Positions 1-64,000 are shown, counted from the stretch's first letter. The stretch is 64,000 bases of DNA from Octopus sinensis (GCF_006345805.1 NC_043009.1:2232001-2296000); one strand, 5' to 3'. Notes: generated by a model from the sequence alone, not told the origin. Made by a program: numbers and translations.

Positions 1-135
1 GTAAGAAAACAACATTAATTCTAATAATAATAATAATAATAACAATCTCGTCAGTGCAATAATTAAAGGAAAACACCCAAAAAGGTATTAACAAAAGAAA
101 ATTTGAAAGAAAAACAAAGAGGCTATAAGTTTAAT

Positions 136-450
136 TATATAGGTTGTACACAGAACCCATTTAAATTGCAATTAAGTAGCCATAAATCATATTTTAATGA
201 CCTTAGGAAAGTAAACTGTACTAGTCTATCAACAAATATTTGGCAACTGTAAAGAGATAGCATAGATTACACAATTTTTTGGAAGATTATTTCTTCTGCT
301 CTTTCTTATAGGATTAGCAACAGAACATGTTTTTTATGCCTAGAAGAATCTTATAAAATTATAAAAATGAATGATTCTCTCTCAAATTCGAGAGATGAGA
401 GTTTTTTTATGTAAACATACGTCTAAATTTCTTTTTATTAACCTTAAATA
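136..450 (+). pseudogene. Decayed Penelope-like element GIY-YIG endonuclease C-terminus
   Basis: Manual translation from 136: YIGCTQNPFKLQLSSHKSYFNDLRKVNCTSLSTNIWQL*RDSIDYTIFWKIISSALSYRISNRTCFLCLEESYKII...(frameshift)CKHTSKFLFINLK*. This shows the YIG motif, CxLC and terminal CxH pattern of PLE endonucleases. One stop and one frameshift; absent from the ORF track. Confidence 0.75.
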
Positions 451-639
451 AGTTTTTCTCCACAAACCCCCTTCCTCATGTTGGTCCTTATTCTAAGTAT
501 TACCTATCCTTAATTCTTCGTATAATACCTCCAGTTTACCTATCTACTACATATATGTATATCGCCATGTATATATGTAACGTGTATATGCAGATGATTG
601 ATTATATATTTCTATATGTTTATTTTATGTAAGTATATA

Positions 640-668
640 TGTATGTATGTGTGCACTTGTATATATAC

Positions 669-749
<81 letters not shown>

Positions 750-907
750 ACATATATATACATATATATGTATTTATGTATGTATATGTTGATGCATATA
801 TATGTGTGTGTATGTGTGTGCGTATATATATGTGTGAATATATAAATATATATTTATGAAGGTGTATATGTAATATATTTATATCTATATGTGTATGTAT
901 ATATGTG

Positions 908-944
<37 letters not shown>

Positions 945-1180
945 CGTGTGTGTGTGTGTATATTTCGTATATTGACGTGTTTTTTTATAATTTATATACG
1001 AATACTTGGGTTTATTTTTTGTTTCAGTTATTATTATTATTATTATTATTATTTTATTATTATTATTATTTATTATTATTATTATTATTATTATTTTTAG
1101 CTTTCTATCTTCATTTTTTCATATACCTATGTGAGTAAACGTTTTGTTTTGCTTTTTCATATATATATATATCTATATAT
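640..1180. repeat. Compound microsatellite tract (TA)n/(TG)n/(TTA)n
   Basis: Direct inspection; source of the YIYI-type ORFs at 598-1138. Confidence 0.95.
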
Positions 1181-1590
1181 ATACTTTGAAAAATGGCATT
1201 CGTAGGATAGTAATATTTTGGTAGAAATACTGATTGTCCCTCTTAGCGTTTGGCAGGTATATATAATGCCTCCTGGCATGTATGTAAATTATGCCCTCTA
1301 TATATAAATTAATATGTTTTCATAAGAAATAATTATTTTCGATTTTTTTCTCTTATGAGGTTTTTACGCTATCTACCTACAATTTCTTGTTAAGTTTTCC
1401 TTATTAAGTAGTTGTCCTTATTGCAAAATTTTTATTCCGAAAAAACTTTTCCTCTCCCGAAATGCAATTTTGTAAAGTTTTGCCATTCACACCCGCATGT
1501 ATATATATAAACTCACCCATGTGCTTCGTTGATGTTGATCATTAGCTGTTCGGCTTAAGCGAGGCAGGTCGTTGTTATTTATATACATTC

Positions 1591-1635
1591 AGGCCTCTGA
1601 TGATTACGTAGTATGAACCACTGTGATACAGGCCT
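1591..1635 (+). ncRNA. Second, degenerate copy of the hammerhead motif
   Basis: aggcct-CTGATGA-ttacgtagtat-GAAC-cactgtgata-caggcct: same layout, with GAAA changed to GAAC and 1-nt losses. Confidence 0.55.
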
Positions 1636-2073
1636 ATATATTTTTAAATGTCTTACTTTGAAAAATTGCATTCGTAGGATTAGTAATATTTTTGTTGGTA
1701 GAAATGACTGATTGTCCCTCTTAGCTTTTGGCAGTATATAAATGCCTCCTGGCATGTATGTATAATTATGCCCTATATATAAATTAATATGTTCAATAAG
1801 AAAATTATTTTCGAAATTTTTTCTCTTATGAGGTTTTTATACGCTATCTACCTGACAATTTCTTGTTAAGTTTTCCTTATTAAGTAGTTGTCCTATTGCA
1901 AAATTTTTATTCCGAAAAAACTTTTCCTCTCCCGAAATGCAATTTTGTAAAAGTTTGCCATTCACCCGGATGTAATTATATAAACTCAAAACCACCCATG
2001 TTGCTTCTTGATGTGATCAGTTTAGCTGTTCGGCTTAAGCGAGGCAGGGTCGTTTGTTTATTATAATACATTC

Positions 2074-2121
2074 AGGCCTGCTGATGATTACGTAAGTATG
2101 AAATCACTGTGATACAGGCCT
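2074..2121 (+). ncRNA. Minimal type I hammerhead ribozyme motif
   Basis: Helix I AGGCCTG(2074-80)/CAGGCCT(2115-21); core CTGATGA (2081-87); helix II TAC-GTAA-GTA; GAAA (2100-03); near-palindromic helix III ATCAC-T-GTGAT; cleavage triplet ATA, predicted cut 2114/2115. The base pair closing helix II is T-T instead of G-C. Confidence 0.75.
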
Positions 2122-2385
2122 ATATATATTTTTAAATGTCTTACTTTGAAAATTGCATTCGGTAGGATTAGTAATATTTTTGGAGAAATGACTGATTGTC
2201 CCTCTTAGCGTTTGGCAGGTATATATAATGCCTCCTGGCATGTATGTTAATTATCCCCTTATATAAATTAATATGTTCAATAAGAATAATTATTTTCGAA
2301 ATTTTTTCTCTTATGAGGTTTTTCGCTTCTACCTGACAATTCTGTTAAGTTTTCCTTATAAGTAGTTGTCCTTAATTGCAAAATT

Positions 2386-2418
<33 letters not shown>

Positions 2419-3088
2419 TCAATATAGCTTGTGTGTGTGTGTGTGTAGTTGTATACATGTGTATTTACTGTAAATTATTAATAATATAATAATTTACCAT
2501 TGTTTTATTATTTTCTTTGTATTCAAATGTATATGCGTGTAGGTGTCTATAGCTTTTATGTAAGAGAGCGTGCATTTATACATGTTAGATACGTGTGTTG
2601 ACCTTTTGTTTACACTTATTGTGTCTCGGATTTTCCTACTTATATTTAAAAATATCCGTTGGCCAATACAGTTATAGTTTCTTACACCGATAGATTCGAA
2701 GCTACATTAACATGCTCCTATATCTCTTCCTTTTCTCCCATTTTACAATTTATTTACAAATATCCAGTCGGCTTCTCCGACACAGCCTCTTTGTTTTCCT
2801 TGTAATTTTCTTTTGTTAATACCTTTTTTGATGTTTTTCTTTAATTTTTTGCACTGACGGGAATGGTAATGCATAACTATTTAAATTATTATTATTAGAA
2901 TTAATGTCTTTTCTTACATGCTGGTATTACTATTTGAAACGGTCGTAAGTTGAAATTAAATTCTATTTGAACTTTTGAAGTCTTCTCTTCTCCATTTTTC
3001 TAATTGTTAGTGGTATTTGATGTATCAGATTTTATCTTATACATGCCTATATATATTATATATATTATATATATATATATATACTTAT

Positions 3089-3135
<47 letters not shown>

Positions 3136-3167
3136 TATATATATATATAAACAACTTATAAAAAAAT

Positions 3168-3292
3168 TTGGCATTAGAAATTTTTTTCGTTTGCCCTTAT
3201 CTATAAGTTGTTTATAAATTAACCTTTAAAGGTACTTTTTAATATGCTGGCCATTGATAATTGTTTTTTTCGAAAAAAAATTTATCCTACAT

Positions 3293-3298
<6 letters not shown>
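3168..3298 (-). repeat. Dispersed repeat related to the foldback element at 58.6-59.0 kb
   Basis: Reverse complement (...atggccagcatattaaaaa-tacctttaa-ggttaa...gggcaaa-gaaaaaa--ttctaatgccaa) aligns by eye to 58621-58772. Confidence 0.7.
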
Positions 3299-3356
<58 letters not shown>

Positions 3357-3357
<1 letters not shown>

Positions 3358-3480
3358 GACGGGTTTCATTCAGGTTCCGGCTACCAATCCACTCAGAAAG
3401 TTTTGGTCGGCCCAAGGTGCAATGTAGTGACACTGAACTCGAAACCATGTGGTTGAAAAGCAAGCTTCTTTTCATGCAGC
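3357..3480 (-). mobile_element. tRNA-derived SINE type A, 5' half
   Basis: Reverse complement resembles the head of the copies at 5114 and 28911 and runs into the (TA)n tract those copies carry internally. Confidence 0.6.
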
Positions 3481-3520
3481 TTCTCTCTCGCCTTAATCTC
3501 TCTCTCTCTCTCTCTCTTTC

Positions 3521-3606
<86 letters not shown>

Positions 3607-4164
3607 AATCTATCTGTCTATCTATCTATATAAATGTATGCATATATATATATGTGTGTGTGTGTGTTTGTGTGTGTTGTGTGTATGTATGCATGTATGT
3701 ATAAATTTACTCAGATATGAACTGGTATGCTAGAAAGCATGTGCAGAAAGCTCCGACAAAATAACTACCAACGCAATTGTGAAGGGCATGTGGTGCCCGT
3801 ACCTGGCTGCATTTATTTACATTTTAAGCTACGACAACGAACCAATGACAATGTTTCACGCAAATAAATCCCAGCAACTATCGAAAAATGTGTGTGCGTT
3901 TACATTTGGAAGTATTCTCTTTCCACATTACTTTTCCAAACAATGCTTCTAACTTACACAAAGCTTGTTTGTCTTGTCGATATATATTACTTGAGAAACC
4001 TCCAGGGAATACATATTCATATGTATTAAAGCAAAATTTCTCAATACCGGTGGAAAATGTGAATGAAAAATATATCTCCAGAGGTCGTTAGGGGTTTCTT
4101 CGGTACATGTTTACATGCATTATACGGTTACATTGAATATAATCCTTAAGAATGCTATGCAATA

Positions 4165-4195
<31 letters not shown>

Positions 4196-4239
4196 GAGTA
4201 TATGAGTATATGAGTGTATGCATGGGTTAATATTATGTA

Positions 4240-4306
<67 letters not shown>

Positions 4307-5113
4307 GTGTATGTGTATGTTTGTCTTCAGCTTTTCTTTGTTTAGGATCAATACATGGAACTTTGTGTGTATATTGTGCATGTTTATTCAAATTTTTCGT
4401 ATACTGTCTTGCCGATACCCGATGCCAACTAGAACATGAATAATATGAAGTCAATTTTTTTTCTTGATTCTCTTTCACCTTGGTTACTTTTCGTCAAAAT
4501 ACCTTTACTTTTCTCTAAAATTTAAAATTTTAACGTAAGAAGCCCCATTCTCTTTCGTCAGAAAATATAAAACGTACACAACACACAGATATTCCCATGC
4601 AAATATAGAGAGCGAAACACACACTCCCACAGATAAACGTATGCATGTATCATTTTATTTCGTTCTGCCTTAATAAATACTGGGCTTCTTTTTCTTTTAT
4701 TTCTAGTTTGCAGATGAGTTAAAATCATAGATTTTAAACGCAAAAGGTTGTTTGGGTGTCAGGTAAAATGCCACACGGTCTATCATTCAACGCTGCATGT
4801 TCCCAGTTCAAATGACTCTGAGGCCAGTAGTGTTTCATTTTTATTTTCTTTCATTTTTTTACTCTGTTCTCGATAAAATATTGTGACACTCAAGGAGTGC
4901 GATTGATATCTTTCATTTTTCTTGCCATCAAAATCCTAAAGTTGCTCCAGCTTACGAAATTATACACACACGCAGGTACGCACCCGAGCAAACACACACA
5001 CACACACGAACAGAGTCAAATATACATTAATATAATGAGATCAAATCGGTCGTGGTCAACTGCTGGTTAGCCTATACAAGATTTGTAAATAATCGCTCGA
5101 TATAAACTTATTA

Positions 5114-5521
5114 GCGTAGGAGTGGTTGCGTGGTAAGTAGCTTGCTTACCAACCACATGGTTCCAGTTTCAATCACACTGCGTGGCACCTGGGGCAAGTG
5201 TCTTCTACTATAGCCACGGGCCGACCAAAGCCTTGTGAGTGGCTTTGGTAATCGGAAACTGAAAGAAAACTGTCGTATATATGTAAATATATATATGTGT
5301 GTGTGTGTATGTTTGTGCGTCTGTGTTTGTCCCCACAACATCGCTTGACAACCGATGCTGGTGTGTTTACGTCCCCGTAAATTAGCGGTTCGGCAAAAGA
5401 CACCGATAGAATAAGTACTAGGCTTACAAAGAATAAGTACTGGGGTCGATTTGCTCTACTAAAGGCGGTGCTCCAGCATGGCCGCAGTCAAATGACTGAA
5501 ACAACTAAAAGAGTAAAAGAG
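5114..5521 (+). mobile_element. tRNA-derived SINE type A (bipartite, internal TA/TG microsatellite)
   Basis: tRNA-like head gcgtaggagtggttgcgtggtaag...; tail ...aaaggcggtgctccagcatggccgcagtcaaatgactgaaac-(aaaagagt)n; homologous copies at 20569, 28911 and 39161. Confidence 0.85.
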
Positions 5522-5917
5522 TAACGTTTGAATATCGCTTGAGATACAAACAAACGAAATGTCGTGCATCTTGATCATTTAATATTTCAAGAAAGAATTG
5601 AAAAATAATGGCGAATTGATGGGAACCCGATGTTAATGGCTTTACATTGTGATCGGTAGTCTACATTTATATTCTGTCAAGATGTATTTCTTGAAATGCA
5701 GGTATACAGAAGAAAATCTCTGGGTACTCAAGTTTTTTCAGAAATATTGTTTTTCCAGTGAACATAATGAAAAAGATTTTGACCGTTAATAGGGTCTGGT
5801 TTTGGAGGCGATTTTCGATTCGTGTCTAAAGCTGTTCTCTTTATCATTAAGTTTCCACCAGATTTTACATACATGCGTACGTACAAACATTCATATATAC
5901 ATGTATGCATACATACA

Positions 5918-5948
<31 letters not shown>

Positions 5949-6293
5949 ATATATATATATATACATATATACATTGCATACATGCATACATATATATGTG
6001 TTTTTATATAAATATGTGTAAATGTCAATAGTTGAGGAAAAGTTTACAAGATTCTTTTCCTCATATATTCGTTTTCATAGGATACGTTGTTGAGCCATAG
6101 TGATGTTTATCATTGAGTGTGAGATAAACACCACCCATGATTCTTATATATAATAATATATATATATACTGGTAGTGAACATAGGGTAGTCAGAACAGAG
6201 TTTCACACTGTTGACAAACCCGATACAAAACATCAAACAGAAACCTTCCTGCAACTGAATCTAATTAATTCTGTTTTACCATTTTCCCTATAG

Positions 6294-6397
6294 ACATAGA
6301 TGTGCAGATAATCAAGGGTGGACGGCGATTCATTCGAACTCTCTCGCCCGAGAAAGTACTCAAGATATATGAACAATACAGCGATTCCAACAACTAA
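6294..6397 (+). CDS. Possible terminal coding exon of an unidentified gene
   Basis: Polypyrimidine acceptor ttttaccattttccctatAG (6293), then IDVQIIKGGRRFIRTLSPEKVLKIYEQYSDSNN* in non-repetitive DNA. No recognisable family. Confidence 0.2.
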
Positions 6398-7556
6398 TCT
6401 CAAATACACTAAAAGGAAATTAACACTTTCGATGTCTTGAAGTGAAAGTGGGCTCCAGGTTTTAGTGTATCTTTCTTCATTGTTGCAAGTGTAATTACCA
6501 TACATAGCTTTCATTTTATTTCCTAAATATGTGAAAGCTTGTTTACTTTCTGTTCCCGTATAATTTATTATAAATTGCGTAAGACTTCTTCAGTTTCAAT
6601 TGATAACAATTCTATTTCAATTTACGCAATTTAGTGTTTCAGGTAAATATCAGGAAAAAGGTCATTGCAACCGTAGTTTCCTAGATATGTCATTGCATCT
6701 TATTATTAGTTTCTATGCATGTAGATCGGATCGCCTGAAAATGGAAACAAATTATCGAAAAACAGTTGCACGTTGAGTCAACCAGAGATTCTTAAACTTA
6801 TACAGGACCTGCTAGGGATAAGCAACTTCCAAATGCAAATCACATTCTACCATCTGACAAAAAGATATATATATATATAGCAATAATAAATCTCTGAACG
6901 AGATGTAAACAGTAACCGCTCGACAATGTAACGCATAATATGGCTAACAATGTAAAGCATAATATGGCTAACCACAAAGGGTGGGTGTTACTGTAGCTTT
7001 TAGCCCCAGGTGATCATCGTCTCCAGCTGGCTTTAGGCACACTATCTGTGTCCTTATGGTATTTGCAAAGGGAGGTCATCCCTCTCTCGAAATCAAAATA
7101 GGCAACAAAGATATCAAGAGGTAATGCAGTACGATCGTTTCATGCGACTCCATTTTATTGATATCCTTGTTGTTTATATAGATTATATGCAACATATGTA
7201 TTATATGGATAATACCATACTAAATTCTGGTGCCTTCAACTTAAGTACCATATTGATCTGAATCTAAATTTTACTTTTATATATATATATATATATATGT
7301 TTGATTTTGTGTGAATTTATAACGAACATCAAATGCACATTAAAGCCAAAAGATTAGACCATACTTTAATAAATATTTATTAATTTCAGTAATTTTCTAG
7401 ATTAAATTTTCGAAACTAAACATTGACATGATATCGCTATCAGACTTGTCCTGTCTAAAATACCTATGTATGCAATAATGTCTGTATGCATGCATGTATG
7501 TATGTTTTTGCGTATTTGTGCGTATGTGTATGTATGTATGTATATGTGTATGTATG

Positions 7557-7600
<44 letters not shown>

Positions 7601-8451
7601 GATGTATGAATATATATGTGTATGTGTGTTTATGTTTGCATGTATGTGTGTATGTATATGAGTACATGATACATACAAACACACACACACACATACACAC
7701 ACATATATATATGTGTGTGTGTGTGTTTTTGTGTGTGTCTGTGCGTGAGGATATTTATGTATGTGTACAAACATACAACTCGTTTTCTTTGTTCTTCCTC
7801 CGACTATTTCCCTTTGACTATACCTTCATTCAGAAGAAGAGGGTATACGCGAAATATTTTCCGTCAGCATTTTCCTATTTCCTGTGCATAAACTTAATAC
7901 ACTCTGTCTTTTAGGACTTCCCTTTATTTTATATATTTTAAAAAAACATATAACGATAGCCGTTATTAAAATTTTTGTATAATTTTGACGCGTGTAACAT
8001 GCTTTAGAAACGATTCTAGAACTGGATCTAGTGGAAATATCCAGGAGTGGCAACTGTGGAAGGAACCAATTTCGCCAACGCTCAGCCGGTAGTGACTCAT
8101 GAAATATAAATATTGAGCTGTTCCCAAGAATACAATGCACCACGTATTGAAAGCTCAACTTCATAGCCATAAACTAACAACATAACTATGTTTCTATGTA
8201 CGCATGCGTGTATGTATGTATGTATGTATGAATGTATGTATGTATGTATGTATGTATGTATGTATGTATGTATGAATGTATGTATTATGGATGCATGTAT
8301 GTAAATGTATATATATCTACACACACATGCACACACAGATATATGTGTGTGTATATATATATATATATATATACATATACATACATATATGTATAGATGT
8401 ATACATATACATATATACGTATTATATATCTATATATATATATATATACGT

Positions 8452-8520
<69 letters not shown>

Positions 8521-8676
8521 ATATACATACACACATATATATATATCTATATACTAACATATTTAACGATGGTATTCATTTTTTTTAGATGTAATAGCAG
8601 TTTCGTATATCATTGTTTATTTTAGACACAAAAATAATCTTCATACCTTCAGGGTATGAAGAAAATTACATTGGGA

Positions 8677-8712
<36 letters not shown>

Positions 8713-9455
8713 TCTTCTTCTTCTTCTTCTTCTTCTTCCCTGTCACATCCAGAAACGCACTTATACAGATATTCACACATACTCACACACACTCTTTTAT
8801 ACACACATGTACAGACACACACATGTGGATATAAAAACATGAATTTTCAAAATATGTTCTTGACTGTGAGAAAATGAGAAACTAAAAAAAATACAAATAC
8901 TTAATTACTTTCTAATGAAGAATGGAAATGACTCCGGGGTATTGAGTGGAATTTACTCTTCTATTTTTTTAACCATTAGTTGTTGGTTCCCTTATTTTGG
9001 CTGCGTTATTCTATGTTTATATACTTTCAAAATTCTTAGATATAACTTATTTTTCAGAAATTTTGTACCCATTCTGAATAAAATCGTCAGTAGATAAATA
9101 AATACATAAATAAATAAAAAAAGAAATACGATAACGGCAACACTTAGTGATTTGTGACGCCACATCGAACATTCTAGTTTCCTATTAATATATTTTGATG
9201 GTAATTGCAGAAATAGTTGCCAAAATAATGGTGAACATTTGATATTATTAGGGATGAGGGACAAATAAATAATGAAAATTTCTACGTAAATTTGAAGGGA
9301 TTTGGATGCTTATCCTAATCCTCCCCAAGTCCTCCTCCTCCTCCTCCTCCTCCTCCTCCTCCTCCTCCTTCTTCTTCTTTCCAGTAAACACATATCTAAA
9401 AGTTTCTTCCTCTAAATACATTTACTTACATATACACAATTATACTTATATTACG

Positions 9456-9516
<61 letters not shown>

Positions 9517-9629
9517 AAATATATTTAGCTATACGCGTATACATACGTATATGTAAATATATCTGCAGTCATATGTGTATAGGTGTATACATATACATAC
9601 ATATATATAATTATATATATATATCCGTA

Positions 9630-9676
<47 letters not shown>

Positions 9677-10858
9677 TTCAAATATATATATGCACATATA
9701 TAAATATATATAAATATTATATATACGTGCATGTATATATATATATGTATATATGTAGCTGTTATTTGACCCAGGACCATAATATGTCAACGTAACTCAA
9801 GGAAAATTAAGAATGTCAAATTCGCAACGGAAATGGATTCTGCAGAATTTTACCATGATAGGAATTCCTAACAGAAAGGGGGATTGAAAATGATTGTGTA
9901 TGTTTGTGTGTGTGTGTGTGTCTATAATAAATAACAAATACCACAAGTGTATCAAAGAAAAGCGAAGCCAATTTCAACCAAAACAAAAGAGAAAAAGACA
10001 AGGATCGGATGTGAGGGAAACATGTCAACGTAACCTTGAGTATAAAATAACAATTTGTATGTGACATGAAGTGTGAATATAAGGGGAAGAATCAAAATTT
10101 AAGAAATCACAAGATAATAAACGAACAAATATCAAGGAACAAAGTGTCAAATCAGCTTACCATATCACGCCAGTGTTGACGATATTGTAAGAAAAAAGAC
10201 CAGTTTCGTTGATTCTCTGATTCTCAGATAAAAACGGTGGAAATCACATTATGTTGTAGAGAGAGATACGGGACGGCATCTATTTGAAGCAAGTAAGTAG
10301 GTAGATACGGAAAGCGAAGGCTTATGGGGAAAAGGAACATACAAGAAACAAAGGGACAAAATAAACATATAACAGAATCGTTTAACAAATCATGGTCAAT
10401 AAATTGTTGAGTTAACTAAGCAAAAACTAGCATTTATCTGAAGATAAACAAAAAATTGATTTCGTCTCCACCTACAATCACTGGATTTAAATGTGTATTT
10501 TCCTTATTGGTACAAGCATGAACGAGTGTTGGAAAAGGGTTTAATCAATGCAATTAGATGCTGTGTGTTTACTAGAAGAGGTTTTGTCGGCATTGGGGTG
10601 TGTATGAAAGGAAGAGTTCGATACAATGGGATGCGAGTCGTATTGCAGTATCGAATTTCGTTTGTCGGTCCACCATTGCCATGGCATTTTGCCATCTGCA
10701 TGACTCACATGCATACAATGAATATGTAACTCTATTTCAAAATATATATATATATATAACTGTGTGTTTGTGTGTGTGCATATGTGCCTGCATATCTGTG
10801 TACGTGTGTGGGTGTATATAGATATAGTTGAATGTATACATATATTTGCAGTTATGTA

Positions 10859-10895
<37 letters not shown>

Positions 10896-10935
10896 TTTTA
10901 GGAGATATGCCTTGTCTATGTGCAAATGAATTAAT

Positions 10936-11006
<71 letters not shown>

Positions 11007-11935
11007 CGTTTTTGTATTTGGTTTACAAGATGAGAGTTCGTGTGTTGAAGCATATTTTGTTGTGTCTCGGGAGAGTCATTCTCTTTTAGTGCCGTATTTA
11101 TTTTACACTAACCAGTCTGATTTCCACTCATTTACTTGGTTATTTTTACTAAAATGTTCGTTGCCTCTTGCATCCATTTCAATAGAATCGACGACCATTG
11201 AAAAGCTTGCAACACGCAACGAAAATTTCACTAAAGATAAATAAGGGAATGAGTGGAAGTGCCATCGGTAAGTGTGTTTCATTAATAAGGCACGAAAAGA
11301 GAAACAATAATACTACTCAGTGCGACTGAGGTAGACAAATGTTCGAGACCCAGTGGGGATTTCCTATATGATAAAAGAAAAAACAATGTTATACAACAAA
11401 GTTCTCACTATCTCTTAAAAAAACAAGTGCCTACCTTGCAGTCACGCCCCTTGTTTGTTTTAGTGATTTGACTGCTGCCATTCTGGAGCACCGTCTGCCT
11501 TTATATATATATTATATGTTATATATATGTGAATTTTTTCTAAATTTTCTACCCTTTAAATTTCACAGTAAAATTTTCATAATTTTAAAGCTTGGTAAGC
11601 AGTTTTGATTTTATTATTTTCTGCTAAGTATATGACTGCGCTTCGGCCGTTGGCTTGAATGCATAAATGTATAAGTATTCAGCATACGTCGAATTTCGGT
11701 GCGTATTTGCAACATAATTATAAATTGTCTTAGGCGATCCCACTGAAGAATTACAGATGACAATTTAATTTATTTGTTCATTAATACAAAAAAAGATTTT
11801 AGGATTAACTGTAAATAATTGTTGCTTTATTCTCTTTGGAATTGCGTTTTTCGTGGTTTAGGGTTGCCTGACCCCTCTAGCATGTAAGGCGTCCTGTAAA
11901 GGGTCGCCTCTTTTGTGTATAATCACTATAGCCTT

Positions 11936-11981
<46 letters not shown>

Positions 11982-12109
11982 AATATATATTCACTTATGC
12001 ATATGTATGTACATATACAAACACATGTACGTATAAAAACACGCGCGCATCCCCACACAGGCACAAGCACAAGCTCACAAAGTCACACACATACCTACAT
12101 GCCTACAGA

Positions 12110-12141
<32 letters not shown>

Positions 12142-13520
12142 GTTGCGCTTTACAGAGAAACAAACGCCGAAGACAGGTGTATGAACAACAAGCACGTGTA
12201 TTAGTTTGACGCTCGTCAATAGAAAGGAATAAAAGAAATTAAACAGAGAGAGAATAAAAAAAAAACTGAATTTAGCGGTTAAATATGGTGACTGGTTGGA
12301 AAAAATAGTTTGGCAAAAGAGGTATAAAGAAGGGGAGATAATCAAGTATTGATGATCCCAAAACGAAGATGAGCATGTGTTTGTGTATGTGAGAATGTGT
12401 AAGTGAGTGTGTGGGGGGATAGGAGCTAGTGACTTTGACGTGTGTGGGTGTGTGGGTGTGAAAGTGTGTGCGTGTGCAATGTGTGGGTATGTGGATGATG
12501 GTGTGTGGTGTGGGTGCTGAGAAGTGGTCGGTGCTAGTGTGTGTGGAGTGATGTGCGGTGGTGCGATGTGGTGTGATGGTGTGTTGTGTGGAGTGTTAAG
12601 ATGTGGAGGTAGGGGAGGCGTAGTGGTAGGGTGTGTGGGGGAGTGGGTGTGTGGTGTGGGTAGAGGGGCGTATCTAGGAAGAGAGAAGATGGGTAGCAGT
12701 GAAGAGAGGAATTTATATGTACATGAATATTCAATTTATAGGAAAGATCCAGGGAAATAACTGCAAGATAGCCAGATGTCACATAAGTGCCCCAGGAATC
12801 AGTAATCACACTTGTGTGGTAGTTACTTCCGGGAAGAAGCGAGACGTATTTTGAAGAAGAGGAAAAATTGAAAATGGAGGCAGACGCTCAAGACGATATT
12901 AAATCATTTATATCTTCATATCATCGACATACGTTTCGATCAACACATTCAAACCCATGATTCGACCCATGATTTTGTGTTGGACGCTCCATAATGAATT
13001 GCGAACTATACATGTGATATTTGTGTAATAACAACATGAAACCTGGAGTATGTGTGGGTTTATATTAGAGAGACATTGTGAGTGTGTTTGTGTGTGTGAA
13101 AGACGGATAGAGAAGGAGGGAGGGAACATTGCAAACATTGAATGAAAACCGTATAAGTGAAATTTCGTTGAAAACTGCCTTGTTTAGCAGCGATCGCATT
13201 GTTATTATTGTAATTCTTATAGCGTTCCAAGCAGCCATACCAACAAAATCATTTCATTGTTAAAAAAATATTATACCGGTATATTAAAGAATTTTCATTT
13301 TATCTAAAATATTCATTTAACAAACTCCGGAAACTGATAATATTCTAGAAATTCTGCCTCGTATTGTGCAAAATCATGCATTCATTCAACACAAACTAAT
13401 TCAAAATTGATTCCGGTATATTAAAAAAAATATTCATATTATCAAAAATATTAATTTAACAAACTCCACAAACTGATAATAGTCTTCAAACTGTGCCTCG
13501 CATCAAAGTAATATCGCGAC

Positions 13521-13853
13521 CCCCTTCGTCACGATACTGACCATGGGATTGCACCTAGAAAGTTACCCTCCTAGTCACAAGTCTGGGCAAGGTGGTTTAT
13601 GGAAGATCAGCAGTCGCCCATGCATACCGGCCTCCCCTCTCCACGCCACCAGTGTTATCCAAAGGAAAGGCAAAGGCCGATAAAGCTTGGCACCCGTGAT
13701 GTCGCAACTCATTTCTACAGCTGAGTTAACTGGAGCAACGTGAAATAAAGTGTCTTGCTCAAGAACGCAACACGCAGCCCGGTCCGGGATTCGAGCTCAT
13801 AACCTCACGATCGTAAGCTCGACGCTATAACGACAGAGCCATGCGTCTTCACG
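13521..13853 (-). mobile_element. tRNA-derived SINE type C
   Basis: Minus strand reads gtgaagacgcatggctc...gagctcgaatccc...cttgagcaagacacttt...ggcgtggagagg...cttccataaac; homologous to 58195-58520. Confidence 0.8.
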
Positions 13854-14225
13854 TAATATATCTATTATCAAATTATCATTAATGAAAATAGCGGAAATAA
13901 GAGACTGTTGCAAATAAAAACGTAAAATGTCGCCTGCAATGAATTAATGTGCTTTACTATTAAACATTAAAATCTTCTCGGCAGTGAATGCAATGAATAT
14001 TTAAATCTATGAAGAATTGGCCATAATGAATGCAATGAACATTTAAATCTGCGAGAATTTGAAGTTAAAAAAACAATCAATAAACTTCAGAAATCGAACT
14101 TATAAGAAATTTCTTAGAACATGAATTAATAAAAATATGTCGAGACATTTAAAATAGTACATTTAATAATTGTTACATACCTAATTAATAAGCAGCTCTC
14201 TCTATTATAGTATAGATACATGTAC

Positions 14226-14460
<235 letters not shown>

Positions 14461-14597
14461 AGATCAATAAATGGTGGGGTTGTGTTGACCGCACGTGGAG
14501 AAATGATAAGCAAGGAAAAATTGTAAAAATGCAGAATGCTCAAATGAAAGAAAATTTTAATGAAATGAGAAATTGATAAAATATAATGTGCCTTATG

Positions 14598-16150
14598 GTG
14601 GCTGGTACCTCCTGTGAAACACACCGCCTGAGTAATTTCCTAGACATCCTTTTGAAACCTTTCCATTACCCACATCAAAAGTTTCATTAGGGATGATCTG
14701 GACATGCTCAAACACCTCCCGAAAACAGTTAACGAGGAGGCACTCCTGGTATCCTTTGATGTCATCAACCTCTACACCAACATCCTACATGAATATGGTA
14801 TAGAGGCAATTGACTTCTGGCTAGAAAAACACCCAGAGACATTCCCTGACCGCATTAACAAGACTTTTATTACATAATCTCTTAAGTTCATTCTGACAAA
14901 CAATTTTTTCTCTTCGACGACACACACTACCGTCAAAAATGTGGTATTGCGATGGGTACCAAGGCTGCACCAGTCCTTGCGAACCTCATAATGGGTTTCT
15001 TCGAACTATCACTCTATGAAATATCAAGCCAGAAATTTGGACATGTTTTCCACACCTACCTAATGGAAAACTGGAAAAGGTATTTGCATGATTGTTTCAT
15101 CATATGGAAAGAACCTTATGAAAAACTCCTGGAATTTAAAACCATACTAAACAACATACATCCCAACATCCAATTCACTATGGAATTAAGCAAACTTCAT
15201 CTCCTTTTCCTTGATCTCCTAATTATAAAAACACCTAAGAACCAAATCATAACAGACATCTACCACAAACCTACAGACTCACAACAATACCTCCTCTTTA
15301 GTTCATGCCACCCAAAACACACCAAGACAAATATCCCTTTCAATTTAGCTAAAAGGGTATGCACCATTGTCTCGGATCCAAAAACACGAGAAATACGCCT
15401 TCAAGAGCTCAAAAAACACTATTACAACGTCAATATCCCTCCACCCTTATAGAGTATGGAATAAGACGCGTCAAAGAACTATATAACACTACACTGAAAA
15501 CCACCCAACCTAACACCACACACAACCTCAAAATACTTCCATACATTCCCACCCACAACCCCAAAAATATCGAAGCATACACCACAATCATACAAAACCT
15601 CAGTCTACTGTCAACAGACCCAAAAATGAAAAACATTATAAATACACACAAAATCCTCAAATGTAAAAGGCAACACAAATCTTTAAAAAAACTCTTGACA
15701 AATGCCAAACTTCACACACCACATCCACCCTCAACAGTAAAAAAATGTGCACGCTCAAACTGTGGCACCTGCCCCTTCCTACTTGAAGGCTCTGAATTTA
15801 CCTTCAAACAAGGTACGAAGTTTAAAATCAAGAATAACTTCTCCTGTTCCTCCGAGAACCTCATCTACGTTCTCACATGCGCTGGTTGCCAACATAATTA
15901 TGTTGGACAAACGAGTCTCCCGTTACGTAAACGAGTAGCGGTGCATAAAGAACAAATAAATCTCCCGGAATACCGACAAATTCCACTGAGTGACCACATA
16001 GACTCATGCGCTAAAGACTTAAACCCCAAATTCTATATATTCCCCTTCTACCAATGTAAAGACGGGATCACCACACGGGAGAGAATTAACAAGGAGAATC
16101 TCTTTATTGAAAAATTCCAAACACAACTTAATATGCAAACTCCTCGTTGA
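14598..16150 (+). pseudogene. PLE reverse transcriptase + GIY-YIG endonuclease (frameshifted)
   Basis: RT motifs LVSFDVINLYTNI, GIAMGTKAAPVLANLIMG and WKRYLHDCFIIW (YxDD changed to YLHD), then DIYHKPTDSQQYL. Cys linker CARSNCGTC. Endonuclease NLIYVLTCAGCQHNYVGQT...R...H. Frameshifts near 14665, 14910 and 15410 and a stop near 14876. Covers ORFs 14952-15452 and 15359-16150. Confidence 0.92.
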
Positions 16151-16781
16151 TCAAACTTTCTTTTTCTACCTCATTCTTCATGGATGGACTAACACAAATA
16201 TATAATGATACCATGCATTCATCACTTCAAGCTAAAACTTATATTCTTTAAATATCATTTTTACTATTGTTTTTATTACTATCATTTTTATTATATATGA
16301 TATAACAATCTGAAATGCAATTGTCTATGCAAATTTATATAATTAGAAAATAATAGAAATAAAGTGCTAAAATCTGAAAGTTAAGTTAACAAACAATTAT
16401 ATAAAAAAGATAATGCAAATGAAGCTAAAATGATAATTTTATAATTTGGGGTTTATTAACAGCCTTTATTGAAGAACTCAAAAGAGTTGTCTCCCCTTAT
16501 TCACAACACAGGAACTGAAGAACCACAATTACTACTACTTCCTGTTTTGCCAACATCCTTAATTAAACCAAACAACACATGCTCTTAATCCCATTGGATC
16601 CTAATACCTCAAGGTAATTTTTTCGTGAACAATCATTAAACTCAAGATACACAACGAACTCACAATGTATCGGAGTACTTATTTTTTAATTTTTGTACAT
16701 ATTTATTATTATTCTTTTGCAAAAAACAATGCAATTTTCTTTTTTCCCCTTTCTAATTTTTAAAAAACTTCTTAACCTAAA

Positions 16782-16823
16782 TATTCTTCACAAGTCTTAC
16801 AATGACGAAAACCGGTTTGAATA
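16782..16823 (+). ncRNA. Decayed hammerhead motif in the PLE 3' repeat
   Basis: Helix I TATTC/GAATA; helix II GTC-ttacaat-GAC; GAAA; palindromic helix III ACCGGT. The core reads TTCACAA instead of CTGANGA. Confidence 0.45.
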
Positions 16824-16915
16824 AATATATATTTATATATTTTATCAATTTCTCATTTCATTAAAATTTTCTTTCATTTGAGCATTCTGCATTTTTACAA
16901 TTTTTCCTTGCTTAT

Positions 16916-17042
<127 letters not shown>

Positions 17043-17645
17043 GATAACGTAATAAATGTGAAAATGTATCATACATTATTGTGAGCGCATGCTATTGAAT
17101 TCTCATTAAAATCAACTTAGAGGTGAATGACTTCCCAAGACGTCATCCAAGACATAATTCTATGGAATTACATTTTGTCGACGACTCAAAATATCTCTGC
17201 CAAATCACAAAAGTAAAAAAGGAATCATAGCAACCATTTTATCTCATGGCCTCACTTTTGACTCTGTAATACCTGCTGGTTTTTTCCTTATCATTCCGCT
17301 ATAGAACGTAACTTAAAATATCGATAAACTTAATTCCTAAACGTTCGCTTCTCTCCTTAGGAGAAACAATGATATACATGTTTAGTCACCCATTAAGAAT
17401 AGCATTTGAATCTCTTTCAAATCCTTCTCGATAGATTTTATCAATGATAAGGCGTAATAGTTGATGCTTTCCTAGGTGCATCAATAATGTTACTATATAG
17501 TAACGACAGGAATGTCCTTAACTGTAGATCGGAGCGATCAAGATTGAGCTTGGGTTAAAAAGAAAGGACAACGATCGCAACAGTGAAAACATAGATTGTA
17601 TTAATAACGACGAGCGTGACAATAATTATGACAACAGCAACAACA

Positions 17646-18070
17646 GTGGAGGCGCAATGTCTCAGTGGTTAGGGCAGCGGGCTCGCGGTCCTAAGAACGC
17701 GGTTTCGATTCCCAGCCCGGGCATTGTGAGTGTTATTGAACAAAAACACCTAAACTCCACGAGGCTCTGGTGGTTGCGGTGGTGAACCCGCTGTACTCTT
17801 TCGCCAAAACTTTCTCTCACTCTTTCTTCCTACTTCTGCCACAAAGCAGAGGAACAATGGTGTAACCCACTATGGTGTGGTAAACTTTCAGGCCCTAGTC
17901 TGGATTGCGAATCCTCTGTACCCCAGGATGGTTCAACTGTCCACCCGTAAAAGCCACCGTTTACGGAATGAGGATAACAACGTAGCTTTCGCCCCCGTGC
18001 AACCGCCAGTTTGTTCGCGTGTGGTGGGTGGATCTTCAAGTTGCCACACGCATTCTTAGTAGCTTAGAGT
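17646..18070 (+). mobile_element. tRNA-derived SINE type E with a distinct 3' tail
   Basis: Head gtggaggcgcaatgtctcagtggttagggcagc...ggtttcgattccc shared with 35414 and 63914; sequence after about 17830 is unlike the other copies. Confidence 0.75.
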
Positions 18071-20043
18071 AGGCTCGAATTAGAGATTATTCTTTGTAGC
18101 TAATGGCGTGATTCCTGATGGGAATAATAAGAAAAAGAAGAAGAAGAAGAAGAAGAAGAAGAAGAAGAAGAAGAAGAAGAAGAAGATAATAGCAGCAACA
18201 ATAATAGTAGCAACATCCATGAAAACTGATAAATGAATGTTTATAGAGATTTAAGTGTGACGTTTAAATGATCGTGGATTTGGGTTTTCTCCAGGCTAAC
18301 TTACTTTAGATGTACTATATTCAGACAAAGACTTCAAGCAGTGCAGCTAAGATATGATTGGTTACGAGTATCGTAGACGAATAAAAATGTAACAAGAATA
18401 CTATATTGCTACGAAAGTTTGAAATGAATTATTCATATACATTTCTCATTGTCCACAGAAACAATATACAAACACAAACAAGAAGAACAAATCGACAATA
18501 GAAAAGTCCTTAGCAATAGGAGGTAAATATTTTAGTGATAGAGCTCAACAAGGGAGTTTGTCTAGTACTAGCTATTGATTGGGTTATTATATATTTCTTT
18601 CTAACGTCGGTATATTATAGCGATAAACCGAAGGAAAAATGTTAAACGGACAAAGCTATTAAATACAATGGTCTTTTACTGACATTTCTCAGTTCCATTT
18701 CATTGGTTATGCTATTTCATTTATTTTGACTTGTTGTTTGTTTAGCCATGAATCTTGTTACTGATATTTTTAATATTATTCTCTCATTATGACGAGAGGC
18801 GTACGGAGGAATTAGTTGGGTGTGGAACAAAACGACTTCCGATATACTAATGACGGCGTGAGAGTGAGTGTTAGCAATAGTGGATGGATTAAACGTTTTG
18901 CAGCATTTAATTCCTCTTCGTCTTTTTCTGAGTTCAAATCCCGCTAAAGACCACTCTTGATTTCATATATCCACAAACACGATCGATTTACACGATGTCA
19001 TCCACTTACAATGATGAAGGTGATAAAGGACATTTCTGCGAAGCGTATAGCAAATTGATTTATAGTATCAAAGTGAAAACAATTTGTCAAAGGCATTTGT
19101 AAAGCCTCAATGACCCCATACAGCGATAAGTGAAGAAGGAGAAGAAATGACGAAGGTTTGTTATTTGGATGTAGATCAATTGTGGACACTCCATAGTTAG
19201 ATTCGTTTCGTATGTCTAATATGATGGGATTTCATATTTAAGCAGAGAGAAATTTAAGGTAGAATTTGTAGGTATCTCTAGAAAAATGGGCGTAGCGTAC
19301 AAAGATACGCTTTGCTGCTTTTTCCTTGTGAGTGAGAGATAGCGGTGTAAGTAGATGAACGATTGATCCAGGAGTTGTTCCTGTTCGTTGGATAAAGAGA
19401 ATCACATATCACAACAGAGGAGGATACTCAGGGCATTAGTCTTCACTGTATTCTCTAGAGAAGTGCTAGGACATGGCCAATATTTTTGAAGAAATGTGTC
19501 TTTCCTAATTGTATATTATTTAGAAACTGGTAAATGAAAGTATCCCTAAACATGTACATTATTATTCACTGTCTCACATGAAGGCCTTTGTCATATTTAT
19601 GTTGAGAAATAGTGACCTGAAACCAAGCTACATACAAAGAATTTGATAAAACATACAACAGCGTGAAGTGGATTTGTGGTGGCAATCGTTCCCTCTTCCT
19701 CTCACGGCATTGCTCTTTTATAATTTCTATATTTCTGTTACTCTCAAATATTGGAATAGACAGAAAAAGTGAATGGTAGACTCTCACGGAGAGGAAGATA
19801 TTGGTCGAATGAGTTGCAGGAGAGAGATTGTAATGATGGTTGCAGTATGATTGTGTGAAATAATACATTCCATTATCCTTCGGTGTATTTGATATTTCAA
19901 GTCTTTTCCCCATTGTATGTCTCTATGGCCTGCTTAAATATGGAGAAGCATATCAGAAGAGGAGACCACATGTAAATAAGAGGAAGAGAATTGAGGACAC
20001 AATACCGGTGGATTTGAAAATTAACGAACACACATCTGTATAT

Positions 20044-20350
20044 GTGGAGGCAGATGGCCTAGTGGGTAGAGCAGCGGAATCACGGTTGAGGGATCTCGAG
20101 TTCGAATCTCAGACCGGGCGATGTGTGTGTTTATGAGCGAAACATCTAAGCTCCACGCGGCTCCAGCAGGAGGTAATGGCAACACTTCTGCTGACTCTTT
20201 CACCACAAATTTCTCTCACTCTTTATTCCTGCATCTTGCAGCTCACCTGCGACGGACCGGCGTCCCGTCCAGGTGGGGAACCTATACGCCAAGGAAACCG
20301 GGAAACCGGCCCTATGAGCCGGGCGTGGCTCGAGCAGAAATAAACAAACA
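20044..20350 (+). mobile_element. tRNA-derived SINE type E
   Basis: A-box-like tggcctagtggg and B-box-like gttcgaatc; tail ggcgtcccgtccaggtgggg...gaaaccggg; near-colinear with 25592-25882. Confidence 0.85.
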
Positions 20351-20568
20351 TCTGCACATAATTAATCCGTTGGGAAACCCCTCTGATAATACAATTCAAG
20401 TTCAGAGTAACTGGGATTCCAACTTAAAAGGCTTCCGTCGCCTTTTATTCCTGAACCACAAATCTTAACAATTTTTTAACGTAACCAATTTAGAAACGAC
20501 AACTGAAATGTCTGAGGGGGCATATCCCTTCAGAATATTACCCTGAGAAATTGGCGTAGATATAAAAT

Positions 20569-20990
20569 AGGAGTGGATGTGTGGTCAGAATTTCGCTTCC
20601 CAGCCACATAGTTCCGGGTTTGGTCTCACTGCATAGCATCTTCGGTAAATGTCTTCTGCTATAGTCTCGGACCAACCAAAGACTTTTGAATGGATTTGGT
20701 AGACGGGAACATAAAGAAGCTCCTTGTCTGTCTGTCTGTCTGCCTGTATGTATGTATGTATGCATGTATATATGTATGTATGCATGCATTTGTGTGTTTG
20801 TGTTTGTCCTCCCCCACCGATGTTGGTGTGTTTACCACTCCGTACACTAGTGGTTCGGCAAAAAGTGACCGTTAGAACCCAAAATAGGCTTACAAAGAAT
20901 GTCTTGGGGGCGGTTTGTTCGACTGAACGCAGTGCTCCAGCATGGCCGCAGTCAAATGTCCGAAAGAAGTAAACGAAAGTAAAAGAAGAC
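20569..20990 (+). mobile_element. tRNA-derived SINE type A (diverged)
   Basis: Colinear with 5114-5521, including the internal microsatellite. Confidence 0.75.
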
Positions 20991-22109
20991 GAAACATGCA
21001 TTCTTATTGAAAACACATAGCTTGACCAGACCCAGGTAAACAGGAGTCCATCTACTTATATACATTTCAAATCTACGAACCAATGAATGAAGCATAAACT
21101 TGACCATATTTATCCAAAACAAATTTCATTTCGGGTGCATGAAGAATTGTCTTTCATTAAAATAAAAAATTCTAGCGGCATAAATGCTCCCTCATTACAT
21201 TCTGTGCTCAAATTTCACCGACGTCATTTCTGCATATTGCGCTTTCTTGGTCGATGAAATATTGTACCAAAAAAGTTACCGGTGTCGTTGTAATCGACTT
21301 ACCCACATCCAATAAAATGTACACCATATACTTACATTAAGAAAAAAAAAAACGTTAGAGTGTCATTTGATCTGGTTGTTTATCTCCTGATTTCTTATTC
21401 TGCATTGGTCAGTATTTACTTTAACCATTTCTTGATCTCCAAAATCAAGCATTAGTCAACAACTGGGGTCAATGTATTAAAGAACACCTTTCCAACAATA
21501 TATTGTTAGCAATTTATAAGCAATTATTATCATTAATACTACGATTAGCATAATTGCAGCTGCTGCTGGTGCTACTGCTGCTACGAGATAATGTTGTTGA
21601 TTGTTTGAATAATCTTAACACAGTATGTTGGGCAAACTTATACAAAAATGCGGATATAATAATTGATATATCTTCACATAGAGGCAGTCATACATGCATA
21701 TAAATACACACAAGATATATAATTCACTATTTAGGGACAAATGAGTACAAATTTTAAAATGAGATAATATTGGAAACAGAAAGACGCACTTATTCACATT
21801 AGAAAACTACGCACGGGTGTATGTAATTAGAGATCAATTTTAAATATAAATGTTGACATTCACAGTCATGTTCATATATGTATATAAACACGCATAAATA
21901 TATTTTTACATATCTGTGCGTATCGTATATATACATAGATACACAGATGCATTCATATATGCATATATATACATATATGCACACACACAAAACGTATATA
22001 TACATATACACATGCATATATAATATATACACATATATATATGTATAATATATATATATATATATGTATAATATATATACATACATATATATGTGCATGT
22101 ATATATTTA

Positions 22110-22204
<95 letters not shown>

Positions 22205-22629
22205 ATGCGTAAGAATGCATGCATGTATACATACACATGCATGCATGTGTATAAATATATCTGATAATTCCCCTCCTCGCTACTCAGAGTTTCCAGGTGG
22301 CGCTTAATGTATTATCTGCGTATAAATATATAATTTTACGCAATAACATGCAGAGACTTGTCTTTCGCTCGATTTTATAATAAATAACGTTTATGAAAGC
22401 CATACATCTACACATAGCTATATATTATAAATATATATACGTTTATACAGTTTTATACATACATACATACTTACATACATACATACATATACATCATGTA
22501 TTATATATCTGCATCCATATGCATGCGTATATGGATGGGTACCTTCTCTCTTTCTGTGTGTGTGTAAGTTTTTGTGTATAAAAATGTATACACAAACACA
22601 TAAACACGCATACATATATACATACAGAA

Positions 22630-22704
<75 letters not shown>

Positions 22705-23196
22705 CATATATATGCATGCACACATTTTTATGACTATATTTATACCCATGTAAATATACACAATGATATATTTTCGTGTGCGCATATGTTTATATTAAAG
22801 GCAACCATACAACTATAATTATTTTAGAGGACAATAGACTTGCATGGTTTTATCGAGAAATACTAAAATAGAACCGATGCGTTAAAAATGCATAGACAAA
22901 TCACTCTTCTTTTACTCAATAGGAAAACTTTACCACAGCTAAAATTTCTACCTAACTTGCTTAAATCAGGTTTTATTAATAACTTCTTTTAAATACATTT
23001 TCCAAATTCTATAACGTGATTTTAAAGAAAAACCACAAATCAAAAACAACGAGAAGAAATATTCAACGAGGAAAACCCAACAAGATTCGTTTATTTATCA
23101 AAGTCATACAGCTTTGTATCACGGGATGTAGTGTACGGGAATATAAATATGGGGATGGCTATAACACAGACACTTCGATGCAGCAGCTGCTGTCGT

Positions 23197-23266
<70 letters not shown>

Positions 23267-23431
23267 GTCATACACACGTTGGTCCAGTGGGACTGAACCC
23301 TGACCCATATGGTGTTAGTAAGCAAGCTACTTACCACACAGCCAATCCTGCGCTTATATGTTTGTGTGTATACATATATACATACGTACATATATATATA
23401 TACATACATTCATACATACATACATACATAT

Positions 23432-23481
<50 letters not shown>

Positions 23482-23489
<8 letters not shown>

Positions 23490-23722
23490 CCAATTAAGGT
23501 CTGAACACGAAAAGTGGACAGTCAACATGCTAGATATAGACGTCAAATCGCCATTCTCCACAAAGATTATGTTCTCAAATAAAATAAAATTCAGCTGAAT
23601 TTTATTTTATTTTATTTTATTTTATTTGAGAACATAATCTTTGTGGAGAATGGCGATTTGACGTCTATATCTAGCATGTTGACTGTCCACTTTTCGTGTT
23701 CAGTCCTTAATTGGTATATATA
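23482..23722. repeat. Loopless palindrome (foldback), ~113-bp arms
   Basis: Centre TCAG|CTGA at 23594/23595; arms are reverse complements with one mismatch plus three extra TTTTA units on the right arm. Confidence 0.92.
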
Positions 23723-23829
23723 AATATTTTAATCTTCGGATTCTTTTTAATATGCTAGACCACTGGTTTTAATTGACTAATATCAATTTCTACCCTTAGT
23801 TAATTTATATATATATATATATATATATA

Positions 23830-24683
23830 TAAAACTTAGAACTTAGACAAAACTTAGATATATTTCGACCAAAGATTGGTGCAGGCCATGTCTAACTTAA
23901 TATCACCAGTTGCTAGGATTATCTGAATCCTTTTTAAGTGAAGTTTTGTGGTGTCATGGTCTAGTCTAGTAGGGGATTCTTGTTGATTGAGATGTATCCA
24001 TGTATAGGTGGCTTATCTGGTATTCCTTGAATTATTTTTTCCAGATTCCGTTTAAAGGACCTGATGAGGAAAAGCAATTGTCTTGCAGCGTATTTATGTG
24101 TTGTGATCCTGAATCGGGTAGGGGTCGTATAGCACGTGGTCCTAGCCTTGGATAAATTTTGAAGTTAAAAGCTAATGTTGAACTCCTTTGGGCAATGCTG
24201 GTGGTATATTCTCCACATCGTGCAAATGATGTATCACACACGGCGGCGCTGGAGAGAATATAGTTTCAATGCTTTAAGGTGGTCCCATTAATCGAGATCA
24301 CTCATGCTTTTAATTCGTTTAGTGAATGCCCTTTGGAGTGATTCAAATTTCGGGATATTTTGTTCTGAATGTGGCGACCAAAGGGGGCACCAGTATTTAA
24401 GTTGTGGCCGTACAAAATGGGAGAAAAGTGGAATGATGACACCTTGTTCTCTGGACAGGAAGGTTCTTAATATCTAAGAGCTCATCCTACGAGCTATATC
24501 GAACTTATTTTTGATGTGGGCACTCCAATTTATATTGTTATAGGCAATTACTTCTAGGTCTCTGATATTATTAAATGCTGTGAGATATTTTCCTAAAGGA
24601 AGAGAGTATGGTTGTTTTAGCATAATATTTTTTTCAAAACGCATGTGCTCAAATTTTCCCTCCCTTAGTTGCATTTTGTTTTA
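23830..24683 (-). mobile_element. 5'-truncated CR1/L2-type LINE 3' end (RT C-terminal region, decayed)
   Basis: Minus translation ...IRDLEVIAYNNINWSAHI...ILRTFLSRE...FVRPQLKYWCPLWSPH...FESLQRAFTKRI...LKLYSLQRRR, matching the RDLGV / VRPxLEY / ExVQRxxTK / LxxRR pattern; several stops. Confidence 0.8.
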
Positions 24684-24752
24684 GTCAAAGGCATGTATAT
24701 ATATATATGTACGCATGTATCTATATATACATATATATATACCTACAAATAT

Positions 24753-24899
24753 ATATAAAATACAGTGTACATTAACACACATTAAGAGGCTTCCATCATA
24801 GGAATCCTTTACGCTAGAAAGAACAGTTAAAATTCTAACGTAAAGGATTCCTATGATGGAAGCCTCTTAATGTGTTTAAATGTACACTGTATTTTATAT
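24753..24899. mobile_element. Hairpin MITE candidate (Tc1/mariner-like TA|CAGTG...CACTG|TA)
   Basis: 61-bp arms 24753-24813 and 24839-24899 with 2 mismatches; 25-nt spacer. Confidence 0.6.
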
Positions 24900-25081
24900 G
24901 AATAATATATAGTCTATTGACTAATATTTTTACGCTAGGCCACTGGTAGTAGAAATTTCTACAAATATATATATATTATATATATATATCTGTGTGTGTG
25001 TGTGTGTCTGTGTGTGTTTATCTGTGTGTGTATAAATATATAAATAGAGATAGATAAATAGATAGAAAGATTTATAGATAG

Positions 25082-25200
<119 letters not shown>

Positions 25201-25591
25201 CATCTATGCATATACATATACATACATACATGCAGATCTGCATACATACATACATACGTAAGCCAATGACTCCAAGAAGTACCAAATTTTTCATACAAAA
25301 TCATTGTAAATGCGATTAATGGAATTAATTCTCTTTATACAGTAATCTAGTATATTTCTTGAAATATATTTTGCTCGTATTTTCTCTACATATGCATTTT
25401 CTGCATATTTTGTTTTATTTCCTCCATTTGTTCCGTATTTTACTTAAGTCTACCGGATTTGTAGAGAATCAATATGATATGAATCTGTTATATCCAAGTC
25501 TTCTGTCGGTTATATGGTTCAAAATAACTTTATTTCTTATCTAAACGTTTGAGAAGACAAATTATAATTATAAACTGATATATCAAACTTA

Positions 25592-25882
25592 GTGGAGGTA
25601 CATAGCCTAGTGGTTAGAGCAGCGGTCTTGTGGTCGAGGGATAGCGGGTTCGAATCTCAGATCGGCCGATGTATGTGTTTATGAGCGAAACACCTAAGCT
25701 CCACGCGGCTTCGTCAGGAGGTAATGGCGAACTTCTGCTGACTCGTCATAACTTTCTCACACACTTTCCTCTTGCAGCTCACTTGCTACGGACCGGCGTC
25801 CCGTCCAGGTGGGGAACTTATGAGCCAAGGAAACCGGGAAACCTGCCCTTATGAGCCCGGCATAGCTCGAGAAGGAACAAAC
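25592..25882 (+). mobile_element. tRNA-derived SINE type E
   Basis: Colinear with 20044-20350; approximate TSD atatc(a/t)aactta. Confidence 0.85.
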
Positions 25883-26712
25883 ATATCTAACTTAATGTTC
25901 TTATATTTTTTGTGTCATTAAGTTCATAACGTTTTTGCCATCTTACCTTCCGTGCTTCTTCAGGAAATTCGTCCTGCCTCATTTTTGGACCTGCTGAATA
26001 GTTTATTAAACCTACGAATGTTCGAAATTAAGAGAACATCAGTATATGCCATAGGCCGCTGAAGAAGCCCGGTAGCTCCAACGCTCGAAAAACGTTGTTA
26101 CTATAGCAAACAAGATGGTAACAAGAGTCCATTTATGTCATTCATATTTTTGAGTTTTAAGTATAGAAATGAAGTTATTTGACATTTCGATAAGTTCTAA
26201 ATAGTTAATTCTAATTAAGATTCTGTGAATTTACAGACATCCTAGTGGAGCCAGGTTGGAGGGCTCGGGGAATATGCACCAACATTCGACGTTCTGAGTT
26301 GAAAACTATCACGGTAAAATTTCTTTTCGACCATTTCGGGGGCGCCGAAAAAATTAAATAAATAAAGGCGAAAAAGAAGTATGGAGTCAAAGTGTTGGAT
26401 TTGGCAGGAAGTATGATGGAACCAAATGATTTTCAGTTTTTGTTCCGTTTCTTGACTTTTTGTATTACTTGCTCGAAAATTTCTGTGCTACAGTTGGGTG
26501 GTAGACTCAATGTACAGCTTGGGTTGACACTGTCAACGTACGCACATGCACACATGCATGCACATACACGCACAAACGAACACGCGCACACGTACACATG
26601 CACACACATACACGCATCCATTTGTATAAGTCTAGGTCCTTTGTTTAAAGGAGACAAGATCGAGCATCTATGTATGTATATACGTATCTATCTATCTATC
26701 TATCTACATGTA

Positions 26713-26780
<68 letters not shown>

Positions 26781-26974
26781 CGTCTGTCTGCCTGTCTATC
26801 TGTCTGTCTATCCATCTACGTAGCTATCAATGGACCTAGTCGATAGGGATAGGTACTCCGTGGACCTCAACCAAGTTGAAGATTTCAAACCATTTGAATA
26901 CTACCACATGTTTTCTGTATTGAGCATTTTTAGCTTTTATTTTTTGTCTGCACACACACACACACACACACACC

Positions 26975-27008
<34 letters not shown>

Positions 27009-28469
27009 TAACACAAACGAGTGTCCACATATACTGCCGATACACAGGTTCTTATTGAAATACCTTGATTCTATTGGATCCTACAAATAATTAATGGATG
27101 CACACACGCGCACGCACATTTGTCTGTGAAGGTCTAGGTCCGCAGGTTGCAGGAGACAAGATCGGACATCTAACATGTTGATGAAATTTGTTGAGCAACA
27201 GATAACTTTCCACGACGGTCTTCTTATCCACCGACGATGAACCTGTCATTGGTTTTCATGGAATGTAAGTTTTGAAGGGAACTTAAGTTTTGGGATAATC
27301 CTGCTTGCTCAAGTGTAACTTAATCGTCATTTCAAAATTATGGCACATCCTTTAGAGGCAGAGATAATTTTGATAAGTCAATAACTTATGTTGTATCTCA
27401 TTTGACATGCTAGTATATAGTAGTACATCTAATAGACAAACTGCACGCCTTGCTTAAATGGTGATAATTCATAGTGTATTGAAAAAGAAAAGAAAAGTAG
27501 ATACAAAAAACGTGGCTGTGTTCAAATGGAAGACAAAGCATACACAACAACAAATTTCTCTAGACAGTTGTCAGTAACCCTGACATTAAATATCTAGAGA
27601 TATCCGCCTGTGTTCGTTATACGACAAACTGTTTTTCAACATTTCATGTTTCGCATGATTTTGCCCGGAAAATTCCACATCTGAATTGAATTCATTTCTT
27701 TTCACCTAAAGTAGCCAGCATTTATATACGAATATTATATTTAACTGATCGACACAATGTGAAACTTATATTTCAGTATATAGGTTAGCAACTCTAGATT
27801 AAACTATCTTTGAATTTCAATACATCTAATACATAGACGATGTTGAACCAATTTAGAGTAAATAGGAATCTTTTATGCACGGTTGCCACAATATTACTGT
27901 CTTCAAAATTACAATGTATGGCTGCTTATTCTTTGAAATATCACAGTGCTTCTACGACAAAATCTGGCTGCCACTTTCTTTAGTCCAGACACATTAGATG
28001 AAACAGAAATGGAGACATTTTCTTTCTCTCCTGTTTTGCGTTTCTTCTGATAATCTTGTCATTTCATAATTCTTTGTTTCTTTTGATTCTTTCATTCATT
28101 TTTCTTTCTACCATTCTTTCGTTCTTTCTTTCGTGTTTTGTTTCATTTTTCATTGTATATTTCCGTTTCACATATAATTTCTAATTACCTTTAACCCTCC
28201 GACATCTTGCTCGTATACACTCAGACTCTCTCTCTCTCGTTCTCTCCCTCTCTCTCTCTCTCATACGTATGTATATATGTATTTTCATGATACAATTTCA
28301 TCATCGAGTTTTCTGGAGTTTCGGTTACTTGGTCTCACTACATTGCACTCCTTTGCATTCTATGTGGACTGATAACCGAGTCTGTGAGAGGAGCTTTCTA
28401 CGATAACTACATCTTACACTACTCATTTATGTATTTCTATGTATGTAAGTATGTATATATGTATATATG

Positions 28470-28504
<35 letters not shown>

Positions 28505-28910
28505 TTCTTTCTCCTTCACTCGCTCTCGCTCTCTCTTTCTCTAAACACACACATACACACACATATATATATACACATACATACACACACATTTGATTAA
28601 CTTTCATATAGTTTCCCATCCAATAGGTGGAACGAGGACTATTCTAGGGACCTTTATTCCATGGTGAAATGCTTCTTCACCACAAAATAGACTAATCAGC
28701 AACATCAAAATAGTGTCCTACACATTACATTTAATCTTAACGACACAGGTTTTAACTGTATATTCTATAATAATGTCGATCAGCCTCAGCGTTTTCACAG
28801 AAATGTACTTATATTCTGTAAAAGAATCTCAGCCTTATCGTATAACGAAACCTCATTGCATACATTAGTAAATGTATACAAGAACGCATTAACATCTGGT
28901 GGTTTTAAAG

Positions 28911-29302
28911 GCGCAGGAGTGGCTGTGTGGTAATTAGCTTGCTTACTAGCCACATGGTTCTGGGTTCAGTCCCACTGTGTGGCACCTGGAGCAAGCGTCT
29001 TCTATTATAGCCTCGAGTCGACTAAAGCCTTGTGATTGGATTTGGTAGACGGAAGCTGAAAGAAGCCCGTCGTATATATGTATATATATATATATGTGTG
29101 TGTATGTGTTCGCCCCCCCCCTCCAACATCGCTTGACAACCGATGCTGGTGTGTTTTCGTCTCCGTAACTTAACGGTTCGGCAAAAGATACCGATAAAAT
29201 AAGTACTAGGCTTATAAATAATAAGTCCTGGTGTCTATTTGCACGACTAAAGGCGGTGCATGGCAGCAGTCAAATGGCTGAAAGAGCTAAAAGAGTAAAA
29301 GT
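28911..29302 (+). mobile_element. tRNA-derived SINE type A
   Basis: Colinear with 5114-5521. Confidence 0.85.
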
Positions 29303-30312
29303 GTAACGTTTGAATATCGCTTGAGATACAAACAAACGAAATGTCGTGCATCTTGAACATTTAATATTTCAAGAAAGAATAGAAAAATATTCTTTTATTT
29401 TGTAAACTTGTACCATCTTTTGAACATAAATATATAGTAGAATAAAGTTTCTACTCCAATTCACATACAGACCATAAGTTAGGAAATTCATACAAGAAAG
29501 CATTATCACCTGGACGATTTAAAGTAACGTTTCATTATTATATGAGGTAGAATACAAAAGAGAAGCCGGGTTGTTTAATTCGGGATATTAAATTGAAGTC
29601 AGAAGTTAGAACAGACAAACATTCCTTGGTTCTGCAAAATTCCACTATCTTTTTCAAAGGAAATATAAAAAGGAATCCTTTTCTACTCAAATTCACTTAA
29701 CATAACTTATTGAACATTAACAGATTTCGATAACATACTATCAACTGTCAATAATAATAAAATAATGATTAATTGAAATTACTAGAACGTAAATAGCATT
29801 AACACATCAAAAATGCAATTGTCATTCAGAAAACGTATGTCCAGTTAATGGCAATTGTATAAGCAACACATTTTTCTATCCACCGCCTGTCACATTTAAT
29901 ATTAATCAAAATTGAATTGATTATATTGGAATGACAGCATATCAATTTGAAGATTAGATATTATCAGAATAATTATACATTTAATAACATTGCAAAAACG
30001 ATTTGACATTTGCTTAAGCGACACAAGTTTTTTTTTGTTGGGGAATAATATTTTAATCTAGAATATTAGATGGTGCTGTTAGACAATCAATAAGACATAC
30101 AGAATCTAATTTCTTCTGTAGCTTACGTAGCGCTGACTTAAACTTATTTAGGAAAAACACTAACAACTGATACGTAGAGACATATGTTCTATGAAAATGT
30201 AATTACCTATGTATATAAATGCTAGTGTGCGTGTACTTAAGTGGTTGTCTTCGGAATATATATAGTCGTGTATGTTTGTGTGAGTGTGTGTATGAAAGTA
30301 TGTATGTATGTA

Positions 30313-30878
30313 TTGGTTTGTCCGGAAAGTTCCTGCCGATTTATAGTAGCTTACCTTTCGACTTATTTTAGAACATGTTTGAGTCCATAAAATAGCATTT
30401 AACTATACCTCCGTTTTGAGCACAGGTTAAGCTATCTTTTCGTGGAAGAAGGTTTAAGTTCCTATAACCTGTGCTAATTCTGTAACCCTTTAAAATGGTA
30501 GATAAGGAAGTTCATTTTCGGCACTTGATGCTTTGGGAACCAGACAAAAATTGCTGCAGCTCGGCTGGGATGTGTTACCCACACCCTCCATATTCACTAG
30601 ATATTGCTCCTTCGGATTTCCACTTATTCACATCTCTGCAGAATAGTCTTAATGTTAAAAGTTTAACTTCTTTGGATGATGTAAAAAGATACCTTGATGA
30701 ATTCTTTGCTATGAAACCACTTCAATTCTGGGAAGAGGGTATTTTCAAGTTAAAGGAAAGATGGAGACGCATTGTGCAACAAAATGTTTCATATTTGGTT
30801 GATTAAAGATGTAATGGCAAGTATTTATTGACCTTTTTCTTTCCTTTAAAAATCGGCACGAACTTTCCGGACATCTTA

Positions 30879-30879
<1 letters not shown>
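30313..30879 (+). mobile_element. Internally deleted mariner element
   Basis: TA flanks (30311-12, 30880-81); imperfect TIRs tt-g--tgtccggaaagttc-tgccgattt; ORF 30495-30806 carries HPPYSLDIAPSDFHLF (YSPDLAPSD motif) and the typical KLKERWRRIVQQNVSY end. Confidence 0.9.
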
Positions 30880-30909
<30 letters not shown>

Positions 30910-31080
30910 TCTATTTGTCTGTCTATCCATGAATGTAGTGCAGAGGACTAGGTACCCCGTGGAGTTAACCTTCGATAAAGTTTTCGGTGTAAAAAATTCA
31001 AATCATTTGAGTTGCACAAATGATGTGATTAATAATAAATTCTCATATATTCCATCTTCCGTCATTTGTTTACTATATAT

Positions 31081-31440
31081 CTACGGCACTCCGTCGGTTA
31101 CGACGCCAAGGGTTCCGGTTGATACGATCAACGGAACGGCCTGCTTCTAAAATTAACGTGCAAGTAGCCGAGCACTCCACAGACACGTGTACCCTTCGGG
31201 GAAATTCAGCGTGACACAGAGTGTGACTAGGTTGCCCTTTGAAATACAGGTACAACAGAAACACGAAGAAAGTGTGTGATAAAATTGTGGTGAAAGAGTG
31301 CAGCGGTGTTCGCCACCACCGCCTGCCGGTACCTCGTGTAGCTTTAGGTGTTTTCGCTCAATACTTAGACACAAGGGCCGGTCTGGAAATCGAAACCGCG
31401 ATCCTACAACCGCGTGTCTGCTGCCCTTGCGTCTCCACAC
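31081..31440 (-). mobile_element. Chimeric SINE: type E head/body with type D tail
   Basis: 31270-31440 is the reverse complement of the type E head; 31170-31255 matches 32548-32650 (gagcactccacagac...gacacagagtgtgac...tttgaaatacaggtacaac). Confidence 0.75.
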
Positions 31441-31498
31441 TCACACACAGATATATATATACATAACAACACACACGCATATATATGTATATATATAA

Positions 31499-31579
<81 letters not shown>

Positions 31580-31599
31580 CATATATATGTGCGCAGGTG

Positions 31600-31835
31600 T
31601 GTGTGTGTATGTGCGTATGTTAATGTCTGTGTTTGTACCCCACCACCTCTTGGCAATTAGTGTTGGTGTGTTTATATTAACGGAATGTTGTGGTTCAGCT
31701 TAAGAGATAGATAGAATACATACGAGTCTTAAAACAAAAAGTATCGGGGTTGGTTCATTCGACTAATAATTCTCCAAGGCGGTGCCACCAGCATAGTCGC
31801 AGTCAAATGACTGAAGCAAGCAAAAGATAAGAGAC
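31600..31835 (+). mobile_element. SINE type A, 3' half
   Basis: ggtgtgtttat...aaggcggtgcc...gcagtcaaatgactgaa tail. Confidence 0.65.
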
Positions 31836-32544
31836 AAGCCATTGGCCATTGAGGACCGACCTGGGGGTAAATAAAACATCGTCCTAAAACGAAAAGCTCT
31901 GTCCTAATATTAGCTGTGGTTAACCTCAGAGGTAGCTAGTCCCAAACTATGAGCCTCATAATTTTAATCAGTTATACACTCTAGAAAGAGATATGTGCTG
32001 CAGCCTACAGTATCAGCCTGTCTCTCAGTACCTTTCCTTCTCAATTTATCTCACTCACTTACACATACGCATACAAATATTCACACGCATTGATGTGATT
32101 AGCTATCTGCATGTTCTTACTAATATTGCTGCAATTCAATCTTTCACTTCAGAGTTAGTATGACAAACATCAAATATCTTAATATTTTGGAGATTACGAA
32201 TGAAATTCAATCTGTATGAAACAAAGCCAATAGAACACACCATTCTGTCACTGGATGGTTTTAACACAGCTGCCTGTTATGGAGTTTAATATTGCACACT
32301 ATTTGGAAATTTGACAATTAACTTGTGAAGAAGCCTTTCATTGCTTGGTTAACGGATATCGCATTACAATTGCCATTTGTTATCGGATAATAAATACTAC
32401 AGAATCCATCGTTATACACTGGGGAATTATAATATACTTACTGTTCAGGAGATTGTTATATCGTGGTGATACGATGCTTGTTACGTTGCATCGTCATTCC
32501 TCGGTGCCGAAATTATGGATATCAGTGTTGAGAAAAGTAAATAT

Positions 32545-32793
32545 ACCTACCTCCCTGAGCACTCCACAGACCTGTGTACCCCTAACGTAGTCTCAGGGAG
32601 ATTCAGCTTGACACAGAGTGTGACATGGCTGGCTCTTTGAAATACAGGTACAACCTACTTTTGCCAGTTGAGTGTACTAGACCAACGTAAAATAAAGTGC
32701 CTCGCTCAAGGACACAACGCGTCGACGGGAATTGAACTCAAGACCTTGAGATCTTGATCCGAATGCCCTAACCACTAAGCTAAGCGCCTTCAC
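32545..32793 (-). mobile_element. tRNA-derived SINE type D
   Basis: Minus-strand head gtgaaggcgcttagcttagtggttagggc...gagttcaattccc followed by gtgtccttgagcgaggcacttt. Confidence 0.75.
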
Positions 32794-32800
32794 ATACATG

Positions 32801-32874
32801 TTGGGTTGTCCGGAAAGTTCGTACCGATTTATAGTAGCTTACCTTTCGACTTATTTTAGAACATAGTTGAGTCC

Positions 32875-32878
<4 letters not shown>
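32801..32878 (+). mobile_element. Left end of the same mariner family as 30313-30879
   Basis: ttgggttgtccggaaagttcgtaccgatttatagtagcttacctttcgacttattttagaacat is near-identical to 30313-30390. Confidence 0.85.
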
Positions 32879-32903
<25 letters not shown>

Positions 32904-32905
<2 letters not shown>

Positions 32906-33118
32906 GATTATAACATACAATGGAATATTTTGGCCAGATGTAAGCCCTATACCAACGGCAGCGGAAGGTGCGGTCTATGCGACATGGAGAGATGGCTTAT
33001 CTGGAAAAGCAGCTTAGACCCTACTACATGTCTAAATACAAGGACAGAGCTTTTCGGATCATGCCCACATGTGACTAAATTTCTGTTACGTTTTTGGTCC
33101 CCTAAAGAAAACAGATAG
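32904..33118 (+). pseudogene. PLE GIY-YIG endonuclease C-terminal fragment
   Basis: DYNIQWNILARCKPYTNGSGRCGLCDMERWLI...CLNTRTELFGSCPHVTKFLL; same CxLC...LNxRxE...CxH pattern as 136-450. Confidence 0.75.
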
Positions 33119-33274
33119 AACATGCTTTCTATGTTATGTCCCTAGAAGAATTTATATATTTTTATATAAGTTTTATGATGAAAAATGCGAGTGATGTATA
33201 AGTACGCAGGCAAGCAGAGTTATAACACAGTAATTTCCCTTTATTTAACGGTATTTTTTCATAGCGTTTTCAAA

Positions 33275-33348
33275 TAGCCAGATAACCGAAGAGATGGTGT
33301 TGTGGATTTCCACTTCGGCATCTGAAACTCAGAGTTTTATCTTGACTA
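33275..33348 (+). ncRNA. Decayed hammerhead motif downstream of the PLE fragment
   Basis: Helix I AGATAA/TTATCT; core CCGAAGA (one change from CTGAAGA); helix II GATG...CATC; extra T; GAAA; helix III CTC-A-GAG; triplet GTT. Confidence 0.5.
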
Positions 33349-33395
33349 CCGAGTAATGTAACATATTATTGTATATATATATATATATATTATAT

Positions 33396-33459
<64 letters not shown>

Positions 33460-33743
33460 TATTTATGTCCAGTCTATCGTTGTTTGTTCGTTCGAAGTAG
33501 TAAATTACCCTGAATTTTATATAAAAATTTCTAGATGATGCTGTCTTATAAAGTTCCCTAAATTGTCGTTAAAAGCACGAAATAGTAATTATCAGTCCGT
33601 AGTCGGACAACTGATGAGTAGTTTTCTGCCTCTGGTACTTTTCTCCTGTGAGTTTACGTATTTGTCACTCGTTGGTGACGTCCCGTACACAATGTGTATT
33701 TTTCATATATATGTATACATATATATATATATATTATATATAT

Positions 33744-33794
<51 letters not shown>

Positions 33795-35413
33795 GCATAC
33801 ATACAAACATGTATATATATATAAATATGTATGTACAGAGAAAGAGAGGAACTGAGACAGCGACTGTGTTGTCTATACAGCTAGCTGTATATGTATTTGT
33901 ATGTGTGCGTGTCTCTGAGGAGGCATTTATATTTCAAGAGAATTACAGGTCACCTAAGTTAAATTACTTTTTATTCGTGCGTAGGTCAGCTCTAATTAAA
34001 GAGACGTGTGGACAATAGAAGATCTCGTCGTGACGATCTTACAATTTCTTTTTTATGTCTTGCTCGATTTTTTACGATGTGCCCTACATTTCATTTAAGA
34101 ATAACGATTATAAATTCAGGCAAAGTTTGCCGTTCCTTCTAGAAGTTGAACTAATCACTTAGGTATTCACTCTGCTCGTAATTCTTACTTTATTTTTTGA
34201 AAATATGTATTCGTTAAATAAGCTATTGTTATTTCTAACTTTCTGCCTCTAAATTTCTTATGTCTATGTAAATATCCTTAGAAATATGTGTTACTTTAAA
34301 CATCCTTTTATTGCTTCACGAAATCTCTGCGTATGGTTATATTAGAGTAGTCTCACAAGAGATAAAAAGCACCGTTTAGTATTTTAAGAGCACCAAGAGA
34401 CCTTGCAGAGTTCAGCCTTTAATTATATATTTCCGTGACGCCAAATCTACTTGATAAGAATTACCATCAACACAATGTTGTTAAAAAAAATATACTCATT
34501 GTTTCTATTTTATTGCACTGACCAACCCTTGAGAGAGTGGAAGAGAGAAAATGAGAAAGAGAGAGCACTATTAATCTTTGATCTATTATCGACCACTACC
34601 TACTTTAAAGATATATAAGAAATCAGACCCCGTAGAAAAAAAAAGAACATAATTTAACATCACTAAGTTTGTCAAAATCGATACTTTTCCTCCATCAATA
34701 TACTTCAACATCAGACATCAGGATAATATCTATCATCATAGACATTATTTCTCTGTTATATGTCGACTATCAAAGACAGTGAACGTTTAGGCTACTGAAA
34801 TAATCATCAGTGTGGTTTAATCAATTCTAAGTACCAGTTCTTCTGATCATCACGCATTCGTTTAATCGGGAAGAAAAGAAAAACAGAGAAGAAGAAAAGA
34901 ACGAAAGAAAAGAATGAAACCGGGATTCTGAATACATTGATCAGATTTGACGTTCCTTGCTGTATGTCCATACATAAAATAATTAATTCTCAAAGTTGCA
35001 GAAAAGCAAATTGGCAAATTGTAGCAGCAGTAGGTGTAGTTGAGATATAGAAAATAAATTTTGTTCCTGACGATCTTGTTTAACCACTGGTTTATTCCCT
35101 TGGTCAACAGGACACGTATATAGAAATGCATTTCTACAATGATCTCCCCGCTAGTTGTTTTGCAGCTATTTCATATGAGATGTGCTTTGTTCTAAACTAT
35201 GCATGATATCACGGATAATGGAGGCAATTATAAGTTGATCGAAAGATGCTGTAAACTAGTAACAAGAATTCGATCGATTTTTTTTGTAGTAAATGTCTTT
35301 CGAATATACATATGCACATGGATTTCGAAATGTTGATTGCATCTCGTTTTAATCACTCATTTCAGATGTATACATATATACATATATTCTGGATGGGTAT
35401 GTTTTCTGAAGAC

Positions 35414-35674
35414 GTGGAGGCGCAATGGCGCAGCGGTTAGGGCAGTGGATTCGCAACTACACCCAAAGCTCCATGAGGCTCCGGCAGTGGGTGGTGGCGA
35501 CCCCTGTTGTACTCTTTCCCCCCAACTTTCTATTACTTTTTCTTCCTGTTTCTTGAGTAACGTTGCGATGGACTGGCGTCCCGTCCAGCTGCTGGAAACA
35601 TATACGCCACAGAAACCCGGAAACCGGGCCCATGAGCCTGGCTAGGCTTGAAAAGGGTGCATAAATTAATAAAA
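35414..35674 (+). mobile_element. tRNA-derived SINE type E with 15-bp TSD
   Basis: TSD atgttttctgaagac at 35399-35413 and 35675-35689; internal deletion after the head. Confidence 0.85.
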
Positions 35675-36188
35675 ATGTTTTCTGAAGACTTGAAGAAAAC
35701 AGTAATATCGATATAAAATGCAACCTCTCATGGACTCGTGACTTTCTTGGACATCACATTCTACTTCGAAAGCTATGAATTTATAATCGAACAATAGGAG
35801 ATTCATATGAAATATCTAATCAACGAAAGAGACAGCGCAACTTTTGGAGCTCCAAGATGCACCCGAAAGTGTAGATTATGTCACATTTCTGTGGAAGACA
35901 TCACACGTTTCTTTAGCATTTGCCTCAGAATATTATCAACATACTACCTCTGTATGAAACACGACCTTTTCGCAAAAACAATATAAAATGTATAGCCTGC
36001 TAGTGACGATGTTTCCTGGGGCTGAATAACTGTAACATTCGTCCTAAATCAGTACTGCCACGTTATGTTGCCAAAGAATTTTTACTCTAGAGTACTGTTA
36101 CTGAATGTCTCTCGTTTAGAGATATACAAATAGAAATTTTCTATTTTAATATAAAATATTATACTGTCATGGAATGAATATACAAAAT

Positions 36189-36407
36189 ATAAAGGAGGGG
36201 TGTGGCAGAATCGTTAACATGCCGGGTAGTTGGTCTGCCGCTACGTTCTGAGTTGAAATTCCGCCGAGGTCGACTTTGCCTTTCATCCTTTCTGGGTCGA
36301 TAAATTAAGTACCAGTTACGCACTGGTGTCGATGTAATCAACGTAATCCCTTTTTCTGTCTTGCTTGTCCCCTCTATGTTTAGCCACTTGTGGGCAATAA
36401 AGAAATA
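36189..36407 (+). mobile_element. tRNA-derived SINE type B monomer with 18-bp TSD
   Basis: TSD ggaatgaatatacaaaat at 36171-36188 and 36408-36425; body is the reverse complement of the 184-bp array unit. Confidence 0.9.
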
Positions 36408-36454
36408 GGAATGAATATACAAAATCGCCCTCTTATTAAATATATACACAGACA

Positions 36455-36853
36455 TCACCACAAGGAACACTGGTGGGATATTCTAATCAAAGCATCTGTG
36501 AAGAGTAAACATAACACACTGGATATTTTGTTTGGGACAGACAAGTAAAAGTATGTACCGTCAGAGAGGTCAGCTGTTCTTCTGATGTGAATATCTCTGT
36601 GAAAATCAAAGAGAAAGAGGATATCTATGGACAACTGCTTCGAAAGGTCATGCTTTTATATCCAGATTATACATTTACATCTATACCAATAATAATTGAT
36701 GCACTTGGTTTTGTGAGTAAATGCCTAAATGGCAGTTTGGATAAGCTAATTGTGTTCAGAGAAGCAAATCAAACCACTAACTCACAAACTACAAATATAT
36801 TCTGTAAGCGGAATACTAAAAATATGCAGACTCTTCCTAAGTTTAAAATTTGA
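36455..36853 (+). pseudogene. Restriction-like endonuclease end of an R4/Dong-like non-LTR retrotransposon
   Basis: HWWDILIKASVKSKHNTLDIL/WDRQVKVCTVREVSCSSDVNISVKIKEKEDIYG...IPIIIDALG.../KLQIYSVSGILKIC, resembling HNRPDI...IEVxxP.D.N...K..EK...Y...PIxIGALG; two frameshifts. Confidence 0.7.
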
Positions 36854-37638
36854 CACTCTTTACCTACATTCCAAACGATGCAGTCTTGTATTTTTCTTAG
36901 AAATCAACTACCTTCCAAGACGAATAATTTAAAGAATAAAAAATGAAGAAAACATACACATACACAGGCACAGACGCAGACACATCCACCCACAGACACA
37001 GAATCGCACACAAACACACACACACGCATACACGCACACGCACACATACACACACATGCACATATATGTATATTGTTTAGCATTTGATTTGCAAACTTCT
37101 TGATGTAAAATAAAATGCTGATGTAAAATGAGATGTCAGTTTTCCAAGAAAAAGGTCCGCTGGTAGTATTTCAGTTCATTTATCTTTATTTTTCAGGCAG
37201 TTAAATAAGTAACTAAATAACTGGTCACAACTTGAAGATTAACGTCATTAGTTAGTAATGTGGTTCCGTAGTGTCCATGTGCCACAATTTTCCATTCGAC
37301 AATGGTGTTCTCATGTTCATGGTTGCCACAGATTTGGAACGAAATATCACAGATATTTAAATGAAGTTTTTTCGGTGTGACTCAAGCAAAGCCGTCAGTT
37401 AACATCTTTAACAAATTTTCCTCTCGCCCTTGCTCACACACATGAGTAGCTTTTAAGTTTATCGCCTATTTATTACTTGAGCCAGTCACTGGAAAGCGAC
37501 TTTCTTGGTGCAGTGCCTCGAAGTGTCTACTAGATGACATCGCCAAACACGAAGACACACTCAAACAATTGACTGGTTTCCGAATTCAATCAGTCATAAT
37601 AAAAGAAAAAGACATTTCCGGAGATACCTGTAAGTGAG

Positions 37639-37840
37639 ATTCTTTTCTACTCTAGGCACAAGGCCCGAAAGTTTGGGGATAGAGCCAGTCGATTAGATCG
37701 ATTCAGTACGCAACTGGTGCTTAATTTATCGATGAAAGGCAAAGTCGACCTCGGCGGAATTTAAACTCAGAACGTAAGGATAGACAAAAAACAGTTAAGC
37801 ATTTCGTCTGACGTGCTACCGTTTCTGCCAGCTCTCCGCC
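37639..37840 (-). mobile_element. SINE type B monomer, alternative tail
   Basis: aaagtcgacctcggcggaattt-aactcagaacgta body plus head; tail attcttttctac...gcacaaggcc also ends the big array at 39981. Confidence 0.8.
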
Positions 37841-38351
37841 GAAACCATATCATTGCAGAGCGAACTGCTTAACCACACAGCCACGCGTCCTACATATCAA
37901 CTATTTTGGGTAATATTTCTTTTAGAGTCTCGGGTTGTTTTTCAATGTAAAAGTTTATTTTCTGTTGAACGATGCTTATCTACTTCATGAGTGCAATAGT
38001 TTGAAAAGCCGGCTTTGTAAATGATCTCTTATTTGACGTAAAAGTTAATTATTTTGCGTTATTTTAAAATAGCCATGTAACATATGATTCTTCTCTTTTA
38101 ATAATACAACCAAGAATTTCCCGAAAATATAATTTAATCATGGAATTAGTGACCCAGGGAAATCCAGAGTGAAAAGTATGACTACATTCACACACACAAA
38201 CACACACACACACACATACGTACAAACGCATCCGCCCACAGCTACAGGCACTTGTACACACATACACAATCATCTATGGATAAATATATATATATATCTT
38301 TTAAATACACAGTTATGTATGTATGCGTATGTATGTAATTCCATTTATATG

Positions 38352-38386
<35 letters not shown>

Positions 38387-38418
38387 GAACTATTGCACAC
38401 ACAAACACACACACACAG

Positions 38419-38459
<41 letters not shown>

Positions 38460-38733
38460 GACTATTACACTTGCAATCCCTTATGGCTACCTGCCCTTAA
38501 TTCTTTTACGTCTGCATCTGGAATATGGCGTCTGTTATTATGAAATCATGCTGAATGCATTATGTCTTTCATTGATTTCTTTCTAACAGGTCATCATATG
38601 AAACTTCATATATATATCCACATATACACATTACCTCTTGACACACACATAGATATATATATCTATACACACATACACACATACATGCATACATACATTC
38701 ATAATTCACACACATGAAGAATATGTGTTGCGA

Positions 38734-38784
<51 letters not shown>

Positions 38785-39160
38785 CACCACCAACACCACC
38801 ACCACCACCACCACCAAACCACCACTACTACTACAACTAGCTCTTGTCCACTTAGGGATCCGGATTGAACCAGACCCCCACCTAGCAACTTAACAGGCCC
38901 TTCTCTTCAGCGTAATGATATTAATAAAGATGATGATGATAATACCAAACATTATTATTATTTTATTTATTTTCCACCGGGTCGAAGTATGAGGGGTACT
39001 ACACAAAGACAGAGAGAAACAAAATAAATAAATAATAAAAGAAGAGCAAGTATATACGAGATACCAGTGGTTCCCAACCTGGTATCCCTGGACCCTTGGT
39101 TGTCCGCAAAAGTAGTACTAGGGGTCAGTGAACTAAATTCAAAATTTCATAGATATAGTT

Positions 39161-39284
39161 GCAGGAGTGGGTGTGTGATAAGTAGTTGTTTAATAACCAC
39201 ATGGTCTCGGATTCAATCCCACTACTATAGACTCGGGCTGCCTTGTGAGTGGATTTGGTAGACGGAAACAAAAAGAAACCCGTC

Positions 39285-39371
<87 letters not shown>

Positions 39372-39587
39372 TGTATGTGTGTGTGTGTGTCTGTGTTTGT
39401 CTCCCCAACATTGCTTGACCACCGATACTGGTGTGTTTACGTCCCCGTAACTTAACGGTTCGGCAAAAGTGCCCGATGGAATAAGAACTAGGTTCCAAAG
39501 AATAAGTCCTGCGGTCGATTTATTCGACTAAAGGCGGTGCTCCATCATGGCCGCCGTCAAATGACTGAAACAAGTAAAAGAAAAAAA
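39161..39587 (+). mobile_element. tRNA-derived SINE type A
   Basis: Colinear with 5114-5521; expanded internal (TA)n(TG)n. Confidence 0.85.
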
Positions 39588-39597
39588 TATGCATATA

Positions 39598-39639
<42 letters not shown>

Positions 39640-39980
39640 ATAGATGGGACCTCTGTGAAAAGGTTGAGAACCACTACGGTATACAATGAAAAGGAAGGGA
39701 AATATACATAGTATACAAATGTAAAAGATAGGTAGGGTGACCTCTAAGGATAATTGAGGGACCCCACTGTCCAAAATTACCCTGAACACTAAGGGCAAGT
39801 GCCCTCTCCAATTCCTTTTCTCCGACTCACAAGTCTACGCTTAGATAGGTACCATCCACTCTTGCCATTTTCGCAGCTTTCACTCACCTTTCAAGAATAA
39901 TAAAAGATAAGGATGCCTAACAGACACATGTCTATGTTATATAATACGGAGTTTTCTACAGTATATTTCTAACTATAAAT

Positions 39981-42900
39981 ATTCTTTTCTACTAAAAGCA
40001 CAAGGCCTGAAATTTAGAGGAAGTGTTTAGACGATTACATCGACCCCAGTAGGTTACTGGTACTTGATTTATCGACTCCGAAAGGATGAAAGGCAAAGTC
40101 GACCTCGATGGAATTTGAACTCAGAACGTAACGTCAGGCGAAATACCCATTTCTTTACTGCCCACAAGGGGCTAAACATAGAGTGGACAAACAAGGACAG
40201 GCAAACGGATAAGGTCGATTATATCGACTCTAGTACCCAACCGGTACTTAATTTATCGACCCCGAAATTACAAAAGGTAAAATCGACCTCGGCGGAATTT
40301 GAACTCAGAACGTAACGTCAGGCGAAATACCCATTCTTACTGCCCACAAGGGGCTAAACATAGAGTGGACAAACAAGGACAGGCAAACGGATAAGGTCGA
40401 TTATATCGACTCTAGTACCCAACCGGTACTTAATTTATCGACCGCGAAATTACAAAAGGTAAAATCGACCTCGGCGGAATTTGAACTCAGAACGTAACGT
40501 CAGGCGAATACCCATGTCTTTACTGCCCACAAGGGGCTAAACATAGAGTGGACAAACAAGGACAGGCAAACGGATAAGGTCGATTATATCGACTCTAGTA
40601 CCCAACCGGTACTTAATTTATCGACCCCGAAATTACAAAAGGTAAAATCGACCTCGGCGGAATTTGAACTCAGAACGTAACGTCAGGCGAAATACCCATT
40701 TCTTTACTGCCCACAAGGGGCTAAACATAGAGTGGACAAACAAGGACAGGCAAACGGATAAGGTCGATTATATCGACTCTAGTACCCAACCGGTACTTAA
40801 TTTATCGACCCCGAAATTACAAAAGGTAAAATCGACCTCGGCGGAATTTGAACTCAGAACGTAACGTCAGGCGAAATACCCATTTCTTTACTGCCCACAA
40901 GGGGCAAACATAGAGTGGACAAACAAGGACAGGCAAACGGATAAGGTCGATTATATCGACTCTAGTACCCAACCGGTACTTAATTTATCGACCCCGAAAT
41001 TACAAAAGTAAAATCGACCTCGGCGGAATTTGAACTCAGAACGTAACGTCAGGCGAACTACCCATTCTTTACTGCCCACAAGGGGCTAAACATAGAGTGG
41101 ACAAACAAGGACAGGCAAACGGATAAGGTCGATTATATCGACTCTAGTACCCAACTGGTACTTAATTATCGACCCCGAAATTACAAAAGGTAAAATCGAC
41201 CTCGGCGGAATTTGAACTCAGAACGTAACGTCAGGCGAAATACCCATTTCTTTACTGCCCACAAGGGGCTAAACATAGAGTGGACAAACAAGGACAGGCA
41301 AACGGATAAGGTCGATTATATCGACTCTAGTACCCAACCGGTACTTAATTTATCGACCCCGAAATTACAAAAGGTAAAATCGACCTCGATGGAATTTGAA
41401 CTCAGAACGTAACGTCAGGCGAAATACCCATTTCTTTACTGCCCACAAGGGGCTAAACATAGAGTGGACAAACAAGGACAGGCAAACGGATAAGGTCGAT
41501 TATATCGACTCTAGTACCCAACCGGTACTTGATTTATCGACCCCGAAATTACAAAAGGTAAAATCGACCTCGATGGAATTTGAACTCAGAACGTAACGTC
41601 AGGCGAAATACCCATTTCTTTACTGCCCACAAGGGGCTAAACATAGAGTGGACAAACAAGGACAGGCAAACGGATAAGGTCGATTATATTGACTCTAGTA
41701 CCCAACTGGTACTTAATTTATCGACTCCGAAATTACAAAAGGTAAAATCGACCTCGATGGAATTTGAACTCAGAACGTAACGTCAGGCGAAATACCCATT
41801 TCTTTACTGCCCACAAGGGGCTAAACATAGAGTGGACAAACAAGGACAGGCAAACGGATAAGGTCGATTATATCGACTCTAGTACCCAACCGGTACTTAA
41901 TTTATCGACACCGAAATTACAAAAGGTAAAATCGACCTCGGCGGAATTTGAACTCAGAACGTAACGTCAGGCGAAATACCCATTTCTTTACTGCCCACAA
42001 GGGGCTAAACATAGAGTGGACAAACAAGGACAGGCAAACGGATAAGGTCGATTATATCGACTCTAGTACCCAACCGGTACTAATTTATCGACCCCGAAAT
42101 TACAAAAGGTAAAATCGACCTCGATGGAATTTGAACTCAGAACGTAACGTCAGGCGAAATACCCATTTCTTTACTGCCCACAAGGGGCTAACATAGAGTG
42201 GAGGACAAACAAGGACAGGCAAACGGATAAGGTCGATTATATCGACTCTAGTACCCAACCGGTACTTAATTTATCGACCCCGAAATTACAAAAGGTAAAA
42301 TCGACCTCGGCGGAATTGAACTCAGAACGTAACGTCAGGCGAAATACCCATTTCTTTACTGCCCACAAGGGGCTAAACATAGAGTGGACAAACAAGGACA
42401 GGCAACGGATAAGGTCGATTATATCGACTCTAGTACCCAACCGTTACTTAATTTATCGACCCCGAAATTACAAAAGTAAAATCGACCTCGGCGGAATTTG
42501 AACTCAGAACGTAACGTCAGGCGAAATACCCATTTCTTTACTGCCCACAAGGGGCTAAACATAGAGTGGACAAACAAGGACAGGCAACGGATAAGGTCGA
42601 TTATATCGACTCTAGTACCCAACCGGTACTTGATTTATCGACCCCGAAATTACAAAAGGTAAAATCGACCTCGATGGAATTTGAACTCAGAACGTAACGT
42701 CAGGCGAAATACCCATTTCTTTTCTGCCCACAGGGGCTAAACATAGAGTGGACAAACAAGGACAGGCAAACGGATAAGGTCGATTATATCGACTCTAGTA
42801 CCCAACCGGTACTTAATTTATCGACTCCGAAATTACAAAAGGTAAAATCGACCTCGATGGAATTTGAACTCAGAACGTAACGTCAGGCGAAATACCCATT

Positions 42901-45900
42901 TCTTTACTGCCCACAAGGGGCTAAACATAGAGTGGACAAACAAGGACAGGCAAACGGATAAGGTCGATTGTATCGACTCTAGTACCCAACTGGTACTTGA
43001 TTTATCGACCCCGAAATTACAAAAGGTAAAATCGACCTCGATGGAATTTGAACTCAGAACGTAACGTCAGGCGAAATACCCATTTCTTTACTGCCCACAA
43101 GGGGCTAAACATAGAGTGGACAAACAAGGACAGGCAAACGGATAAGGTCGATTATATCGACTCTAGTACCCAACCGGTACTTAATTTATCGACTCCGAAA
43201 TTACGAAAGGTAAAATCGACCTCGATGGAATTTGAACTCACTCAGAACGTAACGTCAGGCGAAATACCCATTTCTTTACTGCCCACATGGGGCTAAACAT
43301 AGAGTGGACAAACAAGGACAGGCAAACGGATAAGGTCGATTATATCGACTCTAGTACCCAACCGGTACTTAATTTATCGACTCCGAAATTACGAAAGGTA
43401 AAATCGACCTCGATGGAATTTGAACTCAGAACGTAACGTCAGGCGAATACCCATTTCTTTACTGCCCACATGGGGCTAAACATAGAGTGGACAAACAAGG
43501 ACAGGCAAACGGATAAGGTCGATTATATCGACTCTAGTACCCAACCGGTACTTAATTTATCGACTCCGAAATTACGAAAGGTAAAATCGACCTCGATGGA
43601 ATTTGAACTCAGAACGTAACGTCAGGCGAAATACCCATTTCTTTACTGCCCACAAGGGGCTAAACATAGAGTGGACAAACAAGGACAGGCAAACGGATAA
43701 GGTCGATTATATCGACTCTAGTACCCAACCGGTACTTAATTTATCGACCCCGAAATTACAAAAGGTAAAATCGACCTCGATGGAATTTGAACTCAGAACG
43801 TAACGTCAGGCGAAATACCCATTTCTTCACTGCCCACAAGGGGCTAAACATAGAGTGGACAAACAAGGACAGGAAAACGGATAAGGTCGATTATATCGAC
43901 TCTAGTACCCAACCGGTACTTAATTTATCGACTCCGAAATTACGAAAGGTAAAATCGACCTCGATGGAATTTGAACTCAGAACGTAACGTCAGGCGAAAT
44001 ACCCATTTCTTTACTGCCCACAAGGGGCTAAACATAGAGTGGACAAACAAGGACAGGCAAACGGATAAGGTCGATTATATCGACTCTAGTACCCAACCGG
44101 TACTTAATTTATCGACTCCGAAATTACGAAAGGTAAAATCGACCTCGATGGAATTTGAACTCAGAACGTAACGTCAGGCGAAATACCAATTTCTTTACTG
44201 CCCACAAGGGGCTAAACATAGAGTGGACAAACAAGGACAGGCAAACGGATAAGGTCGATTATATCGACTCTAGTACCCAACCGGTACTTAATTTATCGAC
44301 TCCGAAATTACGAAAGGTAAAATCGACCTCGATGGAATTTGAACTCAGAACGTAACGTCAGGCGAAATACCCATTTCTTTACTGCCCACAAGGGGCTAAA
44401 CATAGAGTGGACAAACAAGGACAGGCAAACGGATAAGGTCGATTATATCGACTCTAGTACCCAACCGGTACTTAATTTATCGACTCCGAAATTACAAAAG
44501 GTAAAATCGACGTCGATGGAATTTGAACTCAGAACGTAACGTCAGGCGAAATACCCATTTCTTTACTGCCCTCAAGGGGCTAAACATAGAGTGGACAAAC
44601 AAGGACAGGCAAACGGATAAGGTCGATTGTATCGACTCTAGTACCCAACCGGTACTTGATTTATCGACCCCGAAATTACAAAAGGTAAAATCGACCTCGA
44701 TGGAATTTGAACTCAGAACATAACGTCAGGCGAAATACCCATTTCTTTACTGCCCACAAGGGGCTAAACATAGAGTGGACAAACAAGGACAGGCAAACGG
44801 ATAAGGTCGATTATATCGACTCTAGTACCCAACCGGTACTTAATTTATCGACTCCGAAATTACAAAAGGTAAAATCGATCTCGATGGAATTTGAACTCAG
44901 AACGTAACGTCAGGCGAAATACCCATTTCTTTACTGCCCACAAGGGGCTAAACATAGAGTGGACAAACAAGGACAGGCAAACGGATAAGGTCGATTATAT
45001 CGACTCTAGTACCCAACCGGTACTTAATTTATCGACTCCGAAAGTATAAAAGGTAAAATCCACCTCGATGGAATTTGAACTCAGAACGTAACGTCAGGCG
45101 AAATACCCATTTCTTTACTGCCCACAAGGGGCTAAACATAGAGTGGACAAACAAGGACAGGCAAACGGATAAGGTCGATTATATCAACTCTAGTACCCAA
45201 CCGGTACTTGATTTATCGACCCCGAAATTACAAAAGGTAAAATCGACCTCGATGAAATTTGAACTCAGAACGTAACGTCAGGCGAAATACCCATTTCTTT
45301 ACTGCCCACAAGGGGCTAAACATAGAGTGGACAAACAAGGACAGGCAAACGGATAAGGTCGATTATATCGACTCTAGTACCCAACCGGTACTTAATTTAT
45401 CGACCCCGAAATTACAAAAGGTAAAATCGACCTCGATGGAATTTGAACTCAGAACGTAACGTCAGGCGAAATACCCATTTCTTACTGCCCACAAGGGGCT
45501 AAACATAGAGTGGACAAACAAGGACAGGAAAACGGATAAGGTCGATTATATCGACTCTAGTACCCAACCGGTACTTATTTATCGACTCCGAAATTACGAA
45601 AGGTAAAATCGACCTCGATGGAATTTGAACTCAGAACGTAACGTCAGGCGAAATACCAATTTCTTTACTGCCACAAGGGGCTAAACATAGAGTGGACAAA
45701 CAAGGACAGGCAAACGGATAAGGTCGATTATATCGACTCTAGTACCCAACGGTACTTAATATCGACTCCGAAATTACGAAAGGTAAAATCGACCTCGATG
45801 GAATTTGAACTCAGAACGTAACGTCAGGCGAAATACCCATTTCTTTACTGCCCACAAGGGGCTAAACATAGAGTGGACAAACAAGGACAGGCAAACGGAT

Positions 45901-48900
45901 AAGGTCGATTATATCGACTCTAGTACCAACCGGTACTTAATTTATCGACTCCGAAATTACAAAAGGTAAAATCGACGTCGATGGAATTTGAACTCAAACG
46001 TAACGTCAGGCGAAATACCCATTTCTTTACTGCCCTCAAGGGGCTAAACATAGAGTGGACAAACAAGGACAGGCAAACGGATAAGGTCGATTGTATCGAC
46101 TCTAGTACCCAACCGGTACTTGATTTATCGACCCCGAAATTACAAAAGGTAAAATCGACCTCGATGGAATTTGAACTCAGAACATAACGTCAGGCGAAAT
46201 ACCCATTTCTTTACTGCCCACAAGGGGCTAAACATAGAGTGGGAAACAAGGACAGGCAAACGGATAAGGTCGATTATATCGACTCTAGTACCCAACCGGT
46301 ACTTAATTTATCGACTCCGAAATTAAAAGGTAAAATCGATCTCGATGGAATTTGAACTCAGAACGTAACGTCAGGCGAAATACCCATTTCTTTACTGCCC
46401 ACAAGGGGCTAAACATAGAGTGGACAAACAAGGACAGGCAAACGGATAAGGTCGATTATATCGACTCTAGTACCCAACCGGTACTTAATTTATCGACTCC
46501 GAAAGTATAAAAGGTAAAATCCACCTCGATGGAATTTGAACTCAGAACGTAACGTCAGGCGAAATACCCATTTTTTACTGCCCACAAGGGGCTAAACATA
46601 GAGTGGAAAACAAGGACAGGCAAACGGATAAGGTCGATTATATCAACTCTAGTACCCAACGGTACTTGATTTATCGACCCCGAAATTACAAAAGGTAAAA
46701 TCGACCTCGATGGAATTTGAACTCAGAACGTAACGTCAGGCGAAATACCCATTTCTTTACTGCCCACAAGGGGCTAAACATAGAGTGGACAAACAAGGAC
46801 AGGCAAACGGATAAGGTCGATTATATATCGACTCTAGTACCAACCGGTACTTAATTTATCGACCCCGAAATTACAAAAGGTAAAATCGACCTCGATGGAA
46901 TTTGAACTCAGAACGTAACGTCAGGCGAAATACCCATTTCTTTACTGCCACAAGGGGCTAAACTAGAGTGGACAAACAAGGACAGGAAAACGGATAAGGT
47001 CGATTATATCGACTCTAGTACCCAACCGGTACTTAATTTATCGACTCCGAAATTACGAAAGGTAAAATCGACCTCGATGGAATTTGAACTCAGAACGTAA
47101 CGTCAGGCGAAATACCATTTCTTTACTGCCCACAAGGGGCTAAATATAGAGTGGACAAACAAGGACAGGCAAACGGATAAGGTCGATTATATCGACTCTA
47201 GTACCCAACCGGTACTTATTTATCGACTCCGAAATTACGAAAGGTAAAATCGACCTCGATGAATTTGAACTCAGAACGTAACGTCAGGCGAAATACCAAT
47301 TCTTTACTGCCCACAAGGGGCTAAACATAGAGTGGACAAACAAGGACAGGCAAACGGATAAGGTCGATTATATCGACTCTAGTACCCAACCGGTACTTAA
47401 TTTATCGACTCCGAAATTACGAAAGGTAAAATCGACCTCGATGGAATTTGAACTCAGAACTTAACGTCAGGCGAAATACCCATTTCTTTACTGCCCACAA
47501 GGAGCTAACATAGAGTGGGACAACAAGGACAGGCAAACGGATAAGGTCGATTATATCGACTCTAGTACCCAACCGGTACTTAATTTATCGACTCCGAAAT
47601 TACGAAAGGTAAAATCGACCTCGATGGAATTTGAACTCAGAACTTAACGTCAGGCGAAATACCCATTTCTTTACTGCCCACAAGGAGCTAAACATAGAGT
47701 GGACAAACAAGGACAGGCAAACGGATAAGGTCGATTATATCGACTCTAGTACCCAACCGGTACTTAATTTATCGACTCCGAAATTACGAAAGGTAAAATC
47801 GACCTCGATGGAATTTGAACTCAGAACGTAACGTCAGGCGAAATACCCATTTCTTTACTGCCCACATGGGGCTAAACATAGAGTGGACAAACAAGGACAG
47901 GCAAACGGATAAGGTCGATTATATCGACTCTAGTACCCAACCGGTACTTAATTTATCGACTCCGAAATTACGAAAGGTAAAATCGACCTCGATGGAATTT
48001 GAACTCCGAACGTAACGTTAGGCGAAATACCCATTTCTTTACTGCCCACAAGGGGCTAAACATAGAGTGGACAAACAAGGACAGGCAAACGGATAAGGTC
48101 GATTATATCGACTCTAGTACCCAACCGGTACTTAATTTATCGACTCCGAAATTACAAAAGGTAAAATCGACCTCGATGGAATTTGAACTCAGAACGTAAC
48201 GTCAGGCGAAATACCCATTTCTTTACTGCCCACAAGGGGCTAAACATAGAGTGGACAAACAAGGACAGGCAAACGGATAAGGTCCATTATATCGACTCTA
48301 GTACCCAACCGTACTTAATTTATCGACTCCAAAATTACGAAAGGTAAAATCGACCTCGATGGAATTTGAACTCAGAACGTAACGTCAGGCGAAATACCCA
48401 TTTCTTTACTGCCCACATGGGGCTAAACATAGAGTGGACAAACAGGACAGGCAAACGGATAAGGTCCATTATATCGACTCTAGTACCCAACCGGTACTTA
48501 ATTTATCGACTCCGAAATTATAAAAGGTAAAATCGACCTCGATGGAATTTGAACTCAGAACGTAACGTCAGGCGAAATACCCATTTCTTTACTGCCCACA
48601 AGGGGCTAAACATAGAGTGGACAAACAAGGACAGGCAAACGGATAAGGTCGATTATATCGACTCTAGTACCCAACCGGTACTTAATTTATCGACTCCGAA
48701 ATTATAAAAGGTAAAATCGACCTCGATGGAATTTGAACTCAGAACGTAACGTCAGGCGAAATACCCATTTCTTTACTGCCCACAAGGGGCTAAACATAGA
48801 GTGGACAAACAAGGACAGGCAAACGGATAAGGTCGATTATATCGACTCTAGTACCCAACCGGTACTTAATTTATCGACTCCGAAATTACAAAAGGTAAAA

Positions 48901-51900
48901 TCGACCTCGATGGAATTTGAACTCAGAACGTAACGTCAGGCGAAATACCCATTTCTTTACTGCCCACAAGGGGCTAAACATAGAGTGGACAAACAAGACA
49001 GGCAAACGGATAAGGTCGATTATATCGACTCTAGTACCCAACCGGTACTTAATTTATCGACTCCGAAATTATAAAAGGTAAAATCGACCTCGATGGAATT
49101 TGAACTCAGAACGTAACGTCAGGCGAAATACCCATTTCTTTACTGCCCCAAGGGGCTAAACATAGAGTGGACAAACAAGGACAGGCAAACGGATAAGGTC
49201 GATTATACCGACTCTAGTACCCAACCGGTACTTAATTTATCGACTCCGAAATTACGAAGGTAAAATCGACCTCGATGGAATTTGAACTCAGAACGTAACG
49301 TCAGGCGAAATACCAATTTCTTTACTGCCCACAAGGGGCTAAACATAGAGTGGACAAACAAGGACAGGCAAACGGATAAGGTCGATTATATCGACTCTAG
49401 TACCCAACCGGTACTTAATTTATCGACTCCGAAATTACGAAAGGTAAAATCGACCTCGATGGAATTTGAACTCAGAACGTAACGTCAGGCGAAATACCCA
49501 TTTCTTTACTGCCCACAAGGGGCTAAACATAGAGTGGACAAACAAGGACAGGCAAACGGATAAGGTCGATTATATCGACTCTAGTACCCAACCGGTACTT
49601 AATTTATCGACTCCGAAATTGCGAAAGGTAAAATCGACCTCGATGGAATTTGAACTCAGAACGTAACGTCAGGCGAAATACCCATTTCTTTACTGCCCAC
49701 AGGGGCTAAACATAGAGTGGACAAACAAGGACAGGCAAACGGATAAGGTCGATTATATCGACTCTAGTACCCAACCGGTACTTAATTTATCGACTCCGAA
49801 ATTACGAAAGGTAAAATCGACCTCGATGGAATTTGAACTCAGAACGTAACGTCAGGCGAAATACCCATTTCTTTACTGCCCACATGGGGCTAAACATAGA
49901 GTGGACAAACAAGGACAGACAAACGGATAAGGTCGATTATATCGACTCTAGTACCCAACCGGTACTTAATTTATCGACTCCGAAATTACGAAAGGTAAAA
50001 TCGACCTCGATGGAATTTGAACTCAGAACGTAACGTCAGGCGAAATACCCATTTCTTTACTGCCCACAAGGGGCTAAACATAGAGTGGACAAACAAGGAC
50101 AGGCAAACGGATAAGGTCGATTATATCGACTCTAGTACCCAACCGGTGCTTAATTTATCGACTCCGAAATTACAAAAGGTAAAATCGACCTCGATGGAAT
50201 TTGAACTCAGAACGTAACGTCAGGCGAAATACCCATTTCTTTACTGCCCACAAGGGGCTAAACATAGAGTGGACAAACAAGGACAGGCAAACGGATAAGG
50301 TCGATTATATCGACTCTAGTACCCAACCGGTACTTAATTTATCGACTCCGAAATTACGAAAGGTAAAATCGACCTCGATGGAATTTGAACTCAGAACGTA
50401 ACGTCAGGCGAAATACCCATTTCTTTACTGCCCACATGGGGCTAAACATAGAGTGGACAAACAAGGACAGGCAAACGGATAAGGTCGATTATATCGACTC
50501 TAGTACCCAACCGGTACTTAATTTATCGACTCCGAAATTACGAAAGGTAAAATCGACCTCGATGGAATTTGAACTCAGAACGTAACGTCAGGCGAAATAC
50601 CCAGTTCTTTACTGCCCACAAGGGGCTAACATAGAGTGGACAAACAAGGACAGGCAAACGGATAAGGTCGATTATATCGACTCTAGTACCCAACCGGTAC
50701 TTAATTTATCGACTCCGAAATTATAAAAGGTAAAATCGACCTCGATGGAATTTGAACTCAGAACGTAACGTCAGGCGAGCGAAATACCCATTTCTTTACT
50801 GCCCACAAGGGGCTAAACATAGAGTGGACAAACAAGGACAGGCAAACGGATAAGGTCGATTATATCGACTCTAGTACCCAACCGGTACTTAATTTATCGA
50901 CTCCGAAATTACAAAAGGTAAAATCGACCTCGATGGAATTTGAACTCAGAACGTAACGTCAGGCGAAATACCCATTTCTTACTGCCCACAAGGGGCTAAA
51001 CATAGAGTGGACAAACAAGGACAGGCAAACGGATAAGGTCGATTATATCGACTCTAGTACCCAACCGTACTTAATTTATCGACTCCGAAATTATAAAAGG
51101 TAAAATCGACCTCGATGGAATTTGAACTCAGAACGTAACGTCAGGCGAAATACCCATTTCTTTACTGCCCACAGGGGCTAAACATAGAGTGGACAACAAG
51201 GACAGGCAAACGGATAAGGTCGATTATATCGACTCTAGTACCCAACCGGTACTTATTTATCGACTCCGAAATTATAAAAGGTAAAATCGACCTCGATGGA
51301 ATTTGAACTCAGAACGTAACGTCAGGCGAAATACCCATTTCTTTACTGCCACAAGGGGCTAAACATAGAGTGGACAAACAAGGACAGGCAAAAGGATAAG
51401 GTCGATTATATCGACTCTAGTACCCAACCAACCGTACTTAATTTATCGACCCCGAAATTACAAAAGGTAAAATCGACCTCGATGGAATTTGAACTCAGAA
51501 CGTAACATCAGGCGAAATACCCATTTCTTTACTGCCCACAAGGGGCTAAACATAGAGTGGACAAACAAGGACAGGCAAACGGATAAGGTCGATTATATCG
51601 ACTCTCGTACCCAACCGGTACTAATTTATCGACTCCGAAATTACGAAAGGTAAAATCGACCTCGATGGAATTTGAACTCAGAACGTAACGTCAGGCGAAA
51701 TACCCATTTCTTTACTGCCCACATGGGGCTAAACATAGAGTGGACAAATAAGGACAGGCAAACGGATAAGGTCGATTATATCGACTCTCGTACCCAACCG
51801 GTACTTAATTTATCGACTCCGAAATTACGAAAGGTAAAATCGACCTCGATGGAATTTGAACTCAGAACGTAACGTCAGGCGAAATACCCATTTCTTTACT

Positions 51901-54900
51901 GCCCACATGGGGCTAAACATAGAGTGGACAAATAAGGACAGGCAAACGGATAAGGTCGATTATATCGACTCTAGTACCCAACCGGTACTTAATTTATCGA
52001 CTCCGAAATTACGAAAGGTAAAATCGACCTCGATGGAATTTGAACTCAGAACGTAACGTCAGGCGAAATACCCATTTCTTTACTGCCCACAAGGGGCTAA
52101 ACATAGAGTGGACAAACAAGGACAGGCAAACGGATAAGGTCGATTATATCGACTCTAGTACCCAACCGGTACTTAATTTATCGACTCCGAAATTACAAAA
52201 GGTAAAATCGACCTCGATGGAATTTGAACTCAGAACGTAACGTCAGGCGAAATACCCATTTCTTTACTGCCCACAAGGGGCTAAACATAGAGTGGACAAA
52301 CAAGGACAGGCAAACGGATAAGGTCGATTATATCGACTCTAGTACCCAACCGGTACTTAATTTATCGACTCCAAAATTACGAAAGGTAAAATCGACCTCG
52401 ATGGAATTTGAACTCAGAACGTAACGTCAGGCGAAATACCCATTTCTTTACTGCCCACAAGGGGCTAAACATAGAGTGGACAAACAAGGACAGGCAAACG
52501 GATAAGGTCGATTATATCGACTCTAGTACCCAACCGGTACTTAATTTATCGACTCCGAAATTATAAAAGGTAAAATCGACCTCGATGGAATTTGAACTCA
52601 GAACGTAACGTCAGGCGAAATACCCATTTCTTTACTGCCCACAAGGGGCTAAACATAGAGTGGACAAACAAGGACAGGCAAACGGATAAGGTCGATATAT
52701 CGACTCTAGTACCCAACCGGTACTTAATTTATCGACTCCGAAATTACAAAAGGTAAAATCGACCTCGATGGAATTTGAACTCAGAACGTAACGTCAGGCG
52801 AAATACCCATTTCTTACTGCCCACAAGGGGCTAAACATAGAGTGGACAAACAAGGACAGGCAAACGGATAAGGTCGATTATATCGACTCTAGTACCCAAC
52901 CGGTACTTAATTTATCGACTCCGAAATTATAAAAGGTAAAATCGACCTCGATGGAATTTGAACTCAGAACGTAACGTCAGGCGAAATACCCATTTCTTTA
53001 CTGCCCGCAAGGGGCTAAACATAGAGTGGACAAACAAGGACAGGCAAACGGATAAGGTCGATTATATCGACTCTAGTACCCAACCGGTACTTAATTTATC
53101 GACTCCGAAATTACGAAAGGTAAAATCGACCTCGATGGAATTTGAACTCAGAACGTAACGTCAGGCGAAATACCAATTTCTTTACTGCCCACAAGGGGCT
53201 AAACATAGAGTGGACAAACAAGGACAGGCAAACGGATAAGGTCGATTATATCGACTCTAGTACCCAACCGGTACTTAATTTTTCGACTCCGAAATTACGA
53301 AAGTAAAATCGACCTCGATGGAATTTGAACTCAGAACGTAACGTCAGGCGAAATACCCATTCTTTACTGCCCACAAGGGGCTAAACATAGAGTGGACAAC
53401 AAGGACAGGCAAACGGATAAGGTCGATTATATCGACTCTAGTACCCAACCGGTACTTAATTTATCGACTCCGAAATTACGAAGGTAAAATCGACCTCGAT
53501 GGATTTTGAACTCAGAACGTAACGTCAGGCGAAATACCCATTTCTTTACTGCCCACAAGGGGCTAACATAGAGTGGACAAACAAGGACAGGCAAACGGAT
53601 AAGGTCGATTATATCGACTCTAGTACCCAACCGGTACTTAATTTATCGACTCCGAAATTACAAAAGGTAAAATCGACTTCGATGGAATTTGAACTCAGAA
53701 CGTAACGTCAGGCGAAATACCCATTTCTTTACTGCCCACAAGGGGCTAAACATAGAGTGGACAAACAAGGACAGGCAAACGGATAAGGTCGATTATATCG
53801 ACTCTAGTACCCAACCGGTACTTAATTTATCGACTCCGAAATTATAAAAGGTAAAATCGACTCGATGGAATTTGAACTCAGAACGTAACGTCAGGCGAAA
53901 TACCCATTCTTTACTGCCCACAAGGGGCTAAACATAGAGTGGACAAACAAGGACAGGCAAACGGATAAGGTCGATTATATCGACTCTAGTACCCAACCGT
54001 ACTTACTTTATCGACTCCGATATTATAAAAGGTAAAATCGACCTCGATGGAATTTGAACTCAGAACGTAACGTCAGGCGAAATACCCATTTCTTTACTGC
54101 CCACAAGGGGCTAAACATAGAGTGGACAAACAAGGACAGGCAAACGGATAAGGTCGATTATATCGACTCTAGTACCCAACCGGTACATAATTTATCGACT
54201 CCGAAATTATAAAAGGTAAAATCGACCTCGATGGAATTTGAACTCAGAACGTAACGTCAGGCGAAATACCCATTTCTTTAAAGCCCACAAGGGGCTAAAC
54301 ATAGAGTGGACAAACAAGGACAGGCAAACGGATAAGGTCGATTATATCGACTCTAGTACCCAACCGGTACTTAATTTATCGACTCCGAATTTACAAAAGG
54401 TAAAATCGACCTCGATGGAATTTGAACTCAGAACATAACGTCAGGCGAAATACCCATTTCTTTACTGCCCACAAGGGGCTAAACATAGAGTGGACAAACA
54501 AGGACAGGCAAACGGATAAGGTCGATTATATCGACTCTAGTACCCAACCGGTACTTAATTTATCGACTCTGAAATTATAAAAGGTAAAATCGACCTCGAT
54601 GGAATTTGAACCAGAACGTAACGTCAGGCGAAATACCCATTTCTTTACTGCCCACAAAGGGCTAAACATAGAGTGGACAAACAAGGACAGGCAAACGGAT
54701 AAGGTCGATTATATCGACTCTAGTACCCAACCGGTACTTAATTTATCGACTCCGAAATTACAAAAGGTAAAATCGACGTCGATGGAATTTGAACTCAGAA
54801 CGTAACGTCAGGCGAAATACCCATTTCTTTACTGCCCACAAGGGGCTAAACATAGAGTGGACAAACAGGACAGGCAAACGGATAAGGTCGATTATATCGA

Positions 54901-56702
54901 CTCTAGTACCCACCGGTACTTAATTTATCGACTCCGAAATTACAAAAGGTAAAATCGACGTCGATGGAATTTGAACTCAGAACGTAACGTCAGGCGAAAT
55001 ACCCATTTCTTTACTGCCCACAAGGGGCTAAACATAGAGTGGACAAACAAGGACAGGCAAACGGATAAGGTCGATTATATCGACTCTAGTACCCACCGGT
55101 ACTTAATTTATCGACTCCGAAATTACAAAAGGTAAAATCGACCTCGATGGAATTTGAACTCAGAACGTAACGTCAGGCGAAATACCCATTTCTTTACTGC
55201 CCACAAGGGGCTAAACATAGAGTGGACAAACAAGGACAGGCAAACGGATAAGGTCGATTATATCGACTCTAGTACCCAACCGGTACTTAATTTATCGACT
55301 CCTAAAGGATGAAAGGCAAAGTCGACCTCGGCGGAATTTGAACTCAGAACGTAAACACAGAAGAAATACCTATTTCTTTACTACCCACAAGGGCCTAAAC
55401 ACAGAGAGGACAAACAAGGACAGACAAACGGATTAAGTCGACTATATCGACTCCAGTGCGTAACTGGTACTTATTTAATCGACCCCGAAAGGATGAAAGG
55501 TAAAGTCGACCTCGGCGGAATTTGAACTCAGAACGTAAACACAGAAGAAATACCTATTTCTTTACTACCCACAAGGGGCTAAACACAGAGAGGTTAAACA
55601 AGGACAGACAAACGGATTAAGTCGACTATATCGACTCCAGTGCGTAACTGGTACTTATTTAATCGACCCCGAAAGGATGAAAGGTAAAGTCGACCTCGGC
55701 GGAATTTGAACTCAGAACGTAAACACAGAAGAATACCTATTTCTTTACTACCCACAAGGGGCTAAACACAGAGAGGACAAACAAGGACAGACAAACGGAT
55801 TAAGTCGACTATATCGACTCCAGTGCGTAACTGGTACTTATTTAATCGACCCCGAAAGGATGAAAGGTAAAGTCGACCTCGGCGGAATTTGAACTCAGAA
55901 CGTAAACACAGAAGAAATACCTATTTCTTTACTACCCACAAGGGGCTAAACACAGAGAGGACAAACAAGGACAGACAAACGGATTAAGTCGACTATATCG
56001 ACTCCAGTGCGTAACTGGTACTTATTTAATCGACCCCGAAAGGATGAAAGGTAAAGTCGACCTCGGCGGAATTTGAACTCAGAACGTAAACACAGAAGAA
56101 ATACCTATTTCTTTACTACCCACAAGGGGCTAAACACAGAGAGGACAAACAAGGACAGACAAACGGATTAAGTCGACTATATCGACTCCAGTGCGTAACT
56201 GGTACTTATTTAATCGACCCCGAAAGGATGAAAGGTAAAGTCGACCTCGGCGGAATTTGAACTCAGAACGTAAACACAGAAGAAATACCTATTTCTTTAC
56301 TACCCACAAGGGGCTAAACACAGAGAGGACAAACAAGGACAGACAAACGGATTAAGTCGACTATATCGACTCCAGTGCGTAACTGGTACTTATTTAATCG
56401 ACCCCGAATGGATGAAAGGTAAGTCGACCTCGGCGGAATTTGAACTCAGAACGTAAACACAGAAGAAATACCTATTTCTTTACTACCCACAAGGGGCTAA
56501 ACATAGAGTGGACAACAAGGACAGACAAACGGATTAAGTCGACTATATCGACTCCAGTGCGTACTGGTACTTATTTAATCGACCCCGAAAGGATGAAAGG
56601 TAAAGTCGACCTCGGCGGAATTTGAACTCAGAACGTAACGGCAGACGACATACCGCTAAGCATTTCGCCTGCCGTACCTAACGTTTCTGCCATCTCACCG
56701 CC
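39981..56702 (-). repeat. SINE-derived satellite: ~90 tandem 184-bp units inside one SINE-B envelope
   Basis: 184-bp period (ORF starts 43603, 43787, 43971, 44155...); unit homologous to monomers at 36189 and 59376; head only at about 56640-56702; terminal tail at 39981; block A about 40149-55300 (~82 units) and block B 55372-56640 (7 units). Confidence 0.95.
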
Positions 56703-57552
56703 TTTCTAACTAAATAATGAGACGAAATATCCTTATTTCAGTACGAGATGCATTTAAAATGTGCGGCAGTGTCCGACAGTGATTCACTCTTTCCAACTTT
56801 ATTTTTATTCCTCTTCCATCTGTTCTCTCGACTTAACTTTTCACAAAGGAGAATACGAGGTATATTTCGTGATTAAAACTGTGCTGCTGTAAAGGTAATT
56901 AAAGGGAGACAGCGAGCTATAAAGTCTTAAAATAAAAATCGAGTATTCAGTAATGATATACTTATTGGAATTCACTACACTATCTATCTATTAGTGCATA
57001 AGAACAAAAAATAATTATTCCTAATGTCTAAAGTTTCAAAACAAAATTCATAAAATATCAATTATAATTTATAATATTCTGCAAACATTATTACTTTCCA
57101 GCATATACGTGGTATGAAAAATGCTGGTAGATAAAAGAAGTTAAATATTTGTTTTGGTTAATTTTCAGTCATATATTCAGGGGACAAAGTCGTAAATAAA
57201 ATTAATTATTGGAAATAGATAATATATTCATATATCTGACAGGGTGTATGTGTGTCTATATATATACATCTGCGTATATATGCATACATAGATATAAACA
57301 CACATAGACACACACACACACATATATATTCGGGTAGCATTTAATTATTTCGAAATTAAGAGGATGGCTGCACATTTGGAGAAGGAATGCAGTCCATTAA
57401 GATCAACATTACTACTTCATTATTTTGCTTGGTTAATCGAAGCCCGGAAAGCGAATGTTAACATATATGACCATAAAAAAGAACGTACAGTAAAATCTAT
57501 AAACTATGAACTAGAAAAAAATCTATAATTATGTATATAGCTTCAGCCAGCG

Positions 57553-57945
<393 letters not shown>

Positions 57946-58194
57946 AATTATCATACAGTTCACCAAAAACGGGTATCAGTTTATGTTTGTTTGAAATCGT
58001 TAATTTATTTTGCAGAATGCAGAGTTATATGCTTTTCGTTATTAGTCATACACGACGCAATGTACATTCACTGTGTACACATATACGATTTGAAGTTAGT
58101 TTTAAAATTCTACCCGGAGTTGAGTCGATTTGAAACGAATAATTCGATTTTGAGACCAAAAAGTTTTGTTCATATATACATACATATATACATC

Positions 58195-58520
58195 TGAGAG
58201 CGCATAGCTCAGTGGTTAGAGCATCGGCATCACAATAATGCTGTAGCCTGTTGGATCCCTGGACTGAGCTCCGAGTAGTCTTCTTGAGTTAAGACACTTT
58301 AGTTCATGTTTTCCAAGTTCACTCATGAAATGATTTGCGACGTCACTGCGGTCAAGTGAGGCAGCCTTTGCTCTTGGATAACATTGCTGGCGTGGAGAGG
58401 TGAGGCTGGTATGCGTTGACGAGTGCTGCTCTTCCATAAACAATCTTACCAAGATTGTACCTTGGAGGGGAACATTATAGGTGCAAGCCCATGGTCATTC
58501 ATGACCGAGAGGTCCTTTAA
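58195..58520 (+). mobile_element. tRNA-derived SINE type C (diverged)
   Basis: gagagcgcatagctcagtggttagagc head; colinear with the reverse complement of 13521-13853. Confidence 0.75.
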
Positions 58521-58620
58521 CTCTTACCCTTTTTACATATATACATATATACGTGTGTGCATGGATATATGTATACACGTATACGTACACGCAAACACAC
58601 ATATTTATATATATATATAT

Positions 58621-58964
58621 ATATTAAATGTGAGGATAAAATTCTTTTCGAAAAAAGAATATTTTCTCGGAAAAAATTTTATAAATGGCCAGCATATTAA
58701 AAAATACCTTTAACGGTTAAATTTATAAATAATTCATAAATGAGGGCAAAGGAAAAAACATTCTAATGCCAAGTATGCCGAAAAATTGGACATATTGTCC
58801 ATTAACCATATAATTTTTTCACAATACGCACGCTGGAATTTTTAGAAATTTCTGTCGACCTTTTTTCGAGTAGCGTGCGTATTGTGAAAAAATTATATGG
58901 TTAATGGACAATATGTCCAATTTTTCGGCATATCTGGCATTAGAATATTTTTTCCTTTGCCTTC
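58621..58964. mobile_element. Foldback element with ~93-bp inverted arms
   Basis: Arms 58742-58834 and 58872-58964 with few mismatches and a 37-nt spacer; left extension matches 3168-3298. Confidence 0.7.
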
Positions 58965-59375
58965 AGAAGAAGTAATATACTCTTTTTATACCGCTCAGAG
59001 ATTTAAAATAGCTTATTTCCCTTTTTTCGAAACCAGTGACAATTGTCGCTGGAAAAAGCATGTAGCATTTTGCAAGTGGAAGGAGTTTTCATCATTAGCT
59101 GATGATTAACAGACGCTGAGGAAGGGTAACCACCCAGAAATTCGATCCTTGTTGTATCACATAAAGCTAGAGACGGAAGCGATGACCTCCTCTCGCAAAT
59201 ACTAATCGGGCAAAGAATGTGTGTTGTTAACTAGCTGGAGGAGATGTCTTCCTGGGGCTATAAACATCAGTATCACTGTACTGCATAGGACGCCACACTT
59301 AGTTGCCAGTTATATGCTATGATTCCGTATTGCTACTGTTTATATCCCGTTCAGAGATTTAATATCGCTATATAT

Positions 59376-59603
59376 GGGGCGATGAGCTGGCAGAAAGGTT
59401 AGCGCGCTGGGCGAAATGCATAGCGGTATTTCGTCTGCCGTTACGTTGTGAGTTCAAATTATGCCGAGGTCGACTTTGCCTTTCATCCTTCCGGAGTCGA
59501 TAAATAAAGTGCCAGTTTCGCACAGGGGTCGATGTAATCGACTTAATCCCTTTTTCTGTCCTTGTTTGTTCCCTCTATGTTTAGTCCCTTGGGGGCAGTA
59601 AAG

Positions 59604-59607
<4 letters not shown>
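59376..59607 (+). mobile_element. tRNA-derived SINE type B monomer, full length
   Basis: A-box-like tggcagaaaggttag, B-box-like gagttcaaatt, tail ...gggcagtaaagaaata. Confidence 0.9.
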
Positions 59608-59666
<59 letters not shown>

Positions 59667-59691
59667 TCTTTTTCTCTCTGTAACAACAAGT

Positions 59692-59860
59692 GTTGCTTAT
59701 GTACCCGTAAGTAAGCAGTTGAGCAAGGAGGACTGTCGGCATAAGTACCTGGCATTAAAGAATATATATATGGAGATGCATTGGCTCGACTAAACTCCTT
59801 TGGCACAGTGCTCCAGCATAGCCGTTGCCTAATGACTGAAAAAAGAAACAGATAAAAGAC
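59692..59860 (+). mobile_element. SINE type A, 3' portion (diverged)
   Basis: gtacccgtaa...gtgctccagcatagccg...aatgactgaa. Confidence 0.55.
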
Positions 59861-59967
59861 AATTCTGTAGCAGAAGACTGGATCAGAATTAGCAAAACTC
59901 ATAACATTTGAAAGAATATCGTCATCTTGAATGAAACTTGGGACTGAGAAAATCGGCATTTATATTA

Positions 59968-60186
59968 CGAGGGTTGCTGAACAATTCTTAGCTTTACAGG
60001 AATCGCGAAATGCCTGGCTGGAGGACTAACCTTCGGAGTTCTTTTACAGGGCTTAGAAAAATTGAAGCAACGCTGCAGTAAGTTTGTGAATCTGGGAGAG
60101 GAAAATGTTGAATAAAAAAATCATAATTAACTGATACTTCTTTATTTTCTTTTACTGAAACCCAGGAAATTTTCATGACTCCTTCG
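59968..60186 (+). mobile_element. Mariner-derived miniature element
   Basis: TA|CGAGGGTTGCTGAA left end, imperfect inverse ...TTCATGACTCCTTCG right end; internal remnant LQGLEKLKQRCSKFVNLGEENVE* resembles the mariner C-terminus. Confidence 0.65.
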
Positions 60187-61409
60187 TGTATACGGGACAA
60201 TAGAAAACAGGCTATATTGATAACTAAAATTATTCTGAAAGATCTGAATATATTACAAAACACTGCTTATAAAATAACTTTTCACGTATTATGAAGGAAT
60301 TCTTTGTTTACTTTCGTAAGTGAAATTGCAAATAGCCATAGGACAATAACCTCTTTAGAGCTTGTAGAATATAATGATTTTATTTTGGGGGAGAAGCCAA
60401 ATATTCACACTCTTCAATTCCTATAATAATGTAGAAATTGTAATGAATTCATTGAAGAAGTATCTGAATTGTGTGAAGCTATAAAAACCTAACTTACTGT
60501 TATGCGTAAATTTGTAGGAAATAATTTATTACTATGAAAATAAGTAAAATTCGACGACAGAATCTCGCGTCTAATAGATTAAACAACGAATTAAATAGAT
60601 TAGCAAATGTTAGCTTTAACATTCTTACATAAGAAAATATTAGTTATAAAATACTTACAGAAGCAACATAACTTTTGATTAAAGAAGACATCGGGAAAAG
60701 TCGCAAATATAAAACTAACAACAGCCAGTTGAAAACATTATAAAACTCAATATTAATGATTACAAACTGACCACAAAATGCTACCAAGTCTAGCTAAAAC
60801 ACTGATAGACACATTAATCATCGAAGAAAATCGATAAGAGACATACGGAACAGTTTTAGTGATATTGACATTACATTAGCTTCATGTGCAGAAGACCTAC
60901 TTCATAACATAAAAAAGAGATGAAGAGGACATAACATTCAAGTTAAAACAGTAAAATAAAATCTAAGTTGAAGAGTACCACTACCTTCAAAATATTGCTT
61001 ACACAGGTACAATGATAGAGAACATTTAAGATTACGAACGAAGCACTTCAATACACAATACAAGAAGAGAAACTATGTAGATATAACCTAGAAATTTACC
61101 GTTGCTAAAACGTCAATGCTACGCTATTTCAATATGGAGAATCTAAAGAAGATAACAACACGAACAAAACTCGAAATTGGACGAAATAATTACAAACAAT
61201 ACGTTCAGAAAATTTCGCTGAAAATCGTCAAATTTGACTGAAAATCGACCGCCGTAAAATATAGGCTAAGTTCGTGTAAACTTCGAAATAAATAACATTA
61301 AACAAGCAAAATAAAAACTAAAAGAAAAACATTGATTGCGAGAATATTTCCCTTTGATTTAGAAGCTAAGACAAATGATAAATATATAAAAGACAGAAAT
61401 TTATCAAAA

Positions 61410-62460
61410 CAACTTCAGGGAATGAGCAATTGCATTATTTTTCGTCATACTCCCCTTGCTTTTCTATGCACACCTCCCAACGGTTAACATCATTTCTTAA
61501 AATCTGTGTAACAAGTGTGCTAAGACGTCTTTCTGAAGCGCAGAAGCGTAATCGTGAGGAGACCTGTCAACGACTCCTCCACCGCTTCAGCGATAAAGAT
61601 CAATGTTTTTTGGAGAGAATACGCCGAAGTCAGTTGCCAAAAATATGTTATTCTTGCACGAAAATTCCTGTTTACATACTACAGGCGGCCACACCTTTGG
61701 AACAATTTCATCAGAGAAGATTTTCGGTTGGTCGCACAATCATTTATGCAACATTTGTTGCGCTTCTTAGTCCGTAGCAAATCGCGGACCTTGTACAAGG
61801 CGTTTAAGCTGTCCAACGCGGTGGTACCCGGAAGCGGTTAGACCTGAACTGTATACAGGCTGCTCCCACAGCTCAAAACCCAAATTCTCAATGATTTCAA
61901 TGGTAGGCATGCATTGCCGTGCAATAATTCAGAGTATTCTCTTCAAAAAGCTTCAACTCTATCGCTGTAGCGGCTCTATTAAGATTTCACAGATACCTGC
62001 ATGGCTCATAATTTTGCAGGTTTTTCGTGGATGATTTTGTTGGCAGAACCATGACTAACTTACAGAAAACATACCACCTCAACGAAGGTCACCAGTCGGT
62101 TTGCCATAACCCTCATCCGAGCTTTCTGAATCTTCACGTGAGTGGTGGAGTTTGATGGGCAACTTGCTACTACGTCATGTTTCACGCTTTCCCGTCCACT
62201 TCTATATCCAATCATGTACACTTCTGCGCGAAAGACCGCTAGCAGCATATTGCAATGGAAACCTGCGATAATCTTCAGTCACTAACACATCTTCAGACCA
62301 GAGAAATTTGATCACTAATATCTCGTCTTCGTTAGTGGAAATAGCCTGCTGAGCGGCCATGTTTATTGTGTAACATAAGAAAGAAACTCGACCGATGAAG
62401 GTATAACTACGGTTACAAACCACAAGTGCTGAAAACACAGTGGTTCAATTAAAATGTTGG
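61410..62460 (-). mobile_element. Decayed, internally rearranged mariner element
   Basis: Minus strand: VIKFLWSEDV...LSRRSVHDWI (HTH), EQPVYSSGLTASGYH (YSPDLAPSD remnant), NRWEVCIEKQGEYDEK*. Plus strand 61505-61730: LRRLSEAQKRNREETCQRLL...FLERI and LFLHENSCLHT (HDNARPH remnant). Confidence 0.75.
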
Positions 62461-63165
62461 TGGAAGTGAAGATAATTTATATATATGTACAGAGTGGATT
62501 TAATGTTATATTCGACCTCAACCAAGAAGGGAAATCATTCTTGACGGCAACCGACGAGGGAGTATGTATAAATATGTTAGAGACATTCAAATATCACTCT
62601 TCAGGAACACGATCTGGAAAAACTTAAAGCATAATACTAAACATTTATTACAGAACCTCTATGTGATCGGTGAACGTCTCTCAAAATATTTCAAAGTACT
62701 GTTAGAAGATCCTGAAAAAAAATCAACTGCAATATTCTACGCAAAGATATATATTTCTGCTTTCTATATCAGTAATAAAATACTGAATTCCAAATCTATT
62801 GGATCAGCATATGTCTAAAAAAACAATCAAGAAATCAATAAAATTTTGGCATCAAAATGTCTGCTAAAATCCACGAAAGCCTGCACAAATACTTACTGCG
62901 ATATGTGTAGAAGTAAATATGCGTGGAGGTGGCTTATGTACGAAGGAATCAATTACTAATTTAAAAAACAATGGAATGGGTTTAGTAAGTAATAGAATAA
63001 AACGAAAATAGCCAGAGCCCAATAAATCTTACGAGCAACGTGATTGAGATTCTAAATATAAGAACGTTTACCGAAGTTATATTAAAACAACAGTTTATGG
63101 CAAAGTAAACTAAAATATTAAGCGTAAAACGCATACATACATACATACATACATACATAAATACG

Positions 63166-63218
<53 letters not shown>

Positions 63219-63234
63219 TATATATATGAAATCA

Positions 63235-63400
63235 GTTCTGTCCGTCTGTGTGTGTGTCTTCTAGGATCTCGGCATCCTCCATTCGATTGCGCTCAAATTT
63301 GATATGTAGATATAGACGGTATTAGGGCGTGTATAAATCTTCAAAAATTGCAAAAATCGATTCCAGGTGAGAATGCCATCGATAAAGTGAATAAAATGTT
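63235..63400 (+). mobile_element. Possible non-autonomous Helitron/Helentron-like fragment
   Basis: gtccgtctgtgtgt...ccattcgattgcgctcaaatttgatatgt resembles, from recall only, DINE/HINE-like elements. Confidence 0.25.
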
Positions 63401-63581
63401 TTTTTTTTTTGGTGGGGGGGAATAGAAAAAAAAGTCTATCTTTATTTCTTCTTTTGCTGGTGTCTCAAATTTAGGTTAAATTAGTGTTTCTCAAAGGGAC
63501 GGTCGGACAAGTTGCTTTGATAAATTTGGTTTAAATGTTTGACAACTCAGCACCGTCCATTGGAAGGGGGGTGTTTTGCTC

Positions 63582-63625
<44 letters not shown>

Positions 63626-63879
63626 GTGTGTGTGTTTGTGTGTGACTCTGCTATTCCTGACTATTCCTGCATATTCATTGCACTTCTGAACGATATGCTA
63701 TGACGTAAAAGTTGTTTAAAAAGAAAACGTATTTAATATTGATGATTTGAGAACATGCGCAGTGCAATACCTTCCAACTTTTGCGTAACTGGAAGCTTGC
63801 CGTGAATAAATGCTTACTATTCGTTTACTAAAATTGTAAGTAAAATAGTTTGGCTGCAGTCATATATATATATATATGT

Positions 63880-63913
<34 letters not shown>

Positions 63914-63917
<4 letters not shown>

Positions 63918-64000
63918 AGGCACAATGGCTCAGTGGTTAGGACAGCAGACTCGCGGTCGTAGGAACGCGGTTTCGATTCCCAGAACGGGCCTTGTGTCTG
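63914..64000 (+). mobile_element. SINE type E head (truncated by window end)
   Basis: gtggaggcacaatggctcagtggttagg...ggtttcgattccc, matching 17646. Confidence 0.8.

What the first reader, a model, noticed from the sequence alone, without database searches (positions are those of the whole stretch)
39966..56715. A 16.7-kb satellite grown inside a single SINE insertion, still bounded by a target-site duplication
Seen: about 90 head-to-tail 184-bp units, each the body and tail of the SINE-B monomer found at 36189 and 59376. The tRNA-like head occurs once (about 56640-56702) and a terminal tail once (39981). The flanks read tttctaactataaat (39966-39980) and tttctaactaaat (56703-56715), identical except for a 2-nt indel. 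The monomer at 36189 has an 18-bp TSD, so this family does make TSDs. Every unit junction joins tail ...aaagaaat to ggtatttc just behind the head. Inference: one retrotransposition event, possibly of an already multimeric RNA, seeded the array, giving a direct SINE-to-satellite route with a fixed junction.
Basis: partly seen in the sequence, partly recalled or inferred. Interest (0 to 1): 0.8.

Follow-up and report, generated by a model that had tools for sequence, protein, structure and literature searches.

The report
SINE-derived satellite inside one target-site duplication
A 16.7-kb block of about 90 near-identical 184-bp repeats in an octopus-like genome grew out of two fused short mobile elements (SINEs) that still sit inside one insertion scar, a clean but not unprecedented example of a jumping element turning into satellite DNA.

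Summary
The array is real. TRF finds 40059-56654, period 184, 90.5 copies, 97% match. On the minus strand it reads: 13-nt flank repeat, a single 48-nt head piece, 91 SINE bodies joined by 90 fixed tail-to-head junctions, a terminal tail, then a 15-nt flank repeat. The flank repeats abut both element ends exactly and differ only by a TA indel. About 0.4% of random position pairs match that well.

Two corrections change the reading. The box-B-like half of the head is in every unit. The terminal tail (39981-~40029) is not the SINE-B tail. It belongs to a second subfamily ("A-type"), also seen at 37639-37840 and in Octopus bimaculoides DNA.

So the seed was not one SINE-B monomer. It was a full SINE-B fused, with no spacer, to a 5'-truncated A-type SINE inside one target-site duplication. 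That anatomy fits a template-switch chimera. The array then grew in place by unequal exchange, as shown by a mosaic L-type unit, a hybrid R/L unit, variant gradients and an 8-unit block duplication.

SINE-derived satellites (squamates) and TSD-bounded SINE multimers (a blood clam) are already published, so this is a large, well-preserved new member of a known kind. Genome-wide and empty-site tests could not be run.

The parts
56703..56715 (-). 5' copy of the target-site duplication (minus-strand reading ATTTAGTTAGAAA), abutting the first base of the head
56655..56702 (-). Single-copy 5' part of the SINE head (48 nt, box-A-like TGGCAGAAACG). It is the 5' arm and loop of a strong hairpin whose 3' arm starts unit 1
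56474..56654 (-). Unit 1 (u01): the rest of the head including the box-B-like motif, then body and complete B-type tail. With the 48-nt head piece it forms a full-length SINE-B
55372..56473 (-). Units 2-7, 'R type'. Junction AAAGAAAT-A-GGTATTTCTTCTGTG. The body is almost identical to unit 1. No TTTT run in the sense strand
55188..55371 (-). Unit 8: a hybrid, R-type in its 5' part and L-type in its 3' part, marking a recombination point between the two blocks
40149..55187 (-). Units 9-90, 'L type'. Junction AAAGAAAT-G-GGTATTTCGCCTGACG. About 1.3% substitutions from their consensus. They include sub-variants that form gradients along the array
44005..46935 (-). Two adjacent copies of an 8-unit (~1.47 kb) block: units 54-61 (45477-46935) and units 62-69 (44005-45476), carrying the same private variants in the same order
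   Evidence: lag-8 distances 0,3,0,1,0,0,0,4 against 1-8 at lags 7 and 9
39981..40148 (-). Unit 91, terminal: a 5'-truncated SINE starting at the same GGTATTTC position. Its body is close to the ancestral form. It ends in an A-type tail (~39981-40029, ...TTTCAGGCCTTGTGCTTTTAGTAGAAAAGAAT)
39966..39980 (-). 3' copy of the target-site duplication (minus-strand reading ATTTATAGTTAGAAA), starting right after the last base of the A-type tail
36189..36407 (+). SINE-B monomer used for comparison, flanked by an exact 18-bp TSD (36171-36188 and 36408-36425). It has a 15-nt head deletion whose 3' edge lies at the same GGTA position as the array junction
59376..59605 (+). SINE-B monomer used for comparison. 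Its tail ...GTAAAGAAAT runs into an (AT)29 microsatellite at 59606-59663
37639..37840 (-). A-type SINE copy used for comparison. Same kind of head and body, with the tail ...TTTCGGGCCTTGTGCCTAGAGTAGAAAAGAAT

Best explanation
One LINE-mediated retrotransposition event placed a SINE heterodimer at TTTCTAACTA(TA)AAT. The heterodimer was a full-length SINE-B (head, body, complete B tail ending AAAGAAATA) fused with no spacer to an A-type SINE truncated at about nt 49 of its head (GGTATTTC...).

The fusion is best explained by the reverse transcriptase priming on the A-type RNA, copying it up to the top of the head hairpin, then jumping to the 3' end of a SINE-B RNA and copying that to its 5' end. 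A copy of a dimeric master element made the same way earlier would look identical.

The dimer carried two ~120-nt homologous bodies offset by 184 bp. Out-of-register (unequal) exchange between them made a hybrid unit: junction, 5' body from the A-type element, then 3' body and tail from the B element. Repeated unequal exchange, including multi-unit steps, expanded and homogenised this unit to about 90 copies. The two edge copies stayed nearest the ancestral sequence.

Shown: the anatomy, the two tail types, the flank repeat, the mosaic units and the block duplication. Inferred: the template switch, the exchange mechanism and the order of events.
For: (1) Two tail types. The internal tails and unit 1 are B-type. 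The last tail aligns only with A-type tails: 78% over 64 nt to 37639-37701, and 80-81% over 52-53 nt to two O. bimaculoides copies, with the same 18-column gap relative to B.

(2) Complete ends. The B tail at the junction runs to the end seen in the monomers (AAAGAAATA then TSD at 36407/36408; AAAGAAAT then (AT)n at 59605). The A tail ends AGAAAAGAAT, exactly as at 37639.

(3) One direct repeat pair abuts the outer ends. About 0.4% of random pairs match as well. No copy of it, and no other spacer, lies at any junction.

(4) Mosaic L unit. It has 0/49 differences from unit 91 in nt 2-50, and only 5/65 from unit 1 in the B tail. Shared derived states switch from unit 91 to unit 1 between nt 98 and 111. 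This is what one unequal crossover between the two bodies predicts.

(5) Growth in place. R units sit next to the head. Unit 8 is an R/L hybrid. Sub-variants form gradients. Units 54-61 are duplicated as 62-69.

(6) Precedent. Chimeras of a full-length 5' part directly fused to a 5'-truncated 3' part, flanked by one direct repeat and with jumps at specific template positions, are attributed to LINE RT template switching (PMC2104539). Tail-to-internal junctions are the usual form of non-LTR element tandems, and TE dimers can expand into arrays (PMC5932611).

(7) A second rearrangement at the same spot. The monomer at 36189 lacks 15 nt ending just before GGTA. The spot lies on the 3' side of the loop of a strong head hairpin (-11.7 kcal/mol, z = -4.5).
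Against: No second locus, empty site or unexpanded dimer could be examined, so a one-off local origin is not separated from import of an existing satellite.

The head (nt 1-48) cannot be assigned to subfamily A or B from the few copies available.

The L unit has about 11 private, clustered changes in nt 51-122 (14/60 differences from both edge units in nt 51-110), but none in nt 2-50 and few in the tail. The first 17 nt of the R unit differ from both unit 1 and unit 91 at 5-6 sites. Simple descent from two parents does not explain this uneven divergence, which may mean a third source sequence.

Reverse transcriptase would normally pause at the base of a hairpin rather than near its top.

The TSD copies differ by a 2-nt indel.
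Confidence: 0.5

Rival explanations
1. A resident A-type monomer was invaded by an existing satellite. An ordinary A-type SINE (head, body, A tail) was inserted here with this TSD. A B-derived 184-bp satellite that already existed elsewhere was later brought in by homologous recombination, gene conversion, or integration of a circular multimer into the SINE body.
For: It predicts the same end state: one head, one TSD, an A-type last tail and B-type internal tails. The uneven divergence of the L and R units, which is hard to derive from the two edge copies alone, fits units that evolved elsewhere. In squamates, SINE-derived satellites occupy many loci (PMC10702118).
Against: No other copy of the junction or of the L- or R-private motifs lies outside the array in the 47 kb of flanking window, or (L motifs only) in 34 kb of O. 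bimaculoides DNA. That is very weak power. The model needs a satellite whose own origin still requires a tail-to-nt-49 fusion. Unit 1 and the R units share private states (nt 79, 82, 114) as one continuous block running from the head outwards, which is simplest if unit 1 is the parent of the R units.
Confidence: 0.2
2. Two successive insertions at the same spot (double insertion). A SINE-B and a 5'-truncated A-type SINE landed independently head-to-tail, and unequal exchange then expanded the dimer.
For: Double insertion is the main documented source of TE dimers, and for non-LTR elements it gives tail-to-truncated-5' junctions (PMC5932611). Vassetzky et al. also name insertion into the same locus.
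Against: A double insertion should leave a copy of the target site between the elements. Here the junction holds at most one extra base (A or G), and the only direct repeat brackets the whole composite. The second hit would have had to be exact to the base and make no duplication of its own.
Confidence: 0.12
3. One reading: a single SINE-B monomer whose body and tail were duplicated internally at the DNA level, with no second element involved.
For: One head, one TSD and a fixed junction. Arrays of the form TSD1-(SINE)n-TSD1 exist in a bivalve (PMC11481361). The last five bases of the tail (GAAAT) match the 5' arm of the head hairpin, which offers a microhomology.
Against: The terminal tail is A-type, not B-type. 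A duplication inside one element cannot place a complete B tail internally and leave a different tail next to the TSD. The bivalve cases also have truncated internal tails, unlike this array.
Confidence: 0.04
4. The array length or content is partly an assembly artefact: mis-sized or mis-joined long-read consensus across near-identical repeats. This does not exclude the other explanations.
For: There are 85 single-base indel columns among the 82 L units, mostly in homopolymer runs. That is typical of unpolished long-read consensus. The exact 8-unit block repeat could in principle be a mis-assembly.
Against: Substitution variants are ordered in gradients and blocks, with distinct edge units, a hybrid unit and unique flanks on both sides. 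That is not what a collapsed or randomly inflated consensus looks like. The TSD links the two flanks independently of array length.
Confidence: 0.1

Closest known systems
SINE-derived satellites (sSats) of squamate reptiles (Vassetzky, Kosushkin & Ryskov 2023, Mob DNA 14:21; PMC10702118)
   Same: Tandem repeats made from part of a SINE, with a longer terminal unit reaching the SINE terminus at one end or, rarely, both. Unit lengths fall in the 150-180 bp class and arrays reach up to ~1000 units. Long arrays are more homogeneous. Unequal homologous recombination or repeat insertion at one locus is proposed as the first step.
   Different: That work covers squamates only, and the authors say it is uncertain whether such satellites exist elsewhere. 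It does not mention TSDs or junctions at a complete 3' end (0 occurrences of 'TSD' or 'target site'). Here both SINE termini and the TSD are preserved, the two termini belong to different subfamilies, and the host is an octopod. The number of loci and the chromosomal position are unknown here.
TSD1-(SINE)n-TSD1 multimers in the blood clam Scapharca broughtonii (Mob DNA 2024, 15:22; PMC11481361)
   Same: A mollusc host. Tandem SINE units inside one TSD pair. The first unit has a complete tRNA-related head, internal units share one head truncation, and the last unit has the same truncation and a complete tail. Some arrays mix SINE families.
   Different: Those arrays have 4-15 units, and their first and internal units have truncated 3' tails. 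Here there are ~90 units (16.7 kb) and every internal unit keeps the complete B tail. That points to an RNA-end junction rather than an internal DNA duplication.
TE dimers as seeds of satellites (McGurk & Barbash 2018, Genome Res 28:714; PMC5932611)
   Same: A two-step route: a tandem dimer forms first and is then expanded by unequal exchange. Non-LTR tandems typically join an intact 3' end to a 5'-truncated neighbour. One dimer (hobo) expanded to ~16 copies.
   Different: Their dimers carry a copy of the target site inside the junction, the signature of double insertion. This junction has none.
Chimeric retroelements made by LINE RT template switching (Buzdin/Gogvadze; PMC2104539)
   Same: A complete copy of one RNA fused directly to a 5'-truncated copy of another, flanked by one short direct repeat, with switching at specific template positions.
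   Different: Those are single chimeras of unrelated RNAs that did not expand. Here both partners are related SINEs, so the chimera carried its own direct repeat and could grow into an array. Template switching here is inferred, not shown.

Membership tests
SINE-derived satellite (sSat sensu Vassetzky et al. 2023) | Tandem repeat unit derived from a portion of a known interspersed SINE | tested here: met
   Every one of the 91 units gives a BLAST hit to the monomers at 36189 and 59376. Consensus units differ from monomer 59376 at 31-37 of 183 positions, i.e. 80-83% identity.
SINE-derived satellite (sSat sensu Vassetzky et al. 2023) | A terminal unit extended to the SINE terminus | tested here: met
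   Both ends are extended: the head piece at 56655-56702 and the complete tail ending at 39981.
SINE-derived satellite (sSat sensu Vassetzky et al. 2023) | Satellite-like behaviour: multiple loci, preference for subtelomeric regions | not testable with these tools
   The source genome is not in any searchable collection. Junction scans of metagenome and prokaryote collections gave only chance hits.
TSD1-(SINE)n-TSD1 multimer (bivalve type) | One TSD pair around the whole multimer and none between units | tested here: met
TSD1-(SINE)n-TSD1 multimer (bivalve type) | First unit with a complete head; internal and last units sharing one head truncation; last unit with a complete tail | tested here: met
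TSD1-(SINE)n-TSD1 multimer (bivalve type) | First and internal units truncated in the 3' tail | tested here: not met
   Internal tails end AAAGAAAT(A), the same end as in the free monomers.
Double-insertion TE dimer | A copy of the target site inside the tandem junction | tested here: not met
   The junction holds 0-1 extra base, and no flank sequence occurs at any of the 90 junctions.
Template-switch chimeric retroelement | A full-length 5' module fused directly to a 5'-truncated 3' module from a different transcript, with one flanking direct repeat | tested here: met
   B-type and A-type tails, direct fusion, outer repeat. This fits the anatomy only. The RT jump itself is not observable.
tRNA-derived SINE | A head recognisable as tRNA-like (cloverleaf, A and B boxes) | tested here: inconclusive
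   Box-like motifs TGGCAGAA and GAGTTCAAATTCC are seen by eye. ARAGORN finds no tRNA in the window. Rfam gives no tRNA match at E<=1 on the two copies in 36000-40400.
tRNA-derived SINE | Interspersed copies with TSDs | tested here: met
   Exact 18-bp TSD at 36171-36188 and 36408-36425. Dispersed copies occur in the window and in O. bimaculoides.
tRNA-derived SINE | 3' tail shared with a partner LINE | not tested
   No LINE with either tail was found in the window by BLAST of the tails. No genome was available to search.

The most novel reading that the evidence does not exclude
The tail-to-nt-49 junction is not a one-off. It would be the product of a position-specific template jump at the top of the head hairpin, so this SINE family regularly makes head-truncated multimers. 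Because the head-proximal R units lack Pol III terminators (no T4 run in units 1-8), the single head could drive multi-unit transcripts that retrotranspose and seed new arrays elsewhere. That would be a self-propagating SINE-to-satellite pathway in octopods. The same breakpoint in the deletion of the monomer at 36189 would be a second trace of this jump site.
Probability: 0.12. Interest if true: 0.7.

Novelty: new member of a known kind. Interest (0 to 1): 0.42.

Why it matters
How interspersed elements turn into satellite DNA is usually reconstructed after the founding structure has been erased. Here the founder can still be read: both SINE ends, the insertion scar, the two parental tails, and a repeat unit whose mosaic records the first crossover. 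That makes the locus a good teaching and test case for the route from dimer to unequal exchange to array. It would also extend SINE-derived satellites from squamates and short bivalve multimers to cephalopods. If the junction recurs across the genome, it would point to a defined template-jump site as a regular source of satellite seeds. Otherwise this is an ordinary, if unusually well-preserved, by-product of mobile-element activity with no indicated function.

Tried and rejected
(1) I scanned metagenome contigs and genome contigs for the junction GTAAAGAAATNGGTATTTC. That gave 120+ and 93 single hits, all in bacterial or metagenomic contigs. BLAST of the SINE against the fetched loci found nothing.

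(2) The 25-nt core had no match in viral contigs. A sequence-string search of the paper library found nothing.

(3) Exact-protein look-ups of two window ORFs found nothing on record. Homologue searches with a Penelope-like ORF, a mariner ORF and P0008 gave one usable octopus locus (L214, O. bimaculoides) and nothing from the window's own species. As a result, no subfamily consensus, no second array and no empty site could be obtained.

(4) I looked for a paralogous empty site among repeats in the window. The immediate flanks are unique.

(5) I looked for a source of the private mid-segment of the L unit or the private 5' segment of the R unit outside the array. None was found.

(6) tRNA calls with ARAGORN and Rfam were negative.

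(7) I rejected the idea that a junction palindrome drives DNA slippage. The junction hairpins are weak (-3.0 and -3.6 kcal/mol).

(8) I rejected a 90-mer RNA as the inserted molecule. L units carry two T4 runs each, and 16.7 kb is far beyond the length of Pol III products (established knowledge).


Full report
**1. What is in the sequence**

Tandem Repeats Finder reports one large array at 40059-56654: period 184, 90.5 copies, 97% matches and 1% indels. The element runs on the minus strand.

Read in that orientation the locus is:
- ATTTAGTTAGAAA (56715-56703);
- a 48-nt head piece, GGCGGTGAGATGGCAGAAACGTTAGGTACGGCAGGCGAAATGCTTAGC (56702-56655);
- 91 copies of a body that starts GGTAT(T/G)TC and contains the box-B-like GAGTTCAAATTCC, spaced 180-188 nt apart;
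- ATTTATAGTTAGAAA (39980-39966).

Ninety junctions join ...GTAAAGAAAT, one base (A or G, rarely T), and GGTATTTC. The pattern occurs 83 times at <=2 mismatches against 0.13 expected, all inside the array. The other seven differ by 1-nt indels. The box-A-like motif occurs once in the array region.

The flank repeats differ only by a TA indel and abut the first base of the head and the last base of the terminal tail. With +/-2 nt of slop allowed at both ends, 84 of 19,843 random position pairs from the rest of this microsatellite-rich window match as well.

**2. Two corrections**

First, only the first 48 nt of the head are single-copy. The box-B half is part of every unit, so the junction lies inside the head region. 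ARAGORN and Rfam do not recognise the head as a tRNA. "tRNA-like" rests on box-like motifs seen by eye.

Second, and more important, the terminal tail is not the tail carried by the units.
- Units and free monomers end ...CTTAATCC(C/G)TTT.TCTGTCCTTGTTTGTCC.CTCTATGTTTAGCCCCTTGTGGGCAGTAAAGAAAT. I call this B-type.
- The last unit ends ...CGTCTAAACACTTCCTCTAAATTTCAGGCCTTGTGCTTTTAGTAGAAAAGAAT.
- That sequence aligns with the tail of a different SINE copy in the window (37639-37701, 78% over 64 nt) and shares an 18-column gap relative to B.
- It also aligns with two SINE copies in 34 kb of Octopus bimaculoides chromosome DNA (80-81% over 52-53 nt).
- BLAST aligns it to the SINE-B monomers only over its first 25-28 nt, which are shared body.
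- Both tails are complete to the ends seen in free copies.

This A-type tail is thus an established family tail, not a decayed B tail.

The window itself is from an octopod-like genome. The only named homologue of a window ORF is from O. bimaculoides, and related SINEs occur in that genome. The species is not identified.

**3. Internal anatomy**

Aligning all units gives five classes:
- unit 1, continuous with the head;
- six "R" units (2-7), whose body is nearly identical to unit 1 (1/60 and 3/65 differences in the mid and tail segments) but whose first 17 nt carry 4-5 private changes;
- unit 8, an R/L hybrid;
- 82 "L" units (9-90), with 1.3% substitutions from their consensus;
- unit 91, the terminal copy.

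The L consensus is a mosaic. It is identical to unit 91 over nt 2-50 (0/49) and shares further derived states with it up to nt 98. From nt 111 on it shares derived states and the whole B tail with unit 1 (5/65 differences).

The L block contains ordered sub-variants. CCGCCGAGG occurs near both ends and CCATCGAGG in the centre.

There is also an 8-unit block duplication: units 54-61 and 62-69 differ at 0, 3, 0, 1, 0, 0, 0 and 4 sites, against 1-8 at neighbouring lags.

Eighty-five single-base indel columns, mostly in homopolymers, look like long-read consensus errors.

**4. How it most likely arose**

The outer repeat says that one integration event delivered something with a SINE 5' end and an A-type 3' end. 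The internal complete B tails say that a second SINE RNA end is built into the structure. The founder that fits both is a heterodimer: a full SINE-B followed directly by an A-type SINE truncated at nt ~49.

This is the anatomy of chimeric retroelements attributed to template switching by LINE reverse transcriptase. Those have a complete 5' module, a 5'-truncated 3' module, direct fusion, one flanking repeat, and switching at specific template positions (PMC2104539). Tail-to-internal junctions are also the usual form of non-LTR tandems, and TE dimers are documented seeds of arrays (PMC5932611).

The dimer's two bodies form a 184-bp-offset direct repeat. One unequal crossover between them yields exactly the L-type mosaic: junction and 5' body from the downstream element, 3' body and B tail from the upstream one. 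The hybrid unit 8, the variant gradients, the near-ancestral edge units and the 8-unit duplication are the expected traces of continued unequal exchange in place.

The jump site lies on the 3' side of the loop of the strongest hairpin in the head (-11.7 kcal/mol, z = -4.5). The monomer at 36189 has an independent 15-nt deletion that ends at the same GGTA. This hints that the position is a preferred breakpoint.

I put about 0.5 on this full scenario. Confidence is higher for its parts:
- B+A composite: about 0.9;
- genuine TSD: about 0.85;
- in-place growth by unequal exchange: about 0.85.

**5. What does not fit, and the rivals**

Divergence along the unit is uneven. The L unit has about 11 private, clustered substitutions in nt 51-122 but none in nt 2-50. 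The first 17 nt of the R unit match neither edge copy. No source for these segments lies in the window or in the octopus locus.

This leaves room for the main rival (0.2). In it, an ordinary A-type monomer with this TSD was later invaded, through homologous recombination or a circular intermediate, by a B-derived satellite that evolved elsewhere. That gives the same end state. It can be separated from the best explanation only by genome-wide data or by orthologous alleles.

Two independent insertions (0.12) are disfavoured. A double insertion should leave a target-site copy at the junction, and none is there.

An assembly error in array length (0.1, not exclusive) cannot be excluded without reads. 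The ordered variants and unique flanks argue that the structure is real.

**6. Comparison with what is known**

SINE-derived satellites were described in 56 squamate genomes. Their units come from part of a SINE, terminal units extend to a SINE terminus, and long arrays are homogenised. The authors were unsure whether the phenomenon exists outside squamates (PMC10702118).

In the blood clam Scapharca broughtonii, tandem SINE arrays of 4-15 units include a TSD1-(SINE)n-TSD1 class with a complete first head, a shared internal head truncation and a complete last tail. Some arrays mix SINE families (PMC11481361).

The present locus has those defining features and differs in four respects:
- scale (~90 units, 16.7 kb);
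- host (an octopod);
- retention of complete internal tails;
- a legible two-subfamily founder.

My literature searches found no report of a cephalopod SINE-derived satellite. The library is incomplete, so this is weak evidence of absence.

**7. Verdict**

This is a real, well-preserved SINE-derived satellite bounded by one target-site duplication.

- Novelty: new member of a known kind.
- Interest: moderate (0.42).
- The value lies in the intact founder structure and in a testable idea that a specific template-jump site feeds satellite birth.
- No function is indicated.

Noticed in passing
window 36189-36407 (head, about 36223): The SINE-B monomer lacks 15 nt of the head (GGCGAAATGC.TAGC, the 5' arm and loop of the head hairpin). 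The 3' edge of this deletion lies just before GGTA, the same position (+/-2 nt) at which every array unit begins. This may be a recurrent breakpoint or template-jump site.
   Followed up: partly
window 55372-56654 versus 40149-55187: In the sense (minus) strand, units 1-8 contain no TTTT run, while each L-type unit checked (units 9-12 and 89-90) has two, at about nt 50 and 57. A Pol III transcript starting at the single head could in principle read through ~1.5 kb of units before reaching a terminator.
   Followed up: partly
window 40149-55187: The L-type unit carries about 11 private substitutions clustered in nt 51-122 (for example TTCATCC to TTTGTAA, and CCAGTTACGCACTGG to CCGGTTGGGTACTAG). 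It has none in nt 2-50 relative to the terminal unit. No source sequence was found, so this remains unexplained.
   Followed up: partly
window 14952-16150 (+): A remnant of a Penelope-like retroelement: a reverse-transcriptase-like ORF (14952-15452) followed in another frame by an ORF whose relatives carry a GIY-YIG domain (PF01541) or PF26215. The nearest named relative is an O. bimaculoides 'myb-like protein D'.
   Followed up: partly
window 30495-30806 (+): A C-terminal fragment of a mariner-type transposase. Its relatives carry PF01359.
   Followed up: partly
window 39381-39587; also 5311-5518, 29095-29300, 20791-20978, 31624-31830; L214 3593-3773: Another interspersed repeat family of about 200 bp, with at least five copies in the window (67-88% identity) and one in O. 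bimaculoides. One copy lies 400 bp from the array but does not touch the TSD.
   Followed up: no
window 59606-59663: The SINE-B monomer at 59376 ends directly in an (AT)29 microsatellite, so the SINE tail also seeds simple repeats. The whole window is very rich in di- and tetranucleotide repeats (101 TRF rows).
   Followed up: no
window 40059-56654: There are many single-base indels between otherwise identical units, mostly in homopolymer runs (85 indel columns in 82 units). This looks like unpolished long-read consensus error, so unit lengths of 180-188 nt may really be a uniform 184.
   Followed up: partly
window 21185-21304 (+): An old, diverged fragment of the same SINE superfamily (nhmmer E = 2e-11).
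   Followed up: no
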